Source: Blastocladiella emersonii ATCC 22665 (Eukaryota > Fungi > Blastocladiomycota). Taken from it: DNA of 64,000 nucleotides. The stretch spans positions 1,550,001-1,614,000 of the forward strand of contig JANHCV010000008.1 in NCBI GenBank assembly GCA_025594325.1, read 5' to 3'. Shown piece by piece: positions 1 to 64,000 of the stretch (within the stretch, counting starts at the first letter, position 1; every line of letters starts with the position of its first letter). The position numbers were made by a program, and so were the translations under genes. The notes under the pieces were generated by a model. That model did no database searches. It had not been told where the DNA came from and saw nothing but the letters and a program-made list of their open reading frames with translations.

Positions 1-506
1 TCGCTTCCGCCGCGCTTTCCGCGCCACATCTTGACTACGGCGCCAAGGTGCAGGCCGTGCAAGACGTGTTGCGCGGCAGCAACGGCGAGCGGACCGTCGT
101 TTGGTGTCAGTCTCCGGTCCTCGCAGCGCTCATCTCGCGCGCGATCGCCACGACCACTGACCTGCCCTTCATTGACAGTTTCCCGCCAATCCTCGCCGTG
201 GCGGAGCGCGCCATGACCGAGTTCAACGAAGGAATGCACCCAGAGCCCCGCGCAATCATCCTGCCGCTTCCCGACGACGTGCGGGCAGCTGTCAGTGCGC
301 GACTCTTCCCCAACCGACTCAACATGCTGTTCGTGCATCCAGTTGTCGGCAGTTCCGAGTCCGAGACGCTCCAGCTCGTCTACCGGGCGTTGCGCATCGC
401 AAAGGACGATAACGTCGCTGTCCGGTGGCTCGTGGCCAAGGGTACAGTTGAGGAGAGCCTGATACGCCCGATCGTGGCCAAGTTCCGGTTCGGGTTGCCG
501 GAGTAA
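1..506 (+). CDS. 5'-partial protein resembling a degenerate SNF2-family helicase C-terminal domain
   Basis: C-terminal QLVYRALRIAKDDNVAVRWLVAKGTVEESLI matches the SNF2 motif-VI region (QAxxRaxRiGQxxxVxVyRLvxxgTvEE). AKVQAVQDVLRGSNGERTVVWCQ matches the start of HELICc. The frame is open to the window start. Confidence 0.55.
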   Translation, partial: ASAALSAPHLDYGAKVQAVQDVLRGSNGERTVVWCQSPVLAALISRAIATTTDLPFIDSFPPILAVAERAMTEFNEGMHPEPRAIILPLPDDVRAAVSARLFPNRLNMLFVHPVVGSSESETLQLVYRALRIAKDDNVAVRWLVAKGTVEESLIRPIVAKFRFGLPE

Positions 507-706
507 AGCCTTTATCTATCCGTACAACTTGTATAAACATCGCTTTGCTTTCTGCCCGCAATACTTGCCTGAGGAACACAGAAGCACGCTTTCGACGCGT
601 TCCGATATCATGTGACAGGCGTGAGACGAATGCCGCCACAACTCGGACGCCGCGGCCGCCAAGCAGCCTTCCCTCCACCACTCTGAACACTACGGAAGCA
701 CATGCA

Positions 707-2432
707 ACTTACCGCAACTTGAACTTGCCGCACATTGTCGAGCGTGTCCTGCGTTATGCTGTCCAGGTGCACGACAACCCAAACGACATGGTCGGACTCG
801 CGCAGTACGCGCGCGTCATGAAGCACGCGGACATCCCGTCCGTCATCCGCGCCATCTTGCTCCGATGCCCGCTGCTTTCCATGGACGAGGCGAGCAAACG
901 CGGGAAACTTGCTGCACTGGACTTGTGGCGCGAATCGCGATTGCCCTTGAACTACACGGTCGAGGCGTTGCTGGGCGCTGGTCGCGCGCTGAAATACCAG
1001 GTGCTGGACTGGTGGCGCGACTCGGAGCTTCCAATCCAGGGACTATTGGACTCGATGGATGGTAACGACGGTGCGTCTGAGGTTGTGGTTGGCGTGATCG
1101 GAGCTCGCGTAGTCTCTGAAAGGGGGAGGGTTCGTTAGATTCTCGCTACGGCCGAGTCGATTGATGATGGTGCTAACTGTAAATTTAGGCTTGGCTGCGC
1201 AACCTGGAGCCGGGTGACGCACAAGTCGTACAAATCGCATCCAGTATCTCCCACGGCAAGTGCAACACTGTTAATTTAGCTGCCGGACGACTCACCCGAT
1301 ACGGGATCAATACCCTGAATTGTGCGCTGGCGAGCGACCGCCAGGAGGTTGAATCTCTGTACTTCGGCCAGTGCAACATGACCGTCGATATTGCCCGGTC
1401 CCTCGCCCTTCCGTCAACGGTGACCTCGATTACCTTCGAAAGTATGCGCCACGACGTTCCGCGCGCTGCCTCGCCCACCGCCACACTCTCCCGCCCGGTT
1501 CCCCGTTTCCTGATTCGGTGACATTCCTACACTTCGAGCATTCCTGGGTCGACCCACGGTGTGACGCGGCGTTGGGTAGTCTCTTCCCGGTGCGTCTCAA
1601 GCGTCTCAACATGTTCAGCTATGACCTCAGTCTGCTTGACGCCTCGACCACGTTCTTTACTTACCTTCCCTCGACGCTCAAGTCTCTCAATTTCGATCAA
1701 ACCTGCTTTCGGCCTTCGAATTTGGCTGACTCGGCGATGCCAACCCCCGCTTTTACGGCGCTCTTGCGCTCACTTCCGCGCTCCTTGGAAGGACTACGTC
1801 TCGACGCGTACATGCTGACTGCCGCGGACATTCAAGTTCTTGCACTAAAGCTCCCTAGCTCGCTTGCAGAGCTCGATCTCTCAGGCAATAAGTTCAACGG
1901 AGCCATGTCAGCCCTTGATCTGCCTCCAAAGCTACGTGTTCTCAAACTCGCGTCATGTTCTCTCTCTGATTCTGATCTCGGGATGCTTGCAAGCGACGTG
2001 CCGCGGCACCTGCAGACTCTCTGGTTGGTCGACAGCGCGTCCACCGACATACAGACCCTGGAAGACGCACCCGGCCGCCGTGCGCTTGTTCGGGCCGTCA
2101 CGGCGCTTCGCAAACTCGAGGTGTTGGCGCTTGGTGGGCTGGGTCTTTCCGACGCTGATCTAGCTGTCATGCTCGAGCGGCCCTTACCAGTCAACTTACG
2201 CGCTCTTGTTTTGGACGGTAATCAGATCACGGACGCGAGCCGTGGCCTGCTGCTCGGACTCGCACCAGAAGTTCCGGCGGCCGCCGAGCTCAAACTGTCA
2301 GTCGGCGGCACGTTCCTTGCGCACCAGCCCGCGGACGCGCTCAATGGATGCAAACGAGTAAAAGTGTACGCATCGTGGAAAGCACTGCGGCACGGGATGA
2401 TAAAGGACAAACTGCTCGAGGTCGTTAAATAA
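707..2432 (+). pseudogene. ankyrin-like N-terminus + RNI-like LRR family member 1 (interrupted or spliced; no ATG at the paralogous start position)
   Basis: LPHIVERVLRYAV..SMDEASKRG..LDLWRESRLPL..VLDWWRDS (to 1138) aligns with the N-termini of the ORFs at 5918-7615 and 19777-21465. ORF 1371-2432 has LxxLxLxxN repeats (LAELDLSGNKF, LRALVLDGNQITD). 1138-1371 has stops and intron-like signals. Confidence 0.5.
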
Positions 2433-2489
2433 TATAGAAATGCGCAGGTTGTACATGACGCTACTCTTGATCTATGCATTTGCCCCCAC

Positions 2490-2930
2490 CACAGCACCAA
2501 GGTTTGGGCCGTAATCAAGGTGCTGCACAGCGAGGTCGGCGAGCGGACCGTCATTTAATGTCCGTGCCGGGCTCATTGCGCATACGATTCAGTCTCAACC
2601 AAACATGATGTTCGTCGACCTTGACCCGTTGGAAATCGATGCAATGCGGTACTTGCCGCAAGGGCGCGCTCAAAGTTCATGGTGCTGGAGGTGTGTGCGC
2701 TATGACTTTCCGACACGGACTTGGTTCCTTACTCGAATCACCGTTGCCGTCCAAACGACACGCGCTCATCCTGACCGGCAACCTGATCACAAACGCGAGC
2801 GTGCCCTACTGCTTGGACTTGCGCCAGCGGACCCAGCGACCACAAGGTTCAACGTGTCCGCGGATAGCATGTTAGCTTCAGGTCGGTCCATGGATTCGCT
2901 CAAGGAAGCCAATGGGCTGGAAGTATACGG
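2490..2930 (+). pseudogene. relic copy of the SNF2-C-like / LRR module
   Basis: 2495-2560 reads HSTKVWAVIKVLHSEVGERTVI* and aligns with AKVQAVQDVLRGSNGERTVVW of the 1-506 ORF (W replaced by TAA). 2760-2810 reads HALILTGNLITNAS, an LRR-like unit. Confidence 0.4.
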
Positions 2931-3609
2931 TTGATGAGAGGCCTTGCCGTACGACGTTCTGATGAAGGAACTTGACGACGAGTAAGGAAATACAGTCGCT
3001 TGATCCGTATATCATTCGTGCGCGGTGTATTTCAAGGTGGTTGACCGCGACGACGGTAAGGGGGTATAGCGCACCATCGATTTGCGAACAGATACTTCGA
3101 CTCAGGGGCAGAGTGCGGCGTGTGAGACGCGACGGGAAAACATGTGACGCGGGCGGTTGAGACAGGTCACGGACGTGGCCGGGCGCTCCCTCTTCGAGGC
3201 GGGCTTCCGCCCATTAATGAATCGGATGGATAACGCCACTTGCTGCAAACGATTCATGACGGCCCATGCGAGGTCCCCCTGTCGTCGCTTCCGCCTCGCA
3301 GAGTTAGCCGAGCATGAGGTCCGCGAACCGTGTCAGCGCGTAACGCTTCTGTCGCCGCTAGCTTTTCATGCACACCGCCACGATGACCGTGTGCCTTTGT
3401 GCAGCGACGGTTTGCTGGACAGTGCTTCCCGTGCGTGCTTGGCGAGCGTGGGGCAGCACTCCGCGACTTGTGGAGCAGTTCGACAATCGAGTTCGCAGCT
3501 TCACGAAAATGAGGTGGAATGAATGCGCAACGCGCATAACTGTATTGGGAAGAATGATTTTGCAAAGCGAACGAGCGGGTGGGTATGAACAGAGCGACAG
3601 CGAGAGCGA

Positions 3610-4503
3610 CTAGCAGAGGCCGCTGAAGTCGGTCGAGCAATCCGGAACGTGCCACGCAGACGACGCCTCGTGCGTTGGGACGGGCACAGCGACCGTCGCC
3701 GAGTGATCCCAGCCCTGCGCGAAGGCGTCGTGCGACTGCGACTGCGACTGGAACTGCGCCGTGTGGTCGGCGGTCGTGCCCTGGGCCTGGAACTGCGTGG
3801 CCGACCACAGGTCGTCGTGTGGGGCGGCGGCCTGGTGCACGAACGTGTCGGACGTGACCTGGCCCTGCGACGAGCTGCCGGCGCCGAGCTGCCACTGGTC
3901 CGCGTGCAGCGTGTCGACCACGTCGACCTGGTGGTTGGCCGTCGTCCAGTGGATCTGCGACACGTCGTGCCCGTTGCTTGAGACGACCTGGGTCTGTGCC
4001 CAGCCGGCGTCGCCCGCGGCCGACTGCCACTGGCCCGTCGTCGCTCCCGCGGCGTGGTCGGCACCGCCGACCGTGGTGTGGACGGTGGTCGACTGCGCGC
4101 CCGCGCCGACGCCGCCCGTCTGCGCCTGGACCGCCGTCGTTCCCGTAGTGACGCCGGGCGTCGCGTAGACGGCCGTGTGGCCGCCGGCGGACACGACGTT
4201 GACGACGTCGCCGGCCTGGTGGATGTTGACGCCCGACGCGTCGTTGGCCTGGATGATGTTGTTCTGGACCGTGAAGCCGTGCGGCACGGGGCCCGTCAGG
4301 TCCGTGACGTTGACGAGCAGCAGCGACTGGTCAATGTCGGCGCCCGACGCCGCGTTGTGCACGATGATGTTGTTCTGGACGAGTCCCGTGGCCGTGCCGG
4401 CGTCGACGTGCGCCGACGTGAAGGAGCCGACGGCCGCGTCCTGCGAGATGTGCATGCCGCTGGCGTCCTGCGAGACGATGAAGTTGTGCTGGATGACGCT
4501 CAT
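3610..4503 (-). CDS. orphan 297-aa protein with three QNNII..ASGxxIxQ repeats and a Gln/His/Thr/Ala-rich tail (copy 1)
   Basis: Strong GC3 codon bias begins at MSVIQHNF, and the paralogue at 15977 starts with the same MSVIQHN. This places the true start at 4503 rather than 4752. Confidence 0.8.
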   Translation of the reverse strand: MSVIQHNFIVSQDASGMHISQDAAVGSFTSAHVDAGTATGLVQNNIIVHNAASGADIDQSLLLVNVTDLTGPVPHGFTVQNNIIQANDASGVNIHQAGDVVNVVSAGGHTAVYATPGVTTGTTAVQAQTGGVGAGAQSTTVHTTVGGADHAAGATTGQWQSAAGDAGWAQTQVVSSNGHDVSQIHWTTANHQVDVVDTLHADQWQLGAGSSSQGQVTSDTFVHQAAAPHDDLWSATQFQAQGTTADHTAQFQSQSQSHDAFAQGWDHSATVAVPVPTHEASSAWHVPDCSTDFSGLC

Positions 4504-5167
4504 TTCGTTGCGAGTGTGTGTGCAATATGCTTCGTGTTGCTGTTGGTGGTGAGAGCGAGAGCAGAAGGGGGACGCGCGGTTTATGTACGGTCGGCCGCCG
4601 CTTACGCCTATAAATGGACAGCGAAAAGGCTGAAACGCGTTCGGAGCACTAGCAACCTTTGCGGTAACGCGAAACGGTCCGCTGCGGCGCACACCCGTCG
4701 TCTCCCAGACAGCACCGCGAGCCGTTGCAACTGATGCAGCGGCACCACTCATGTCGTGTGGAGCGGTACCAGATCATCGGGAGAGAGCGTGGGAAGCGCG
4801 ACGCGTTCGAGCGACCGTCGGCCTTGTTCCCGATCCGGGCGTCAACGCGCGCGTTGGGTTGCGCGGAGTTGCGCCGAGACGCCGTGGCCGAGAGGGGCAG
4901 GTCGAGTCGCCCTTGGCCGCGGAGGTCGGGACAGGCGAGTGAGCGCGAAGGGGGCAAGCCACACGAGGAGCGCCGACCGGCCGATCGGGCCGTCATGGTG
5001 CGGTGGGAAGTGACGTGAGTGGCGCAACACGTCGCTCCGCCATGGCGACTTTGTCGAAGGGAATGCAACAAGTCGCTGCCGCCTTGACCGACCGAAGGCG
5101 ACCGGGAAAAGTGTCGCGCGCCTATATATCCCGCCTGACCGCCCATCAGTTGTGCAGCAGCACGAGA

Positions 5168-5240
5168 GGGCATATAGCGGAGTGGATACCGCGTCAGTTT
5201 CCGGCACTGAAGGACCCAGGTTCGAACCCTGGTATGCTCG
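5168..5240 (+). tRNA. tRNA-Arg(CCG)
   Basis: Cloverleaf: acceptor GGGCATA/TATGCTC, D-arm GCGG-AGTGGATA-CCGC, anticodon arm TCAGT-TTCCGGC-ACTGA (anticodon CCG), T-arm CCAGG-TTCGAAC-CCTGG, discriminator G. No intron. Confidence 0.93.
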
Positions 5241-5246
5241 TTTTTT
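5241..5246 (+). terminator. RNA polymerase III oligo-dT terminator
   Basis: TTTTTT immediately after the tRNA 3' end; mirrored as AAAAAA at 22185-22190. Confidence 0.8.
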
Positions 5247-5459
5247 GCCGCCCGGATCACCGCGTCGGTTACCCCACGCGCCTCCTTTTGTCGCGACGCG
5301 TTTTACCGAGCTACTGCGCTCGTCGAACTTGATGCGCACAGCCAATCAAGCAGCAGTGCGTTCGTCGACGCGTCTCGACGAGCACCGCCGCGGCTGATCA
5401 AGTCCATTGGCCTTTGCTTTGACTCGGCTAGAGCACGTCGGGTCTACCATCATCTCTCG

Positions 5460-5720
5460 ATGTCGCGCGGTGCACTCGGTATGTACGCGACTTTTTTGGC
5501 TTCGAATTTCATGCCGCGCGCTCGCCAAGCTTGCTCAAATCGGTCCGCGCGCTTGACATCGCCAAAGGATGCTTTCGCGGCGTCGAGCAACAGTCTCGCC
5601 CAAACGACGCGGTTCTCGTGCAAGCTGCGCGAACTGAAACTCGACGCGACCAAGACCACGACGCGAGGCGCCATTACTGTAATCGGCGCTCTCTTCTCGC
5701 TGCCACGCTCGACTTTCTAG
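5460..5720 (+). pseudogene. LRR gene relic
   Basis: KLRELKLDATKTTTRGAITVIGA is homologous to NLHELKLDATKASSRGATTVIAA at the mirror position (21830-21900, minus strand). Confidence 0.4.
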
Positions 5721-5917
5721 GCCTCCCGGCCAAACTGATTGGATGTGATGAGCTCAGTGCGCTGGCTCGAGGCAGCTGCGCTTGTGCCGCGTCAACCTCG
5801 CCCGCCGGACAACAACAACACTGCCATGGCCAAGTTGGCTACAATTTGATGCGCGCGCCTTCGAAGTGTGCATAACCAGCCGTGTATTACTCGTGAAACC
5901 GCAAACATATTGATTGC

Positions 5918-7615
5918 TCATAGGACCACATGTCCTGCCGTAAGCACAATCAAACAGGTGAGCGAATCGGGCGCAGCAGCTTGAATAGCAGCATGACCTG
6001 CGCACGTCACGCGATCGTCTGTCAGGACCAGGCTTTTGAGAGTGCCTGGAAGATGCTGTGCCAGAACGTAGGCACCAGCGTCCGTGATCTCGTTGGTGCC
6101 CAGACGCAACTCGCTCAGAGATGATGGAAGCGCTGGAGCGAGCGCGACAACGCCCGCGTCCCCAAGGTTGGTTGACGATAGATCCAGATGATGGAGATGG
6201 GGTGGCATGTTTGATGCAAGAAGTTCCGCGCCAGCTGGTCCGAGATCGGACGCAGTTAGGTCGAGATATGTGAGAGAGCGCGGCAGCGCTGAGAACAGGT
6301 TCAGTATATCCGACCGTGAGAAGCGGCAGCCACCCGCAGTCAGATACTCGAGACTGTCAGGAAGTGCGCGCGCGAGTGCTGCAGCCACACCGGTGCTAGC
6401 GGATTGAAAGTGAAGAAACTTGAGCACGCGAAGTGAGGATCGCGGCGAATCACCCAGCGTGCTGACCAATTGGTTTGTCAAAACGGTCCCCGAGATCACG
6501 ATACTCTGAAGTTGCGCAGGAAGGACGGCGACTGGCGGCGGATCCGGGGAAGCGGAGAGTTCCGATGAGCTGGAAGTGAGGGTGGCCTGGCTGCTCGCGC
6601 CGCCAGTAATGTGGCCAATTGTAAGACTCTGAAGCGAGGCAGGAAGATGACACACAATTGCTGCAAATCCGGTCTCGGTGAGATGGTTGCCGGTTAGGTT
6701 AAGCTGCTTAAGGGACGACGGAAGAGCGCGAACAACGTCAAGGGTAGCGCGATCGTCAAGCGAGCAGAGCGCAATCAGTAGGGAGCTAAGTGAGACGGGG
6801 ATGGTACGAAAGAGGTGAGGTACGGCGGCAGACAGCTTGGCCTCGGAAATGGTGAGCGATTCAAGCCCCAGCGGCCAGTTCATGGCGGTCGTAGGCGAAG
6901 GCGGCGAGTTAGACAAGCCGCCGAGCCAGAGTCCTCCAAGGCTTATAGAGCGCAACGACGCGGGGAGCCGAAGCGCCAGCACTCGAGGAACGTTAAGCGT
7001 GCAGCCGTGAAACAATATTGATTTGAGCGCCTGCGTGGGGCTCGCCATGGCTGCGTTGAGCATGTGAACTCCGGCCAACGAAATGGGAAACGCATCGATG
7101 TGAAACTGATCCACAGTGCCAGTCGCAACCTTGGCGCACCAATCGTCGAGGCCCTCGTCAACTGCCAGCGGGCGATCTTGATCGTCGTCGGCCATGGGAT
7201 AGAGACCGAGAGCAACATCAACATCCCAATGGTAATGAGCCCTGTCCAACCAAGACCTAACATTGCTGGGGTACCGTGCGCCGGACGCGCGCCACCACTC
7301 GAGGATCTCAAGGTTCTGTGCTTCGACGGCTGCACCGAGTGCATCGGTCGAGCAAGCGAGAGGGAGACCGAGCGCCGCCCAGCGGTTGAGCACGGGCATA
7401 CTCCCACGCGCGGTTGCCGCATCTAGTGAGAACTTTGGTACGCGCTGCAAGAGAGTCCGTTCGACGCTTGGGATGAGAGCTCGAGGCAGCACACGGGCGT
7501 ACTGCAGGAGCGGTTCTACGTCGTCAACGGGTCCGCTCTCGTCAAGGTGACGCTCAAGCGCGAAGACGAGGATCCGCTCGATGATGGATGGGACATGAAT
7601 AGCCTCGAACGTCAT
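5918..7615 (-). CDS. ankyrin-like N-terminus + RNI-like LRR protein (565 aa), family member 2
   Basis: Uninterrupted ORF with repeated LPxxLxxLxLxxNxLxxxG units (LKQLNLTGNHLTETG, LHHLDLSSTNLGDAG, LSELRLGTNEITDAG). N-terminal SLDAATARG..VLNRWAALG..ILEWWRASG. Confidence 0.82.
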   Translation of the reverse strand: MTFEAIHVPSIIERILVFALERHLDESGPVDDVEPLLQYARVLPRALIPSVERTLLQRVPKFSLDAATARGSMPVLNRWAALGLPLACSTDALGAAVEAQNLEILEWWRASGARYPSNVRSWLDRAHYHWDVDVALGLYPMADDDQDRPLAVDEGLDDWCAKVATGTVDQFHIDAFPISLAGVHMLNAAMASPTQALKSILFHGCTLNVPRVLALRLPASLRSISLGGLWLGGLSNSPPSPTTAMNWPLGLESLTISEAKLSAAVPHLFRTIPVSLSSLLIALCSLDDRATLDVVRALPSSLKQLNLTGNHLTETGFAAIVCHLPASLQSLTIGHITGGASSQATLTSSSSELSASPDPPPVAVLPAQLQSIVISGTVLTNQLVSTLGDSPRSSLRVLKFLHFQSASTGVAAALARALPDSLEYLTAGGCRFSRSDILNLFSALPRSLTYLDLTASDLGPAGAELLASNMPPHLHHLDLSSTNLGDAGVVALAPALPSSLSELRLGTNEITDAGAYVLAQHLPGTLKSLVLTDDRVTCAGHAAIQAAAPDSLTCLIVLTAGHVVL

Positions 7616-8372
7616 GTTGCATCAAGTTCACATGCGGTTGCGCCGGGTGTTGGCGAGGTACGAGGTTGGAGCCGAGAGCGTGAGCGTGACCATCGCCCGC
7701 GGGCGCACCACTTCAAACGCGACCGCGCGTCACATGATTGATTGACGCGTCTCATACGATGACGACGACGGGACCGCAGACCAACTTTATTCCCGAGATG
7801 TGCCGGTTAGCAAAAAAAAATCAAACCAATGAGCAACATTTTGGGCGTGTATCGCGCGAGCCCTTGTGTCGACTACCGTGCGCCAACACGTTGCCGCCCT
7901 CTTGTTCGACCACTGCGACCCTTGCACAAACGCATTCCACACATGCTGCAGCTATTGGATTCGGTTGCGTGAGCATTCTAATAACCACTCTCGCAGCGTC
8001 GCCAAACGTGGAGCCTATCGTGCGCCAGCGTGGCTCTCGCCCCAGCTCCGCGAGCGCCGCGACCAAACGTGCTCGCCGTCCTGCCTGCCACCTTCGAGTA
8101 ACCAGGACTCGCAACCAACTTGCTGGTCTTGTCGCGCTCGTTCGAGACAGGTTACTCCCACTGACGACGATCCAATCCATTTCGTCCTCCCACTGCAGCC
8201 GCGACCGCCAACACGCGTCGCTGACACGATCCTCACGTTTTAAACACTCGACTGACTTGGCGTTGTGCTGCACCGTCTACCATCATAGTGGGATAGGAAA
8301 AAGCATGCAATTTGATTATCAATGTGATTGGGATCGAACACAGACGCGGCCGCAGTGACTTGACGCGGAACC

Positions 8373-10057
8373 TCACGGTTCCTCGGCGCACGCGATCGCG
8401 AGAGCCGCGCGGCATTCCTGCACAGTCCTGCCGAAGTGGTTGACGCCGCCGCAAGTTATGTTAAGCCATGCGAGAGCAATGGGCATGTTCTCCTTAAGCA
8501 GCCTTGCCCCAGCCCTCGTGATCCTGTTCGCGCTCAGATCCAATTTCTTAATGGAGGGTGGAAGCGCAGGTGCAAGCGCTCGAATAGCCGCATCTTCAAG
8601 GTTGGTCGAGAAGAGCACCAAGCATTCCAGACGTGAAGGCATACGTGCGGCCAACAAGGCTGCGCCCGCGCGACCAATGGTAGATCCAGTGAGATCGACG
8701 CGGGTCAGGGAAGACGGCAGCTTTGAGAGCAGGTCGCAAGCGCTCGTGTGCGATAAATCGCATCTGTACACGTCGAGGACCAACAAACATGGCGGCAACA
8801 TGCGGCCCAGTTTGGCGACGGCGTTGTCGTCCGCTGCCTTGAACCGAAGCGTGAGGCGTTGGAGTGATTGAGCGGGAAGAGAGTCTCCAATTGCGTCAAG
8901 AACTGGACGCGTCAGCTTGTCTCCTGCAATCGACAGTGAGACGAGTCGCGATGGAAGCACGGGTGATGGTGCACGCGTTGGAGCGGTGAACGTCTCCGTA
9001 TGAGTGGGCGCGTCCACTTTCGAGCGGCCCGCTCCATTTGACACGTGGCCGATCGTCAGCTCGTGCAGCGAGGGAGGAAGGAGGGGCACGATTGTCTCGA
9101 GACCCGCAACGGTCAGCCGATTACCTCGCGCGTCGAGCTTTTGGAGAGACGGGGGAAGCGCGCGGACAAGATCGCGGACGCTAGCGTCATTGAGCTGGCA
9201 CTCGGTCGCCGAAAACGACTTGAGCGTTGGCGGCAGATCTCGGAAAAGGTACGGGGCTGCGGCTCCCAAACTAGCATGAGAGAAATCGAGAGACACGAGG
9301 CTGGGCGGCCAGCTCACTGGAACCAGCTGACTTGGTGGAAATGTCAGCAGGCTCCCAAGCCAGTGGCCTCCGAAGATGGCGGTGCGCAGAGTCGAGGGAA
9401 GCTGTAAGGCAAGCAATCGGGGAGTATTGAGGGTGCAGCCGTCGATGGTCACCCTGTCAAGCGCCTGGCAGGAATTCGCCATGGCCGAGTTCAGCGCGCG
9501 AATCTTGGGCATCGAAATAGGGACACCCTCGACGTCGAGCGACTTGGTGGAACCAGCCGCGATCCCTGCGCACAGCTCATCCATAAACTGTTGCAGAACG
9601 GACGGGTGGCACATAGGGTGTTCAATCTCGGCCATGTCAAACGAGACGCCCAGTGCGGGATAATGTCAAAGTCGTCTTCGCCTTCGTCCAGGCGCGCCTT
9701 CATCTCGCCACGATTGAGCGCGCCCGTCGCACGCCACCACTCGAGTACTTCGAGGTGCCGTGCATGAATAGCGGCGTCGATTGCGAGGGCCGAGCAGTTC
9801 AGTGGGAGGCCGAGCGCAGCCCACCGTCTGAGAACAGGTATAGCCCCGCGCTCGGTCGCCGCGTCAAGCGAAAAACACGGCGCACGCTGTAATAGAGTAC
9901 GCTCTACGCGTGGTATGAGAGTGCGTGGCATGACGCGCAAATACTGCAGAAGCCGCTCGACATTTTGGGCCAGGCCGCTCTCGTCCAAGTCTCGCTCAAG
10001 TGCCAAGACGAGGATCCCCTCGATGATGGACGGGACATGAATAGCCTCAAAGGTCAT
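8373..10057 (-). pseudogene. ankyrin-like + RNI-LRR family member 3, frameshifted near 9655
   Basis: The N-terminal ORF (MTFEAIHVPSIIE..) and the LRR ORF 8373-9635 overlap in different frames. The paralogue's WDVDVALG is split here as DFDII / ALGVSFDMAE. Confidence 0.7.
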
Positions 10058-10293
10058 GCTGCATCAAGCTTACATTCGGTTGCGCCGGGTGGTAGCGAGG
10101 TAGGAAATCGGAGCTGAGAGCGGGAGCGCTGTCGTCGCCCGCGAGCGCGCCACTTCGAACGCAGCCGCTCGTCACATGATTGATCGACGCGTCTCGAACG
10201 AAGGTTTTGAAGGGGTTCAAGTTGAGCAGACGGTGTAAGAGGTAGCTAGAACGGGAAACTATATGATACAAAACTACTCCTCAACAAGGCAAA

Positions 10294-11112
10294 CTACGAC
10301 ATGAAAGTGGCGAGCGACTTGATGATGAGCGCGGGGCTCTTGCCGGCCGAGTAGACGGGGATCGGGAGCTTTTCGGCGGGCAGGCGCATGAGCGTGGTGA
10401 CGGCGAGGCGCGCGGCGCGGACCGAGTACTCGACGGTGAAGACCACGTCGTCAGGCATCTCGACGTACTGCGACACGAAGGCGAGGTTGGTCGAGCCGCG
10501 CGGCACGACCTGCGGGCGGTCCTCGGCGGTGCGCGTCAGGAACTGGGACGTGATGAAGGGCATGTACGCGGGCACGACCGAGGCCGACGCCAGGATCCGG
10601 TCGCGGTTGGCCGGCTCGACGAACGCGCCCTTGAGGTGGAACAGCAGCTCCTCGAGCATCTCGCGGCCCGTGCACTCGCGCATCGTCTTCTGGATGTAGT
10701 TGCCCTTGCGGTCCGAGAACAGGCCGTACGCCCAGAACACCTGCATGTTGGCCGGCTGGTTGCGGAAGTGCGGCTGGTACGCGAGCACGATCGACATGAG
10801 CCAGTTCGAGTCCTTGAAGGTGATGAGGGCGGCCGTGCCGGCCTCGTTGCCCGAGAACTGCTCGACCAGGTCGAAGAAGGTGGTGTTGTCGGTGAAGGTG
10901 GTGGTGAAGGACATCCAGTTGGACTCGTGCTCGCGCGACGTGAAGGCGGTCGGGTTGCCCGAGACGATTGGGAACTCGTGCGCGATCTGCTGCCACACCT
11001 TCCACGCGCCGTCGGCGGCGTGCGCGGGCGCGCCGTTCGGGATCTCGGGCGCGGGCTTGTCGGTCGACCCGAGCGTGGCGGCCGACGTCATGGACCCGTT
11101 GGTGACAAACAC
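10294..11112 (-). pseudogene. oleate hydratase (myosin-cross-reactive antigen family), C-terminal half only
   Basis: Family motifs VFVTNGSMT, LITFKDSNWLMSIV, QPHFRNQP, MPFITSQF..R..DRPQVVP, DDVVFTVEYSVRAA. No FAD-binding N-terminal half and no splice acceptor are visible upstream. Confidence 0.85.
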
Positions 11113-11329
11113 GGGATGGGAGCGGAGTCAGACCAAGTCACCGTGACGCATCGTGCAAGGCTTGGGCAGGGTTTGGAAGGGCGGCGCCACACCTCCACGT
11201 GCCTATCTGACGTCATCCGATCTTCCTCGCTTCGTTCGCTCGATCCGATCGCGTCGTTCTTCTCGCTCCCCTGATCGAGTCCATGCAACGAAACTGAACG
11301 GAAACGAACGAAAGACACTTCTTGCAATC

Positions 11330-12663
11330 ATGTCCTCGACCACGACCGTTGTCAGCTCCTCCGCCTGCTTCGGCGGCAAGGTCACAAAGTTCCGCCACGC
11401 CTCGGCCACCCTCGGCTGCGACATGCTCTTCAACGTCTTCCTCCCGCGCCAGGCCGTCGCATCGAGTGATGCGGCGACCAAGGTCCCCGTACGTGGCTCG
11501 CGTCCGAGAGTGCACTCGCACGCTGACCACTCACGATCCCCTCCGCCCTGGAACTCAGGCTCTCATCTTCCTCTCCGGTTCGTCGACTTCGCACTCCTGT
11601 GAAGCTGTTAGCTCACTCGTGGTCGCTAACCGGAGACGCTGCTTCGTCCAGGCCTGACCTGCAACGAGGACAACTTCATCACCAAGTCGGGCGCGTGCCA
11701 GTACGCCGCCGAGCATGGCATCGCGCTTATCTGCCCCGACTCTTCGCCTCGTACGATCGATCGATACCGCCGCGCCGTTCGGTGCCTCGCTCACGGCCGC
11801 CCCCACTCTATAGGCGGCGTGAACTGCAAGGACGACAAGGAGAACTGGGACTTTGGCGAGGGTGCCTCCTACTACGTCGATGCCACGTACGTCCGGATCC
11901 ATCGCCGTGTTCCCCGCTCCGTCTCACGTGGCTCCGTTCGCGTCTGTAGCACCGCCGAGTACTCGAAGCACTACCGCATGTACTCGTACGTGACCGACGA
12001 GTTCTACAAGCTCGTCATTGACACGCTGCCGATCGTACGCCCCACGCCCCTGCTCCTCGTCTCCTTGGCCGTGAACTCGACCAACCTCCGCGACGCCGAG
12101 TAGGATGCCAAGCGCATGTCGATCTTCGGCCATTCGGTCGGCGGTCACGGCGCGCTCACGGTCGGCCTCCGCAACGTCGACAAGTTCAAGTCGATCTCGG
12201 CGTTCGCGCCCGCAGCGTACGGATCCACGGCGCTCACGCGACAGAATCCCACTCTGACCCGCTCGGCCCTCGTGTAGCAACATCACCAACTGCGACTGGG
12301 GCAAGAAGGCCTTCTCGCGCTTCCTCGGCGAGGACCAGTCGTCCTGGAAGCAGTACGACGCGACCGAGGTCGCCAAGGCCTACGCTGGCCGCGACATCGA
12401 CGTTCTCATCGACCAGGTTCGTTTCCGTCGTTTTCCCTCACCTCGAGGCTCACTGACATCTTGCGTACATCCGAACCCAGGGCACCGAAGACTTTTTCCT
12501 GACCAAGTACCTGCACACGCCCGTCTTTGTCGAAGCCGCCCTCGCCAACCCCAAGCTGCACATCTCGTACCACCTGCGCGCCGGCTACGACCACGGCTAC
12601 TTTTACATCTCGACCTTCATCGGCGAGCACATCGCGTGGCACGCCGAGCGCCTGCGCGCCTAA
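11330..12663 (+). CDS. ESD: S-formylglutathione hydrolase (esterase D), 8 exons
   Basis: Exons 11330-11488, 11559-11577, 11652-11750, 11814-11886, 11950-12034, 12104-12216, 12278-12416 and 12481-12663 join via GT-AG introns. The product contains [43 protein letters not shown] and YDHGYFYI. Confidence 0.93.
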
Positions 12664-13027
12664 GTCGTGCGGGTCGCTGACGAGCGCGTCGCCCACGCTC
12701 ATATGTGAGCCACCGTCGAACACGCTCACCTTTTTGACCGTTCCGCTTTCTCGCTCACGTTGTTCGTGCTCCATGTCAGCGCACACGGTCGACGTCCGCC
12801 TGCCGTGCGGTTGTTGCTGCTCGTCTCAGCGGACACCGCGCGCGACAGGTCGCGGCAGCAACTTCCGCGTTCGCGTAGAACTACATCCCGTGGCCTCGCA
12901 CGTCGCGTCAAACAAACCGGTGGTCAATTCAAACAAAGTCTCTTGCCCATCCTTTTCCTTGCTCTCCACTCGCGTCACGAACCACCTGTCCTCCTTCTCG
13001 CCACAGCTTGCGCGCGCGCGTCGCGGG

Positions 13028-15214
13028 CTACTGCTGCCGTGGACCCATGCGTGCCGCGGTTCCTGGCTGCTGCTGCTCCTGCGTGGCGTACGAGTTCGGC
13101 AGCTGCTGGTTCTGCTGCGCGGCGTACGCGGCCTGCTGCTGCTGCTGCGCGAGGTACGCGGCCTGCTGCTGGTGCTGCCACTGCTGATGTGCGAGGTACG
13201 CGGCCTGCTGGTGCTGATGCGCGAGGTCCGTGGCCTGCTGGTGCTGCTGTTGAGCGGCAGGTCCGATCGGCTGCTGCTGGTGCCGCGCAGCAGACGGGAG
13301 GGACATGAGCTGCTGTTGCTGGCGCTGGTACTGGTGCTGCGGCTTGGGGTACGCGGGGTGCATGGGCTGCTGCTGCTGCTGCTGCTGCGGATCGGCGTAC
13401 GCGGGCGCAGTCCCACGCAGGCGTTTCTCCGGGCGCGCCTCGAGCTGCGCAAGCTTCTGCTCCAGGGCGGCAACGGCTGCAACGGCCGCGTCGCGGTCAG
13501 CAACGACCTTATCCCGGGCAGCGAGAGCCATGTCGCGCTCACGCAAGATCGCGGACATGCGCGCGTCGCGCTCACGCGAGATCGCGAGCACGTCCTGGGC
13601 GAGCACGCCGAGCAGCTCGTTCTGCAAGTGAGCAAGGTGCGCCCTCCTGGCTCCAATCTGCTCGAGCATCGCGCGCTCGTACTCGGTCAGCGCGACCTGC
13701 TCTCGCTGTAGATCGGCGAGACGCTCGAGGTGCGACGGGCTACACGAATCAGATCGATCAGTCAGTCATAGTTGGAGGTGAAAGTCGCACCGCCACAGCA
13801 GGCACAGGCACAGGCACAGGCACAGACCCGTTGAGCGAGGAGAGAGTTGGCGAAGGCGAAGCGTGGCGCAACCCAGGGTGCGACCCAACCGGCCGCCCTG
13901 GAGGGAGCGAGATCTCCGTTGACGATGGCGAACGAGCGGCCGCAGCTTGCCCTGGTTGCGGAGCCGGGCGCGTTGCATCAAGCGTGGATGTTCCATGGGG
14001 CGCCGTGGCCGGGATGGAGGGGCGGGGCGGCGACCGAGCGGGGAGCGGCCGCTGAGCCGACGTCGGCGAGCAGGTCGGCGAGGCGCTAGCCAGGGCGCCG
14101 GCGGTCCTTCTCGCCGCGGTCCCCTCGCTCGACGACGACGCGCCGATCATGGGCGAACCAGCGACCGCGACTACATGCAAGCGAATGGAGAATGCGACGG
14201 CGTCAATGAGACCATGACCAAACGCCGGCCGCCGCGAAAGCACGAGCCCTCGGCTGACGTACCTGCCACGACCTGCTCGCCCGCGCGGATCGGAGGCGCG
14301 TCGGCGGCGCGAAGGGAGGGGATGATGCCGGCCGCGGCCGTCCCCGCGCTGCTCGTCGTGGCGCGGGCAGGATCGATATGGAACCCGACGTGCTGCACCG
14401 TGACGGTCACCTCGCCTGGGCTTTTGAGATAGCTGAGGCGGGCGACAGCGGCGCATGGAAGACGTTCAAGCGGGTTGTTGCAGAACTTGCACGTCTCGAA
14501 GCCAGTCTTTGCAGGAACGATTTGTCCCGCAGAACGGCAGCAGCGCGTGTTGACACAGCGACGGCCACCGTTGCACGAGACGGTCTTGATGTACTTTTTC
14601 TACAAGAATCCGCCGTGTGCTGAGTGAGATTGTTGCTGTCGTATGTTGATTCAGGCGCTCGGAGTCGTACCGTCTTGATATTGTCGATCGAATCCGCGCT
14701 CCAGTTGTATCCGTTCAATCGAAAAGTGCGCATCACCTCCTCGGGGGCGCAGCGAAAAGTGTACGAGTCGGCGCCTTCCCTGGCGAGATACGAGCGCTGC
14801 TCGGGCTCGAGCCCCTGCTCCTTCCATGCAGGGTGATCAAACAGGTTACACATCACGACCAGTGTTAGACGCGCTCGTTGATCTGGTCCGGAAAGCCGGT
14901 TGAGATAGAGCGGACCATTGTCGCCTGTTGTCGGTGGGATTCACCTCGTCTAGGTGCAGCTGAACGTATGGGAGCACATCATTGGGGATGCCCGCGTTCG
15001 GAGGATGCTCTTTGTTGTTGTTTTCCGCGTAGTTTCTCTCGACGACGAGAAACTCGGCGAGAAGTTGCAGCGTAGCTGTTGGCAAGCACTCAAGAGGACT
15101 CGATGCGCTGTCGCCGTCATTCACGACAGGTTGACGGCTCGCCGCGACCGCGGGCGCAGCCCCAGGTGGCGACGGGTCCACGGGCGGCGCGCCAGGTGGA
15201 GCGTGGCCGCTCAT
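13028..15214 (-). CDS. probable multi-exon or broken gene with coiled-coil and poly-Gln C-terminus
   Basis: ORF 13028-13669 is coiled-coil plus Gln-rich. Upstream coding-like segments (MSGHAPP.. from 15214; 14407-14856) lie in different frames. Exon structure is not resolved. Confidence 0.35.
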
Positions 15215-15450
15215 CCTGCTCGGCGAGAAGCGAAGGGGAGGGCAATGAATGGGGCGGCGGAAGCTGCTGCGCGTGCTTGACGTAGCGCCCGTGCGCGGCG
15301 TGGCAGGGTTGACTGCGACAGGCGGCGGGGACCCCCGTGGCGTGTCACGTCGCGTCACATCGCGTCGCGTCAACGGGGTCGTGAGTGGGGCGAGAGAACG
15401 CGCGCGAGGCAGCGTGGGAGGGATCGCGGCACGCGTGATCACGTGCCGCA

Positions 15451-15480
15451 CGCGTCTCGCGTCTCGCGTCTCGCGTCTCG
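15451..15480. repeat. (CGCGTCT)x4 tandem array in a divergent intergenic region
   Basis: cgcgtctcgcgtctcgcgtctcgcgtctcg; contains the recurrent ACGCGTCTC-type motif. Confidence 0.7.
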
Positions 15481-15976
15481 CATTCCCTCGGAGACACTTC
15501 GTCAACTCGTCACATGCCGTGTATCACTTCCGCGCTCGCCCGGAATCCAGCTCGCGCACCGCTCCAGCTCGCACCGGTCATGAGCGAGTCGGGCGGCGGG
15601 TCCGCGTTGATGGATGATCGAGCGACTGATCGCGGTGCACGGAATTTGAGGTTGAAAGCCCCGCTGCGGTGAGTCGCGGGCGGCTGGGCCGTGGTGGCGC
15701 AGCACGGCACGCGCCACGCGCCGACGCGTCACCCCAGCCCCTGCGCCTCGCCGCTCTTGATTTCGCAACGTGTTTCGGGTTTTGCTTTTGCAACGCAGCG
15801 TGCAACCGTGTTTCGGTGCTGCGGAGCTATCGCGCACGCTCCGTCGCTATTTTCTGCCTGCTCGCTCGGCTTCGGGATGACTGCGCTCGCTCTCGCACCG
15901 CTATAAACCTTCGGCTCGCCCACCGTCCCCGCTCTCCTGTTCAGTATAGACGCTATCGACCTTCATTCAAACCATC

Positions 15977-16972
15977 ATGAGCGTGATTCAGCACAACATC
16001 ATCCTGTCGCAGGACGCGAGCGGCCGGTGGATCTCGCAGCGCGCCGACCCCGTCGTCAACGAGACGCACGCCTACATCCCGGCCCCGCACGGCCAGGAAG
16101 GCGGCGTCGTGCAGAACAACGTGATCGTGCACAACGCGGCGTCGGGCCACGACATCGACCAGGCCCAGATCCTGCTCAACGTCGACCGCCTCGTCGGCCC
16201 CGTCCCGCACGGCTTCACCGTCCAGAACAACATCATCCAGGCCAACGACGCCTCGGGCGCCAACATCCACCAGGTCGGCCAGGTCAGCAACCACGTCGAG
16301 GCCGGCCGCGGCGGCTCGAGCTCCACGGCGACGAAGTACTCGAGCAGCCGGCACCAGGTCGACGACGACGCGAGCGCGACCGCGCTGACGTCGTCGCACC
16401 AGGCGCACCGCGACGCGCGCGACGATGCCCTCACCTCGTCGTACTCGGGCTACAACCACGGCGGCGACGCGTTCCAGGGCCACGGCGGCAACGGTGGCGG
16501 CGACTTCCACATCATGCCCATCAACCAGCCCGGCGGCACCGTGCGCAACGACTGGTCGCGCGATGGCAACGGCCACGACTACTACAACGGCGGCCAGTAC
16601 AACGGCGACGCGTTCCACGGCCAGGCCGGCAACGGCGGCGACTTCCACATCATGCCCATCAACCAGCCCGGCGGCACGTTCCGTCCCGACTGGTCGCGCG
16701 ACGGGAACGGCCACGACTACTTCAACGGCGGCGGCAACTTCGGCACGGGTAACGCGCACGGCAACGGCCGCGGCGGCGACGACTTCCACATCATGCCCAT
16801 CAACTACCCCGGCGGCACCACGCGCCCCGACTGGCACCGCGGCACTGACGGCCAGGACTACTACGTCGGCGGAAACGGCGGGTTCGACGGTAGCCACTCG
16901 GCGGGCTACCACCACAGCAGCGACGCGACGTTTGTTGGCGGCGACTGCTCGACGTGGGCGCCGACGTTCTGA
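15977..16972 (+). CDS. orphan 331-aa paralogue of the QNNII-repeat family with three Gly/Asn/His-rich ~45-aa C-terminal repeats
   Basis: Shares VQNNxIVHNAASGxDIDQ..GPVPHGFTVQNNIIQANDASG with the 3610/22928 genes. GDFHIMPIN(Q/Y)PGGT occurs three times. High GC3; TATA-like CTATAAA at 15901. Confidence 0.82.
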   Translation: MSVIQHNIILSQDASGRWISQRADPVVNETHAYIPAPHGQEGGVVQNNVIVHNAASGHDIDQAQILLNVDRLVGPVPHGFTVQNNIIQANDASGANIHQVGQVSNHVEAGRGGSSSTATKYSSSRHQVDDDASATALTSSHQAHRDARDDALTSSYSGYNHGGDAFQGHGGNGGGDFHIMPINQPGGTVRNDWSRDGNGHDYYNGGQYNGDAFHGQAGNGGDFHIMPINQPGGTFRPDWSRDGNGHDYFNGGGNFGTGNAHGNGRGGDDFHIMPINYPGGTTRPDWHRGTDGQDYYVGGNGGFDGSHSAGYHHSSDATFVGGDCSTWAPTF

Positions 16973-17065
16973 GTGTGATGGCGTGGAAGCGTGAAAAATA
17001 CATAGATACTATTGGCGACCGGTAGCGTTTGGAACTGCTCCCCTCCGTGCTGGGCTTTCAACCCC

Positions 17066-17165
17066 ACCCCTCCCCCACCCCCTCCCCCAACCCACCCAAC
17101 CCAACCTCAACTCAACCTCAACTCAACCTCAACTCAAATCAACGTCAACCCAACCAACCTCAACT
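17066..17165. repeat. C/A-rich low-complexity tract with CTCAA/CCTCAA units
   Basis: ccaacctcaactcaacctcaactcaacctcaactcaaatcaac. Confidence 0.7.
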
Positions 17166-19776
17166 TATAGATTACGCTCCTGAGTGTTGAAACTCTGCGC
17201 CGTGATCGGAGGAACGTCGTCACGGCCATGGCCATGATCATGGGCATGCGCGATTGCTTTGACCGTCAGCGACTCAGGCCCTTGCTGATCTCGGAATCAC
17301 GGCTATGAACTCTTTTTTAAGTCCAGCCCAGACGCATGCACACGGATTGATGGACTGTAAATGTTGAATGCGTTTGGCTGATATCCGCAACCAATGCAGC
17401 CGCCGCTCCGCAATGACCCTGCTCAGTTTGGCCGCCGTCATTACACGGTCGCGCTGCGCCAAGGCGCGGGCAACAACGAAACCGACGCGAAGTTCATCTT
17501 GCCGTGGGCCCAGCCGACATCTCTACTCGCTTGAAGAGTCGCCAGCGCTTGTTCCTCAAGCCGGGACTGCGCCTCGGGTGGCCGCTTTCAACAAGAAGGG
17601 CGGCGCGGGATCGACCTGGGTGCGGTCTTAACGGCAAAGTAAGCGTTGATTGCGCTGTAGACTGCGCGAAGCTTAAGCGCGTGGGCGAGAAGCATGGCGC
17701 GGGTGCCGTTGACCTTAGCCGCGGTCGCCGCCGCCTTGTCAGAGTCTAACTTGTGTTGGCAAGCTGGCGGCACAGGTCCGCTAATGCGTGCGGAGCTGCG
17801 TGACGACCTGCGTGGTCACGCTCTGACGGGCGGCGCGTGGGACACTACCAGTCAAGAGACACGGAGCTGGGCGTGATGGCCGCGGTCAGGTTGGCCCCGT
17901 TGGCAGCGCGCAACGGGCCGGTCACGACGTGAGGTCCACTAACGCGGTACACGCCGAGTTCTTGTAACGTATGTGCATCTGCTCGACGGCGGCGAACCAC
18001 TCAGCGCCCAACAGCATGTCCTTAGGCGGATGCATGTCGTTGGTCGCGTCGCCGCTCCTCGCGTCTTGGGCCGCACCAAAATGCGCGCAATCCCAAGGCA
18101 GGTGCGCGAGCCGCGCGGGGTTGGTGCGCTCAATCACGGCGTACAGGCGGGTCACGGGCGGGAGCACCCGCTGGCCGAGGCGCCACTCAAGGTTGCTTGG
18201 GAGCGACGGGTCGCACACGAGCACGTTCGAGTGGCGGGCACGCGACGCGGTGGCGTTCGAACCCAGAGAAGATGGAGCGGCGGGAGACTGGACAGGCTTC
18301 CCGTCCTCGGTCTTCACCATAGCGGGCATGAGCGTGATGCCGCAGTCCTCAGCAGCACCGCTATCTCCTCGCATGGCGTGAAGTGGCCGTCGGTGCTCTC
18401 GCGACATTTCCCTGTGCTTCGCTCAGTGTGAAGACGGCGTCGTGACGAGTTTCAGCGAGATTTATTGGGCTGCAGAGATGCCAATGCTGCATGTTATCAT
18501 GGTGGAAGCTTCATAGACGATTTCACGGGGCGGGGAGCGAGCAACGGGCAGAAAAGGCCTGGTTTATGAATGTGTTGGGCGGTCAGGTGACCGGTCGCGA
18601 GGGACGACGACGGGCCTAGGTCACGTGGACCAGGTTTTTTCGGGGAGACCACTGGGGTTGAGCCCAGCATTGCTACCAAAACGCACTTGACGATTTCAAT
18701 GGACAGGTAGGCTCTGCGGCTTGGAAGGTTCAGTGTCGGGTTCGCGCGAGTGCGCATCCAGTCGTATTGAATTGCTGGGATGTGCAGCGAACGCGCGCTT
18801 CGCGGCGAGAAACTGTTCTACTGCGTCGACCTTCTGGTTGCGGTTGCCTCCGCAGAGATCGGGGACTACGGCCCTCGTTCGCAGTGATCTCAGCGCGCGA
18901 GGATTACGACGCGAAGCGCGCGACCTCATCTTGGTAGTAGAGTAGCGCGGTGCGACGAGGCGGAGCGCGGCCGAATCTCAAACAGGTGTCGGCCGGGCAG
19001 CTGGTGATCCTCCTCGACGCGCGTCAGCTCAACGATTACGCGCACAAACGGCTCACCCGTCAGCACCTGTCGCCCAACCGCTTCAATCGCCTCATCCGTG
19101 AGCGCCATCGTCACGACAATGATGGCCAGGGCGAGGAGGGAAGTGGCGCTCATGGCCACGGCCGTGGGCAAGCGCAACGGCCCTCGTTGCAAGTTTGGCG
19201 GGCGTGTCCACGAAGTCAGGGGGGAACACGGTAACGAAGTCGCCCTTGCAGGGCGTTCAAAAGTCGGCGCCTATCATGTCGGTTATGGTTCGCGAAAGCT
19301 TCGGGCACTCGAGCACGCACGCGTCGCCCGAAAGCGAGGGCAAGTAAGCAGAGCTCACTGCGCGTCGCCGTGGAGTTTGACCGCCGCGCAGTCGGCGGTT
19401 GATCCAGTGAAGGAACGCGAAAACTGTCAAGTGCGCACCCTATACCAAACACGTACCCCATCGGGTGCCTGTTGGTGTCGGCCGTGAGGCGCGCAGGCGG
19501 GGCAGGTAGAGCGCGACGGCGCCCTGCACGGCCGAGTCGACGAGATGGGCCAACTGCGCGATGGACTTGCCTCTGGACCGTGAATATAAACCGAGAGCAG
19601 ATTAAACGCATTTTAACAGTCCTGTCGTGCCCTTGCGTTTGAGACGCGTCGATCAATCATGTGACGTGAGGCCGCGTTCGAAAACGGGCTGCTCGCCGTG
19701 CGCGCCGCCTTTCGGGCGTCCCCCCATCTTGCCCCTCGTTGACACCCCGTGCAACCAGATGAAAACTTGATGCAAC

Positions 19777-21465
19777 ATGACATTCCAGGCTGTTTTTATC
19801 CCGTCCATCATCGAGCGGATTCTCGTCTTGGCACTTGAGCCGCACCTCGAAGCGGACGGACCCGTTGCCGACGTGGAGTCGCTCTTGCAGTACGCCCGTG
19901 TCCTACCGCGCACTCTCATCCCAAGCGTCGAACGGACTCTCTTGCAGCGCGTACCAAAGTTCTCACTAGATGCGGCAACCGCGCGTGGCAGTTTGCCCGT
20001 GCTGGACCGCTGGGCGGCCCTCGGTCTCCCTCTCGCATGCTCAACCGCTGCTCTCGAAGCGGCCGTGGACGCACAATACCTCGAGACGCTTGAGTGGTGG
20101 CGTGCGTCTGGTAAAATTTACCCCAGCAATGTTCGGGCGTGGCTGGACGGGCTGCATTACCTTTGGGATGTCGACGTTGCTCTCGGTCTCTATCCCATGG
20201 CCGACGACGATCCGAATCGCGCGCTGGCAGTCGACGAGGGCCTCGCCAGCCTGTGCGCCAAAATTGCGGCTGGCACCGCGGATCAGTTCTATCTTGAGTC
20301 GGCGCCCATCTCGTTGGCCGGAGTTCGCATGCTCAACGCAGCCATGGCGAGCCCCACGCAGGCGCTCAAGTCAATCTCGTTTTACGGCTGCACGCTGGAC
20401 CTTCCTCGAGTGCTCGCGCTGCAGCTCCCCGCGTCGTTGCGCGCTGTGCACATTGCAGGCCACTGGCTCGGCGGCTTGTCTAACTCGCCGCCTTCGCCCA
20501 CGACCGCCATGAACTGGCCGCCGGGTCTCGAGTCGCTCGTCATTTCCGAGACCAAGCTGTCTGCCGCCGTACCTCACCTATTTCGTGCCATCCCCGCTAC
20601 GCTTCGGACCCTGTCGATTGCGCTTTGCTCGCTTGACGATCGCGCTACCCTTGACGTTGTTCGCGCTCTTCCGTCGTCCCTTAAGCAGCTTAACCTAACC
20701 GGCAACCATCTCACCGAGACCGGATTTGCAGCAATCGCGTCTCGCCTTCCCGCCTCGCTCCGGAGTCTGTCGATTGGGCACATATCTGGCGACGCGAACA
20801 GCCAGGATATTTTCGCTTCCAGCTCCTCCGCATCCCTGAGCTCACCTTCAGCCGCCGTCCTTCCCGCACAACTTCGGACCATCGAAATCTCGGGGACCGT
20901 TTTGACAAGCCAGCTGGTCAGCACGCTAGGCGATTCGCCGCGGTCCTCTCTTCGTGTGCTCAAGTTTCTTCGCTTTCGATCGGCTAGCACCGATTCAGCA
21001 GCAGCGCTTGCGCGCACACTTCCCGACAGTCTCGAAAATCTGACTGCAGGTGGCTGCTGCTTTCCACAGCTGGGTGTTCCGACACTGCTCTCAGCGCTGC
21101 CGCACTCGCTCACCTTCCTGGACCTCGCCACGTCCAATCTCGGCCCAGCTGGCGCCGAGCTGCTTGCGGCAAAGATGCCTCCTCGTCTCGGCCACCTGAA
21201 CCTGTCGTCAACCAACCTCGGGGATCTGGGTGTTGCGGCGCTTGCTCCAGCACTTCCATCCACGTTGAGCGACTTGCGCCTGAACACCAACAGGATTACA
21301 GACGCTGGTGCGCACATATTGGCGCAGCATCTTCCTGGCGCCCTCAGGAGCCTGGTCATGCCCAACAATCTCGTGACACAGGCAGGGCATGTCGCCATTC
21401 AAGCTTCTGCACCCAAATCGCTCACCTGTCTGGTCGTGCCAGTGACCGGACAGGGGGGTCAGTGA
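19777..21465 (+). CDS. ankyrin-like + RNI-LRR protein (562 aa), family member 4; inverted paralogue of 5918-7615
   Basis: Uninterrupted ORF that aligns colinearly with the 565-aa ORF, including long identical stretches such as HWLGGLSNSPPSPTTAMNWP and DDRATLDVVRALPSSLKQLNLTGNHLTETGFAAI. Confidence 0.82.
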   Translation: MTFQAVFIPSIIERILVLALEPHLEADGPVADVESLLQYARVLPRTLIPSVERTLLQRVPKFSLDAATARGSLPVLDRWAALGLPLACSTAALEAAVDAQYLETLEWWRASGKIYPSNVRAWLDGLHYLWDVDVALGLYPMADDDPNRALAVDEGLASLCAKIAAGTADQFYLESAPISLAGVRMLNAAMASPTQALKSISFYGCTLDLPRVLALQLPASLRAVHIAGHWLGGLSNSPPSPTTAMNWPPGLESLVISETKLSAAVPHLFRAIPATLRTLSIALCSLDDRATLDVVRALPSSLKQLNLTGNHLTETGFAAIASRLPASLRSLSIGHISGDANSQDIFASSSSASLSSPSAAVLPAQLRTIEISGTVLTSQLVSTLGDSPRSSLRVLKFLRFRSASTDSAAALARTLPDSLENLTAGGCCFPQLGVPTLLSALPHSLTFLDLATSNLGPAGAELLAAKMPPRLGHLNLSSTNLGDLGVAALAPALPSTLSDLRLNTNRITDAGAHILAQHLPGALRSLVMPNNLVTQAGHVAIQASAPKSLTCLVVPVTGQGGQ

Positions 21466-21599
21466 GCAATCGGGCTGCTTGCGTTTCCAGGAGGAATATA
21501 CGGCCGGTTATAGACGTTTTGATCGCGCGCGCATAGGTTAGTGTCCAGTTGAGGCCGAGTGATGCGAAGGGTGTGAGCCGCGGGTATGGGTGTGCTCTC

Positions 21600-21910
21600 G
21601 CGCACGTTAAAACGCGTCAGGCCTGAGCGAGCGGCAGCGTCCCGTCCGGAACTGCTGGCCCGGTCGGCCGTGGCCCCGTCATTGCTGTCCATTCCGAGTT
21701 GGGAGAGGTCGAAGCGACACAGCGAGGTCAGAGACGTGCTGCCTCGAACCAGCGCGGTGAGAGCAGCAGCACCGCCGAGGAGGTTGGTCGAAAAGCGAAG
21801 CTCGTTGAGCGTGGCGGCGGGCTGAGCGGCGATCACCGTTGTGGCGCCTCGCGATGAGGCCTTGGTCGCGTCAAGTTTCAGTTCGTGCAAGTTGCGCGGG
21901 AGGCATATCC
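21600..21910 (-). pseudogene. LRR gene relic (mirror of 5460-5720)
   Basis: LPRNLHELKLDATKASSRG..LNELRFSTNLLGG..LCRFDLSQLGM. Confidence 0.4.
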
Positions 21911-22190
21911 TTGCCGGATGAGACCAACGGTTGGAGCCGTGAAAGTGGTCTTCGGCGATATCAATCACTCGGACCAATTCGAGCAGTTGCAGCAGCGAGG
22001 ACAGAGCGTGAAAGTCAAGGCAGGAACCAGAACGATCTATTTCACGGCGGACCTCGCGCGCGTCGACGAACGCACTGCTGCTTGATTGGCTGTGCGCATC
22101 AAGTTCGACGAGCGCAGTAGCTCGGTAAAACGCGTCGCGACAAAAGGAGGCGCGTGGGGTAACCGACGCGGTGATCCGGGCGGCAAAAAA

Positions 22191-22263
22191 CGAGCATACC
22201 AGGGTTCGAACCTGGGTCCTTCAGTGCCGGAAACTGACGCGGTATCCACTCCGCTATATGCCC
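22191..22263 (-). tRNA. tRNA-Arg(CCG), second identical copy
   Basis: Exact reverse complement of 5168-5240. Confidence 0.93.
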
Positions 22264-22927
22264 TCTCGTGCTGCTGCACAACTGATGGGCGGTCAGGCGG
22301 GATATATAGGCGCGCGACACTTTTCCCGGTCGCCTTCGGTCGGTCAAGGCGGCAGCGACTTGTTGCATTCCCTTCGACAAAGTCGCCATGGCGGAGCGAC
22401 GTGTTGCGCCACTCACGTCACTTCCCACCGCACCATGACGGCCCGATCGGCCGGTCGGCGCTCCTCGTGTGGCTTGCCCCCTTCGCGCTCACTCGCCTGT
22501 CCCGACCTCCGCGGCCAAGGGCGACTCGACCTGCCCCTCTCGGCCACGGCGTCTCGGCGCAACTCCGCGCAACCCAACGCGCGCGTTGACGCCCGGATCG
22601 GGAACAAGGCCGACGGTCGCTCGAACGCGTCGCGCTTCCCACGCTCTCTCCCGATGATCTGGTACCGCTCCACACGACATGAGTGGTGCCGCTGCATCAG
22701 TTGCAACGGCTCGCGGTGCTGTCTGGGAGACGACGGGTGTGCGCCGCAGCGGACCGTTTCGCGTTACCGCAAAGGTTGCTAGTGCTCCGAACGCGTTTCA
22801 GCCTTTTCGCTGTCCATTTATAGGCGTAAGCGGCGGCCGACCGTACATAAACCGCGCGTCCCCCTTCTGCTCTCGCTCTCACCACCAACAGCAACACGAA
22901 GCATATTGCACACACACTCGCAACGAA

Positions 22928-23821
22928 ATGAGCGTCATCCAGCACAACTTCATCGTCTCGCAGGACGCCAGCGGCATGCACATCTCGCAGGACGCGGCCG
23001 TCGGCTCCTTCACGTCGGCGCACGTCGACGCCGGCACGGCCACGGGACTCGTCCAGAACAACATCATCGTGCACAACGCGGCGTCGGGCGCCGACATTGA
23101 CCAGTCGCTGCTGCTCGTCAACGTCACGGACCTGACGGGCCCCGTGCCGCACGGCTTCACGGTCCAGAACAACATCATCCAGGCCAACGACGCGTCGGGC
23201 GTCAACATCCACCAGGCCGGCGACGTCGTCAACGTCGTGTCCGCCGGCGGCCACACGGCCGTCTACGCGACGCCCGGCGTCACTACGGGAACGACGGCGG
23301 TCCAGGCGCAGACGGGCGGCGTCGGCGCGGGCGCGCAGTCGACCACCGTCCACACCACGGTCGGCGGTGCCGACCACGCCGCGGGAGCGACGACGGGCCA
23401 GTGGCAGTCGGCCGCGGGCGACGCCGGCTGGGCACAGACCCAGGTCGTCTCAAGCAACGGGCACGACGTGTCGCAGATCCACTGGACGACGGCCAACCAC
23501 CAGGTCGACGTGGTCGACACGCTGCACGCGGACCAGTGGCAGCTCGGCGCCGGCAGCTCGTCGCAGGGCCAGGTCACGTCCGACACGTTCGTGCACCAGG
23601 CCGCCGCCCCACACGACGACCTGTGGTCGGCCACGCAGTTCCAGGCCCAGGGCACGACCGCCGACCACACGGCGCAGTTCCAGTCGCAGTCGCAGTCGCA
23701 CGACGCCTTCGCGCAGGGCTGGGATCACTCGGCGACGGTCGCTGTGCCCGTCCCAACGCACGAGGCGTCGTCTGCGTGGCACGTTCCGGATTGCTCGACC
23801 GACTTCAGCGGCCTCTGCTAG
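22928..23821 (+). CDS. orphan 297-aa QNNII-repeat protein (copy 2, identical to 3610-4503)
   Basis: Identical translation; ATG at 22928, TAG at 23819-23821. Confidence 0.8.
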   Translation: MSVIQHNFIVSQDASGMHISQDAAVGSFTSAHVDAGTATGLVQNNIIVHNAASGADIDQSLLLVNVTDLTGPVPHGFTVQNNIIQANDASGVNIHQAGDVVNVVSAGGHTAVYATPGVTTGTTAVQAQTGGVGAGAQSTTVHTTVGGADHAAGATTGQWQSAAGDAGWAQTQVVSSNGHDVSQIHWTTANHQVDVVDTLHADQWQLGAGSSSQGQVTSDTFVHQAAAPHDDLWSATQFQAQGTTADHTAQFQSQSQSHDAFAQGWDHSATVAVPVPTHEASSAWHVPDCSTDFSGLC

Positions 23822-24283
23822 TCGCTCTCGCTGTCGCTCTGTCCATACCCACCCTCCCGCTTTGCAAATCATTCCATACACAGTTACACATCAATCAATC
23901 AAACTCGCCTCCCGTGTCGACAGGAACAACCTTTGGTGAACAAGCCGTCAGTCGCGACGTGCCGTGAGAGCCGGGAGCGAGAATCGCGTCCGCACACGGC
24001 GACGCATCTCTGTCTCCCACGCGGCGCGAGACATCTAACCGCCAGCCGTCTCCTCGACCGTTTCGTTTTACTCTCCCCGCAACCACTCTCTATGCAATGT
24101 ATCACACTCGCTAGGCCAAATGGATCACGCTCGCACCACGCGCAACTTGAACCTGGGCCTCGATGCTGCCGCCGCCCCAGCGCCCGTGCAAGCGCTCGCC
24201 TGAGGTCACGCACATGTTGAGCAAGTCCGGCTGCCTGTCGCCTGCCCGCGCCGCTGTGACGCGAGCCGCGCGACCCCGCTTGG

Positions 24284-25800
24284 ATGCGGCACGCCGACGC
24301 CTTTCCCTGCCCTCACTGTCGGAGCACTTCCGTGCAAGCGCATGTGCGCAGGTGCCTGTCGAGATGGCCGGCGGTGTTCTCCGCTCCCGCCGACGCGCAC
24401 GGCGTGTGGCGCCTGCTCTGCCTGCTGCTCGGCGACCCGACGCTTCACACCACGTTGCTGAGCGCTGGCATCCTGCACGCGCGCGGCTACGACGTGGACG
24501 CCGTTGCCGTCATGTTCGTGGGATCGCAGAGCACCCATGCGGCTTGCTTGTGCGCCACCTTGGCAAACGCAACCTGTCTTCATGCTCACGCCTTCCTCGC
24601 TGGCCGCCGCGCGTCATGCATGGAGCCCGCTGCCGACCAATGCGTGCTCGGCGGGTACCGCGTCTCGAACGCGCGTGATCCCGCGATACGCGTCGTCGTG
24701 ACGGCGCTCGAGAACGCCGAAGCGCATCGTTGTGGCAACGCCGCTAGCTTCGGCGACCGCACCTGCGACGTGGTCCGGTGCACGTTCATCCAGCGCACGG
24801 CGTTCGACACGGACGCCGCCTCAATCCACGTATTCCACAGCCCTTTGGCGATGACGACCCGGTCGCTGCCTGCGTCGTGCTGGGCGCATCCGCTTGGCCG
24901 CGACAACCCGCCTGTCCCCTCGCATCGCCCTCGCGACCGCTGCCGCCAGCCGCTGCGACCGCGTCAGCTCTCTCGCAACGGCGCCCGCGCTTGCGCCTGC
25001 TTTCAAACTTGCTGCACGCTGGCGAGGGACGGGACCCGCATCATGCCCGCCGAGATATACGCCGACCGCGCGAACGCGCTCCTCGCCGCGCACGACTGCG
25101 AGCTCGGTACCGTGATGCTCGAGCTTGTCGTGCAAGTGCGGCGGCAGCATGATTTGGATCGATAGGCAGCTCCACCACGTCATGGTGGGCGAGGTCGGCG
25201 CGGCGTCTGGAACCCGAACAGGCACGCGGCGCGCCGCGGCAGCATCCCCGTCGTCCACGACAAGAAATTCAGGGACATGTGGCGGGTTGTTACCCGCGGC
25301 CGTCCGCATGTGGCTCGAGCAGCGCTGTACTGCCGCGTGTGCTACACCGAGTCCCTGACCAGCGACACAACGCCGCTGGCGGCCGTGACGTGCTTGACCA
25401 ATGCCACCTGCTTCAAAGTCTTCAACGGCCCAGCCACTCGTTCACGGCCGACCTAATTGCGTGCGCTGCGGCAGTCGCCACGCCTGGCGACACGCCCGAT
25501 CTGGTCCCGCACCGCGACTGCATCATAGCCGTGCCACCAGGGCCGCTGCGATCGTCGTTGGCTCGGCCGCCGGCTAGGCCGTGATCAACCGCGCGACGCG
25601 CGTCAGAGGCATCCGTTACATCGTCAACCTGGGCGCCGTGTTTGCTGTCGAGCTCGCAGCGCTTGGGCGCGCTCATCGGGTGCCCAGGTCCCGGCGTCCT
25701 CTATGCCTTCTCATTGACCTCGGCCGCTTCAAAGAGTCGTGCCCGACGCCGTGCAAGGGCGCGCTCAACGCGGTGAGCGTGATGTTCGCGGTGACGCGCG
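24284..25800 (+). pseudogene. degenerate Cys/His-rich coding relic with a SWIM-like CxC..CxH motif
   Basis: ACLCATLANATCLHAHAF, with further Cys clusters (YCRVCYTE, CPTPC) in shifting frames. Confidence 0.25.
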
Positions 25801-27658
25801 TGCGCGAGTGGGACTGGAATAGGAGCAATTCATTTGGATTTCTTCATCCTCGCGCTGCGAAGCTCTCAATACGACAGCGAATCGTCATACAGCTTGTTAC
25901 CAAACTTATACGTCTCAATGGTTGCGCCCTGCACCTGAATGGACCGTAGGTACACCTGAGCGACCTGTCCCAGAGTCGTTGACGACGTCCAGGTTGCATC
26001 CGCCTGGCCATCACCTGGTCCATCATCCCACAGATCGGTGAATTCGATTTCCAAGTCTTCCAGTTCCTGCGCGAAACTGGGTTATTCGCTGGTGATGCGG
26101 AGCAACCTCGCTCGCCAACCTCTTCGACGCGGCTTTGTGATAAATCTTGGACCCCCAAAAATGTGCAGTCCTCCAAATACTCTTGAGCGCGTCCCGCCGC
26201 CCGGTCCAAGTCGCTGGATGCAAACTCAAGTTGAGAAGCCGTGATCCTGAGATTGTCGCGAATACCTTGAGCAACCAAGTCTGCATAGAAAGCGCCATTT
26301 GAGTCGGCTGCTATCAAAAAGATGCCGGAATCGCGGGAATCTGGCGTCTTGGTAGCGGGATCGCCAATGTCCAGATATATAAGAGACGTTGGAGGTACGT
26401 GGTAACGCGGGACTGTTCGGGACACGTTCCAACGTCCAAGCGGGGCAGAGCAGAGCGAGGCACTCGCAGATTGCTGGAGCATGGCGGTCACTTTGCGAGT
26501 CGTGATAGCCATTGAGCTGCATGGATGCCGTCATGTTGGCGGAGCTTCAAAGTCCTTTCACAGAGAGGAGCCGGATTCGTAGGCGAGACTTCGCTTCTGC
26601 AGGCGCGGCGGCCAGAAATAAAGTGGCCGGCCACCTGACAAGAGCTGACCTGTTGTCAAGCTTCCTTCAATATATGTATGCATGCACCGAGGCATGCGCA
26701 TGAGCGCGTGGTGCGGATGCAGCATGACAGCCGCATGCCCGACCATGCCTTTTGCGCGGTAACAGTCTAGCACATCAAGCATTTGACAAAGTGCAGCAAG
26801 TTCAAGTTGCGACAAGTTGCATGCGCTAGCGTTGTGTTGATCGTGGCGAAGAACGAGCGAGGCTGACAGCTGCGGCGGGGCCTCCGCCTGGGCCTGCCCG
26901 TGTCTCGCACCGGTCACATGATTTCCAAACGCGTCGCTTCTTGTCTCGCACGAACCTGAAGGGCAGGGTTGGCAGTGATTTTCGGGTCGATTGTATGCAT
27001 TTATCAACAACACCTTTCACCAAGCAGTGCGCTCGTGTCCCTCCAACCGAATCGGAACGAATACCGCTGCCAGGTTGAGTCGTCAGGTTGCGAGCTTGTG
27101 TACCGCGCCAGTGGGTCGCCACCGGCCCACCTGTCTCCCAACGTTACAGCATCGCCTTGGAACTGTCTCCCACAGGACCCCGTCATATCTCGGAGCTGAT
27201 CCAGTTCCTTCCGCCGCTCCCTCTGTTACACCTCTTGATGAATGCATCGAATGGAGATCCAAAACAACTCGCAACGGCGCAGCGGCAGCGCCATAGACTG
27301 GGATTCTGAGATCCCTGTGATGAGGGTATTTTGTCAACCCGCTCCGCGACAGCGGCGCCAGTCGTTTTGGCTCACCCGAAGTGTCACAAAGTGCAAAATC
27401 TACCTCGGACCCGAGGCTCGCAAGGCTGCACGAGAGGCTAAACGGGTTGCTCGCCGCGAGGAGGAGGCCGCGAAAAATGCTGCCCGGCAGGCCCGCATTG
27501 TCCCGCGCCGTCCTCCGCCTACGATGCCCACGGGTTCGTATTGCGTTCAACACGCGTCCCAGCCGAGTCGTGGGTGGGAGCTGCCTAGTAACTGATACTT
27601 GCTTCTCATCTTGCGACAGGAATTGGCGAGGACGGCCTGACCGACAAGTTCACAAAGG

Positions 27659-28693
27659 GTGTGCGGGAGTCCACCATCGCTCTCCCCGCCCTTCCTCACT
27701 CACGCGTTGCATGTAGCGTGGATGGACCATCCGTACCCGATGCCGGCCGAGCTCATCCTGGGCAACTGGACCGCCTCTTCCATCAAGGTGCTCGCAGTCC
27801 ACGAGCTCTGGAACATGAAAGTCCACAGAACCAACCAAAAGGCGCTCCAGCTCGCGAGGTCGGGCTGCATCGCCATCGTGTCGCTCCACGCCGTCGAGTA
27901 CGCCGACGGCGCGGCGGTGCACGCCGCGTGCTCCATGTGCCTCAACGTGTCTCGCGTGGACTACGGCGCGCGGTACACTGCGCCGCGGCCGCAGGAGCTG
28001 TTCGGGTTGCTCGCGCCGTGTAAGCACGCGTTGGCGGCGGCCATCAAGCTCGCGGACCAGCTTCACGCGGATCCGACCTCAGCGATGCACGTCCCGACGT
28101 GCGCGAACCTCGCGCCGTACTTTGGATCGCCCACGCCGCTTCCGACCCCGCCGCACCTGTTTACAGAAACGATCCAGCGCGGCAACGCGACCCTCGACCT
28201 TTTCATTGTGCTTTCAGACGCCCACAGGTTCCTCCCCTTCGCGTGCGTCCCGCGACGCATGCAGGATCCGCCTCGGCTTCGGTGTCTGACTTGTGAGCTC
28301 CACGCAGCCTACTTTTACCAGTGCCCGCACTTCAAGCGCACCTGCCGTGAGCTCGCGACGCTCCCGCCGTCGGTGCTCCCGGCCGAGGATGTGCGGGAGC
28401 TGCAGAAGATGGTTGATGCGGCGAACATAGAAGCTGCAGCAGCTGCAGCGCGTCAAGATCAGCAGCACCGCGAATCCTTGGCGAGCCGAGGTCTGCCCGC
28501 AACGGAGGTTCCGGGGCACTGTGCCGGCGCTTCTGAATCCGCGACTCATGCTCCATCGGCCACTTTTGGACAGGTCGTGCCTGACAGTCGCATGGTCTCT
28601 CAACAGGACTCTCACCTTGGTGCTCTCACGATCTTGTCTACAGCGCCCGTGGCCGCGGCTACCAGCACGCACGTCCTCGTCCCGCGCGCTTAA
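27659..28693 (+). CDS. Cys/His-rich hypothetical protein with a SWIM-like motif (possible transposon relic)
   Basis: CSMC....PCKHALAA and CLTCELHAAYFYQCPH motifs; start uncertain. Confidence 0.35.
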   Translation: MCGSPPSLSPPFLTHALHVAWMDHPYPMPAELILGNWTASSIKVLAVHELWNMKVHRTNQKALQLARSGCIAIVSLHAVEYADGAAVHAACSMCLNVSRVDYGARYTAPRPQELFGLLAPCKHALAAAIKLADQLHADPTSAMHVPTCANLAPYFGSPTPLPTPPHLFTETIQRGNATLDLFIVLSDAHRFLPFACVPRRMQDPPRLRCLTCELHAAYFYQCPHFKRTCRELATLPPSVLPAEDVRELQKMVDAANIEAAAAAARQDQQHRESLASRGLPATEVPGHCAGASESATHAPSATFGQVVPDSRMVSQQDSHLGALTILSTAPVAAATSTHVLVPRA

Positions 28694-29299
28694 GATCTGG
28701 GCCCGATGCACGGCCCCGCACCTTTCATCGCGCGTCACGCACACAACTACACGCGCCCACACCCGTACCCTCGCAATCCCCACGTTGTTGACGCGTTCAA
28801 GCGTGATCTGGCCCATCGCCATCACGCGGCCGCCGCCGCTCAGTCGCTCCAGTTCACGGCCACGACCAGCTACGCTCTCCCGCCACCCGTACCCCCGTAC
28901 CAGCGATTGCGGACACTCTCCCGACCTGGTTCCAGCACGGGTCGACGCTTGCGCCCATCTCGCCGCAGCGGGTCGCAGTCAACCCGCTTCTTGCGCCGAT
29001 CGCACACATGCTCTCATATCAGTGGCGCGATGAGCTGCCGGTGCATCCCCAGCTGGCGGGCGAGGGCAAGGGGGTCCGGTATGGGTATGGCGCGTCGCCA
29101 GGGCTCTTGAGCGGTGTGGGTGGGACGCGCCGGCCGATTGGGCCGAGAGAATGAATGAGTTCCGTATCCATTCTCGTTTTTTTTTCCATGATGGATGGGT
29201 CGATGATCGAACATTCACTATGCCGCGACCCATCTATGAACTCGGGGAGAGCCAACAACCCAAGCAGCACACGCGGACCCAGCCATCAGTAAGTCATCT

Positions 29300-30828
29300 T
29301 CACGCCGTCGCCGCTCCGACAAACACAACCCCGACCCCTGCCCCAACGACAAGCCCGAGCTGCGTCGCGAGCGTCATAACCCGGCCAACCACGACGCGAT
29401 CCTCGGGCAAGATCGTCCGCCCGTTGATCGTCACGTTATTCGCGCACTTGGCCGCGAGCGAGGCAACCATCCCCGAAGTGGCCGCAAGCACGGCGACGAG
29501 CAAAAGGACCGTGGCGGGCGGCGCGCCGGTCCATCTCGGAACGATCGAGCTCTTGCAATCGGGCGCGATGAGCGGGAGCGCGAGGAACAGCGGCACGAAA
29601 GCAACCCGGGCGAGCGACACTGCGACCCGGGCGCGTGCGTGGTACTTGGATCCATCATCAGCGATCACGGGCGCGATGCAAGCGAGAAGCGCCGCAAGCG
29701 CGCGGCCCAGGACGTCGCCGAGGTTGAACACGAGGAACACGGCAGCGGTGAAGACCGGCTGCGAGATGAGCGTGTCCGACGTGGACCGCAGCAGCGACGC
29801 GAAGCCGGGGAACAGCGCGAGCGTGACCGCCACGTTCGCGACCACGGTCAACGCGTACGGCATGATGGCGCGAAGCAGGGCGTTACGGCGGGCGGCAGGG
29901 TCGATTTCGAGGACCATGCGGTCGACGGCGTTGGGACCCTTGATCAGGGAAAGGTAATGGGCAAGGTCCGCGTGCATGAGCAGCGGCGAAGTTTCGTCGT
30001 TGACTTCGGCTTCGTCCGTGGGTCCGTCGAGACTGCCGAGTGACTTGAAGATGATGGGCGAGTAGAGCAAGCGGCATACAAGGACGACGAGTAGAGCCGA
30101 GAAAAAGAACAAGCTGGCAGCAAGCTTGGGCTCGACGCGGGCGAGCTGGAGCGCGAGCTGGACCAGGCAGACGACGACGCCCGAACCGGCCTGGCCGACG
30201 AGGAGCTAGCGGAACGCGGGCGAGTGAGCTTCGCGTCGGGCGCGCAGTGACACAAAGGAGACGGCACCATGTTTGTGTAGGCCGTGCCCCTGACGCGGCT
30301 CGCCAGCGCAAACAGGTCGTTCTGGACGAACACACTCGCGCCGCCGCAAACTGCAACTGCGACGAGAACCACGCCAAACACGAGTACCGGGCTGTCGCCG
30401 CCCAGGAGCCCGGCCGCAATGGTGTGCAGGAGCACGAACACGGCCGCGATGACAGCGAAAGAGCGCAGAGCGAGTTGGCGACTGGCTTGCGCGACGGCGG
30501 GCGCGAGCGAAACAACGGTGGCGACGAGGCTGACGACCAGGAAAGTCAAGGCGAACCAGGTCTCGAACGAGTTGACGAAACGCGAGCCGTCGAGTTTGGC
30601 GCGAAAGAAGGTGGGGGCCGAAACAAGAGCGTGCCACGGGAGCATCGTGCCGATGCCCTGCAGCAGGAAGACGACGGATAGAGCGGCCGTAGCGGAGGGT
30701 GCGGTCGGCACGCGTCGGCGGGTAGGCGGCGCGCGGTCGTGCGGGTGCCGCTCAGCGGCGACACTCGATCTCGAGGACGCGCCGGCGGTCGGTGCATTGG
30801 TTGCATGTGGTGGAAACGAGTTCTTCAT
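29300..30828 (-). CDS. equilibrative nucleoside transporter (ENT/SLC29 family), 1 intron (30206-30267)
   Basis: FLLQGIGTMLPWHAL..FF TM1 motif, LVGQAGSG, FNLGDVLGR and a multi-TM hydrophobic pattern; the GT-AG intron restores frame. Confidence 0.88.
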
Positions 30829-31881
30829 GGCTGGCTCACGGGTCAGCCGGAGCCGAGAGCGGTCGCTGATCGGCGTTCTCAAGCCGAGCGACGTTCCGCC
30901 TTGCTGTCCACATCGTGGCCAAGTCCCCCTGTCGTGGTTTGCGTCGGTCACATGGTTTCTCGACGCGTCGATTGTCGCATGTTTTCGAGCGGCCGTCCGA
31001 CGAAACAGCGGTTCGGGGTCGTCGTGGGCCGAGAATCCCCGCGAACATTGCCGTCAGCGTCAAACGCCACCCACCACCTGCACGCGGCGCGCATACGGTC
31101 CGAGTGCGCCGCGTGGTACGCGGGACGTCACCGAGTTCGATGGGAACGGACGCGTCGACGGCATACCGGACGACACGGGCCGAAGCGGGGTCCACGGCAG
31201 GATGAGCCGGTGGCAGCGCATGGCGCTCGCCGTCCAAGCAAGCTGCCGGGCAGCAGCTGCCCGCGAAGGAGGGCGCGAAGAGTCGCGAAACGCGGAGCGA
31301 CGACGCTTCTGCGCCCAGTCCCGGCGGAGCAGAAGCCAGACCATGGGCAAGGACGGGGCTCGCGATGGGCTGGGTCGGGGTCGAGGGTCCAGCATTAGTC
31401 GCAGCAGCCTTGCCGACGTCCAACGCCCGCCGTCCGCGCGGCGGAGCTGGGGCCGGGGCCGGGGCCGAAACGGAAGAAGGCATGAAAGCAAGAAGTAGTC
31501 ACGTTGCAGCAAGTCGATCTACTCCATTCGATGCATGAGCGCGAGGGATTGGGTTGAGGGAGAGTGGGGGTGCAGCCGCCGCCGTTGACGCGAAGCGCGA
31601 CGCGACGCGGCGGCCACGCGCCAGCAGTACGAACCAACCCCCTGGCGCCATGAGCATGGCGGTCGTTCAGTTGTGCGCAGCGAAGGCGAATGCGACGGCG
31701 TGAGTGGTCGGCGGCGAGCCCGCGCTGGACCATGCCGCCGCCGCCGTAGTCGGTGGCCATGACCAGCTCGCGGCCGCGCGCGACCCCTCTCACTCGACGC
31801 GTTGGCCCTCCTCCTCCCCTCTCAAACAAATCACCGCGTTGCAAACAAACCGAATCCTATCCACGACTACTCGACCATAAC

Positions 31882-33868
31882 CTACACCGTCCCCGCCGCC
31901 TTGCGCACCACCTCGGCCGCGGCGCCCGCGACCTTGGCAACCGCGTTCACGCGCCGCAGCACATCACTGAACCGCGCGCGCTCCGCGTCGGTCCCGTCAT
32001 TCGTCAGCACCATCTTGGCAAGCTCGATCTCGCCGTCGGCCCACTCGAGGTCCGCATCCACCATCTCCGCGACCGCACGGACCACCTTCGCGCCAATCAC
32101 CGTCCCGGGCTCGCGCGCGAGCTCGTCGACACGCTGGCGGTGCATACCGAGCGCGGCCGCGTTGGTCTTGAGCTCGGCGTTCGCACTCGAGAGCGTGCCC
32201 GCGAGGGCGGCGACGCTGGCCTCGTCGTCCTGCGAAACCGCGGCGCGCGCGGTACGCACCCGCGCAAGGATCCGGGCGCGCGAGGAGTGCAGCTCGGCGA
32301 GGCGGCGGAGCGGGGTGTCGCGTCTGACGAGCGTGCAGTCGAGCGACCCCAAAACGCGGATGAGGAAGGTCAAGAGGACGACGACCGACGCAACGGCGAG
32401 GGGTTTCTGCAGCTTGCGCAGCGGCGACAGCGAGTACATGACGGCGACGTTGGTCCAGTGTTCGGGGAGGACGGTGCGCGCGCGGAGGTGGACCGTCGGG
32501 CGGCCGGTCGTGTCGAGGTAGTAGTAGGTGACGCCCGAGGTGTCGATGGCGAGCGGGGTGCCCGCGGCGTTCGGGGACGTGTGCTCCACGGAGATCTCGG
32601 CGGCGCCCTCGGGCAGGACCAGTTTCACGTGCAGGTCGTCAATGGCGACGCCCGGGATCCCGTCGACGAGCGGGACGGTCAGGCGGTACTGCGAGGCGCC
32701 GACTTGCGCCAAAAACGCGGCGCCGTCGACGGCGTACCCGTGGAACCAGTTGTACACCCACCCGCCGACGAGCGGGTACCGCGGCTGGATCTCGAGCACC
32801 TTGCGGTTGCCCTGGCTCGCCAACCGCGACGTCGACACGTTCCCGATCTCGTCGCGGAAATACACCTCGCTCGCCGATTTGGGCAGCGGGACGGGGAGCG
32901 ACATGACGGCGTTGATCTTGTGGAGCTGGGTCGCGTACGCCTGCATGTGGTCGAGGCGCGAAAAGTGGCCTTTCAGAGAAGCGCCGTTGTGGGCGAGGTG
33001 CACGTGCTCCTCGACTTCGAGGGACGACCCGAAGTTGCGCACCCACACGTCCCGGCGCCACGAGCGCGCGACCAGGCCGACCTTGGGCGCGTCAAAGTGC
33101 ACGCGCAGAGGGTGGTTGGCGGCGGAAGAGCCGGGGAGCGGGCCGTAGGTGATGGTGGAACCGCGGAGGGTCACGGGGGACACGGTCTGCGAGTACGACT
33201 CGGGCGCGGCGGACGTCGGCAGTCTAGGGGTGAGGGGAGTGAGCGGAGGACCGAGTAGTAGAAAAAAAAGAAAGGGTCACGCACCGGACCTCGACCTTGA
33301 GCGTCTCCGTGTCGTAGGGCGACGCGAGAGCAAGCTGACCGTCGAAGAGGAGGCGCTGGCGGTCGCCCTGGGCGAGGGCGCGCGGGAGCGGGGCCGTGTC
33401 GTCGAGGAAGGCCGAGTCGATGCGCACGATCGCCGCGTCGCCCTTGCCGAGCGGCGCGGGCAGGGCGAAGGTGAAGTGGGTCGTGGCGCCACTGTCACGA
33501 CGAGTCAGCAGTGCGAGCAGATCGACGCAGAGTGTGGGAACGTACCCAGTCATAGACTTGCTCACAAGCTTGAGCACCTCGCCGCCCTTCTTCTCCGACC
33601 CGCCGCCCAGCACCTCGTGGGTGACGGCGAGATGCGTGAGGCGGGGCGCGCGGTCGCGCGGGATCTCGACCGTGTACGTGTCCTCGGGCGTGTCGTCGAG
33701 GTTGCGGATCGCAGCCGTGGCGGCCTCGCGCACGATCCGCGAGCCCTGCGACGACAGGTCGACGGTGCGGACCACGGTGGTGTGCACGAGCTTGGCGTCG
33801 GCGGCAGTGGCGGCGAGCAGCAGGGCGGCGGCGGAGGCCAGCAGCACCAGGAGGCTGCGCCGGTGCAT
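31882..33868 (-). CDS. OST1: oligosaccharyltransferase subunit ribophorin I, 2 introns
   Basis: Signal peptide, then ITYGP, LRVHFD, VEEHVHLAHNGASLKGHFSRLD, VYFRDEIGNVSTS, LEIQPRYPLVGGW, YYYLDTTGRP and LQKPL + TM. Introns at 33492-33545 and about 33220-33284. Confidence 0.93.
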
Positions 33869-35088
33869 GGTGCCTGTGCGATTCGTGGTGGCGGTGTGTG
33901 CCTCTCACTGAAAGGGAGAGCGGGCGAAGGGAAAAGCGGTGGCGAAGAAAGAGAGCGACGCGCCGTCGCCCACTCCCGCGTGCTCTGCCTGCCACGCCCA
34001 TCACCACGCGCCCTGTTCGCGAATACCCTTCCCCCGCACGCGAATACCACCCCACCGCGGCCGAATAGCGGCCCCAGGTCCCAGGACAAACGTGCGCCGG
34101 TGCATCCAGTGGCGGCGCCTCGCCAACGGGCGCGTCCCTGGAGGGCGGAGCCAGGCGGCCTGGACCACGGGGGCGGCCGGTCAGGCGTGATGGGCAGGGC
34201 AGCACGTTTTTTGTGAGTGGGGAGGGGGGTTCCCTCAGGGTGGAGGTGGAGCTGCGTCGCGCGATGGACGCCACGAAAACGTGTTCGCGGCCACTCACTC
34301 CGACCCCACACTGCAACGCTGCGCGCAGTCCGAACGGGAAGGCGAGAGAGAGAGAGAATTCGCACAGAACGTGCAGGATGGGCGCCGCCAGCGTGGGCCC
34401 GCGATTTAATAAAAATTTATTACGAGGGGAGGGCAACTACGCCGAGGGTGGCGGACCTAAATTTATTCGGCAGGGCAGGGCAAAGGGAGAGAGGGCAAGC
34501 CGCGCCCCTTTGACGGCGACCACAGAAGAACGTGTCTGGGCCGGCGCGCACTCGGCTCCCCCGCACTCGCCCGCTCTCCTCTCCTCCCTCCCCTCCCTTG
34601 GCGGACTCGGATACCCGCACCCGGCACCTACTGCAACGTATTGCTACGCATCACCGCCTCTCGCTCCGTCGTCGGCCGCCCTGCCGCCGCCCGCCCCGCT
34701 CTGCTGTCGTGCCCGCCCCTGAGCTCTCGCTGCGCGCGCGCGTTCGTGCCTGCCCATCAACACCAACTGCACCGCGAGCGGCCCTGCTGGCTCCATTCCG
34801 CACGCGCCCTGCCCGCGGTTCATCTCGCCGTGTGCCGCCAATTCGCGGCATCGCCAGCCCATCGGCGCGAAAACGTGCTGCCCGCCTCCTCGTCCCCATC
34901 GACGGACGGACGGGGTCTGATTGCCCGGCCTTCTACGCGGAACCTTCCACCGACGCCGACCCCGCCCTGCTCGCCCTCGGCGCGACGCGCCCCGCCTCGC
35001 TCTCCACGGTCTCGGTTGGTTGGGGGCGCCGCCACGCTCTCCCTCTCCCCCGCGCTCTTCGTCGTAACGCATCACCGACGTCGTCAAG

Positions 35089-35942
35089 ATGAGCAGCACC
35101 ACCAGCGCCGCCGCCGCCGCCGCCGCCATGGACCGCATCGTGCTGCCCGAGTCGTACTACACGTGCGACACGAGCCATCTCATCCAGATGATTGGTGCGT
35201 CTCTGCCGCTCTCGCCACCGACGACCCACCACTAACTCGTTCCCCCAACTCAGCCGACATGCTCTGCACGCTCATGTCGCACAACGACCAGATCCCCGTG
35301 ACCCACACCAACCTGACGCGGTTCCACTCGCGCGCGGCCCCCGGCATCACCATCGCCGACTACCTGCGCCGCATCATCAAGTACGCGTCGGTCGAGCGCG
35401 CGTGCCTGCTCGCCATCCTCCTCTACATTGACCGCGTGTGCGAGCGCCACCGCTCCTTTACCATCTCGTCCCTGACCGTCCACCGCTTCATCATCGCCGC
35501 CGTCACCGTCTCGGCGAAAGCCATCTGCGACTCGTACTGCACCAACGCCCACTACGCCAAGGTTGGGGGGATCTCGACCCAGGAACTCAACACCCTCGAG
35601 CTCGAGTTCCTGTTCCTGATCGACTGGCAGGTCGCGTCGCCCGCGGCCGTGCTGCAGCAGTACTACGCCAACCTCGTCCGCCAGTACCCCGCCTACACCC
35701 GCAGCCTCACCCCCGCCGCCGCGCCGCCACCGGGGACCACCCCCGACACGTGCCCGCGCCGCGCTGCTGCCGCCGCGGTGGCTGCTGCCTCGGCTGCGAC
35801 TGCCGCCGCTGCGGCGGCATCCGCGGCGAGTGAACCCAACGCTGCCCCGTCGCCCGCGCCATCACCCGCACCACCATCCGCCGCCGCCGCCGCCTCCGAC
35901 TCGGTCGCGACGCGCCCGCCACTACCGCCACCAGCAGCAGTC

Positions 35943-35974
<32 letters not shown>

Positions 35975-36035
35975 AGTGGTGGATGCGGGAGTCGGGTCGC
36001 CACGAACACCGCTGCAGCAGCCGACGCCCGCGTGA
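35089..36035 (+). CDS. PHO80: PHO80/PCL-family cyclin, 1 intron (35195-35253)
   Basis: LTRFHSRAAPGITIADYLRRIIKY..YIDR..TVHRFII..AKVGGIS..ELNTLELEFLFLIDW; Ala/Pro-rich tail. Confidence 0.88.
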
Positions 36036-36292
36036 GCCGCGCGCACCCAGCGACTTCTTTGACTACCCCCACCCACCCCGATTCTCTCTCTCTCGTGTTG
36101 TTCCCATCATCTCATTACAGTGTTACATATTGTACCCTCCTTCTCGGTCTCGCGTGGTGGTAGTCGCGCGGCAACGCGTCAGGTCGGCGACGGGAAGGAA
36201 GGCGCGCGCGGTAAGCGACGCGTTCCGCTCATCAAAGCTGGCGCCGCTCACCGCTCTCTCTCTCTCCCCTAACGCCAACCGAATCACCAACC

Positions 36293-37077
36293 ATGAATCC
36301 AACCGCGACCGACTTGCCGCACACGACGCACCCGCACCCGGCGTCCCCGCTCAAGCAGGACCCGTCGCTCCCGCGCGCCGACTCGGGGACCACCCCGCCC
36401 CCGCCCCCGCCCCCGCCACCCACCGCTGACGCGCCGCCACACGCGCGGGAGCGCACCGCGACCGCCGAGTCTGCCTCGGGCCTCACGCGCCGCACGCCGT
36501 TCCCCACCGAGTCCCCCAAAGTTGACGCCGACAGTCTCGACGGGAGCTACGGCTCGACGGAGCCCAGCGACGACGACGACGCCGAGGTCGAGCCCGAGGA
36601 GCGCGAGGCCGCCGCGCTGCTCCGGTCCGGCGGGCCCGGCAAGCTGATGTCGGTGCGGCAGCGCGTCGCGCGCGTGGGCAAGGGCAAGCGGACGAAGCGC
36701 GCCGAGGGCGAGGATGCTGTGCCGAGTACGTTCCACGGGTTTGGGGAGGGGAGGGGAGAAGGGGGGACTGACGACCAAGTGTAGTCCCGTGGCGCGCGCT
36801 CGTCCTGACCGTGTTCCTGCTCGCGTTCGGCGCGCTCGCGACGTGGCATAGCGTCATGCTGTTTCTCGGGTACAGCTCGGCCAAGGTACGCGCTTCGCGG
36901 GAAGACGGTGTGGGCGAGGGCTGACATCCCGCCCAAAACTAGGACCCCGAGAAGTGGAAACCGCTCGCCGTGATGGGCTCGCTCGCGCTGATCCCGGGCA
37001 CCTACTACGGCGTGTATTTCGCGCTCGCTCTCGCGGGCGTGCCCGGGTGGGACTTGGCCGCGATCCCTGAGCTCTGA
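36293..37077 (+). CDS. TMEM230/DUF872-like two-TM protein, 2 introns (36726-36784, 36886-36942)
   Basis: The spliced product ends IPWRALVLTVFLLAFG..KPLAVMGSLALIPGTYY..ALAGVPGWDLAAIPEL. Confidence 0.75.
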
Positions 37078-37226
37078 ATATATCTCCCTGCGTGTGACGT
37101 CACAGCGACGCGTCTCGCGGGCCGCACGTGAGCCGGCCGGCCGATGTTCATCCCGTTCTCACCCGCTCCACAAGCAAGCGAGAGTGAGGTGCCACACTCT
37201 GTTCCCGCTCCCCGCAACGCAACGCT

Positions 37227-38996
37227 ATGAAGCAAATGAAGCTCGGCCTCGCGCCGCGCGCCGTTACCGCGCTGGGCCTCGCGCGCACCCTCGTCGTCGC
37301 GGCCGCCGCTGTCCCTGACGTCGCGACCTACTCGCCGCACGCCGCGAGCGGCGGCGGGCACGAGCCCGCGCTCTCGCGCGAGGCCTTCTGGCTGTACCTC
37401 GCGTCGATCCTGTTCCTCGTCCTCTTAGGGGGCTTGTTCGCGGGCCTGACGCTCGGCCTGCTGTCGCTCGACCTCATGTCGCTCGAGGTCCTCGAGCAGT
37501 CCGGGTCCGACCGCGAGCGCCACTACGCCCGCAAGATCAAGCCGATCCGCAAGCAGGGCCACTGGCTGCTCGTCACTTTACTCTTGTCGAATGTCGTCGT
37601 CAACGAGACCCTGCCCATCCTCACCGACAGCGTGTGGGCGGGCGGGTGGCCCGCCGTCGTCATCTCGTCGACGCTCATCGTGATCTTTGGGGAGGTGATC
37701 CCGCAGGCCGTCTGCTCGCGGTACGGGCTCGCGATCGGCGCCAACTGCGCGTGGTTCGTCCACGCCCTGATGCTGTGCATGTCGCCCATCGCGTGGCCCA
37801 TCGCAAAACTCCTCGACGCCGTCCTCGGCGAGACCGAGGGCAGCACGTACAAACGCGCTGAGCTCAAGGCGCTCGTCGCCCTGCACGAGTCGTCCGAGCA
37901 GCATTTCGGCCCGCTGTCCAACGACGAGGTCACCATCATCAAGGCGGTCCTCGACCTCCGCGACAAGACGGTCGCCTCCATCATGACCCCGCTCACGCAC
38001 GTCTACATGCTCAACTGGGACCAGGTCCTCGACCAGCACAAAATGGACGAGATCGCCGCCGCCGGCCACTCGCGCGTCCCCGTGTTTGCGGGCAACGACC
38101 CGCGCAACATTATTGGCATGCTGCTCGTCAAGAAACTCGTCACCTACGACCCGCACGACTGCCGCAAGGTGAAAGACTTTCTGCACGCCATCATGTCCGT
38201 CCCCGCCATCGACCCCGCCGCGGCCTGCTTCGATATCCTGAACCTGTTCCAGGAGGGCCGCTCGCACCTCGCCGTCATCGTCGACGACGACCCGCGGCTC
38301 ATCCAGGCCGCGAGTTTCGCCACCGTCGACCCGTACACCCGCCCCGTCCTCAACGTGCTCGGGATCATCACCCTCGAGGACGTCATTGAGGAGCTGATTG
38401 GGGAGGAGATCATTGACGAGACCGATATCTACGTCGACGTCCAGCGCCAGGACCTCGTCCGCCGCTTCAAGTCGCCCCGCGTTGGTCCCTCGGCGACGCC
38501 CCGCCTCGGACCCTCGCCCGCGTCCGTCATGCCCGGAAACCCGCCGCGTGGTGGGAGCCCCGCCGCGGCCCTGCGTCGGTCCCTCTCCACCATGTCCGCC
38601 CACGCCGAAACCTCGCCGCTGATCCACCCCGCCGCGGCCGCGGCCGCGGCCGCCGCCAACGGTGGCGCGCCCGTGAACCAGCGCCACGCGAGCTACGGCG
38701 GCGTCCCGCTATCTTCGTCCCCCGCCGCGAGCTCGACGGCCGCGCTCGGGTCCGCCGCCGCGCTCGGGTCCGCGCCGAGTCTGCACCCTGACGCGGCCGC
38801 CGGTGGGCCAGTGTACCAGGTCCGCCGCGGCCGCTCTGGGTCGACGACGCCGCTTCTCGGGCCCGGGGTCCCGCACGGGCAGCCAAACCCGCACCATCAC
38901 CATCATCATCGGAAGACGGGCGGCGGCGGCGGCGCGGATGGGTCGCCCGCGGCGGGGGCGGGGGCGGGGGCGGGGGCGGGGAAGCGGCGCGGGTGA
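37227..38996 (+). CDS. MAM3: CNNM/DUF21-CBS pair metal transport protein
   Basis: LGGLFAGLTLGLLSLD, HWLLVTLLLSNV..NETLPI, FGEVIPQAVCSRYGLAIGA, IMTP, GHSRVPV, FQEGRSHLAV, GIITLEDVIEELIGEEIIDETD. Confidence 0.93.
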   Translation: MKQMKLGLAPRAVTALGLARTLVVAAAAVPDVATYSPHAASGGGHEPALSREAFWLYLASILFLVLLGGLFAGLTLGLLSLDLMSLEVLEQSGSDRERHYARKIKPIRKQGHWLLVTLLLSNVVVNETLPILTDSVWAGGWPAVVISSTLIVIFGEVIPQAVCSRYGLAIGANCAWFVHALMLCMSPIAWPIAKLLDAVLGETEGSTYKRAELKALVALHESSEQHFGPLSNDEVTIIKAVLDLRDKTVASIMTPLTHVYMLNWDQVLDQHKMDEIAAAGHSRVPVFAGNDPRNIIGMLLVKKLVTYDPHDCRKVKDFLHAIMSVPAIDPAAACFDILNLFQEGRSHLAVIVDDDPRLIQAASFATVDPYTRPVLNVLGIITLEDVIEELIGEEIIDETDIYVDVQRQDLVRRFKSPRVGPSATPRLGPSPASVMPGNPPRGGSPAAALRRSLSTMSAHAETSPLIHPAAAAAAAAANGGAPVNQRHASYGGVPLSSSPAASSTAALGSAAALGSAPSLHPDAAAGGPVYQVRRGRSGSTTPLLGPGVPHGQPNPHHHHHHRKTGGGGGADGSPAAGAGAGAGAGKRRG

Positions 38997-40261
38997 GTAG
39001 CGGAGGTGGTGCCCGCGGAGAGAGACTTGCACGAGTAGGATGCGAATGGATGCGTAGCAGCTTGTATTAAGACCTGGCTGGTGTGCGTTGGGAGGGGGGG
39101 GGAACCGTGATGGTGTGCGCGTGCGCGTCGGCGGTGCTGAGCGAGGGAGACACGACCGCGGTCCCCGCCCGCGTCCGAGCAGTCCTCCCGCCGCCGCGGA
39201 CTCCGTGATTGCCGTCCTCGCTGGGTCGCCGCACACCGGGCACAGGCACGGGCACCGCGGCGGATGGCGGATGCCGATCCAGCGACGTCGCGGTCGACGC
39301 GCCTGCATCGCGTGCTTCACGTCCAGCGGCGACGAAAGCAGCAGCGAAACCACGCGGGAGCGGACGCCGCGAGCGCGAACACGTCGTCCTGGCCGCTACG
39401 AGCGGAGCTGCGCGCGGGCCGCCAACCCCGAGCGCGGCGGCGTGCGAGACCAGCGTGCCCGCTCTCATTCGCACAAGGTCGTATGTGAGTGTCAGGTCTG
39501 CGTCGCGTCGTGGCGCAGCAGCGCGGCGTTCGGCGGAGGGTGAGAAGGCAGCGACACGACGCGCGGGCGGACCAGGCGATACTCATACATACGCTTTCCG
39601 CGGAGCCCGTATGAACATCCCCGCGACTGCGCGGCGTGGGCCGTAGATTCGGCGTGGCGGCGGCCGATGCCCGTCGAGGTACTCAGCGCTTGGCCGCCGC
39701 GGCGGCGGGGACGCGGCGGTCGCAATCGGGCGACGTCCGCCCTCGCCTTGCGGAGCTAGCAACGGACGCGCAAGGAATCGGCGTCGCGGACGTGTCGCGG
39801 TGAGGGTCGTGTGTGGGCGGCCCTGGTGATCGAGTGCAAGGAGGAAGAAGGGGACCGCGGCGCGGCCGCGCGCGCTCGCGGACGGCCGAACGCGAGTGCG
39901 AGCGCGCCAAGAATCAACGTCGCGATGATGGGTGCGGGCTGCCACTAAGGGTGCCTGTCGAGCGGGAGAAGCGGCAGTTTAGCCCGCCCCGTCGCACACG
40001 CGCACACGCTGAGCGACGCGACGCGACCGTACCTCGGAGCGCGCGGCCACGCGTTCCCCGCGTCTAAGCGGTGCGGCGGCCATGGACCCCGCGAGATCGC
40101 CGTCGTCTCCTAGTTGTTGCAGCGCTTCTCGCTCAGCACGGGATGGCAGCAATGACGGCTTCTCGGTCGAAGCGGGTGAGCCGCGTCCTTGCCAAGACCG
40201 CGTCAGTGGGCGCTGCAGCATCGAACGTACTGCATCGGTGTTTGGAATTGGGACGTCGCTC

Positions 40262-42036
40262 TCATGCGACTGGGCCAGTTCCGTCGAGCGAGAGGAGGAA
40301 GCAAGTCAACCGCGGCCGCTTTCGCACGACGCGAGCGGTTCCATGAGAGAGCGGCTTCACGAAAGAGGGGAGGGACGTCACGAGAGAGCAGCCTGCGTCC
40401 ATCGACCAACGAGGCGGTGAAGTAGCGACGAGATCGGTGCAAGCAAGCGAGTGCGGGTACTTGGACAAGGACCGGATTTGAACAAGAAACTGATGGTCAT
40501 ACGCTGCATGCTGGAGAAGGCTTACGCCTAAAAATGTCGGATACACACGCAGCGGAAGGCTCGTGACGACGCGGAGGAAATCGATGCGGTCGAGTGCAAT
40601 CGAGGAGGAAAGATCAGTCCAAGTGCGGATGACTGAGCGCGACTGCTCCCAATTCGTAGTGAGCAGCGGTGAAGCGTGAATGAGCAAGTTGAGCAGGCCG
40701 CACGTGTCCATCAGGTTCCCCGTCTCGATCACGTTGAAGCGCAGGTGCCCCTGCATTTTCTTCAGAGGTTGTTGCACTTCAGGTTCCACAAGTGAAGGGC
40801 ACGAGGATTGCGCGCGGGAAACAAGCTTGTCCATGACCTTGATTGGATCTCCAGCAACAAAGACGATTCGGCATAAGAAGTCGGAACGTTTTCCAGCCCA
40901 CGAGCCCAGAATGAGCTCCGCACACCCAGGAAGAAAGTTCCCAACAAGCATCAAGAACAGGAGGAGTAGGGCTTCAACAGCATTGATGTTTTTCGCGGGA
41001 AGGATACGGCAAGAGTTCTGAGCGCCGAAGGTCTCAACAAGCGTCTCAACTTTCTTGAGAGCAGTGATGCCTGCAGACTACCAGCGACGTCGGAAGGGTC
41101 GACGTGAAAGACGTCAAGCGGCGAGGAAGCAAACGCTGCTGCGAACGACAATGAGCCGCTGGCACCAACGAGGAGCATGGTTGGATTGACACAAAGCTCG
41201 GCGCGTGCACCGGTCGACGTTGTCGCGCAGTCCGTAAAAAAGGCACCATCGGCCACGAGCGACTTCAGTTCCCGCTCAAGCTCGGCTAGTTTGAGGCCGC
41301 TCGGGAAGTGGTCACCGTGCGCGCTGCGCGACGTCTCAAGAAACTGGCATAAGGTAACTTGAACATGGTCATCGCCGGGGCGGACGCGAGCAAAGTACGA
41401 GTCGCGCTCGCGAGTAAGCTTTTCGGGTGACCAGTCGCACGCGAGCCAAGAGCTCCAGCAGTGTCGAACGGCACGTAGCGTGCTCTCGTCAAGCACACAA
41501 ACCTGGGCGGCCTCGTCGGTCCAAGTCGCATGCAGGCAGGCGCGCATCCGGGCGATCCAAAAGTCGCGGGCGGCGGGCTCGAGGAGAAGCGAGTACGTGA
41601 GCTGACCAATGTGGCGGGTGAGAGCTGGTGTCGCGGTGCCTTCGCACTCGCCGATCGCGTGCAGGACGAGCAAGTTGCGCGCAATCACCTCGGGTCGCGT
41701 GTCGCTGAGCCCAAACGAGAAGTTGGTGCGGCATTCCTTGCGCGTAGCATCGTTGAGCGTACGGGCCACGTCGCGCAAGTCGCCGCACTGGAAGACGAGT
41801 GCGTCAAGCCGCTTGAAGTCCTGCGGCACGTGGTACAAGAAGAGATCGCGAGGGTAGGATCGGCCGTAAGGGTAGTAAGGGTCGATCGTGTCGTCGAGAG
41901 CAAGCGTCGCGCAAGTCAGCGACGGCTCAGTCGCGGGAGCGATCGTCGGGTCGGCCACCTGGGCGCCGTCGAGCGAGGACTCGGCGGCCTCGGTCTTGAC
42001 GGCACGCTTGCGGGGACTCTTTTTCTTTTGCTTCAT
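40262..42036 (-). pseudogene. DUF4470-like protein, copy A (frameshift near 41060, 3' part lost or degraded)
   Basis: YYPYG..RDLF..LVFQCGDLRD..LSDTRPEVIARNLLVL is DUF4470-like. Homology to copy B (REYVQVLIDAFG vs KKVETLVETFG) switches frame near 41060. Confidence 0.65.
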
Positions 42037-42147
42037 GGGAGTCGGGCGTTGGCGGTGAAGCCGGGAGGGGAGATCGGGGCGCTGGCGAAGGAGGGGTGGC
42101 GTTGCGATCGTCGTCGTTTATTAGAGCGAAGCGTGATCACATGGGCT

Positions 42148-42174
42148 AGACGTGATATCCCGACGCGTCTCGCG
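42148..42174. promoter_or_regulatory. 27-bp block identical upstream of both DUF4470-like genes, containing an MCB-like ACGCGT
   Basis: AGACGTGATATCCCGACGCGTCTCGCG occurs at 42148-42174 and 45696-45722 while the flanks diverge. Confidence 0.6.
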
Positions 42175-42279
42175 TCCCACGCCCTCGAAGCCCAAACGCT
42201 CTCAACGAAGAGAGAGACAAGGGAAGGGATGTTAAAAAAAAAAAGACGTGTACTGAACATAACCCTGAAGCCGAAACAG

Positions 42280-45200
42280 CTCAGGCGAGCTCCACGATCC
42301 GCGCATCCGCCGCGCCCTTGGCGACCTCCTCGCTGACCTGAGGCGCGACGCCGCCCTCCCACATGAACGGGCAGCTGTAGCTCGGCATCGCTGGTGCACC
42401 AGCGCCGGCCGCCTGGTGCTGCGTGCCGTGGACCGCGTACAGCGGGAGGAGGAAGCACTACGTAGGTGCGGGCGCAGCTTCGCAAAGTAGCTGCGATCAA
42501 ACGCGCCGGCCTCGTCGCGCACCGTCGTGGCGGGCGCCGAGAGAATCCCGTACTAGGTGCACTCGAGAAAGCCGTGCAGGTAGGTGAGCGGGACCCAGAC
42601 GCTGATCGCGTGCGACGTGGGCGGCTCGTCGCTGCGGTACGCGCCGCTGACCTTCTTGAGGAACTGCTCGGCTGCCGCGTGCGGGCGCGGCGACATGAAA
42701 TACGCGTGGGCGAGCTTCGGGTGCGGGAGTTACGCGAGCTCGAGCACGGGCGTGTGGCCGCGCGAAATATTCGGCGACGGGATCACGGACACGCGGTTCA
42801 GGATGAGCACGGCAACGGGCATCGGCTCGGGACCCGTCTTGCGCCCGGTGCCGCGGTGCATGATCACCTCAATGACGCGCGCGCCGCGCGCGTGCACCAT
42901 GAAGATGTTCGAAATCATGTGGCGGTTGAAGCGCGCCTGGTCCTCGGCCGACGGCGAAAGGTCCATGCCGGATTGCGCCGCCTTGACGGCCTTTTCCTCC
43001 GACTTGGGAATGGTGCGAAGCAGCGAAGAGAGCGCTGGTCGGGATGCTGGTACGAGTCGGCAGGGTACGTGTTCGAGCGATCGGCGACGTGTGGGATCGG
43101 CGGGGAAAGCGGGGTGGTAAGCGATTTGTCGGACAGGCGGAGCTGCATGAAAGAATTGGGCGGCTGCGAAACAACCGCGAGTGCGCGTGAGAGCGCGAAC
43201 TTGATGGCACGGCGCGACGCCTCGTTCGAAATCGAGGCAAACTTGACGGGGCAGGGCAGACGAAGCAACTGTAGCTCATCGTTGATCGTAAAGGCAGCAG
43301 CGCCAGCCAGCTCACCGTAACGTCAGACTCAACCTCATTGATGAGCAGCCGCTGTTGCTGAATGCGCGGGCGAGAAAGTAAGAACTCGATTGCGTCGGCT
43401 GTCTCGATCGCGTGGACGACGGGAAGCAGCGTGTTCGAAGTGAGAGGCGCCGGCCAATCCGCGGGAACAAGGAACCGTGCGGCCGCGGCAACCGACGCGA
43501 CGCTCGCGGCGGCGTTGGTCAGCGAACCAACCGCGACCTTGGACAAGACGAGTTTGTCGATCGAGGAGCTCGCAGAGCGAAGCTTAGCCTTGAGACCGGT
43601 ACCATCGTCAAAGCGGAACCGATAGGTGAAGGTGCTTGGCGATCCCTCGACAATGTAGCGCGGCACGTACGCGCCGATGCACAGCCACGATCCAAGTTCG
43701 TCACCCCCGGTGTTCAAGGCAAGGCATCGGAAATCATGAACAACGGACCCAAGCGAGATTTCGAGCACCATGGCGGACAGCGGGCTCGTACGAGCCGCAC
43801 CAGCGATAGCCGTGTCTTCAAGCTGACCGACGACACTGTTGACAAACTGGTCGTTTTGCATCCCGCCGACACTGATCGGGAAGCCGTGCAGCATCGCCTG
43901 GGCAAAGATTTCGGCGGCGCAGGTCTTGAGCCACGAGCTCGAACGAATCGCGGACCAGAGCTCGCGCATGTCCGGCCACGGCGCAGAAGCGAGCTGCGCA
44001 GCGCCTGTCCAAGTCAAGCGGCCCGAGGCGAACGCGAAAGAGAGAAGCTTGGGCAGGAGAGCACCCGTCGCATGTGGACCAGCTACACTCGCGCGATGCT
44101 GAGTTAGTTCATCGCCCACAAAGATGAAACTGAGTGCAAAACGTACCAGGCTTGCAAGCGAAATCAGCTGCGTCAGGGCCGCACAGCTCTTCGGCACACT
44201 GCACAAGCGCGTTGAGAAGGAAAGTCGATTCGCGAAGCGCGACAGGGACCGTCGGTGCAGGCAGGCCACAGAAGGTAAACTCTTCGCGGCTCATGCTGGC
44301 GTCGCTGCGAACCTGGTTCTCGCTCCACGCAATGCGCGTCACGTACGTCGACCAGTGGTCGGGCGGCGCGCGGTCAAGCAGGTTCACGCCAAGCAGGGTC
44401 GGGAACAGCTCAAGACACGTGGCCATCATCGTGCCAGTCTCGACCACATTGAAGCGGAACAAGCGCTGGTGGGCCCCCGATTCGGGTAGAGTTGCAAGGT
44501 TGGGTCGCTCGTGCGAAGTAAGCTTCTCCATAACCTTGAGGGGATGGCCCGAAATAAACGCGACCTGGCACGAAAATTGCGGAACATCCGGGTTCGCAAT
44601 CTCAAGGAAGCCGGGTGCAACGAAGGCCGAGGCGGGAGGCTGGTCGTCACGGCGACCAAACGCGTCAATTAGGACTTGGACGTACTCTCGCGCCGCGCGA
44701 AGTATGCTGCCGTGCATGTCCTTCTTGTCCACGCGAAGAACGTGGATCGGACTCATGCCGGGCACAGCCGAGAACGTGAGCGCGCCCTTTGGGCCTGCAA
44801 GGAGCATGGTCGGGTTGACGACCAAGTCGGCGCGCGAGCTGGCAGAGGAAGCACTCGCCGCCGTGTCGAACATGAACGAATCGTCGCCGAGAATCGACTT
44901 AAGTTTCGACATGATCGAGCTTTTACCTTTGGCCAGATTCCCAAGTTGCTTGATAAGCTTGTCGACGGCCGAAGTAGCGCCCCGCTCGGCATCAAGTCGC
45001 TCCGGCGTCCAGTCGCACGCGAGCCACGAGGTCCAGCAGTGGCGCACCGCGCAAAGCGTGTCGTCGTCGAGCACGCGAATCTTGGCGTCTTCGGTAGTCT
45101 AAGTCGCATCCAGGAAAGCGCGCATCTGAGTAAGCCAAAAGTCGCGAGTGGTGGGCTCGAGCAAGAACGAGTACGTGAGCTGGCCAACATGTCGTGTGAG

Positions 45201-45605
45201 GTCGTCGGCATTGGTCGCGTCGCTGCACCCGCCAATGGCATGTAGAACGAGAAGGTTGCGGGCAAGCACCTCGGCGTGCGTGTCGCTAAGGACGAAGCCA
45301 AGGTCCGCGGTGCCGTTCTTGCGTCCGGCATCGTCAAAGGTACGCGCAACGTCGCGCAAGTCGCCACACTGGAGGACGAGCGTATCGAGCCGCTTGAACA
45401 CGCGCGGGTTGTGGTAGAGGAAGAGGTCGCGCGCGAACGAGACGCCGTAGGGGAGGTACGGATCGTGGGACTCGTTGAGGGCAAGCGTCGCGCAGGTCAG
45501 CGGCGGGTCGGCCGCGAAGATGTCGTCGCCCACGGTCGCCGCCACGGGAGCTGCGGCTGCAGCTGCGGCAACACGTTTGCGGGCAGTCTTTTTCTTCTGC
45601 TTCAT
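42280..45605 (-). pseudogene. DUF4470-like protein, copy B (premature TAG at 45099-45101, frameshifts near 44200 and 42900)
   Basis: Starts MKQKKK like copy A. Copy A's LHATWTDEAAQ reads LDAT*TTEDAK here. Downstream ORFs are in different frames. Confidence 0.7.
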
Positions 45606-45729
45606 GGTATCGATGCGAGCGGCGGAGGAGGGAGGGCCCCGGACGGCCATGTCAGTGGGGCGCCAAACAATTCCCGATCTTCGGTCACGTGAGTGAGACG
45701 TGATATCCCGACGCGTCTCGCGCCGAACC

Positions 45730-45819
45730 GGGGGCGGCATCGAAGTGGGAGACCGCAAGCCCTACTAGGCTCGTGACCGCGGGTCAACGTGGCGCGTGAA
45801 AGCGACGCGTCGTCGCGCT
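45730..45819. repeat. left TIR
   Basis: GGGGGCGGCATCGAAGTGGGAGAC.. is the reverse complement of 50272-50361 (88/90). Confidence 0.92.
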
Positions 45820-45936
45820 CACCGCTCACCGCGAGCCGCCGCGACGCGCCACTCCCGCCGCTGCCGCCTGCATTCCCTTCTCCTCGCTGCCGACTCCATT
45901 TCCGAGAAACCAATGTCAAGTCGATGAAACTAAGCC

Positions 45937-48900
45937 ATGGACGCTGCGATTAACTACCCCGACGGCTACGTGTACCTGATGCCGCTGCGGCCGCATGACC
46001 TCAAGACGATCCGCGGCTTTGCCATCGCTGCCGCTAAGCGCCGTGCCGCGTTCGTCACCCGGCTCGCGTACCAGCGCCTCGGCGAGCAGGTGACGTACCT
46101 GCACGAGCAGGGCGCGCACCTGATCACGCGACAAGGCCAAGCGTGCCTCGCCGCCATGATCCATGAGGCGACGATCCGGGCGAACGCCACAGTGAACCGC
46201 GCGATGCGCACGCGCAATCAGCAGATCCGCGAGGCTTGGATCGAATACCGCGCCGCCATGGAGGACTACGCTGAGCGCGCGGCCGACGTCGCCGGGTACG
46301 CCTACGAGCTCGAGCACCTCAAGGACTACCTGTACGACTAAGGGGCTCCCGGTCGAGTCGACCCGCAGCAACCGTCACCGACTGCAACTCCGCTTCATCC
46401 TGCGCCGACGGATGCGGCGCTGTTCTCGGAGCCACCGCATGGCCCCGAACCGGCTGGTCCTGCGCCTGCTCGTCCGACCACCGCTGAACAGCGCAAGCGT
46501 GGTCTCGCCGACGCCGAGTGGGAGTTCATTGCGGACCGCGTCCGCGAGCTGGTTCTCGAGCTCAAGGGCCGGCCGAACGGCACACAGGACGCGTTCGCGG
46601 CGTATGACATGGCCACTGCGCTATCGCACGGCGGGCTCGCTGTTGGCAACGTCGACTACCACATGATCCAGATGCACGTGTATGAGAAAACACATGACGT
46701 TGACCGCCGCACCCGCGTTTATCCCAACTGCGCCATCGAATTCGCCATACGCGGCACCCTCCTTGACGGCGCCCAGGCAATGGCGCGCCTGGGTCTCATC
46801 TTCCCAGTCGCATGCGAGCGCACCGTGCGCAAGCGGCTCGCGAACGGGGCCATCCTCAACGGCGACCAGGACCTGCGGGCGTACCGCACAACGTTTGGCG
46901 TGCGCACGGCCGGGATCCAGGCAGCCATCGCGTACGACAAAAAGTACCGCGAAGCACATGGCGGCGCGCGGTGCCTCTTCAACAACCTCGTCAATGAAAC
47001 CGACTTCTCGGTGCTGTTCAAGAAGTACTCCAAGGGCATGATCACGGGCGGGGTCGAGTACGGCAAGTTCCAGCAGCCGTGGCACACGAACCTGCCGCCC
47101 GACTTCCCGTCGACCACCGAGGCAGTCGAGTCGCTCCTCATCGAGGCCGAGGACAAGTACGACGCCATCTGCGCCGCCAGGAACGTGACAGAGGGCTGCG
47201 CGCTGTACGACGACTTCACCAAGCGGGCGCTGCCGTTCCTGCCGCACATTGAGTTCCTGCGCGAGCTGACCGATGACCACGTCACGAAAATAACCAACAA
47301 GGACAAGGCGCGCAAGTCGAAGCGCAAGACGCCCGCCAACAATTCCGTGGCTGCTGGCTCGAGTTCTGAACCTCACGATGCACTAGACTTGGCCGCGCTT
47401 GATAATGACGAGGAGGAGGAGTACGACGAAGATGATGACGACGTGATCATGGTTGACGCGGTGGCCGAATCCGGCGCGCTCGAGTCGACCAGCAGCGCGA
47501 CCATTGGCATGGCCGTCTCGCAGGTCGTCGGCGATTTGGTCATCCCGGCCGTTGGGGTGACAGTCCAAGAGCGGGTCACCGCGGCCTGCACAGGCTCCCG
47601 GCTCACGTTCCCCCAGATCAAATCCATCTCGGCATTCACGGCGAGGTCGGTCCACTACAAGGGGCTCATGTCCCACGTGTCCATGGCCGCGCGCCGCGAC
47701 GGCGAGGAGCATCCGCTCGTGCTGGCCGGCGAGGACTGGAAAGAGGTCCTTGGCAAGCGGTTCGAGTGGTACAGGGACATGTACCTCGCGCCGATCCAGG
47801 AGGCCTCGCGGCTGCAGGTCTTCATGCTCGCGTCGGCGGACCGCCAGTTCCAGGTCTGCATCGCCGCGACGCTCGTACCCAAAGGGCTGCCAATTGACGC
47901 AACCGCGTCGATGCTGGCCCAGATCAAGTTCAAGTGCAAGGAGCACGACCTCACCGTCGTTTCGAACGGGTGCGTATGCGATTGTTTCTTGGACTGACTT
48001 GGCAACAAGCTCACTGCTGGTCATGGAGCATTCTCTAGTTTCAACGGCGCGTCAGCTGGTCTCATCCACGCCAACTACACGAGCGAGGCCGTGCTCGAGC
48101 GCTTGAAAAAGGGTGAGCCCCCGCTGCGCGTCTCACCAAGCAACGTCACGCTGCCCAAGGACAAGGCGGCCATCATCACTGCGATCACGGACGGGCCGGA
48201 TGCGCTTGGCGTCATGGACCCGACCACGCCCTGCGCAACGGTCGACCTTTCCTGGGAGATCATGCGCCGCATGAAGCTGGCACCGACGCGCAAGGTCTTC
48301 AGCGACCCCGACATGATTTGCTTCATGGTGCTGGCTGGGCCCAACCTCGCGTCAGCGAAGCTAGCGATGCTGCACCCGCTCGCTGAAGGTGGGCGCCCGA
48401 ACCCGGACCCTGCACCCTGCGCGACAGTCCCCGCCGTAGTTCCTGTCCCCGCCAACGCGATCGACCCGGCCACCGAGTTTGGCAAGCGCACCTTCGAGTA
48501 CGAGGCCGCCATCGAAGAAGCGCTTCGAGCCGGCGGGTACCTGCAGCAGGCGCTGACCGACTGCGCCATGGTCAAAAAGCGCGTGCTCGCTCAAGCGCTC
48601 GCCGCCCTCAAGGTGCCGGGCAATGGAAAGACCAAGATGGAGAACGGCGTCCCCGCGACGCTCAAGACCCTGGTCCCCGTGCGCGAGTCCCTGATCGAGC
48701 TGCTCGCCAATGGCATCATGGACATTGTCGCGCGCAACGGAGCCGAGACCTGGAAGGGCGGCTACTGGGGACACTCGAGCGGTCCCAACGCGCGCGACTT
48801 CATTCCGATCGTGGACTATTCCCACGCCCTCAAGCGCTCCGTGACGCAGGTGCACGAGTCCAAGTGCAGCGACAAGAAGACGACGAAGCGCGCGCAGGCG

Positions 48901-50153
48901 CCCGTGCCCGTGATCTTGGCCGAGGCACGGCGTACGGCCGATCCGAGCGTGCTCGCACAGCTCGACGTCGAATCGAGTCCGCTCCGCCGTCTCGGGATCG
49001 CGAACCCGGGCGGGCCCTTCCACGTGCGCTGGGAGAAGCGCAACAAGCAGAACGAGCGAGAGGCGATGCGTATGCTCGATCCCGACGTCATCGCCGCGCT
49101 CCACGAGTACGCGGCCCTGGTCGGCCCCGCGGCAGTTGGCGAGTACGAGCGTGCGGCCACGGCGATCACGTCGCTGTACGACGTCCACGACGATCCAGAC
49201 CTCACGCTCAAGCAGATGCGCGAGCTCCTCGTGCCCGTGCGCGAGTGGCTCTTCAAGTCGCTGGCCGAGCGCATGTTCTCCGTCGCGTACAAGAAACGGC
49301 GCAACGACCTGTCCAACGGGCTCAACTTCGAGACGGGCATCGCCCTGATGATGCTCGTCCTCGCCGTCGAGTTTCTCGTCAAGCTAGCCCATGACGAGGT
49401 CGACGAGAACAAGCCGCTCTGGGTCATCCTGCGCGCATTCAGTGCTTTTTCTCGCTGATCAAGGCCATCGGCAGCCGCGACGGCCGCGGGCTCAAGCTGA
49501 GCACGGCCACCAATATTGTGCGGATGATGGCCAAGTACAACAAGCTCGAGCGCCAGAACCTGCTGACGATCGAGGAGCTCGGCTTCATGACGACCGGGCA
49601 GAGTCGCCGCGCGAGCTACACGAACCGGCGCGAAGCCGAGCGCGCAAAAGCGCACGCGGCGTCCATGGCGGCAGCGGCGGCGGCATCCTCAGCCGCGACT
49701 GGCCCTGCAGCACCCGGACCAGCGGTACGCGCGCGCGGTGGAGAAGACGGATCCAACGATGAGGACAACGTGCACGAGCTGTCCGTCGCGGGATACGACA
49801 AGGACCGGCCGACATGGCGGGGCCCAGTCAAGACGAAGGGCGGTGCGCCGATCCGGCCCAACTTCTTCGTGGCGGAGCGGTCCCTCAACGAGATCATACG
49901 GCGCGCCACTATGGCGATGCGGCCCAACGGGCCCGGCGCCAAGAGCTCAACGGCGAAGCGCAAGGCCAGCGCAGAGCCAATGGAGCTCGGTATTGACGCG
50001 GGGCGCCAGCGGGAGGAGCACGGCAACAAGCGCCAGTGCAAGAACAAGCCGAAGAGCGTCGGCCCACAGGCCGAGCTCGACCTCGCCAAGGATGGGATCA
50101 TTGTGTTGGCGCAGCTCCAATCCATTCACCACTACGGGCCGTACAAGGAGTAG
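45937..50153 (+). pseudogene. P-element-like transposase (~1,380 aa reconstructed): in-frame TAA at 46339, intron 47970-48038, frameshifting deletion at ~49442
   Basis: Motif order matches P/THAP9: ERTVRKRL; LVNET..ITGGVEYG; ASRLQVFMLAS; VVSNGFNGAS; IVDYSHALKR (D(2)H motif); LRAFS/FFSLIKAIG (QDxLEnfFsxiR region). ORFs 45937 and 46609 are in the same frame. Confidence 0.72.
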
Positions 50154-50271
50154 TGTATCATGTATTGCAAGAGGTCGTGTATTATTCATAAAGTGAGAGT
50201 TTCATCGAGGCGACCGTGGTCCGCACGTTGCCGGCTGCGAGGAGAGAAGTGGTGAAGTGGCCGCGCGGGCA

Positions 50272-50361
50272 AGCGCGCCGACGCGTCGCTTTCACGCGCC
50301 ACGTTGACCCGCGGTCACGAGCCTAGTAGGGCTTGCCGTCTCCCACTTCGATGCCGCCCCC
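50272..50361. repeat. right TIR
   Basis: Reverse complement of 45730-45819. Confidence 0.92.
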
Positions 50362-50463
50362 TGGCCGCCGCGCTCCTTTGAGAGCTTCCCCGCCGCTTCG
50401 CAGCCAAGGACCGCCGGCTGCAGCCACCTCAGCCCAGCTTTCAACAATAGGTCAATTCTCCAC

Positions 50464-52599
50464 TTGTGTTCCAACCGGCCCCTGGACGCGAAGTGCGACA
50501 CCTCGCAGCAATTCTACGAGGCGATCTTTGGGTTCCCGCCCCACGATTTTCCAGCGCTCTTTGGCGTCGCAGCTCACATGGATCAGGCGCACAATTTCAG
50601 CCATTGGCTTTCCCACGTCCGGCCCTTTGCGCCGAATTTGCGTGAGACTTCAACTGTCACGGCCTACCACAGCATGACTTTAACCAAGATCGATCGTTGC
50701 GAGGTACCCATCTCCATTGCAGACTCGGCTCGTTTCTCGCGAGTTCTTGACGCTGTGAACGGTCTCCGCGATCAGGACGACAAGCAAAAATACAAGCTGG
50801 GTACGCGTGCCATTTTGGTTCATTTTCTTCTGTTCCCACTCGCTAACGTGGTCCGCATTTTTTTCGTACTTAGGCGGCTCGTTCTTAACTCCCTCGTTTG
50901 ACGCGAAACTGATCTCGTACGGCATGGCTTCCCGTCGGCTCGTATGGAATGGCACATTGTCGTCTTCCGGCTCCCTCCCCTTCAGCCGCAGCGAGATCAT
51001 GCCAAAAGCGTGGTCCGATTACTTGAATAACTGCAATACGCCCGAACTGGAGCGCCCGTTTTGGGCGCGGGTCCATGGCCTCCTGGACTCGAACGACCGC
51101 GAACGATCAACTAAATTGTTTGCGCGAAGGGCAGATTTACACTGCTTGATTCGCAGGGTTCGCTTCGCCCGTGTTGCGTCCGCGTTGCTCTTGGGTCGGC
51201 TGACGGGCGGTACCCGCAGAAATTCTTGGAGGGCGTGTCTGCGCTTCAAGATCCGATCAGTAGCACAGTCGATGTGAGTTGGCTCATGGACCACGGCGTT
51301 GGCGACGGCTCCAGCGACCTTCGATTCTCGCTCTTTGCTGTTCCTGCTCTCAGTACGCTTGTAACTGACGAGGATTCAAATGGAGATCAACCTGGCCCGT
51401 GCGTATCAGCAACTCTCTGGTATGGCGCAGCGATGGCCAGGCGGAACCTTCGACGGCGTGCTTGACCACCATGGAGATTTCAGTCGAAGACGCGCAAGTT
51501 GCGGTCAGCGGCATTATGCGATACGCTTTTCCCTCACCCTCTCCAAACTCGTCCAGCCAAGCAGCGTGGTACCTCCCCGTTGCTCGTCTCGAAGACGAAA
51601 GCAGAGAATTCGCACGCCTAATCTTGCAAATCCCACGTGGCCGCGACAATGTCACTGTCAAAAACTGTGGCTGAGCGCGACCTTGCGCAGTACCGCGGCG
51701 CCGTCGCCCTGCTTGTCGACAACATGGTTCAGACTTTCCGGCTGCCGTATTCCGGCCGGGCCATCGGCGTCAAATTTGAGCGCAAGAAGCGGCTCATCAT
51801 TGTCGAAATCCAGAAAGTCACACAGGCCGTGTCGCCTGTGCTTGGGCTCGGCCCGCTGATCCCGCGCTTTGCGCCGTTCCCCGTCTGTGTGGCCGAACCG
51901 CCCCTGTCGCGTTTTCTGCACCGCGTCTCGCTTGATACGCTCAACGGCATGTACACGCGCGCCGAGTGGACGCCTGGCCAGCGCGTCGTTTCCGCGCCGC
52001 CAGGCACCGTATCCGGCGGCCGCAACGTCCACGCGGCGAACGCCGTCGCGCTCAAGATGCTGATCTCCAACATCATGGACTCCGCGGCCGCATGGTTGGC
52101 TCGTGTGCCATCAAGCTCGCCAGTCCCGAGACCCTGCGCGGGCTGATCGCCGTCATAATCGTGAACCGCCCCGTCGTGATCCCGCCGCAGGGCAAGGCCG
52201 AGGGCCTCACGCCCGCGCTTGATGTCAGCAACCTGTACGTGCCGGGGCTCCAGTCTAAGTCGACAGGCACTGCGGCCGCGCGCGCCAACGTGCAACGGCT
52301 GCGCAAGGTCGCTGAAATGTCGGAAACCGCGTACTTTCGCATGTGCAAGCGGCTGTTCCCGATCATCAAGTGGTCCGGCGAGCATGCTGATGCGAACTGC
52401 CGAGTATCTCGAGTACTGCAGCGCGGCCATGGTCGACCAGTCGATCCCGGACATCAACATGTACCCGCAGACCGGGCCGGGCACGCGGCCGTTTGCGGCG
52501 ACCACGGCCGTGTCGTTTGCGGGCCTCAAATCGGAGCTCAAGCGCGCGGTGCTGCCGCCGCTGTTTCCCAACTTTAGCACTCCGCTGGACCCCAAGTGA
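50464..52599 (+). pseudogene. multiply frameshifted coding relic of unknown family
   Basis: A chain of overlapping + strand ORFs (50464, 50807, 51380, 51637, 51966, 52219) with protein-like composition; no motif recognised. Confidence 0.3.
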
Positions 52600-52693
52600 G
52601 GGCGAGTAGCGCGCACGATCGACGCAGTGAATAGATGAGAGGATACCGAGTGGTATTGTACGACTTGACTCGAGGTGCGATCAAGATAGCTTA

Positions 52694-54479
52694 TCAAAAG
52701 CCAGACGTGAAGGTGCCGCCGTCAGCGACCTTGGTGCGAAGCAGCTCAATCGACTCGGCGTTGAGCTCGACGATATCCACGCGAAGCTCCTCGAGCTCGT
52801 TCGGAAGATATGCGGCGAGCACCAACGCGCCGACGTCGGTGAACGGGTTCCAGTTCACGCACACCTTTTTGAGCGTCTGAGGCAGCGCGGGGGCGAGGGC
52901 CTGGATCGCGGCGTCGTCGAGATTCGTCTGGGACAAGTCGAGCGACTCGAGCTGCGGCGGCATGTGCTCGGCGAGATGCTGTGCGCCCGCGGCGCCAATG
53001 CACGTCCACTTGAGGTTTTTTTTTGAGCTCGCGCAGCGTGGGCGCCAGACGCAAAGCGATAAGCGCCATGTAATTGGAGGACGCCCCGCCCTCGTGGAAA
53101 TGGAGCTGCAGCATCGTGATCACCTCGGACACGTCAAAGTGGGGCTGGCCGCACAGGGGCGTGACGCTGAGATCGAGCGAGACGAGGTTGGGCGGGAGCG
53201 ACGCCGCGATGAGCGCAGCGAGCTCGAGTTGCGGAACGCTAAGCGTGCCGGTGCGTTCGGGAAGGTCCTGCGCGTATGGCGTGCAAGACGACATCTCGAG
53301 TCGCTCGAGCCCAGCGGGGAACGACCAGCCGAGTGGCGCGTCGCTGGTCTTGCGGTCCAAATGGTTCGCGGACAAGTCGAGCGAGCGAAGCGTCGGCGGG
53401 AAATGGTGGTAAAGCGCGCCGAGCTGCGTGGCGGTGAGCTGGTCGTTGCTGATGTTGAGCGAGACCAGGCCGGGCGGCAGGTGCGGGAAGAGCACCGCGA
53501 ACGCGTCGTCCGTGAGCAAGCAGTTGGACATGGCGAGACTGGTGATGCTGGGCGAGAGCGAAGCCAGGTGCGGGTACGCGTCGCGCTCGAGCGAGATGTT
53601 GCACAGCGAAAGCGAGGTGAGGGTCGAGGGAAGCGACGAAAGGAGGAGCAAAGCGTGCCCGCGCGGCGTGGACCAGGTGACGGAAAGCGACTCGAGGTGC
53701 GGCGGCCACGACCACGACTTGGGTTGGCCGGGATCGGCATGCGGCGCGCTCCAGCCCTGCGACCACTCAATCTTGGTGAGCGACTCGGGCAAGCGGAGCA
53801 GCATGAGGCGCGGCATGTCGATGGCGCAGCGCTCAAGCTTGAGCGAGCGGAGCGCCTGGTTCGGGCTCGCCATGGCCTCGTTCAGTGCCGCGACGGCATC
53901 AAGCGAAAAGTACTCGTTGCGGAAGGCGACCTTGGTCAGCTGGCCGGATGAGATGCCAGCCACCGCGTCGTTGATGGAGACGAAAGGCGCCTCCACGGGA
54001 GGGCGAGGCTAGACAGTCGAGAGAGTGTGAGTGGACGTGACTCGATCAGTGTGACGAGTCAGCGTACGCAGCTGGGGAAGAGCGCGGCGAGTTGGCCGAG
54101 GTTGAGGCGCTTCAGCACATCCATAGTCGAACCGCCTGGGCACTGCGGGTGCGTGATCGGGAGACCCGAGCGGCCCCACCACTCCATGGCCTCAAGCGAC
54201 TTGCCGTTCGCGCCCGAGAGCGCCACGTGCGAGTAGACAGACGAGTGGAAGCCCCGAGTCGCGCCACTTGTCGAGCACCTTCACGGCGCCGCGCGTGCTC
54301 GCTGTGTCCATGGACAGCTTAGGAGAGCGCTTCAAGATGGCTCGAACGACGCCCGGGATCAAGTCCGCGGGCAGGACGCGCGCATACTCGCTCAGGCCCG
54401 CGACGTCGTTGGGGTCGTCGTGCAGGTGCACGGCGCGGACGAGCACTTTCTCGATGATCTCGGCGAGGGCCAGCTTCAT
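52694..54479 (-). pseudogene. ankyrin-like + RNI-LRR family member 5, spliced, frameshifted in an A9 run (53026-53034)
   Basis: N-terminus MKLALAEIIEKVL..LSMDTASTRG..VLDKWRDSGLPL; LRR ORF 52746-53996. The final LRRs (NLKWTCIGAAGAQHLAEHMPPQLESLDLSQTNL) are in another frame after the A-run. Confidence 0.7.
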
Positions 54480-54649
54480 TTGTTTCCGTGATCGCTGGTG
54501 GGCGGCGGGGGGAGTGCGAACTGTCCGCGGCGCGTCACGCGAATTTGAGCACGCGTCGACGCGTCACGTTCTGATCAATCTCTCTCCTGTGAGTTCGCTG
54601 CATTCTCACTGCCATGAATCACTTGATGCAATACGCTCAACACGCGTCA

Positions 54650-56330
54650 ATGAATCATGTGCGCGGCTTTGGCGACCTGCCGTGCAAATAGCTAGACTTG
54701 GTCCTGGAAATTGCGGACCCGAGATCCACACTCGCAGCCGCATCACGCTCGCTCCACTTCTTGTCGGCAGACTGGGAGGTCAGTGAAATATGGTTCCATT
54801 CCCGCCTTGCGCACGTGGCACTGGCGCACCGCGAGCAGTGCCGCCGATCCTTGTTGTGCTGGCCTCAACTCGGCAGCCTTCCAAAGAATACGGTCGGCTT
54901 TGCGTTGTATGTACTATGCCGATGGATGCGTCAGCACCACAGCGAGCTTCTCATTTACATCACACGACTGCGTCTTGACGACTACGCGTACCAGAAATCC
55001 CGCTCTGCGCAAGGCGTTACGGCGTTGGAAGTCAAACTCTAAGTCTTGATCTTGAGCGTCACGGGTCAGCGCGATCTTTCGCCATTTGAGCAACCGCTCC
55101 CAGCCTTCATTGTCGTCATCGTGTGCGCTGTTTCCACGGGCCGGGTCGCTGTCCTCAACAGCTGCCCCGCTATCCTCCTTGAGCACTGCCCTGCGCTACT
55201 CGTGACCCGGTTGCAATGGCGAGAGTGGCACGCGCTCTGCTTGTTCAACCTGCTCGCCGAGAACCCCACTGCCAACAAATGGGACGAGAACGGCTTTGAT
55301 GCCCCAGAGTGGTCCGAGCCCGCCCAGTTCGTCGACTACCCGGGCTTTCTTGCGTTCGCTACGTTCCAACTCCCCGCGCTCAAAATGCTCTCGCAGCCAC
55401 AGTTTGCCTTGGATGAACCGCGTGTTCTCGCATTCCTCTCGGTTGATTCCATCTTTATCTCGACTGGGGGTGTGTGCGTTGCACACTCTGTATCAGCAGT
55501 AGGCGACTAGACGCATTCCAGGTCGAAAAACTTGTCAGGTTTGAGTCTGAGGCGACGCGCGTGTGTCGCGGCGGCCATCGAGTTCCACGCGTCGCGCACC
55601 GAGTTTTGCGCCGTGCTGAGGACCTGGTCGCTCCAATCGTCGATGCACTCTGGATGCTGGTCCAACACAACGTTTGCTCGGCGCGAGCAAAGAAATTCGA
55701 TCACGCGCTGCGAGGCGTTGCAGTTGCGCAGGTCCTGGAGCACGTTGAGGAACTCCGCGTCGGTCGACTGCTGTATCTGCTGGACAAGAGAAAAGACCGA
55801 GTCAAAGGCGAGCCACTGATCGCGACCAATGTTGGCGTTGGTTCGAGTTTTGCTGACCGCTGGCCACTCCTTAAGCTTCGACCCGCGCTTCTTCTTCTGC
55901 TGCTGAGGCTCGCCATCGACCTGCACCAAGTCTCCATCATGAGCTGCATCCACCTCGCGCTCTGGTTCACGATTGACCAGCTGCTCGGATGGAACCGTGA
56001 GCGAGCGGGCCATGACAGGCTCTAACTGGAATAAGTAGCCGAACCCCGCGAGGACTTGCAGGCCACCAAATGGACAATGGTTGCGGCTCGGATACAGCGC
56101 TTCCAAACACGATGCGCCGCGGCAAGGAGTTCGGTGCCAACATGGAGCTTTTGTCAACGAGGATGAAGTAGACATGGCGTAAAGACTCCATATTCTTCTT
56201 GATTGCGTTGATTACCGACTTGGTTGCTGAAACGGTCGTACCGATACCGCACACGGCGTGGATCTTGGATCCGCCAATGGGCATCGCGTCTACCTCAGTT
56301 AGCGAGCAGATTCTAAGCCACAAACTCCCA
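54650..56330 (-). pseudogene. PIF1-family (SF1B) helicase relic, Helitron-type
   Basis: Degenerate motifs in order: IGGSKIH, ILVDKSSML (DExSM), PFGGLQVL..YLFQLEPV (FGG..GDfxQLxPV), QWLAFDSVFSL..Q.TDAEFLNVLQDLR. Several frameshifts. Confidence 0.7.
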
Positions 56331-57044
56331 GCCTCTGGCGGCGAACATGTCTCGAACCGAGTTGATGACGCGACTCAAATGCACCTGTGGGAGCCACCAA
56401 AGTCGAAATCGGGAATGAGTTGGAAAGCGCCGCGGCGCGGGCACGGCTGGCGCACCACACGCACGCTCCCACAAGCCGCACGTCCTGCTAGAGTAGTTTA
56501 TGTGCAGCTTCCCCGGCTTGGCTCTATATTTTACTCCTCCTATTACCCAGACGCGCCGGCTTCTCACGTTTTCACACCCGGCCCCAGCCCCGCCCCCGCA
56601 TCACCACCGCCGCGCCGCAACTACACACACACACGCTTATCGCCGTCCCATCGCATGCGCCAACCGCTCGGCTTCTTTATCATCCTCTCATTTGCCAAAC
56701 CACGCCGTCTTTGGGACGATTTCAGAAATTGCAGCTGGAGCTACGCTCCAGCTGAGTCTTCTCCGTGCGCGAGACGCCTCTTTTTTCTTTCCTTTTCCTG
56801 CGATTGCTTGCTCTTTGCTTTCCTTTGTGAGCGCACTAATCGATTGCAAGTAACGGTCAATCGTCTTTTATACTTGGCCTTCACCTTTGCCCCGTTGCGT
56901 GCCACACTGCTCGCTGTTTGTGGCTCATTTGCCTTCCACTTATGCCGCCTGTTTTCACACCCCGCAGAGCTCGATTCCTATCACCATTCACCCCTTTTCC
57001 CTGTTGCGCTAGATCTTCGATTACCTCACGGTTGTGTTTATGAG

Positions 57045-57072
57045 CTGAGGTATCCTTATAAGGATACCTCAG
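57045..57072. repeat. 28-bp perfect palindrome CTGAGGTATCCTTATAAGGATACCTCAG
   Basis: Self-complementary over all 28 nt. Confidence 0.95.
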
Positions 57073-57113
57073 GATAGGATTAAATGGCTATAGAGGTAGA
57101 TGTGGTTAGGTCT

Positions 57114-57150
57114 ATCCCTGGGGACGCCCGTCAGAAACATCCCCAGGGAT
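57114..57150. repeat. hairpin with 11-bp stem and 15-nt loop
   Basis: ATCCCTGGGGA-cgcccgtcagaaaca-TCCCCAGGGAT. Confidence 0.85.
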
Positions 57151-57396
57151 GCGCGCGCGCCCGCAGCCACGAAGTGGCGGAGGGTCCTCACGTGATAAGT
57201 CGACGCGTCTCCAAGTGTCTCGCGGCCCACGTGACGGTCATCTGATCCGCGACGCGTCTCGAAATGACTTTGCGATTATTCGATGAATTGAAATCCACGA
57301 CGGGCATGGGCGATATTGGCAAACGTCTATGAATCCGTCGGCGCGGTGAGGAAATGGTGAGTCGGTTGGTGAGAGTATTGGTGAGGTCGGTGAGAG

Positions 57397-57543
57397 TGTG
57401 TCCCTGTGTCCCAGTGTCCCAGCGATTTTCACTTGTAGCTCGTATTTTGAACTGAAAACAGCATACTAACTAAGTATGTTAGTTATATTTTTCAAATTTC
57501 TAAAAAAGAATATTTAGCTGGGACACTGGGACACTGGGACACA
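57397..57543. repeat. iteron cassette 1: (TGTCCC[A/T]G)x3 - 93-bp AT-rich spacer - (CTGGGACA)x3
   Basis: 27-bp inverted arms at 57397-57423 and 57517-57543 (1 mismatch). Confidence 0.9.
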
Positions 57544-57704
57544 AGTAGGTTGATAGAGTAGACGGCCATTTGGTAGTGGGTTTCAGTCGTCATAGTCCAT
57601 GCCATCTGAGAAGCGGGCGCGGCGGATTTCCAGGTCACTGGGCGATCCAGCTGTGGGACCGAGTGAGTCAGTCAGTGAGAGTATTGATGAGGGTCGGTGC
57701 GATC

Positions 57705-57851
57705 TGTGTCCCAGTGTCCCAGTGTCCCAGCACCTTTCACTTGTAGCTCGTATTTTGAACTGAAAACAACATACATACTAAGTATGTTACTTTTTTTTCT
57801 TAAATTTATAGAAAAGAATATTTAGCTGGGACACAGGGACACAGGGACACA
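57705..57851. repeat. iteron cassette 2 (direct repeat of cassette 1, period 308 bp)
   Basis: Arms at 57705-57731 and 57825-57851, with the same 93-bp spacer length and near-identical spacer sequence. Confidence 0.9.
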
Positions 57852-58300
57852 AGTAGGTTGATAGAGTAGGCGGCGAAAGTGGAAGTGAAGTGAAGTGAAA
57901 GTCGGTCCACCAAGCCACGCGTGATCACCAGCCACCCCCATGTAATTATCGATGACCAAGCGGTTCATAATCGACCTCGCCCCACCGCTTGCCAAGCTCA
58001 TTACCAAGGCCTTGATTGAGCAGGCTTGGCGTGGAGATTCCCTGCTTGCGTCCCTATAGCGGGTTGAGTAACTGCCTTGTTGCTGCAACGAAAGACCCCT
58101 ATAAGAACCAAGTACGGCCCGCCTCGTCCACGCTCTCTCATGGCTTCGGTCATCACTCCCTCCTCGCCCTTTGCAGATGCTTGATCATAGGTGGTGCACC
58201 ATCATGTAAAAGTTTCTGCACTGGTTTGGCCAGGTTCATTGCATGGAGTCGCGAACTATGCCTTGGATCTGGCCCTCCCTTTGTTTGGTGCTGTGTGGTT

Positions 58301-58400
58301 TGACGAGTTTTTTGGGACTTGTGCGTTTACGATTTGGCGTGCTGTGTGCGGCTGACGAGTTTTTTGGGACTTGTGCGTTTACGATTTGGCGTGCTGTGTG
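58301..58400. repeat. 48-bp identical direct repeat, period 52
   Basis: tgacgagttttttgggacttgtgcgtttacgatttggcgtgctgtgtg at 58301-58348 and 58353-58400. Confidence 0.9.
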
Positions 58401-58642
58401 GAAAGAGATTTTGCTTGCGTATTTGTGTAATCAAACGACAATGACGCCGTCGCCGCGTTCTCTGGTTCGTTCTTGTGACTGGCCACCACAGGAATGGATT
58501 GTAGAGCGCGGCGACAGTCCAAAGGGCGGGACTGGCCACCCCGTTCTGGATGCTGAGTCCCCATTGCTACTTTACGTCCATGTTGCGATCGCGTTTGACG
58601 AGTCACGTTTGGCAAATTTAGTGCCGCGAAACTCTAAGAATA

Positions 58643-59128
58643 ATGAGTTCGCCAGATATCGTGTTGAAGGAATTCCGCAAACGGTTTGTTGATGTTCAGA
58701 ATGGGCGGATATACATTCGAATGAAGGACAACTCGCTTAAAGAGACTGGGTTGAGTAAAAATACCAAAGGGTACCTCCAGGTTTTGATCGAAGGTCGGAA
58801 GCAAAGCGTTCGTCGCATTATCATGACTGTCCACCTTGGCCGCGAACTACTTCCAGGAGAACAAGTGAATCACATTAATCACAAACGGGATGACAATCGG
58901 ATTGCGAACTTGGAAATCGTCTCGGCCCAACAAAACAGTCAATGGCGAAGCACTACGACTAGAGTCACACAGCGTCGAAACGGTAAATGGCAAGCGATGA
59001 TCTGGACAGATGGCCGTCAAAGACACATTGGTTCGTACAAAACCCGCGAAGAAGCCTTAGTCGCACGCCACGCCGCTGCTCGCGCCCTCAACGCTCAAGG
59101 TCACCGATTCTACATCCCAGAAGAGTAA
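58643..59128 (+). CDS. HNH endonuclease with C-terminal AP2-like DNA-binding domain
   Basis: GYLQV..RRII..QVNHINHKRDDNRIANLEIVSAQQN (HNH_3-type) followed by GKWQAMI..RQRHIGSYKTREEALVAR (AP2-like). Confidence 0.88.
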   Translation: MSSPDIVLKEFRKRFVDVQNGRIYIRMKDNSLKETGLSKNTKGYLQVLIEGRKQSVRRIIMTVHLGRELLPGEQVNHINHKRDDNRIANLEIVSAQQNSQWRSTTTRVTQRRNGKWQAMIWTDGRQRHIGSYKTREEALVARHAAARALNAQGHRFYIPEE

Positions 59129-59363
59129 TGTCACTCGGCTTCCCTACCCGCGTCTCCTTTCCAGAAAATATACAAGTCAAACAAGGCACGTCATCCAAAT
59201 GCTCTTCTACGCGATAGCCATCCACAAGTCCACTCATTGACTCTTCATACTCATAAAGGCACGCCCAGCAAATGGGCTCTCCGCAAGATTCACAGAATGC
59301 GTGTAGATCAAATACGTCGACTTGGCATGCACAGCTGTTACAGGGCGAGTCCAGGGTCTCCAT
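59088..59363 (-). CDS. small acidic Cys-rich protein (91 aa; CxxC pairs)
   Basis: CNSC..CESC..CWAC..CLTC; start at METLD chosen by eye. Confidence 0.45.
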   Translation of the reverse strand: METLDSPCNSCACQVDVFDLHAFCESCGEPICWACLYEYEESMSGLVDGYRVEEHLDDVPCLTCIFSGKETRVGKPSDITLLGCRIGDLER

Positions 59364-59437
59364 ACTGTGATCACGCGCTGTGTATTTAAACCGCCAAACG
59401 CATTCAAGCAGTTCTTTCTTTACTTGTCGTTCTGTAA

Positions 59438-59950
59438 ATGGAAGATTCCAAAACAAAGTGCGCGACCTGTTCGAGCGAGCCCCCAACCGGCCGTCTCAAG
59501 CAGTGCCAAGGGTGCGGCGTGGAAGTTTGTAAGATTTGTTTGAAACGCGTTACCAAGCTCTGCCCTGTTTGTAGATCCGGCGCACAGCCCTTTGTCATTG
59601 ACCTTTTCAAAGTCCTGACTAAACGCAATGAATATCTACAGCGGCAGCTCCAGCAGCCTCGCACAGAATGTCTGGGTTGTATCCACCACCCCCACGCTCT
59701 GGCACGGATATCAGTAGCAAATGAAGAGGTTTTTCGTAAGACCCGCGACCAGATGAAGGCTGACTACGAGCACGCACTCGCGCAAAAGCGCCAACAATGG
59801 TTCCTGATGGGTGCAGAGTCGATTCTCAAAGACACTGATCCGGCTAAACTTGCTATTCAGGAGAAAGTCTCTGGTGGATTCGGAGACGTGTACAACAAGT
59901 ACCGGACATCCCCACGGATGTGCAAAGTAAACGAGTGGAACGCACACTGA
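59438..59950 (+). CDS. RING-like zinc-finger protein (170 aa) with coiled-coil tail
   Basis: C-x2-C-x11-C-x2-C-x4-C-x2-C-x6-C-x2-C (CATC..CQGC..CKIC..CPVC); ATG in TAAATG context. Confidence 0.7.
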   Translation: MEDSKTKCATCSSEPPTGRLKQCQGCGVEVCKICLKRVTKLCPVCRSGAQPFVIDLFKVLTKRNEYLQRQLQQPRTECLGCIHHPHALARISVANEEVFRKTRDQMKADYEHALAQKRQQWFLMGAESILKDTDPAKLAIQEKVSGGFGDVYNKYRTSPRMCKVNEWNAH

Positions 59951-59974
59951 ATTCTTTCGCTCAAGACTTTGTAA

Positions 59975-60139
59975 ATGGCAGTACCAACTCGATTCCAGGC
60001 GCCATGCGACCACGATCGCATTCCAGGTTGGCTTGATCAGCACGATATCGTCCGTGCAACCATTCTCTGTCCGCGCTGCGAACGCCGAGTGACGTACAAA
60101 CGCACAGACTACGATAGCGACGAATATTTTAGCGACTAA
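59975..60139 (+). CDS. small 54-aa protein with CxH..CPRC and acidic tail
   Basis: MAVPTRFQAPCDHDRIPGWLDQHDIVRATILCPRCERRVTYKRTDYDSDEYFSD; TAAATG start; tandem to the RING ORF. Confidence 0.45.
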   Translation: MAVPTRFQAPCDHDRIPGWLDQHDIVRATILCPRCERRVTYKRTDYDSDEYFSD

Positions 60140-60441
60140 GTCTTTCAGAGGTACATGGAGGTAATTCTGAAAGGTAATTCATTCAAAGTACACGGTGTAT
60201 TTCTCGCCGGGCTTCAGTGTGCCACGGACCGCCGTGTACTTGATCGTTCCTGGCTTTGGAGCGCTCAGCATCTCGATGGGCAAGACAGTCTCGGGGATGT
60301 ACACGGTGGGATTCGGGGATGGCGTACCCTGGGAAGTAATACAACTCGTTCCCATGGTGTTCCTTGACTTTGCGGCCGAAAAGAATCCCGTAGCACATTG
60401 CGTTTGAACGAGTTGCCGCTTACCATCGCCCCGAAAAAACT

Positions 60442-61656
60442 TTAGTGGATCACGGTTGTGCCCAAAGCCATTGCGACCACCACGACGTCGTGCTCAACCC
60501 AAGCATCAAAGCGGATAGGCGGAGAGTCGGCGGGTAGAGTCAGAATCAGATCAATGGGCAGCTGTGAGACCACACCGTCGCTGTTGCCACTGATAGCTGA
60601 TCGGACGACGTTCAAATTCTGAGCAATGAAGAACTTGGTACTCCCGGGACCATAGTAATTTGAGAACTCCACAACCCCACGGACGTTATGCGAAAACGCC
60701 TTGACGACCTCACACCACGCCTCTGAAACATCAGCCACAGGCTTTGATGGGTAATAAGTATTGCCAATCTTGAACTGGTAAGAAAGCAGACGACACGCGC
60801 GGGTGTACGTCTTGGACATTTCTGTGATTTGGTTTAGATTGACCAGACTTGACAGCTGCATAGACGCGATCACAGTCTTTTGGGAGCGGTTGCGGTTAGG
60901 GATGACGATGGTGTTTACGCCTGCATTCAGGGTTTTACCAAAGTGAGTAAAGCTCGAGAAGTGAAACTTGATTCCCTCGTTCATCCAGCGCTTTGCAAGT
61001 ACAGCGTTGATCTGGGGCGACAGCTCTACCTCCTCAAACTGGAGCTCACAGTTGGTCAGTGCATACTCAAGGTTCTCTGAGGGAGCGCCGTTCTCGGTGG
61101 TGACGTGCCACTGTGCGCCAGGACGAAGGTTGATGTCAATGTCGATGAACCCGAACATGGACGTGGGAATAAAGGTCTTCACGTCGAACAGTCCCTTGAG
61201 ATGGACCATGTACTTGCGGCCGAGCGGGCGCGATGTCTTTGGCCCACAGCCCAGGTGGAAAAGATTCTTGCGCTGGGACTCGTTGCAAGTCGTATCGAGC
61301 AGGATAGCATGGAGGCGCGCGTACTCGTTCTCTTCGAATAGGACTGTGCCTTTCTCGTCAGTTGCACGGATGCTTTCGATGCAGCTGAACGCGTTCTCGT
61401 CCATGACGATCTGGTTATTGCTCGAAGTGGCATTGTGATTGAATACAAAGAACAGTGTCGTCGGATCAATCATCTTAGTCTTTACGCCAGGGATGCGGAA
61501 CCGGATCTGGCGATTGGCATCCGAGAACACTCCGCCAGTGGTTGAACGAACCGTGTTGTACACACGAGTCCCTGAAACGTGCTCAGGAACGCGGTAAAGG
61601 ATTTCCTCGGGCGCGATTTCGGGCTGGGAGTCGTAGAGTTTTAGCGAATTGGACAT
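60442..61656 (-). CDS. major capsid protein, PLV/virophage-like double jelly-roll (404 aa)
   Basis: Beta-rich pattern typical of PLV MCPs: QIRFRIPG..IDPTTLFFVF, SCIESIRA..LFEENEYARL, LQFEEVEL, SYQFKIGNTYYPSKPV, FFIAQNL..SG, FDAWVEHDVVV. Located directly after penton and ATPase. Confidence 0.8.
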   Translation of the reverse strand: MSNSLKLYDSQPEIAPEEILYRVPEHVSGTRVYNTVRSTTGGVFSDANRQIRFRIPGVKTKMIDPTTLFFVFNHNATSSNNQIVMDENAFSCIESIRATDEKGTVLFEENEYARLHAILLDTTCNESQRKNLFHLGCGPKTSRPLGRKYMVHLKGLFDVKTFIPTSMFGFIDIDINLRPGAQWHVTTENGAPSENLEYALTNCELQFEEVELSPQINAVLAKRWMNEGIKFHFSSFTHFGKTLNAGVNTIVIPNRNRSQKTVIASMQLSSLVNLNQITEMSKTYTRACRLLSYQFKIGNTYYPSKPVADVSEAWCEVVKAFSHNVRGVVEFSNYYGPGSTKFFIAQNLNVVRSAISGNSDGVVSQLPIDLILTLPADSPPIRFDAWVEHDVVVVAMALGTTVIH

Positions 61657-61687
61657 TTAATGTCGCGCAATAAAAAAAAAGTACACT

Positions 61688-62881
61688 TTATGAGAAACAC
61701 AGCGTCATAAACCACTGGCAACTTGTGGTATCGAGCCGACGGCCTGTGGACCCTTCGGAAAACTCGATCAAGAACGTGTCCAGGTCGCGCTGGTACCCGA
61801 ACCAGCTCATACTGGTCGATGGACTGCGATAGGTTGTGGCATATCCTGGTGAACTGTTGATGGGAAAGGCAGCGAGAACGGGTTTGTGATTGGCGCCATG
61901 AAGACGTTTATTGGTGGTCGCACTCCCAAGTTCCGAGCTGTGAATCACAAGTGAGAACAGTCCGCCGGTCATGTCCACGCAACGGTCACCCACAATCAGT
62001 CGAGCTGGCACGTTAAACTGTTCGTGTGAGAGACCTAAAAAGTCGCTTGCGAGTTTACATGGATGGACGATGAAACACTCTGCATTTGCGCCCTTGACAA
62101 GTCGGAGTTCAGCAACGAAGCGAATGGCATTGAAACTGACCTCAAGTTTCAGATCGCCGTCGCTGTTGGGATTAAAGTACCCAGTCACGCTGGCCAGAGT
62201 GGATGCAAGTGTTGCCTGCGTATAGAACCCGCGGGGAATCGTGTACTTTGACCGTAACCCAGTGACTTGCCCACTCTTGATTTGATCCAGCGATGTTCCA
62301 AGCGGGAACACAGTCATATCCAGGAAGTCGTTTGTTGCGTCGACGCTATAGATGTTGTTCTCTATTGTAAAATCCAAGAGTCGGACGTGCGAGAACCTTG
62401 AACCAGGTGGGAGCGGAATACGACCATCCGCCTGGACATCCGCGTTGGTGAAAGTGAAGACGTGCTCCTCAGTGGGATGTGACGCCTGGTGCTGTAGTTC
62501 GAGTGCCTTTTGCCGAGCATCAACCGGTGCCGTGTAGACCGCACTTGATACTGTATCGACGGGAACGGCGTCAATGGAGAACGGCATGGTCGCAGTCGCT
62601 TCCAGATCACGGCGAGTCACTGTGGGTACGCTCGGAAGTTCCTTGAGCATGCGTCGCTTAGCCTTTGCCTCAGCCGACACTGGGTTCACTGGTCGAAAGA
62701 CTTTTTTTGTGCCATCCCTGGAGATACTCACAATCTTCTTGATCTTGAGGACGCGTTTCATGGGCCTTTGCGCAATGGGGATATCGTTCTCCTTGTTTCG
62801 GATCCGGTCAGTGTCAGTCTCGGGCCGCGACCCAGTTGGTGCGCGGGACGTTGGACGCGTGCTTGGGCGTTGCCGATTCAT
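61688..62881 (-). CDS. minor capsid protein (penton) with ~135-aa basic N-terminal extension (397 aa)
   Basis: VRLLDFTIENNIYSVDATND, YTIPRGFYTQATLASTL, LASDFLGL, VDMTGG..LVIHS, LAAFPIN..G..TTY and RRLD...QWFMTLCF follow the PLV/virophage penton pattern. Confidence 0.78.
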   Translation of the reverse strand: MNRQRPSTRPTSRAPTGSRPETDTDRIRNKENDIPIAQRPMKRVLKIKKIVSISRDGTKKVFRPVNPVSAEAKAKRRMLKELPSVPTVTRRDLEATATMPFSIDAVPVDTVSSAVYTAPVDARQKALELQHQASHPTEEHVFTFTNADVQADGRIPLPPGSRFSHVRLLDFTIENNIYSVDATNDFLDMTVFPLGTSLDQIKSGQVTGLRSKYTIPRGFYTQATLASTLASVTGYFNPNSDGDLKLEVSFNAIRFVAELRLVKGANAECFIVHPCKLASDFLGLSHEQFNVPARLIVGDRCVDMTGGLFSLVIHSSELGSATTNKRLHGANHKPVLAAFPINSSPGYATTYRSPSTSMSWFGYQRDLDTFLIEFSEGSTGRRLDTTSCQWFMTLCFS

Positions 62882-62899
62882 TTACAGTACCCAAGGAAT

Positions 62900-63661
62900 T
62901 TAATTCACGTACTTTTCGAACCGTTTGGTGAGCAGTCTCGCCTTGCTATTCTTGTAATTGACGTGCATGAACGAATAGTCCTCGGCAGTACAGTGATTAT
63001 AGATCTGCAACCACCGGTCCCAAGTCTTGCCACAATGATGCTCCTCGTAAAAGTTTTTCACTTCCTTTTGATTGCCCGTTGAGAACAACAGAAAGTTGGT
63101 TGTGTTGAGACGAAGCGGCTTGGCAAGCTGGAAGTAAGATTGTGTGACGTAGACCGTGGAAATCATGTAGTGTCGCCCGTTCATGACACAATCAATGAGG
63201 ACTTTGCTTTTAAGCACACCCGTTGCCGCGCAATCGTCGAGTACAAGGAGTACGGGCTGTCGATCGCGTTTGGGGATGGCTTTTTGCGACTCGATGAGTT
63301 CGTAGACCACGTTTTCAAAGGTCGCGGCATCCGTATGGACATCCGCCTCGGATGGAACGGTGGGGTCTTCAAGGTCATCGTCTGGGAACAGTCGCGCTTC
63401 GGCCTTGTCTTTGCGGCGGGGCTTTGAGAGGATTCCTGGCGCGAAGATGTGTTTCCACTTCTCGTCGCTTTCAAACGATGGACAGCACACGACAAGCCGG
63501 CTAAACTGGCCCTTGTAAAAGCGTGTGATCATGTTCAGTAGCGTGAGCGTCTTGCCACTTCCACGACATGCTACGATCGCACACGAAAAGCACACTTTGG
63601 GGATGAGCGAGTCCGGGCCCTTGGCGTCGCCCTTTTCTCGTAACGGTTTGATTTCGAACAT
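62900..63661 (-). CDS. A32-like (FtsK/HerA superfamily) genome-packaging ATPase (253 aa)
   Basis: Walker A ACRGSGKT, Walker B LLVLDD, then NGRHYMIS..VTQSY..L...LRLN, the A32-specific RHxxxS..xQ..R-N motifs. Confidence 0.93.
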   Translation of the reverse strand: MFEIKPLREKGDAKGPDSLIPKVCFSCAIVACRGSGKTLTLLNMITRFYKGQFSRLVVCCPSFESDEKWKHIFAPGILSKPRRKDKAEARLFPDDDLEDPTVPSEADVHTDAATFENVVYELIESQKAIPKRDRQPVLLVLDDCAATGVLKSKVLIDCVMNGRHYMISTVYVTQSYFQLAKPLRLNTTNFLLFSTGNQKEVKNFYEEHHCGKTWDRWLQIYNHCTAEDYSFMHVNYKNSKARLLTKRFEKYVN

Positions 63662-63798
63662 CTTTACGGTATACCATCAAAAGTATTTGCGTTTGAGCCA
63701 CAGAGCACACTGGACACACTCTACGGCGAGAACGTATCCGCCAAAATACATTAAAGCAGTTGAGAACATGACTGATTTAATGTGTGATGAGAAAATAT

Positions 63799-64000
63799 TT
63801 AGGCGCCTTCTGAAAGCGCTCGGTCTATAGCGTGCCCTACGTGGGCAATACTGTCAAGAATCGGATCAACGCGGAGAATGGCTTCCTCAGCCAGGCCGCT
63901 TGCAAGGTTCACGCCAGCTGCAATGTCGCGAAGGACGGGAATCGGAAGACTCGAGATCATGCCGCTGTAGTACTTGGTATTATGTATAACGGGCGAGACT
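63799..64000 (-). CDS. 3' end of a further viral ORF running in from beyond the window
   Basis: Open frame VSPVIHNTKYYSGMISSLPIPVLRDIAAGVNLASGLAEEAILRVDPILDSIAHVGHAIDRALSEGA* co-oriented with the ATPase. Confidence 0.5.
   Translation of the reverse strand, partial: VSPVIHNTKYYSGMISSLPIPVLRDIAAGVNLASGLAEEAILRVDPILDSIAHVGHAIDRALSEGA

Follow-up and report, generated by a model that had tools for sequence, protein, structure and literature searches.

DNA viruses are rare in fungi. The right-hand end of the 64,000-nt stretch of Blastocladiella emersonii DNA analysed here (the window) raises the question of what kind of virus-like element it carries, and in what state. The segment is very probably the left-hand 7 kb of a Polinton-like virus (PLV), of which this blastocladialean fungus likely carries a few near-identical integrated copies. 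The initial annotation had set the element at positions 57340–64000; an element was indeed present there, but its left border, placed from a palindrome at 57045–57072 and a jump in contig depth at that point, lies at about 57045, some 290 nt further left. Contig depth was compared in sequencing runs X1, X2, and X3 (four runs, one sample, which may be the window's own source). The lower GC content reported for the element was confirmed (51.2% for 57045–64000 versus 63.4% for 1–57044), and GC3 was 0.58–0.66 in the ATPase, penton-candidate, and capsid ORFs versus 0.65–0.93 in four host ORFs. All five main ORFs of the element are open; when the bases of 57045–64000 were shuffled (n = 200), the longest ORF obtained was 247 aa, and an ORF of at least 250 aa occurred in 0 of 200 shuffles. 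The coding features and the right-hand continuation are as follows:

58643–59128, plus strand: HNH endonuclease, 161 aa (Pfam HNH_3, E = 8e-10).
59088–59363, minus strand: Cys-rich ORF, 91 aa, possible zinc finger (weak FYVE match, E = 0.04, below the cut-off).
59438–59950, plus strand: RING-like protein, 170 aa (zf-C3HC4_3, E = 2.7e-4, below the curated cut-off), start in TAAATG.
59975–60139, plus strand: Cys/His ORF, 54 aa, start in TAAATG.
60442–61656, minus strand: major capsid protein (MCP), 404 aa, predicted double jelly-roll (AlphaFold and structure search), start in TAAATG.
61688–62881, minus strand: likely penton (minor capsid protein), 397 aa (position and Atlas neighbours), start in TAAATG.
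62900–63661, minus strand: A32-family packaging ATPase, 253 aa (Pfam Pox_A32, E = 3.7e-9, above the cut-off).
63662–64000, no strand: continuation of the element, which runs past the window end.

The 404-aa ORF is predicted to be a double jelly-roll capsid, as the annotation had anticipated. Its AlphaFold model (pLDDT 91.7, pTM 0.89) matched the PBCV-1 capsid chain 8h2i_bu with a Z of 29.3 and an rmsd of 3.1 over 351 residues, and Foldseek gave an E of 1e-15. In a wide structure search with this model, every one of the top 16 ranks was taken by a viral capsid or scaffold protein (Z 29.3 to 9.0), and the best non-viral row had a Z of 7.3. Homologs at E ≤ 1e-3 numbered 143 and were mostly 360–700 aa long. 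The Atlas search is weak evidence for the MCP, with a recognition score of 2053, below the 2300 mark, and phmmer searches of the MCP, penton candidate, and A32 proteins against PDB gave nothing useful.

The closest named relatives of these proteins are Allomyces genes: the MCP shared 54–55% identity with A. macrogynus AMAG_06710, and the ATPase shared 65% with AMAG_18713. The capsids of the window, A. macrogynus, and A. javanicus formed one clade in two trees (SH-aLRT 99 in a 43-row tree and SH-like 99 in a 135-row tree), and the named relatives are located on fungal contigs of 0.9–1.7 Mb, in agreement with the zoosporic-fungus host proposed earlier. The nearest solved folds to the MCP model are giant-virus capsids (PBCV-1 and faustovirus), not those of virophages, which ranked lower (Sputnik and mavirus, Z 22.9 and 21.3 versus 29.3); the label “virophage-like” holds at most for lifestyle, because the capsid does not appear to be of virophage type by Pfam or fold rank. 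Of the 75 members of the MCP alignment, 1 weakly matched MCP_V20_C. These fold matches, a match of the MCP profile to PBCV-1 MCPv4 (E = 9e-5), and the occurrence of Mycodnaviridae in Allomyces, in which giant viruses have been described (PMC13533422), would be expected if the segment came not from a PLV but from an endogenous giant virus of the Mycodnaviridae. We consider such an origin highly improbable: the MCP matched no Pfam family at E ≤ 0.1, including Capsid_NCLDV and Capsid_N; Capsid_N was weakly matched by only 2 of the 75 members of the MCP alignment; the A32–penton–MCP trio is packed beside a short TIR-like end; and the A. macrogynus genes were classed as PLV by the authors of PMC7805220. 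No giant-virus core genes were found among the ORFs scanned in the 7 kb.

The statement that the A32, penton-candidate, and MCP genes are intact and co-oriented held: they are three open minus-strand ORFs with spacers of 18 and 31 nt, the penton candidate lying between the other two. A morphogenesis module of the Preplasmiviricota type is supported by the predicted capsid fold and the Pox_A32 ATPase, the penton being assigned from gene position and language-model neighbours only. On that basis the 397-aa ORF is likely a penton; its neighbours in Atlas (0.97) are virus clusters, in one of which 26% of the members carry PF21507 Sputnik V18/19. About 130 aa at the N terminus of the ORF product form a basic extension. 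The single-sequence fold model of this ORF had a pLDDT of 38.9, which is too low, and two fold searches with it gave noise, with no penton listed. There was no Pfam, PDB, or homolog match for the ORF, no homolog for residues 135–397, and no significant BLAST or HMM match to the 303-aa penton-like family of a second B. emersonii element. The predicted double jelly-roll capsid and the likely penton would build an icosahedral particle, into which the A32 ATPase would pump DNA.

Among the accessory genes named in the initial annotation, the HNH endonuclease also matched phrog_99 (E = 2e-28 over residues 17–149), and the RING match fell below its curated cut-off; the AP2-like label of the C-terminal part of the HNH protein was given by eye, with no Pfam family at E ≤ 1. 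The 54-aa ORF had no Pfam or PHROG match. In line with the earlier remark that the window holds no polymerase, integrase, or protease, the element ORFs scanned in 57045–64000 matched no replicase (pPolB or primase-helicase) or YR/RVE integrase family and no maturation cysteine protease. An X2 contig of 4478 nt spans 62534–64000 and then extends 3011 nt further. Both a replicase and an integrase would lie to the right of the window, and we infer a primase-helicase rather than pPolB because of the Halocafeteria precedent and the Allomyces helicase. None of five element proteins looked up by exact sequence was present in the protein collection, and related loci were found neither in viral_contigs (queries MCP, its 4-member alignment, A32, P0012, and alignment A6) nor in metagenome_contigs (queries alignment A3 and P0012), nor by tblastn in the “phages” database.

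The left tip carries the following features, none assigned to a strand:

57045–57072: perfect 28-bp palindrome, likely a terminal hairpin.
57074–57657: probable terminal inverted repeat (TIR) of about 600 bp, placed from a depth step and loose contig ends.
57397–57543: origin-like hairpin 1, 147 nt, with inverted arms of three 8-nt units (27 bp) and a 93-nt core of 76% AT.
57705–57851: origin-like hairpin 2, 147 nt, a direct copy of hairpin 1 at a spacing of 308 nt (88% over 212 nt).

The 28-bp palindrome is the longest of the five perfect palindromes of at least 16 bp in the window (5e-4 expected by chance), and its pattern was not found in viral_contigs. Because a flank-bearing X2 contig (record 13; 3 other letters) departs from the window at 57051, seven letters inside the palindrome, the exact position of the tip is uncertain. 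We considered whether the palindrome might instead be a protelomerase target or a tyrosine-recombinase core site, the form of which is 11+6+11 bp. The reading as a hairpin tip has direct published precedent, in that terminal palindromes have been described beside the TIRs of virophages and PLVs whose replication genes are not of the pPolB type (bioRxiv 10.64898/2026.07.28.741278). The contig covering 57074–57363 had a depth of 1346 in X1 and 296 in X2, corresponding to 2.5 and 1.55 times the body-contig mean, and contigs continue unlike the window at 57628 (X2) and at 57657 (X1 and X2), which points to 57074–57657 as a probable TIR whose other end lies outside the window. Hairpin 1 had a fold z of −6.5, with 0 of 100 shuffles equally low, and about twice the depth of hairpin 2. 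The 8-nt arrays around the AT-rich core may be replication origins, and the palindromic tip would fold into a hairpin, likely priming the copying of the excised element.

The contigs of the element body had 2.8–4.5x (X1) and 3.2–5.5x (X2) the lowest host depth, although contig depth is not copy number and GC bias may inflate it. Nine X1 and X2 contigs compared with the window showed 1–10 other letters and no gaps. Near-identical sibling copies in the same sample fit recent spread, and to that extent the proposed recent provirus; the “heavily decayed neighbours” cited with it include, as judged by eye, an LRR gene that is split and a helicase-like piece with a frameshift. Seven intra-ORF variants occurred among the 40 of 316 rows listed; all four in the capsid and penton ORFs were silent, all three in the HNH and RING ORFs changed a residue, and none introduced a stop. 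The left arm may nevertheless be the intact part of a dead element that inserted recently but no longer has working replication or integration genes. This has a substantial minority of the probability in our judgement: the right part lies outside the window, the insertion is in repeat-rich DNA (the host flank to the left is itself repeated), and partial capsids exist as a 145-aa A. macrogynus model and a 53-aa B. emersonii model. The latter (P0004), the sole public identical piece, is identical to the MCP over 52 residues and may be a broken sibling copy or a bad gene model. The open state of the five main ORFs, the few, gap-free changes in the sibling contigs, and the silence of the listed capsid and penton changes argue against a dead element. 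An assembly chimera or contaminant, for instance host sequence fused to that of a free virus, could be suspected at the left join, since no contig bridging 57045–57074 was found among the 16 listed of 92 pieces and the flank is repeated. This is very unlikely, because the same runs contain both the host and the viral side at depths that differ by no more than about 5-fold, with 30 of 30 bins covered in X1–X3, and because relatives were found on Mb-size contigs of two further fungal assemblies.

TAAATG stands at four of seven element gene starts (MCP, penton candidate, RING-like gene, and 54-aa ORF) versus 2 of 199 other ATGs. The motif is a form of the poxvirus late promoter. Its enrichment was noticed after the fact and could stem simply from an A-rich start context; one of the starts, that of the 54-aa ORF, is uncertain. 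Late promoters sit on structural genes (PMC11980589). The element may plausibly live as virophages do, with giant viruses of fungi as its helpers; more specifically, a giant virus infecting the same cell might read the TAAATG starts with its late transcription machinery, and the element would then be a virophage in lifestyle, a proposal that we put forward tentatively. The element could instead be self-sufficient, either a nuclear PLV or a capsid-bearing transposon, transcribed by host RNA polymerase II without the help of a giant virus, and TAAATG would then be no more than an A-rich start context; we give this only slightly less than an even chance. The two readings differ in lifestyle only. 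The A32 and HNH genes, two of the clearest, lack TAAATG, and no Blastocladiella giant virus is reported in the main text of PMC13533422 (0 mentions), as self-sufficiency would predict, whereas the frequency of TAAATG far above background, its presence on both structural genes, like late promoters, and the PCR detection of giant-virus capsid genes in 30 of 58 Allomyces isolates speak for a helper. A broader and rather unlikely proposal is that blastocladialean fungi carry working multi-copy provirophages, namely hairpin-tipped PLVs whose TAAATG genes are switched on by the late machinery of Mycodnaviridae and which curb those viruses, with two distinct PLV families in B. emersonii, a laboratory model; a second, multi-copy capsid family is present in this species. 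If true, Fungi would gain their first example of defence by virophages. Two questions become testable with an unbroken multi-copy PLV that has a defined tip and a candidate promoter for a helper and resides in a blastoclad amenable to culture: whether virophage-type defence exists in fungi, and whether terminal palindromes prime PLV replication. The element would also be a test case for whether PLVs prey on the giant viruses of zoosporic fungi.

PLVs in blastocladialean fungi are already known, and the window element adds another. The description of such elements as barely characterised in fungi was overstated: MCP, ATPase, and helicase genes of A. macrogynus were called integrated PLVs in 2021 (PMC7805220), and a full PLV was reported in Spizellomyces punctatus in the same paper. 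A large survey of integrated PLVs excluded fungi (PMC10120064). AMAG_06710 is presumably the MCP of PMC7805220; the host there is Allomyces rather than Blastocladiella, and the available text gives no ends, copy number, or promoter, with 0 matches for “macrogynus” in the supplement. The endogenous PLV subtype 4 and virophages of Halocafeteria seosinensis (bioRxiv 10.64898/2026.07.28.741278) likewise have a palindrome at the outer TIR edge and HNH and RING accessory genes, and hairpin priming has been proposed for them; they differ in their protist host, a palindrome shown as 52 nt versus 28 nt here, and a known RVE integrase and TSD. The Tetraselmis striata PLVs Tsv-S2a/S3b (bioRxiv 10.1101/2025.10.09.676808) are integrated with a conserved structural module and are the example on which the helper-dependent reading is modelled; the difference is that in Tetraselmis a giant virus has been shown to reactivate them. 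Virophages (Sputnik and mavirus) share the trio of double jelly-roll capsid, penton (a candidate here), and A32 ATPase, and show promoter matching to the helper; the window capsid is shorter than theirs and, unlike in virophages, no protease was found among the element ORFs scanned in the window. The PLVs of the S. punctatus group (PC_0050), as described in PMC7805220, are also integrated in a zoosporic fungus and have an MCP, an ATPase, a TIR, and a possible mCP, but one member has an MCP of 554 aa versus 404 aa here, and their pPolB, 154-bp TIR, and frequent chitinase were not seen within the window. Homologs with three short motifs of the group's MCP, a rough proxy, formed a clade separate from the window MCP. 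By eye, the motif order of the group's MCP and possible mCP resembles that of the window.

The left arm of a putative integrated Polinton-like virus (PLV) occupies window positions 57045–64000. Its three main ORFs lie on the minus strand at the coordinates proposed in the initial annotation, and the spacers between them, 18 and 31 nt, were the same on measurement.

62900–63661, minus strand: A32-family ATPase, 253 aa (Pfam Pox_A32)
61688–62881, minus strand: likely penton, 397 aa (position and Atlas neighbours)
60442–61656, minus strand: capsid, 404 aa (predicted fold and homologs)

When the element segment was shuffled, an ORF of 250 aa appeared in none of 200 shuffles; therefore, the three ORFs are not products of chance. 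The assignment of the 253-aa protein to the A32 ATPases held, with a match to Pox_A32 above the curated cut-off, and the lower GC content claimed for the viral segment was also borne out (a drop from 63.4% to 51.2%). The flanking DNA carries eukaryotic genes (CNNM, cyclin, and LRR). To the left of the trio, the gene described earlier as HNH-AP2 was matched by Pfam for HNH, the AP2 label being one given by eye, and the RING gene is present and RING-like, but its Pfam score is below the cut-off. The DNA preceding the HNH gene contains, at 58301–58400, a direct repeat of 48 nt whose copies match perfectly at a spacing of 52 nt.

The 404-aa capsid protein had no sequence match in Pfam, PHROG, NCBIfam, or PDB, and a sequence search of 1.84 billion representatives yielded 143 homologs at E ≤ 1e−3, of which 74, picked by score, length, and coverage, were aligned with it. 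The major capsid fold expected from the initial annotation was recovered in the predicted model (pLDDT 91.7, pTM 0.89): among 48,161 solved chains, ranks 1–16 were all viral capsid or scaffold proteins, led by PBCV-1 (8h2i_bu; Z 29.3, rmsd 3.1, 351 residues aligned), with faustovirus at Z 27.0, Sputnik at 22.9, mavirus at 21.3, and PRD1 at 16.6, and the first non-viral row at Z 7.3. The Foldseek result was consistent with this search. For the 397-aa protein, the penton call of the initial annotation is probably correct. The ORF lies between those of the ATPase and the capsid, and the Atlas neighbours (score 0.97) found with the C-terminal 263 residues are virus clusters, in one of which 26% of members carry the Sputnik minor capsid family; homolog, fold, and family-comparison searches gave no homolog, fold, or scored match confirming the call. 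By eye, its motif order follows that of a “possible mCP” in the PMC7805220 supplement.

The closest named relatives are from Allomyces macrogynus, namely AMAG_06710 for the capsid (54–55%) and AMAG_18713 for the ATPase (65%), and an A. javanicus copy is also among the closest for the capsid. In trees of 43 and 135 rows, which left out fragments, two over-long hits, and published reference sets, the window and Allomyces capsids grouped as a clade at support 99, and the sister of this clade was a single unnamed protein of environmental origin (support 98 and 97, respectively). Capsid residues 167–218 recur unchanged in a gene model of 53 aa from Blastocladiella emersonii, located on a contig of 1.74 Mb, which makes B. 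emersonii or a close relative the likely host, a viral gene rather than a host marker being the basis.

The left end of the element has a perfect 28-bp palindrome at 57045–57072, the longest in the window (5e−4 expected by chance), and an 11-bp inverted repeat lies just inside this tip (57113–57149). Contigs from four sequencing runs of one sample (X1–X4) were compared with the window. In X1, contig depth, which is not equal to copy number, was 290 for the window-identical flank, 1346 for 57074–57363, and 413–656 for the gene body, the lowest for a unique host contig being 146; the contig at 57074 stood at 2.5 times the body mean in X1 and 1.55 times in X2. Contigs continue unlike the window from 57628 and 57657. 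The depth step and this divergence are consistent with a few copies that each carry a terminal inverted repeat (TIR) of ~600 bp at either end. In X2, a contig whose flank has three other letters departs from the window at 57051, which places the insertion point within the palindrome, although this flank may be paralogous; no contig bridging the left join was found among the best 16 of 92 pieces. The insertion flank (56336–57044) is itself repeated, with a form ~91–93% alike at depth 162 in X1 beside the identical form. Farther in from the left end are two hairpins of 147 nt; in both, arms of three 8-nt units enclose a core of 76% AT, and a third variant of the unit is present in the runs. The hairpin nearer the tip has about twice the depth of the other, as expected if it alone is in the TIR.

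The sibling copies of the element are close to one another. The nine X1 and X2 body contigs used for depth had 1–10 other letters and no gaps, and two low-depth contigs from X3 and X4 had 3 and 5 gaps. Among the seven ORF variants in the best 40 of 316 variant rows, all four in the capsid and penton genes were silent and all three in the HNH and RING genes were non-silent. An X2 contig extends 3011 nt beyond 64000.

The start codons of the capsid, penton, and RING genes and of a 54-aa ORF lie inside TAAATG, which occurs at four of seven gene starts, whereas of the element's remaining 199 ATGs 2 have it (binomial 2e−6, before correction for post hoc choice among 64 trimers). Poxvirus late promoters have TAAAT followed by G, overlapping the start codon (PMC11980589), and endogenous virophages are described as reacting only to giant viruses with the same late promoter (bioRxiv 10.1101/2025.10.09.676808). 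In the available text of PMC13533422, the word “promoter” is absent, and thus nothing is stated there on TAAATG in Mycodnaviridae. We regard TAAATG as a candidate helper promoter, a lead rather than proof.

These observations indicate a genuine PLV end that is endogenous to a zoosporic fungus and well preserved. The element is very probably a PLV; the chance that the whole of it is intact is about even, and its dependence on a giant virus is a tentative and somewhat less likely proposition. Beyond what is shown (genes, fold model, tip, and sibling copies), we infer the following steps. The element would be copied or cut out; the tip palindrome would fold back and prime synthesis or, alternatively, a primase-helicase would be loaded at the 8-nt arrays and open up the AT core; a particle would be built from capsid and penton and filled by A32; and an integrase would insert new copies into repeat-rich host DNA. 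Published work describes terminal palindromes, with a hairpin model for them (bioRxiv 10.64898/2026.07.28.741278), the reactivation of integrated PLVs of an alga (bioRxiv 10.1101/2025.10.09.676808), and a D5 primase-helicase in A. macrogynus (PMC5294986).

Such elements are not new, and their kind had already been glimpsed in Allomyces. PMC7805220 reports a complete PLV from Spizellomyces punctatus and, from A. macrogynus, an MCP, an ATPase, and a helicase. The survey in PMC10120064 excluded fungi, and PMC13533422 describes giant viruses in Allomyces, with Blastocladiella unmentioned in its main text. By title or abstract, no Blastocladiella PLV was found in the published literature, in a coverage outside which most subscription journals fall. 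What gives the element its value is the defined tip, the candidate promoter for a helper, and the fact that its host group can be cultured and harbours giant viruses as well.

B. emersonii ATCC 22665 also has a second PLV-like multi-copy family (gene models P0012 and P0150–P0163), annotated only as hypothetical proteins. The 15 listed members of its 26-member cluster are all from B. emersonii, on contigs of 1.25–2.84 Mb; seven are 406-aa capsid homologs, 94–98% alike and 23–24% identical to the window capsid, and eight are a 303-aa penton-like protein or fragments of it. The two genes occupy adjacent locus tags in at least five pairs among the members listed.

The host DNA to the left is also repetitive. 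A high-depth repeat at 55463–56284 (2000–3000 in X1) has a frameshifted reading, without a match in Pfam, NCBIfam, or PDB, which we take from its motifs to resemble a PIF1-type helicase; a Helitron remnant or part of another PLV is a candidate identity. Two large inverted duplications (3552–5372/22059–23874, 99.6% over 1.8 kb; 5849–7758/19636–21534, 80.5% over 1.9 kb) contain LRR genes and a gene of unknown family whose product begins MSVIQHN; a third relative lies at 15950–16972. At 46342–49458, two long ORFs of 551 and 486 aa, counted between stops, lie next to each other without a Pfam match; 100-nt inverted copies (45719–45819 and 50272–50372, 94%) flank them, and the whole is possibly a DNA transposon. 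Finally, 10294–11127 on the minus strand encodes the C-terminal part of an MCRA (oleate hydratase) family protein (Pfam E 2e−89), a family known mostly in bacteria.
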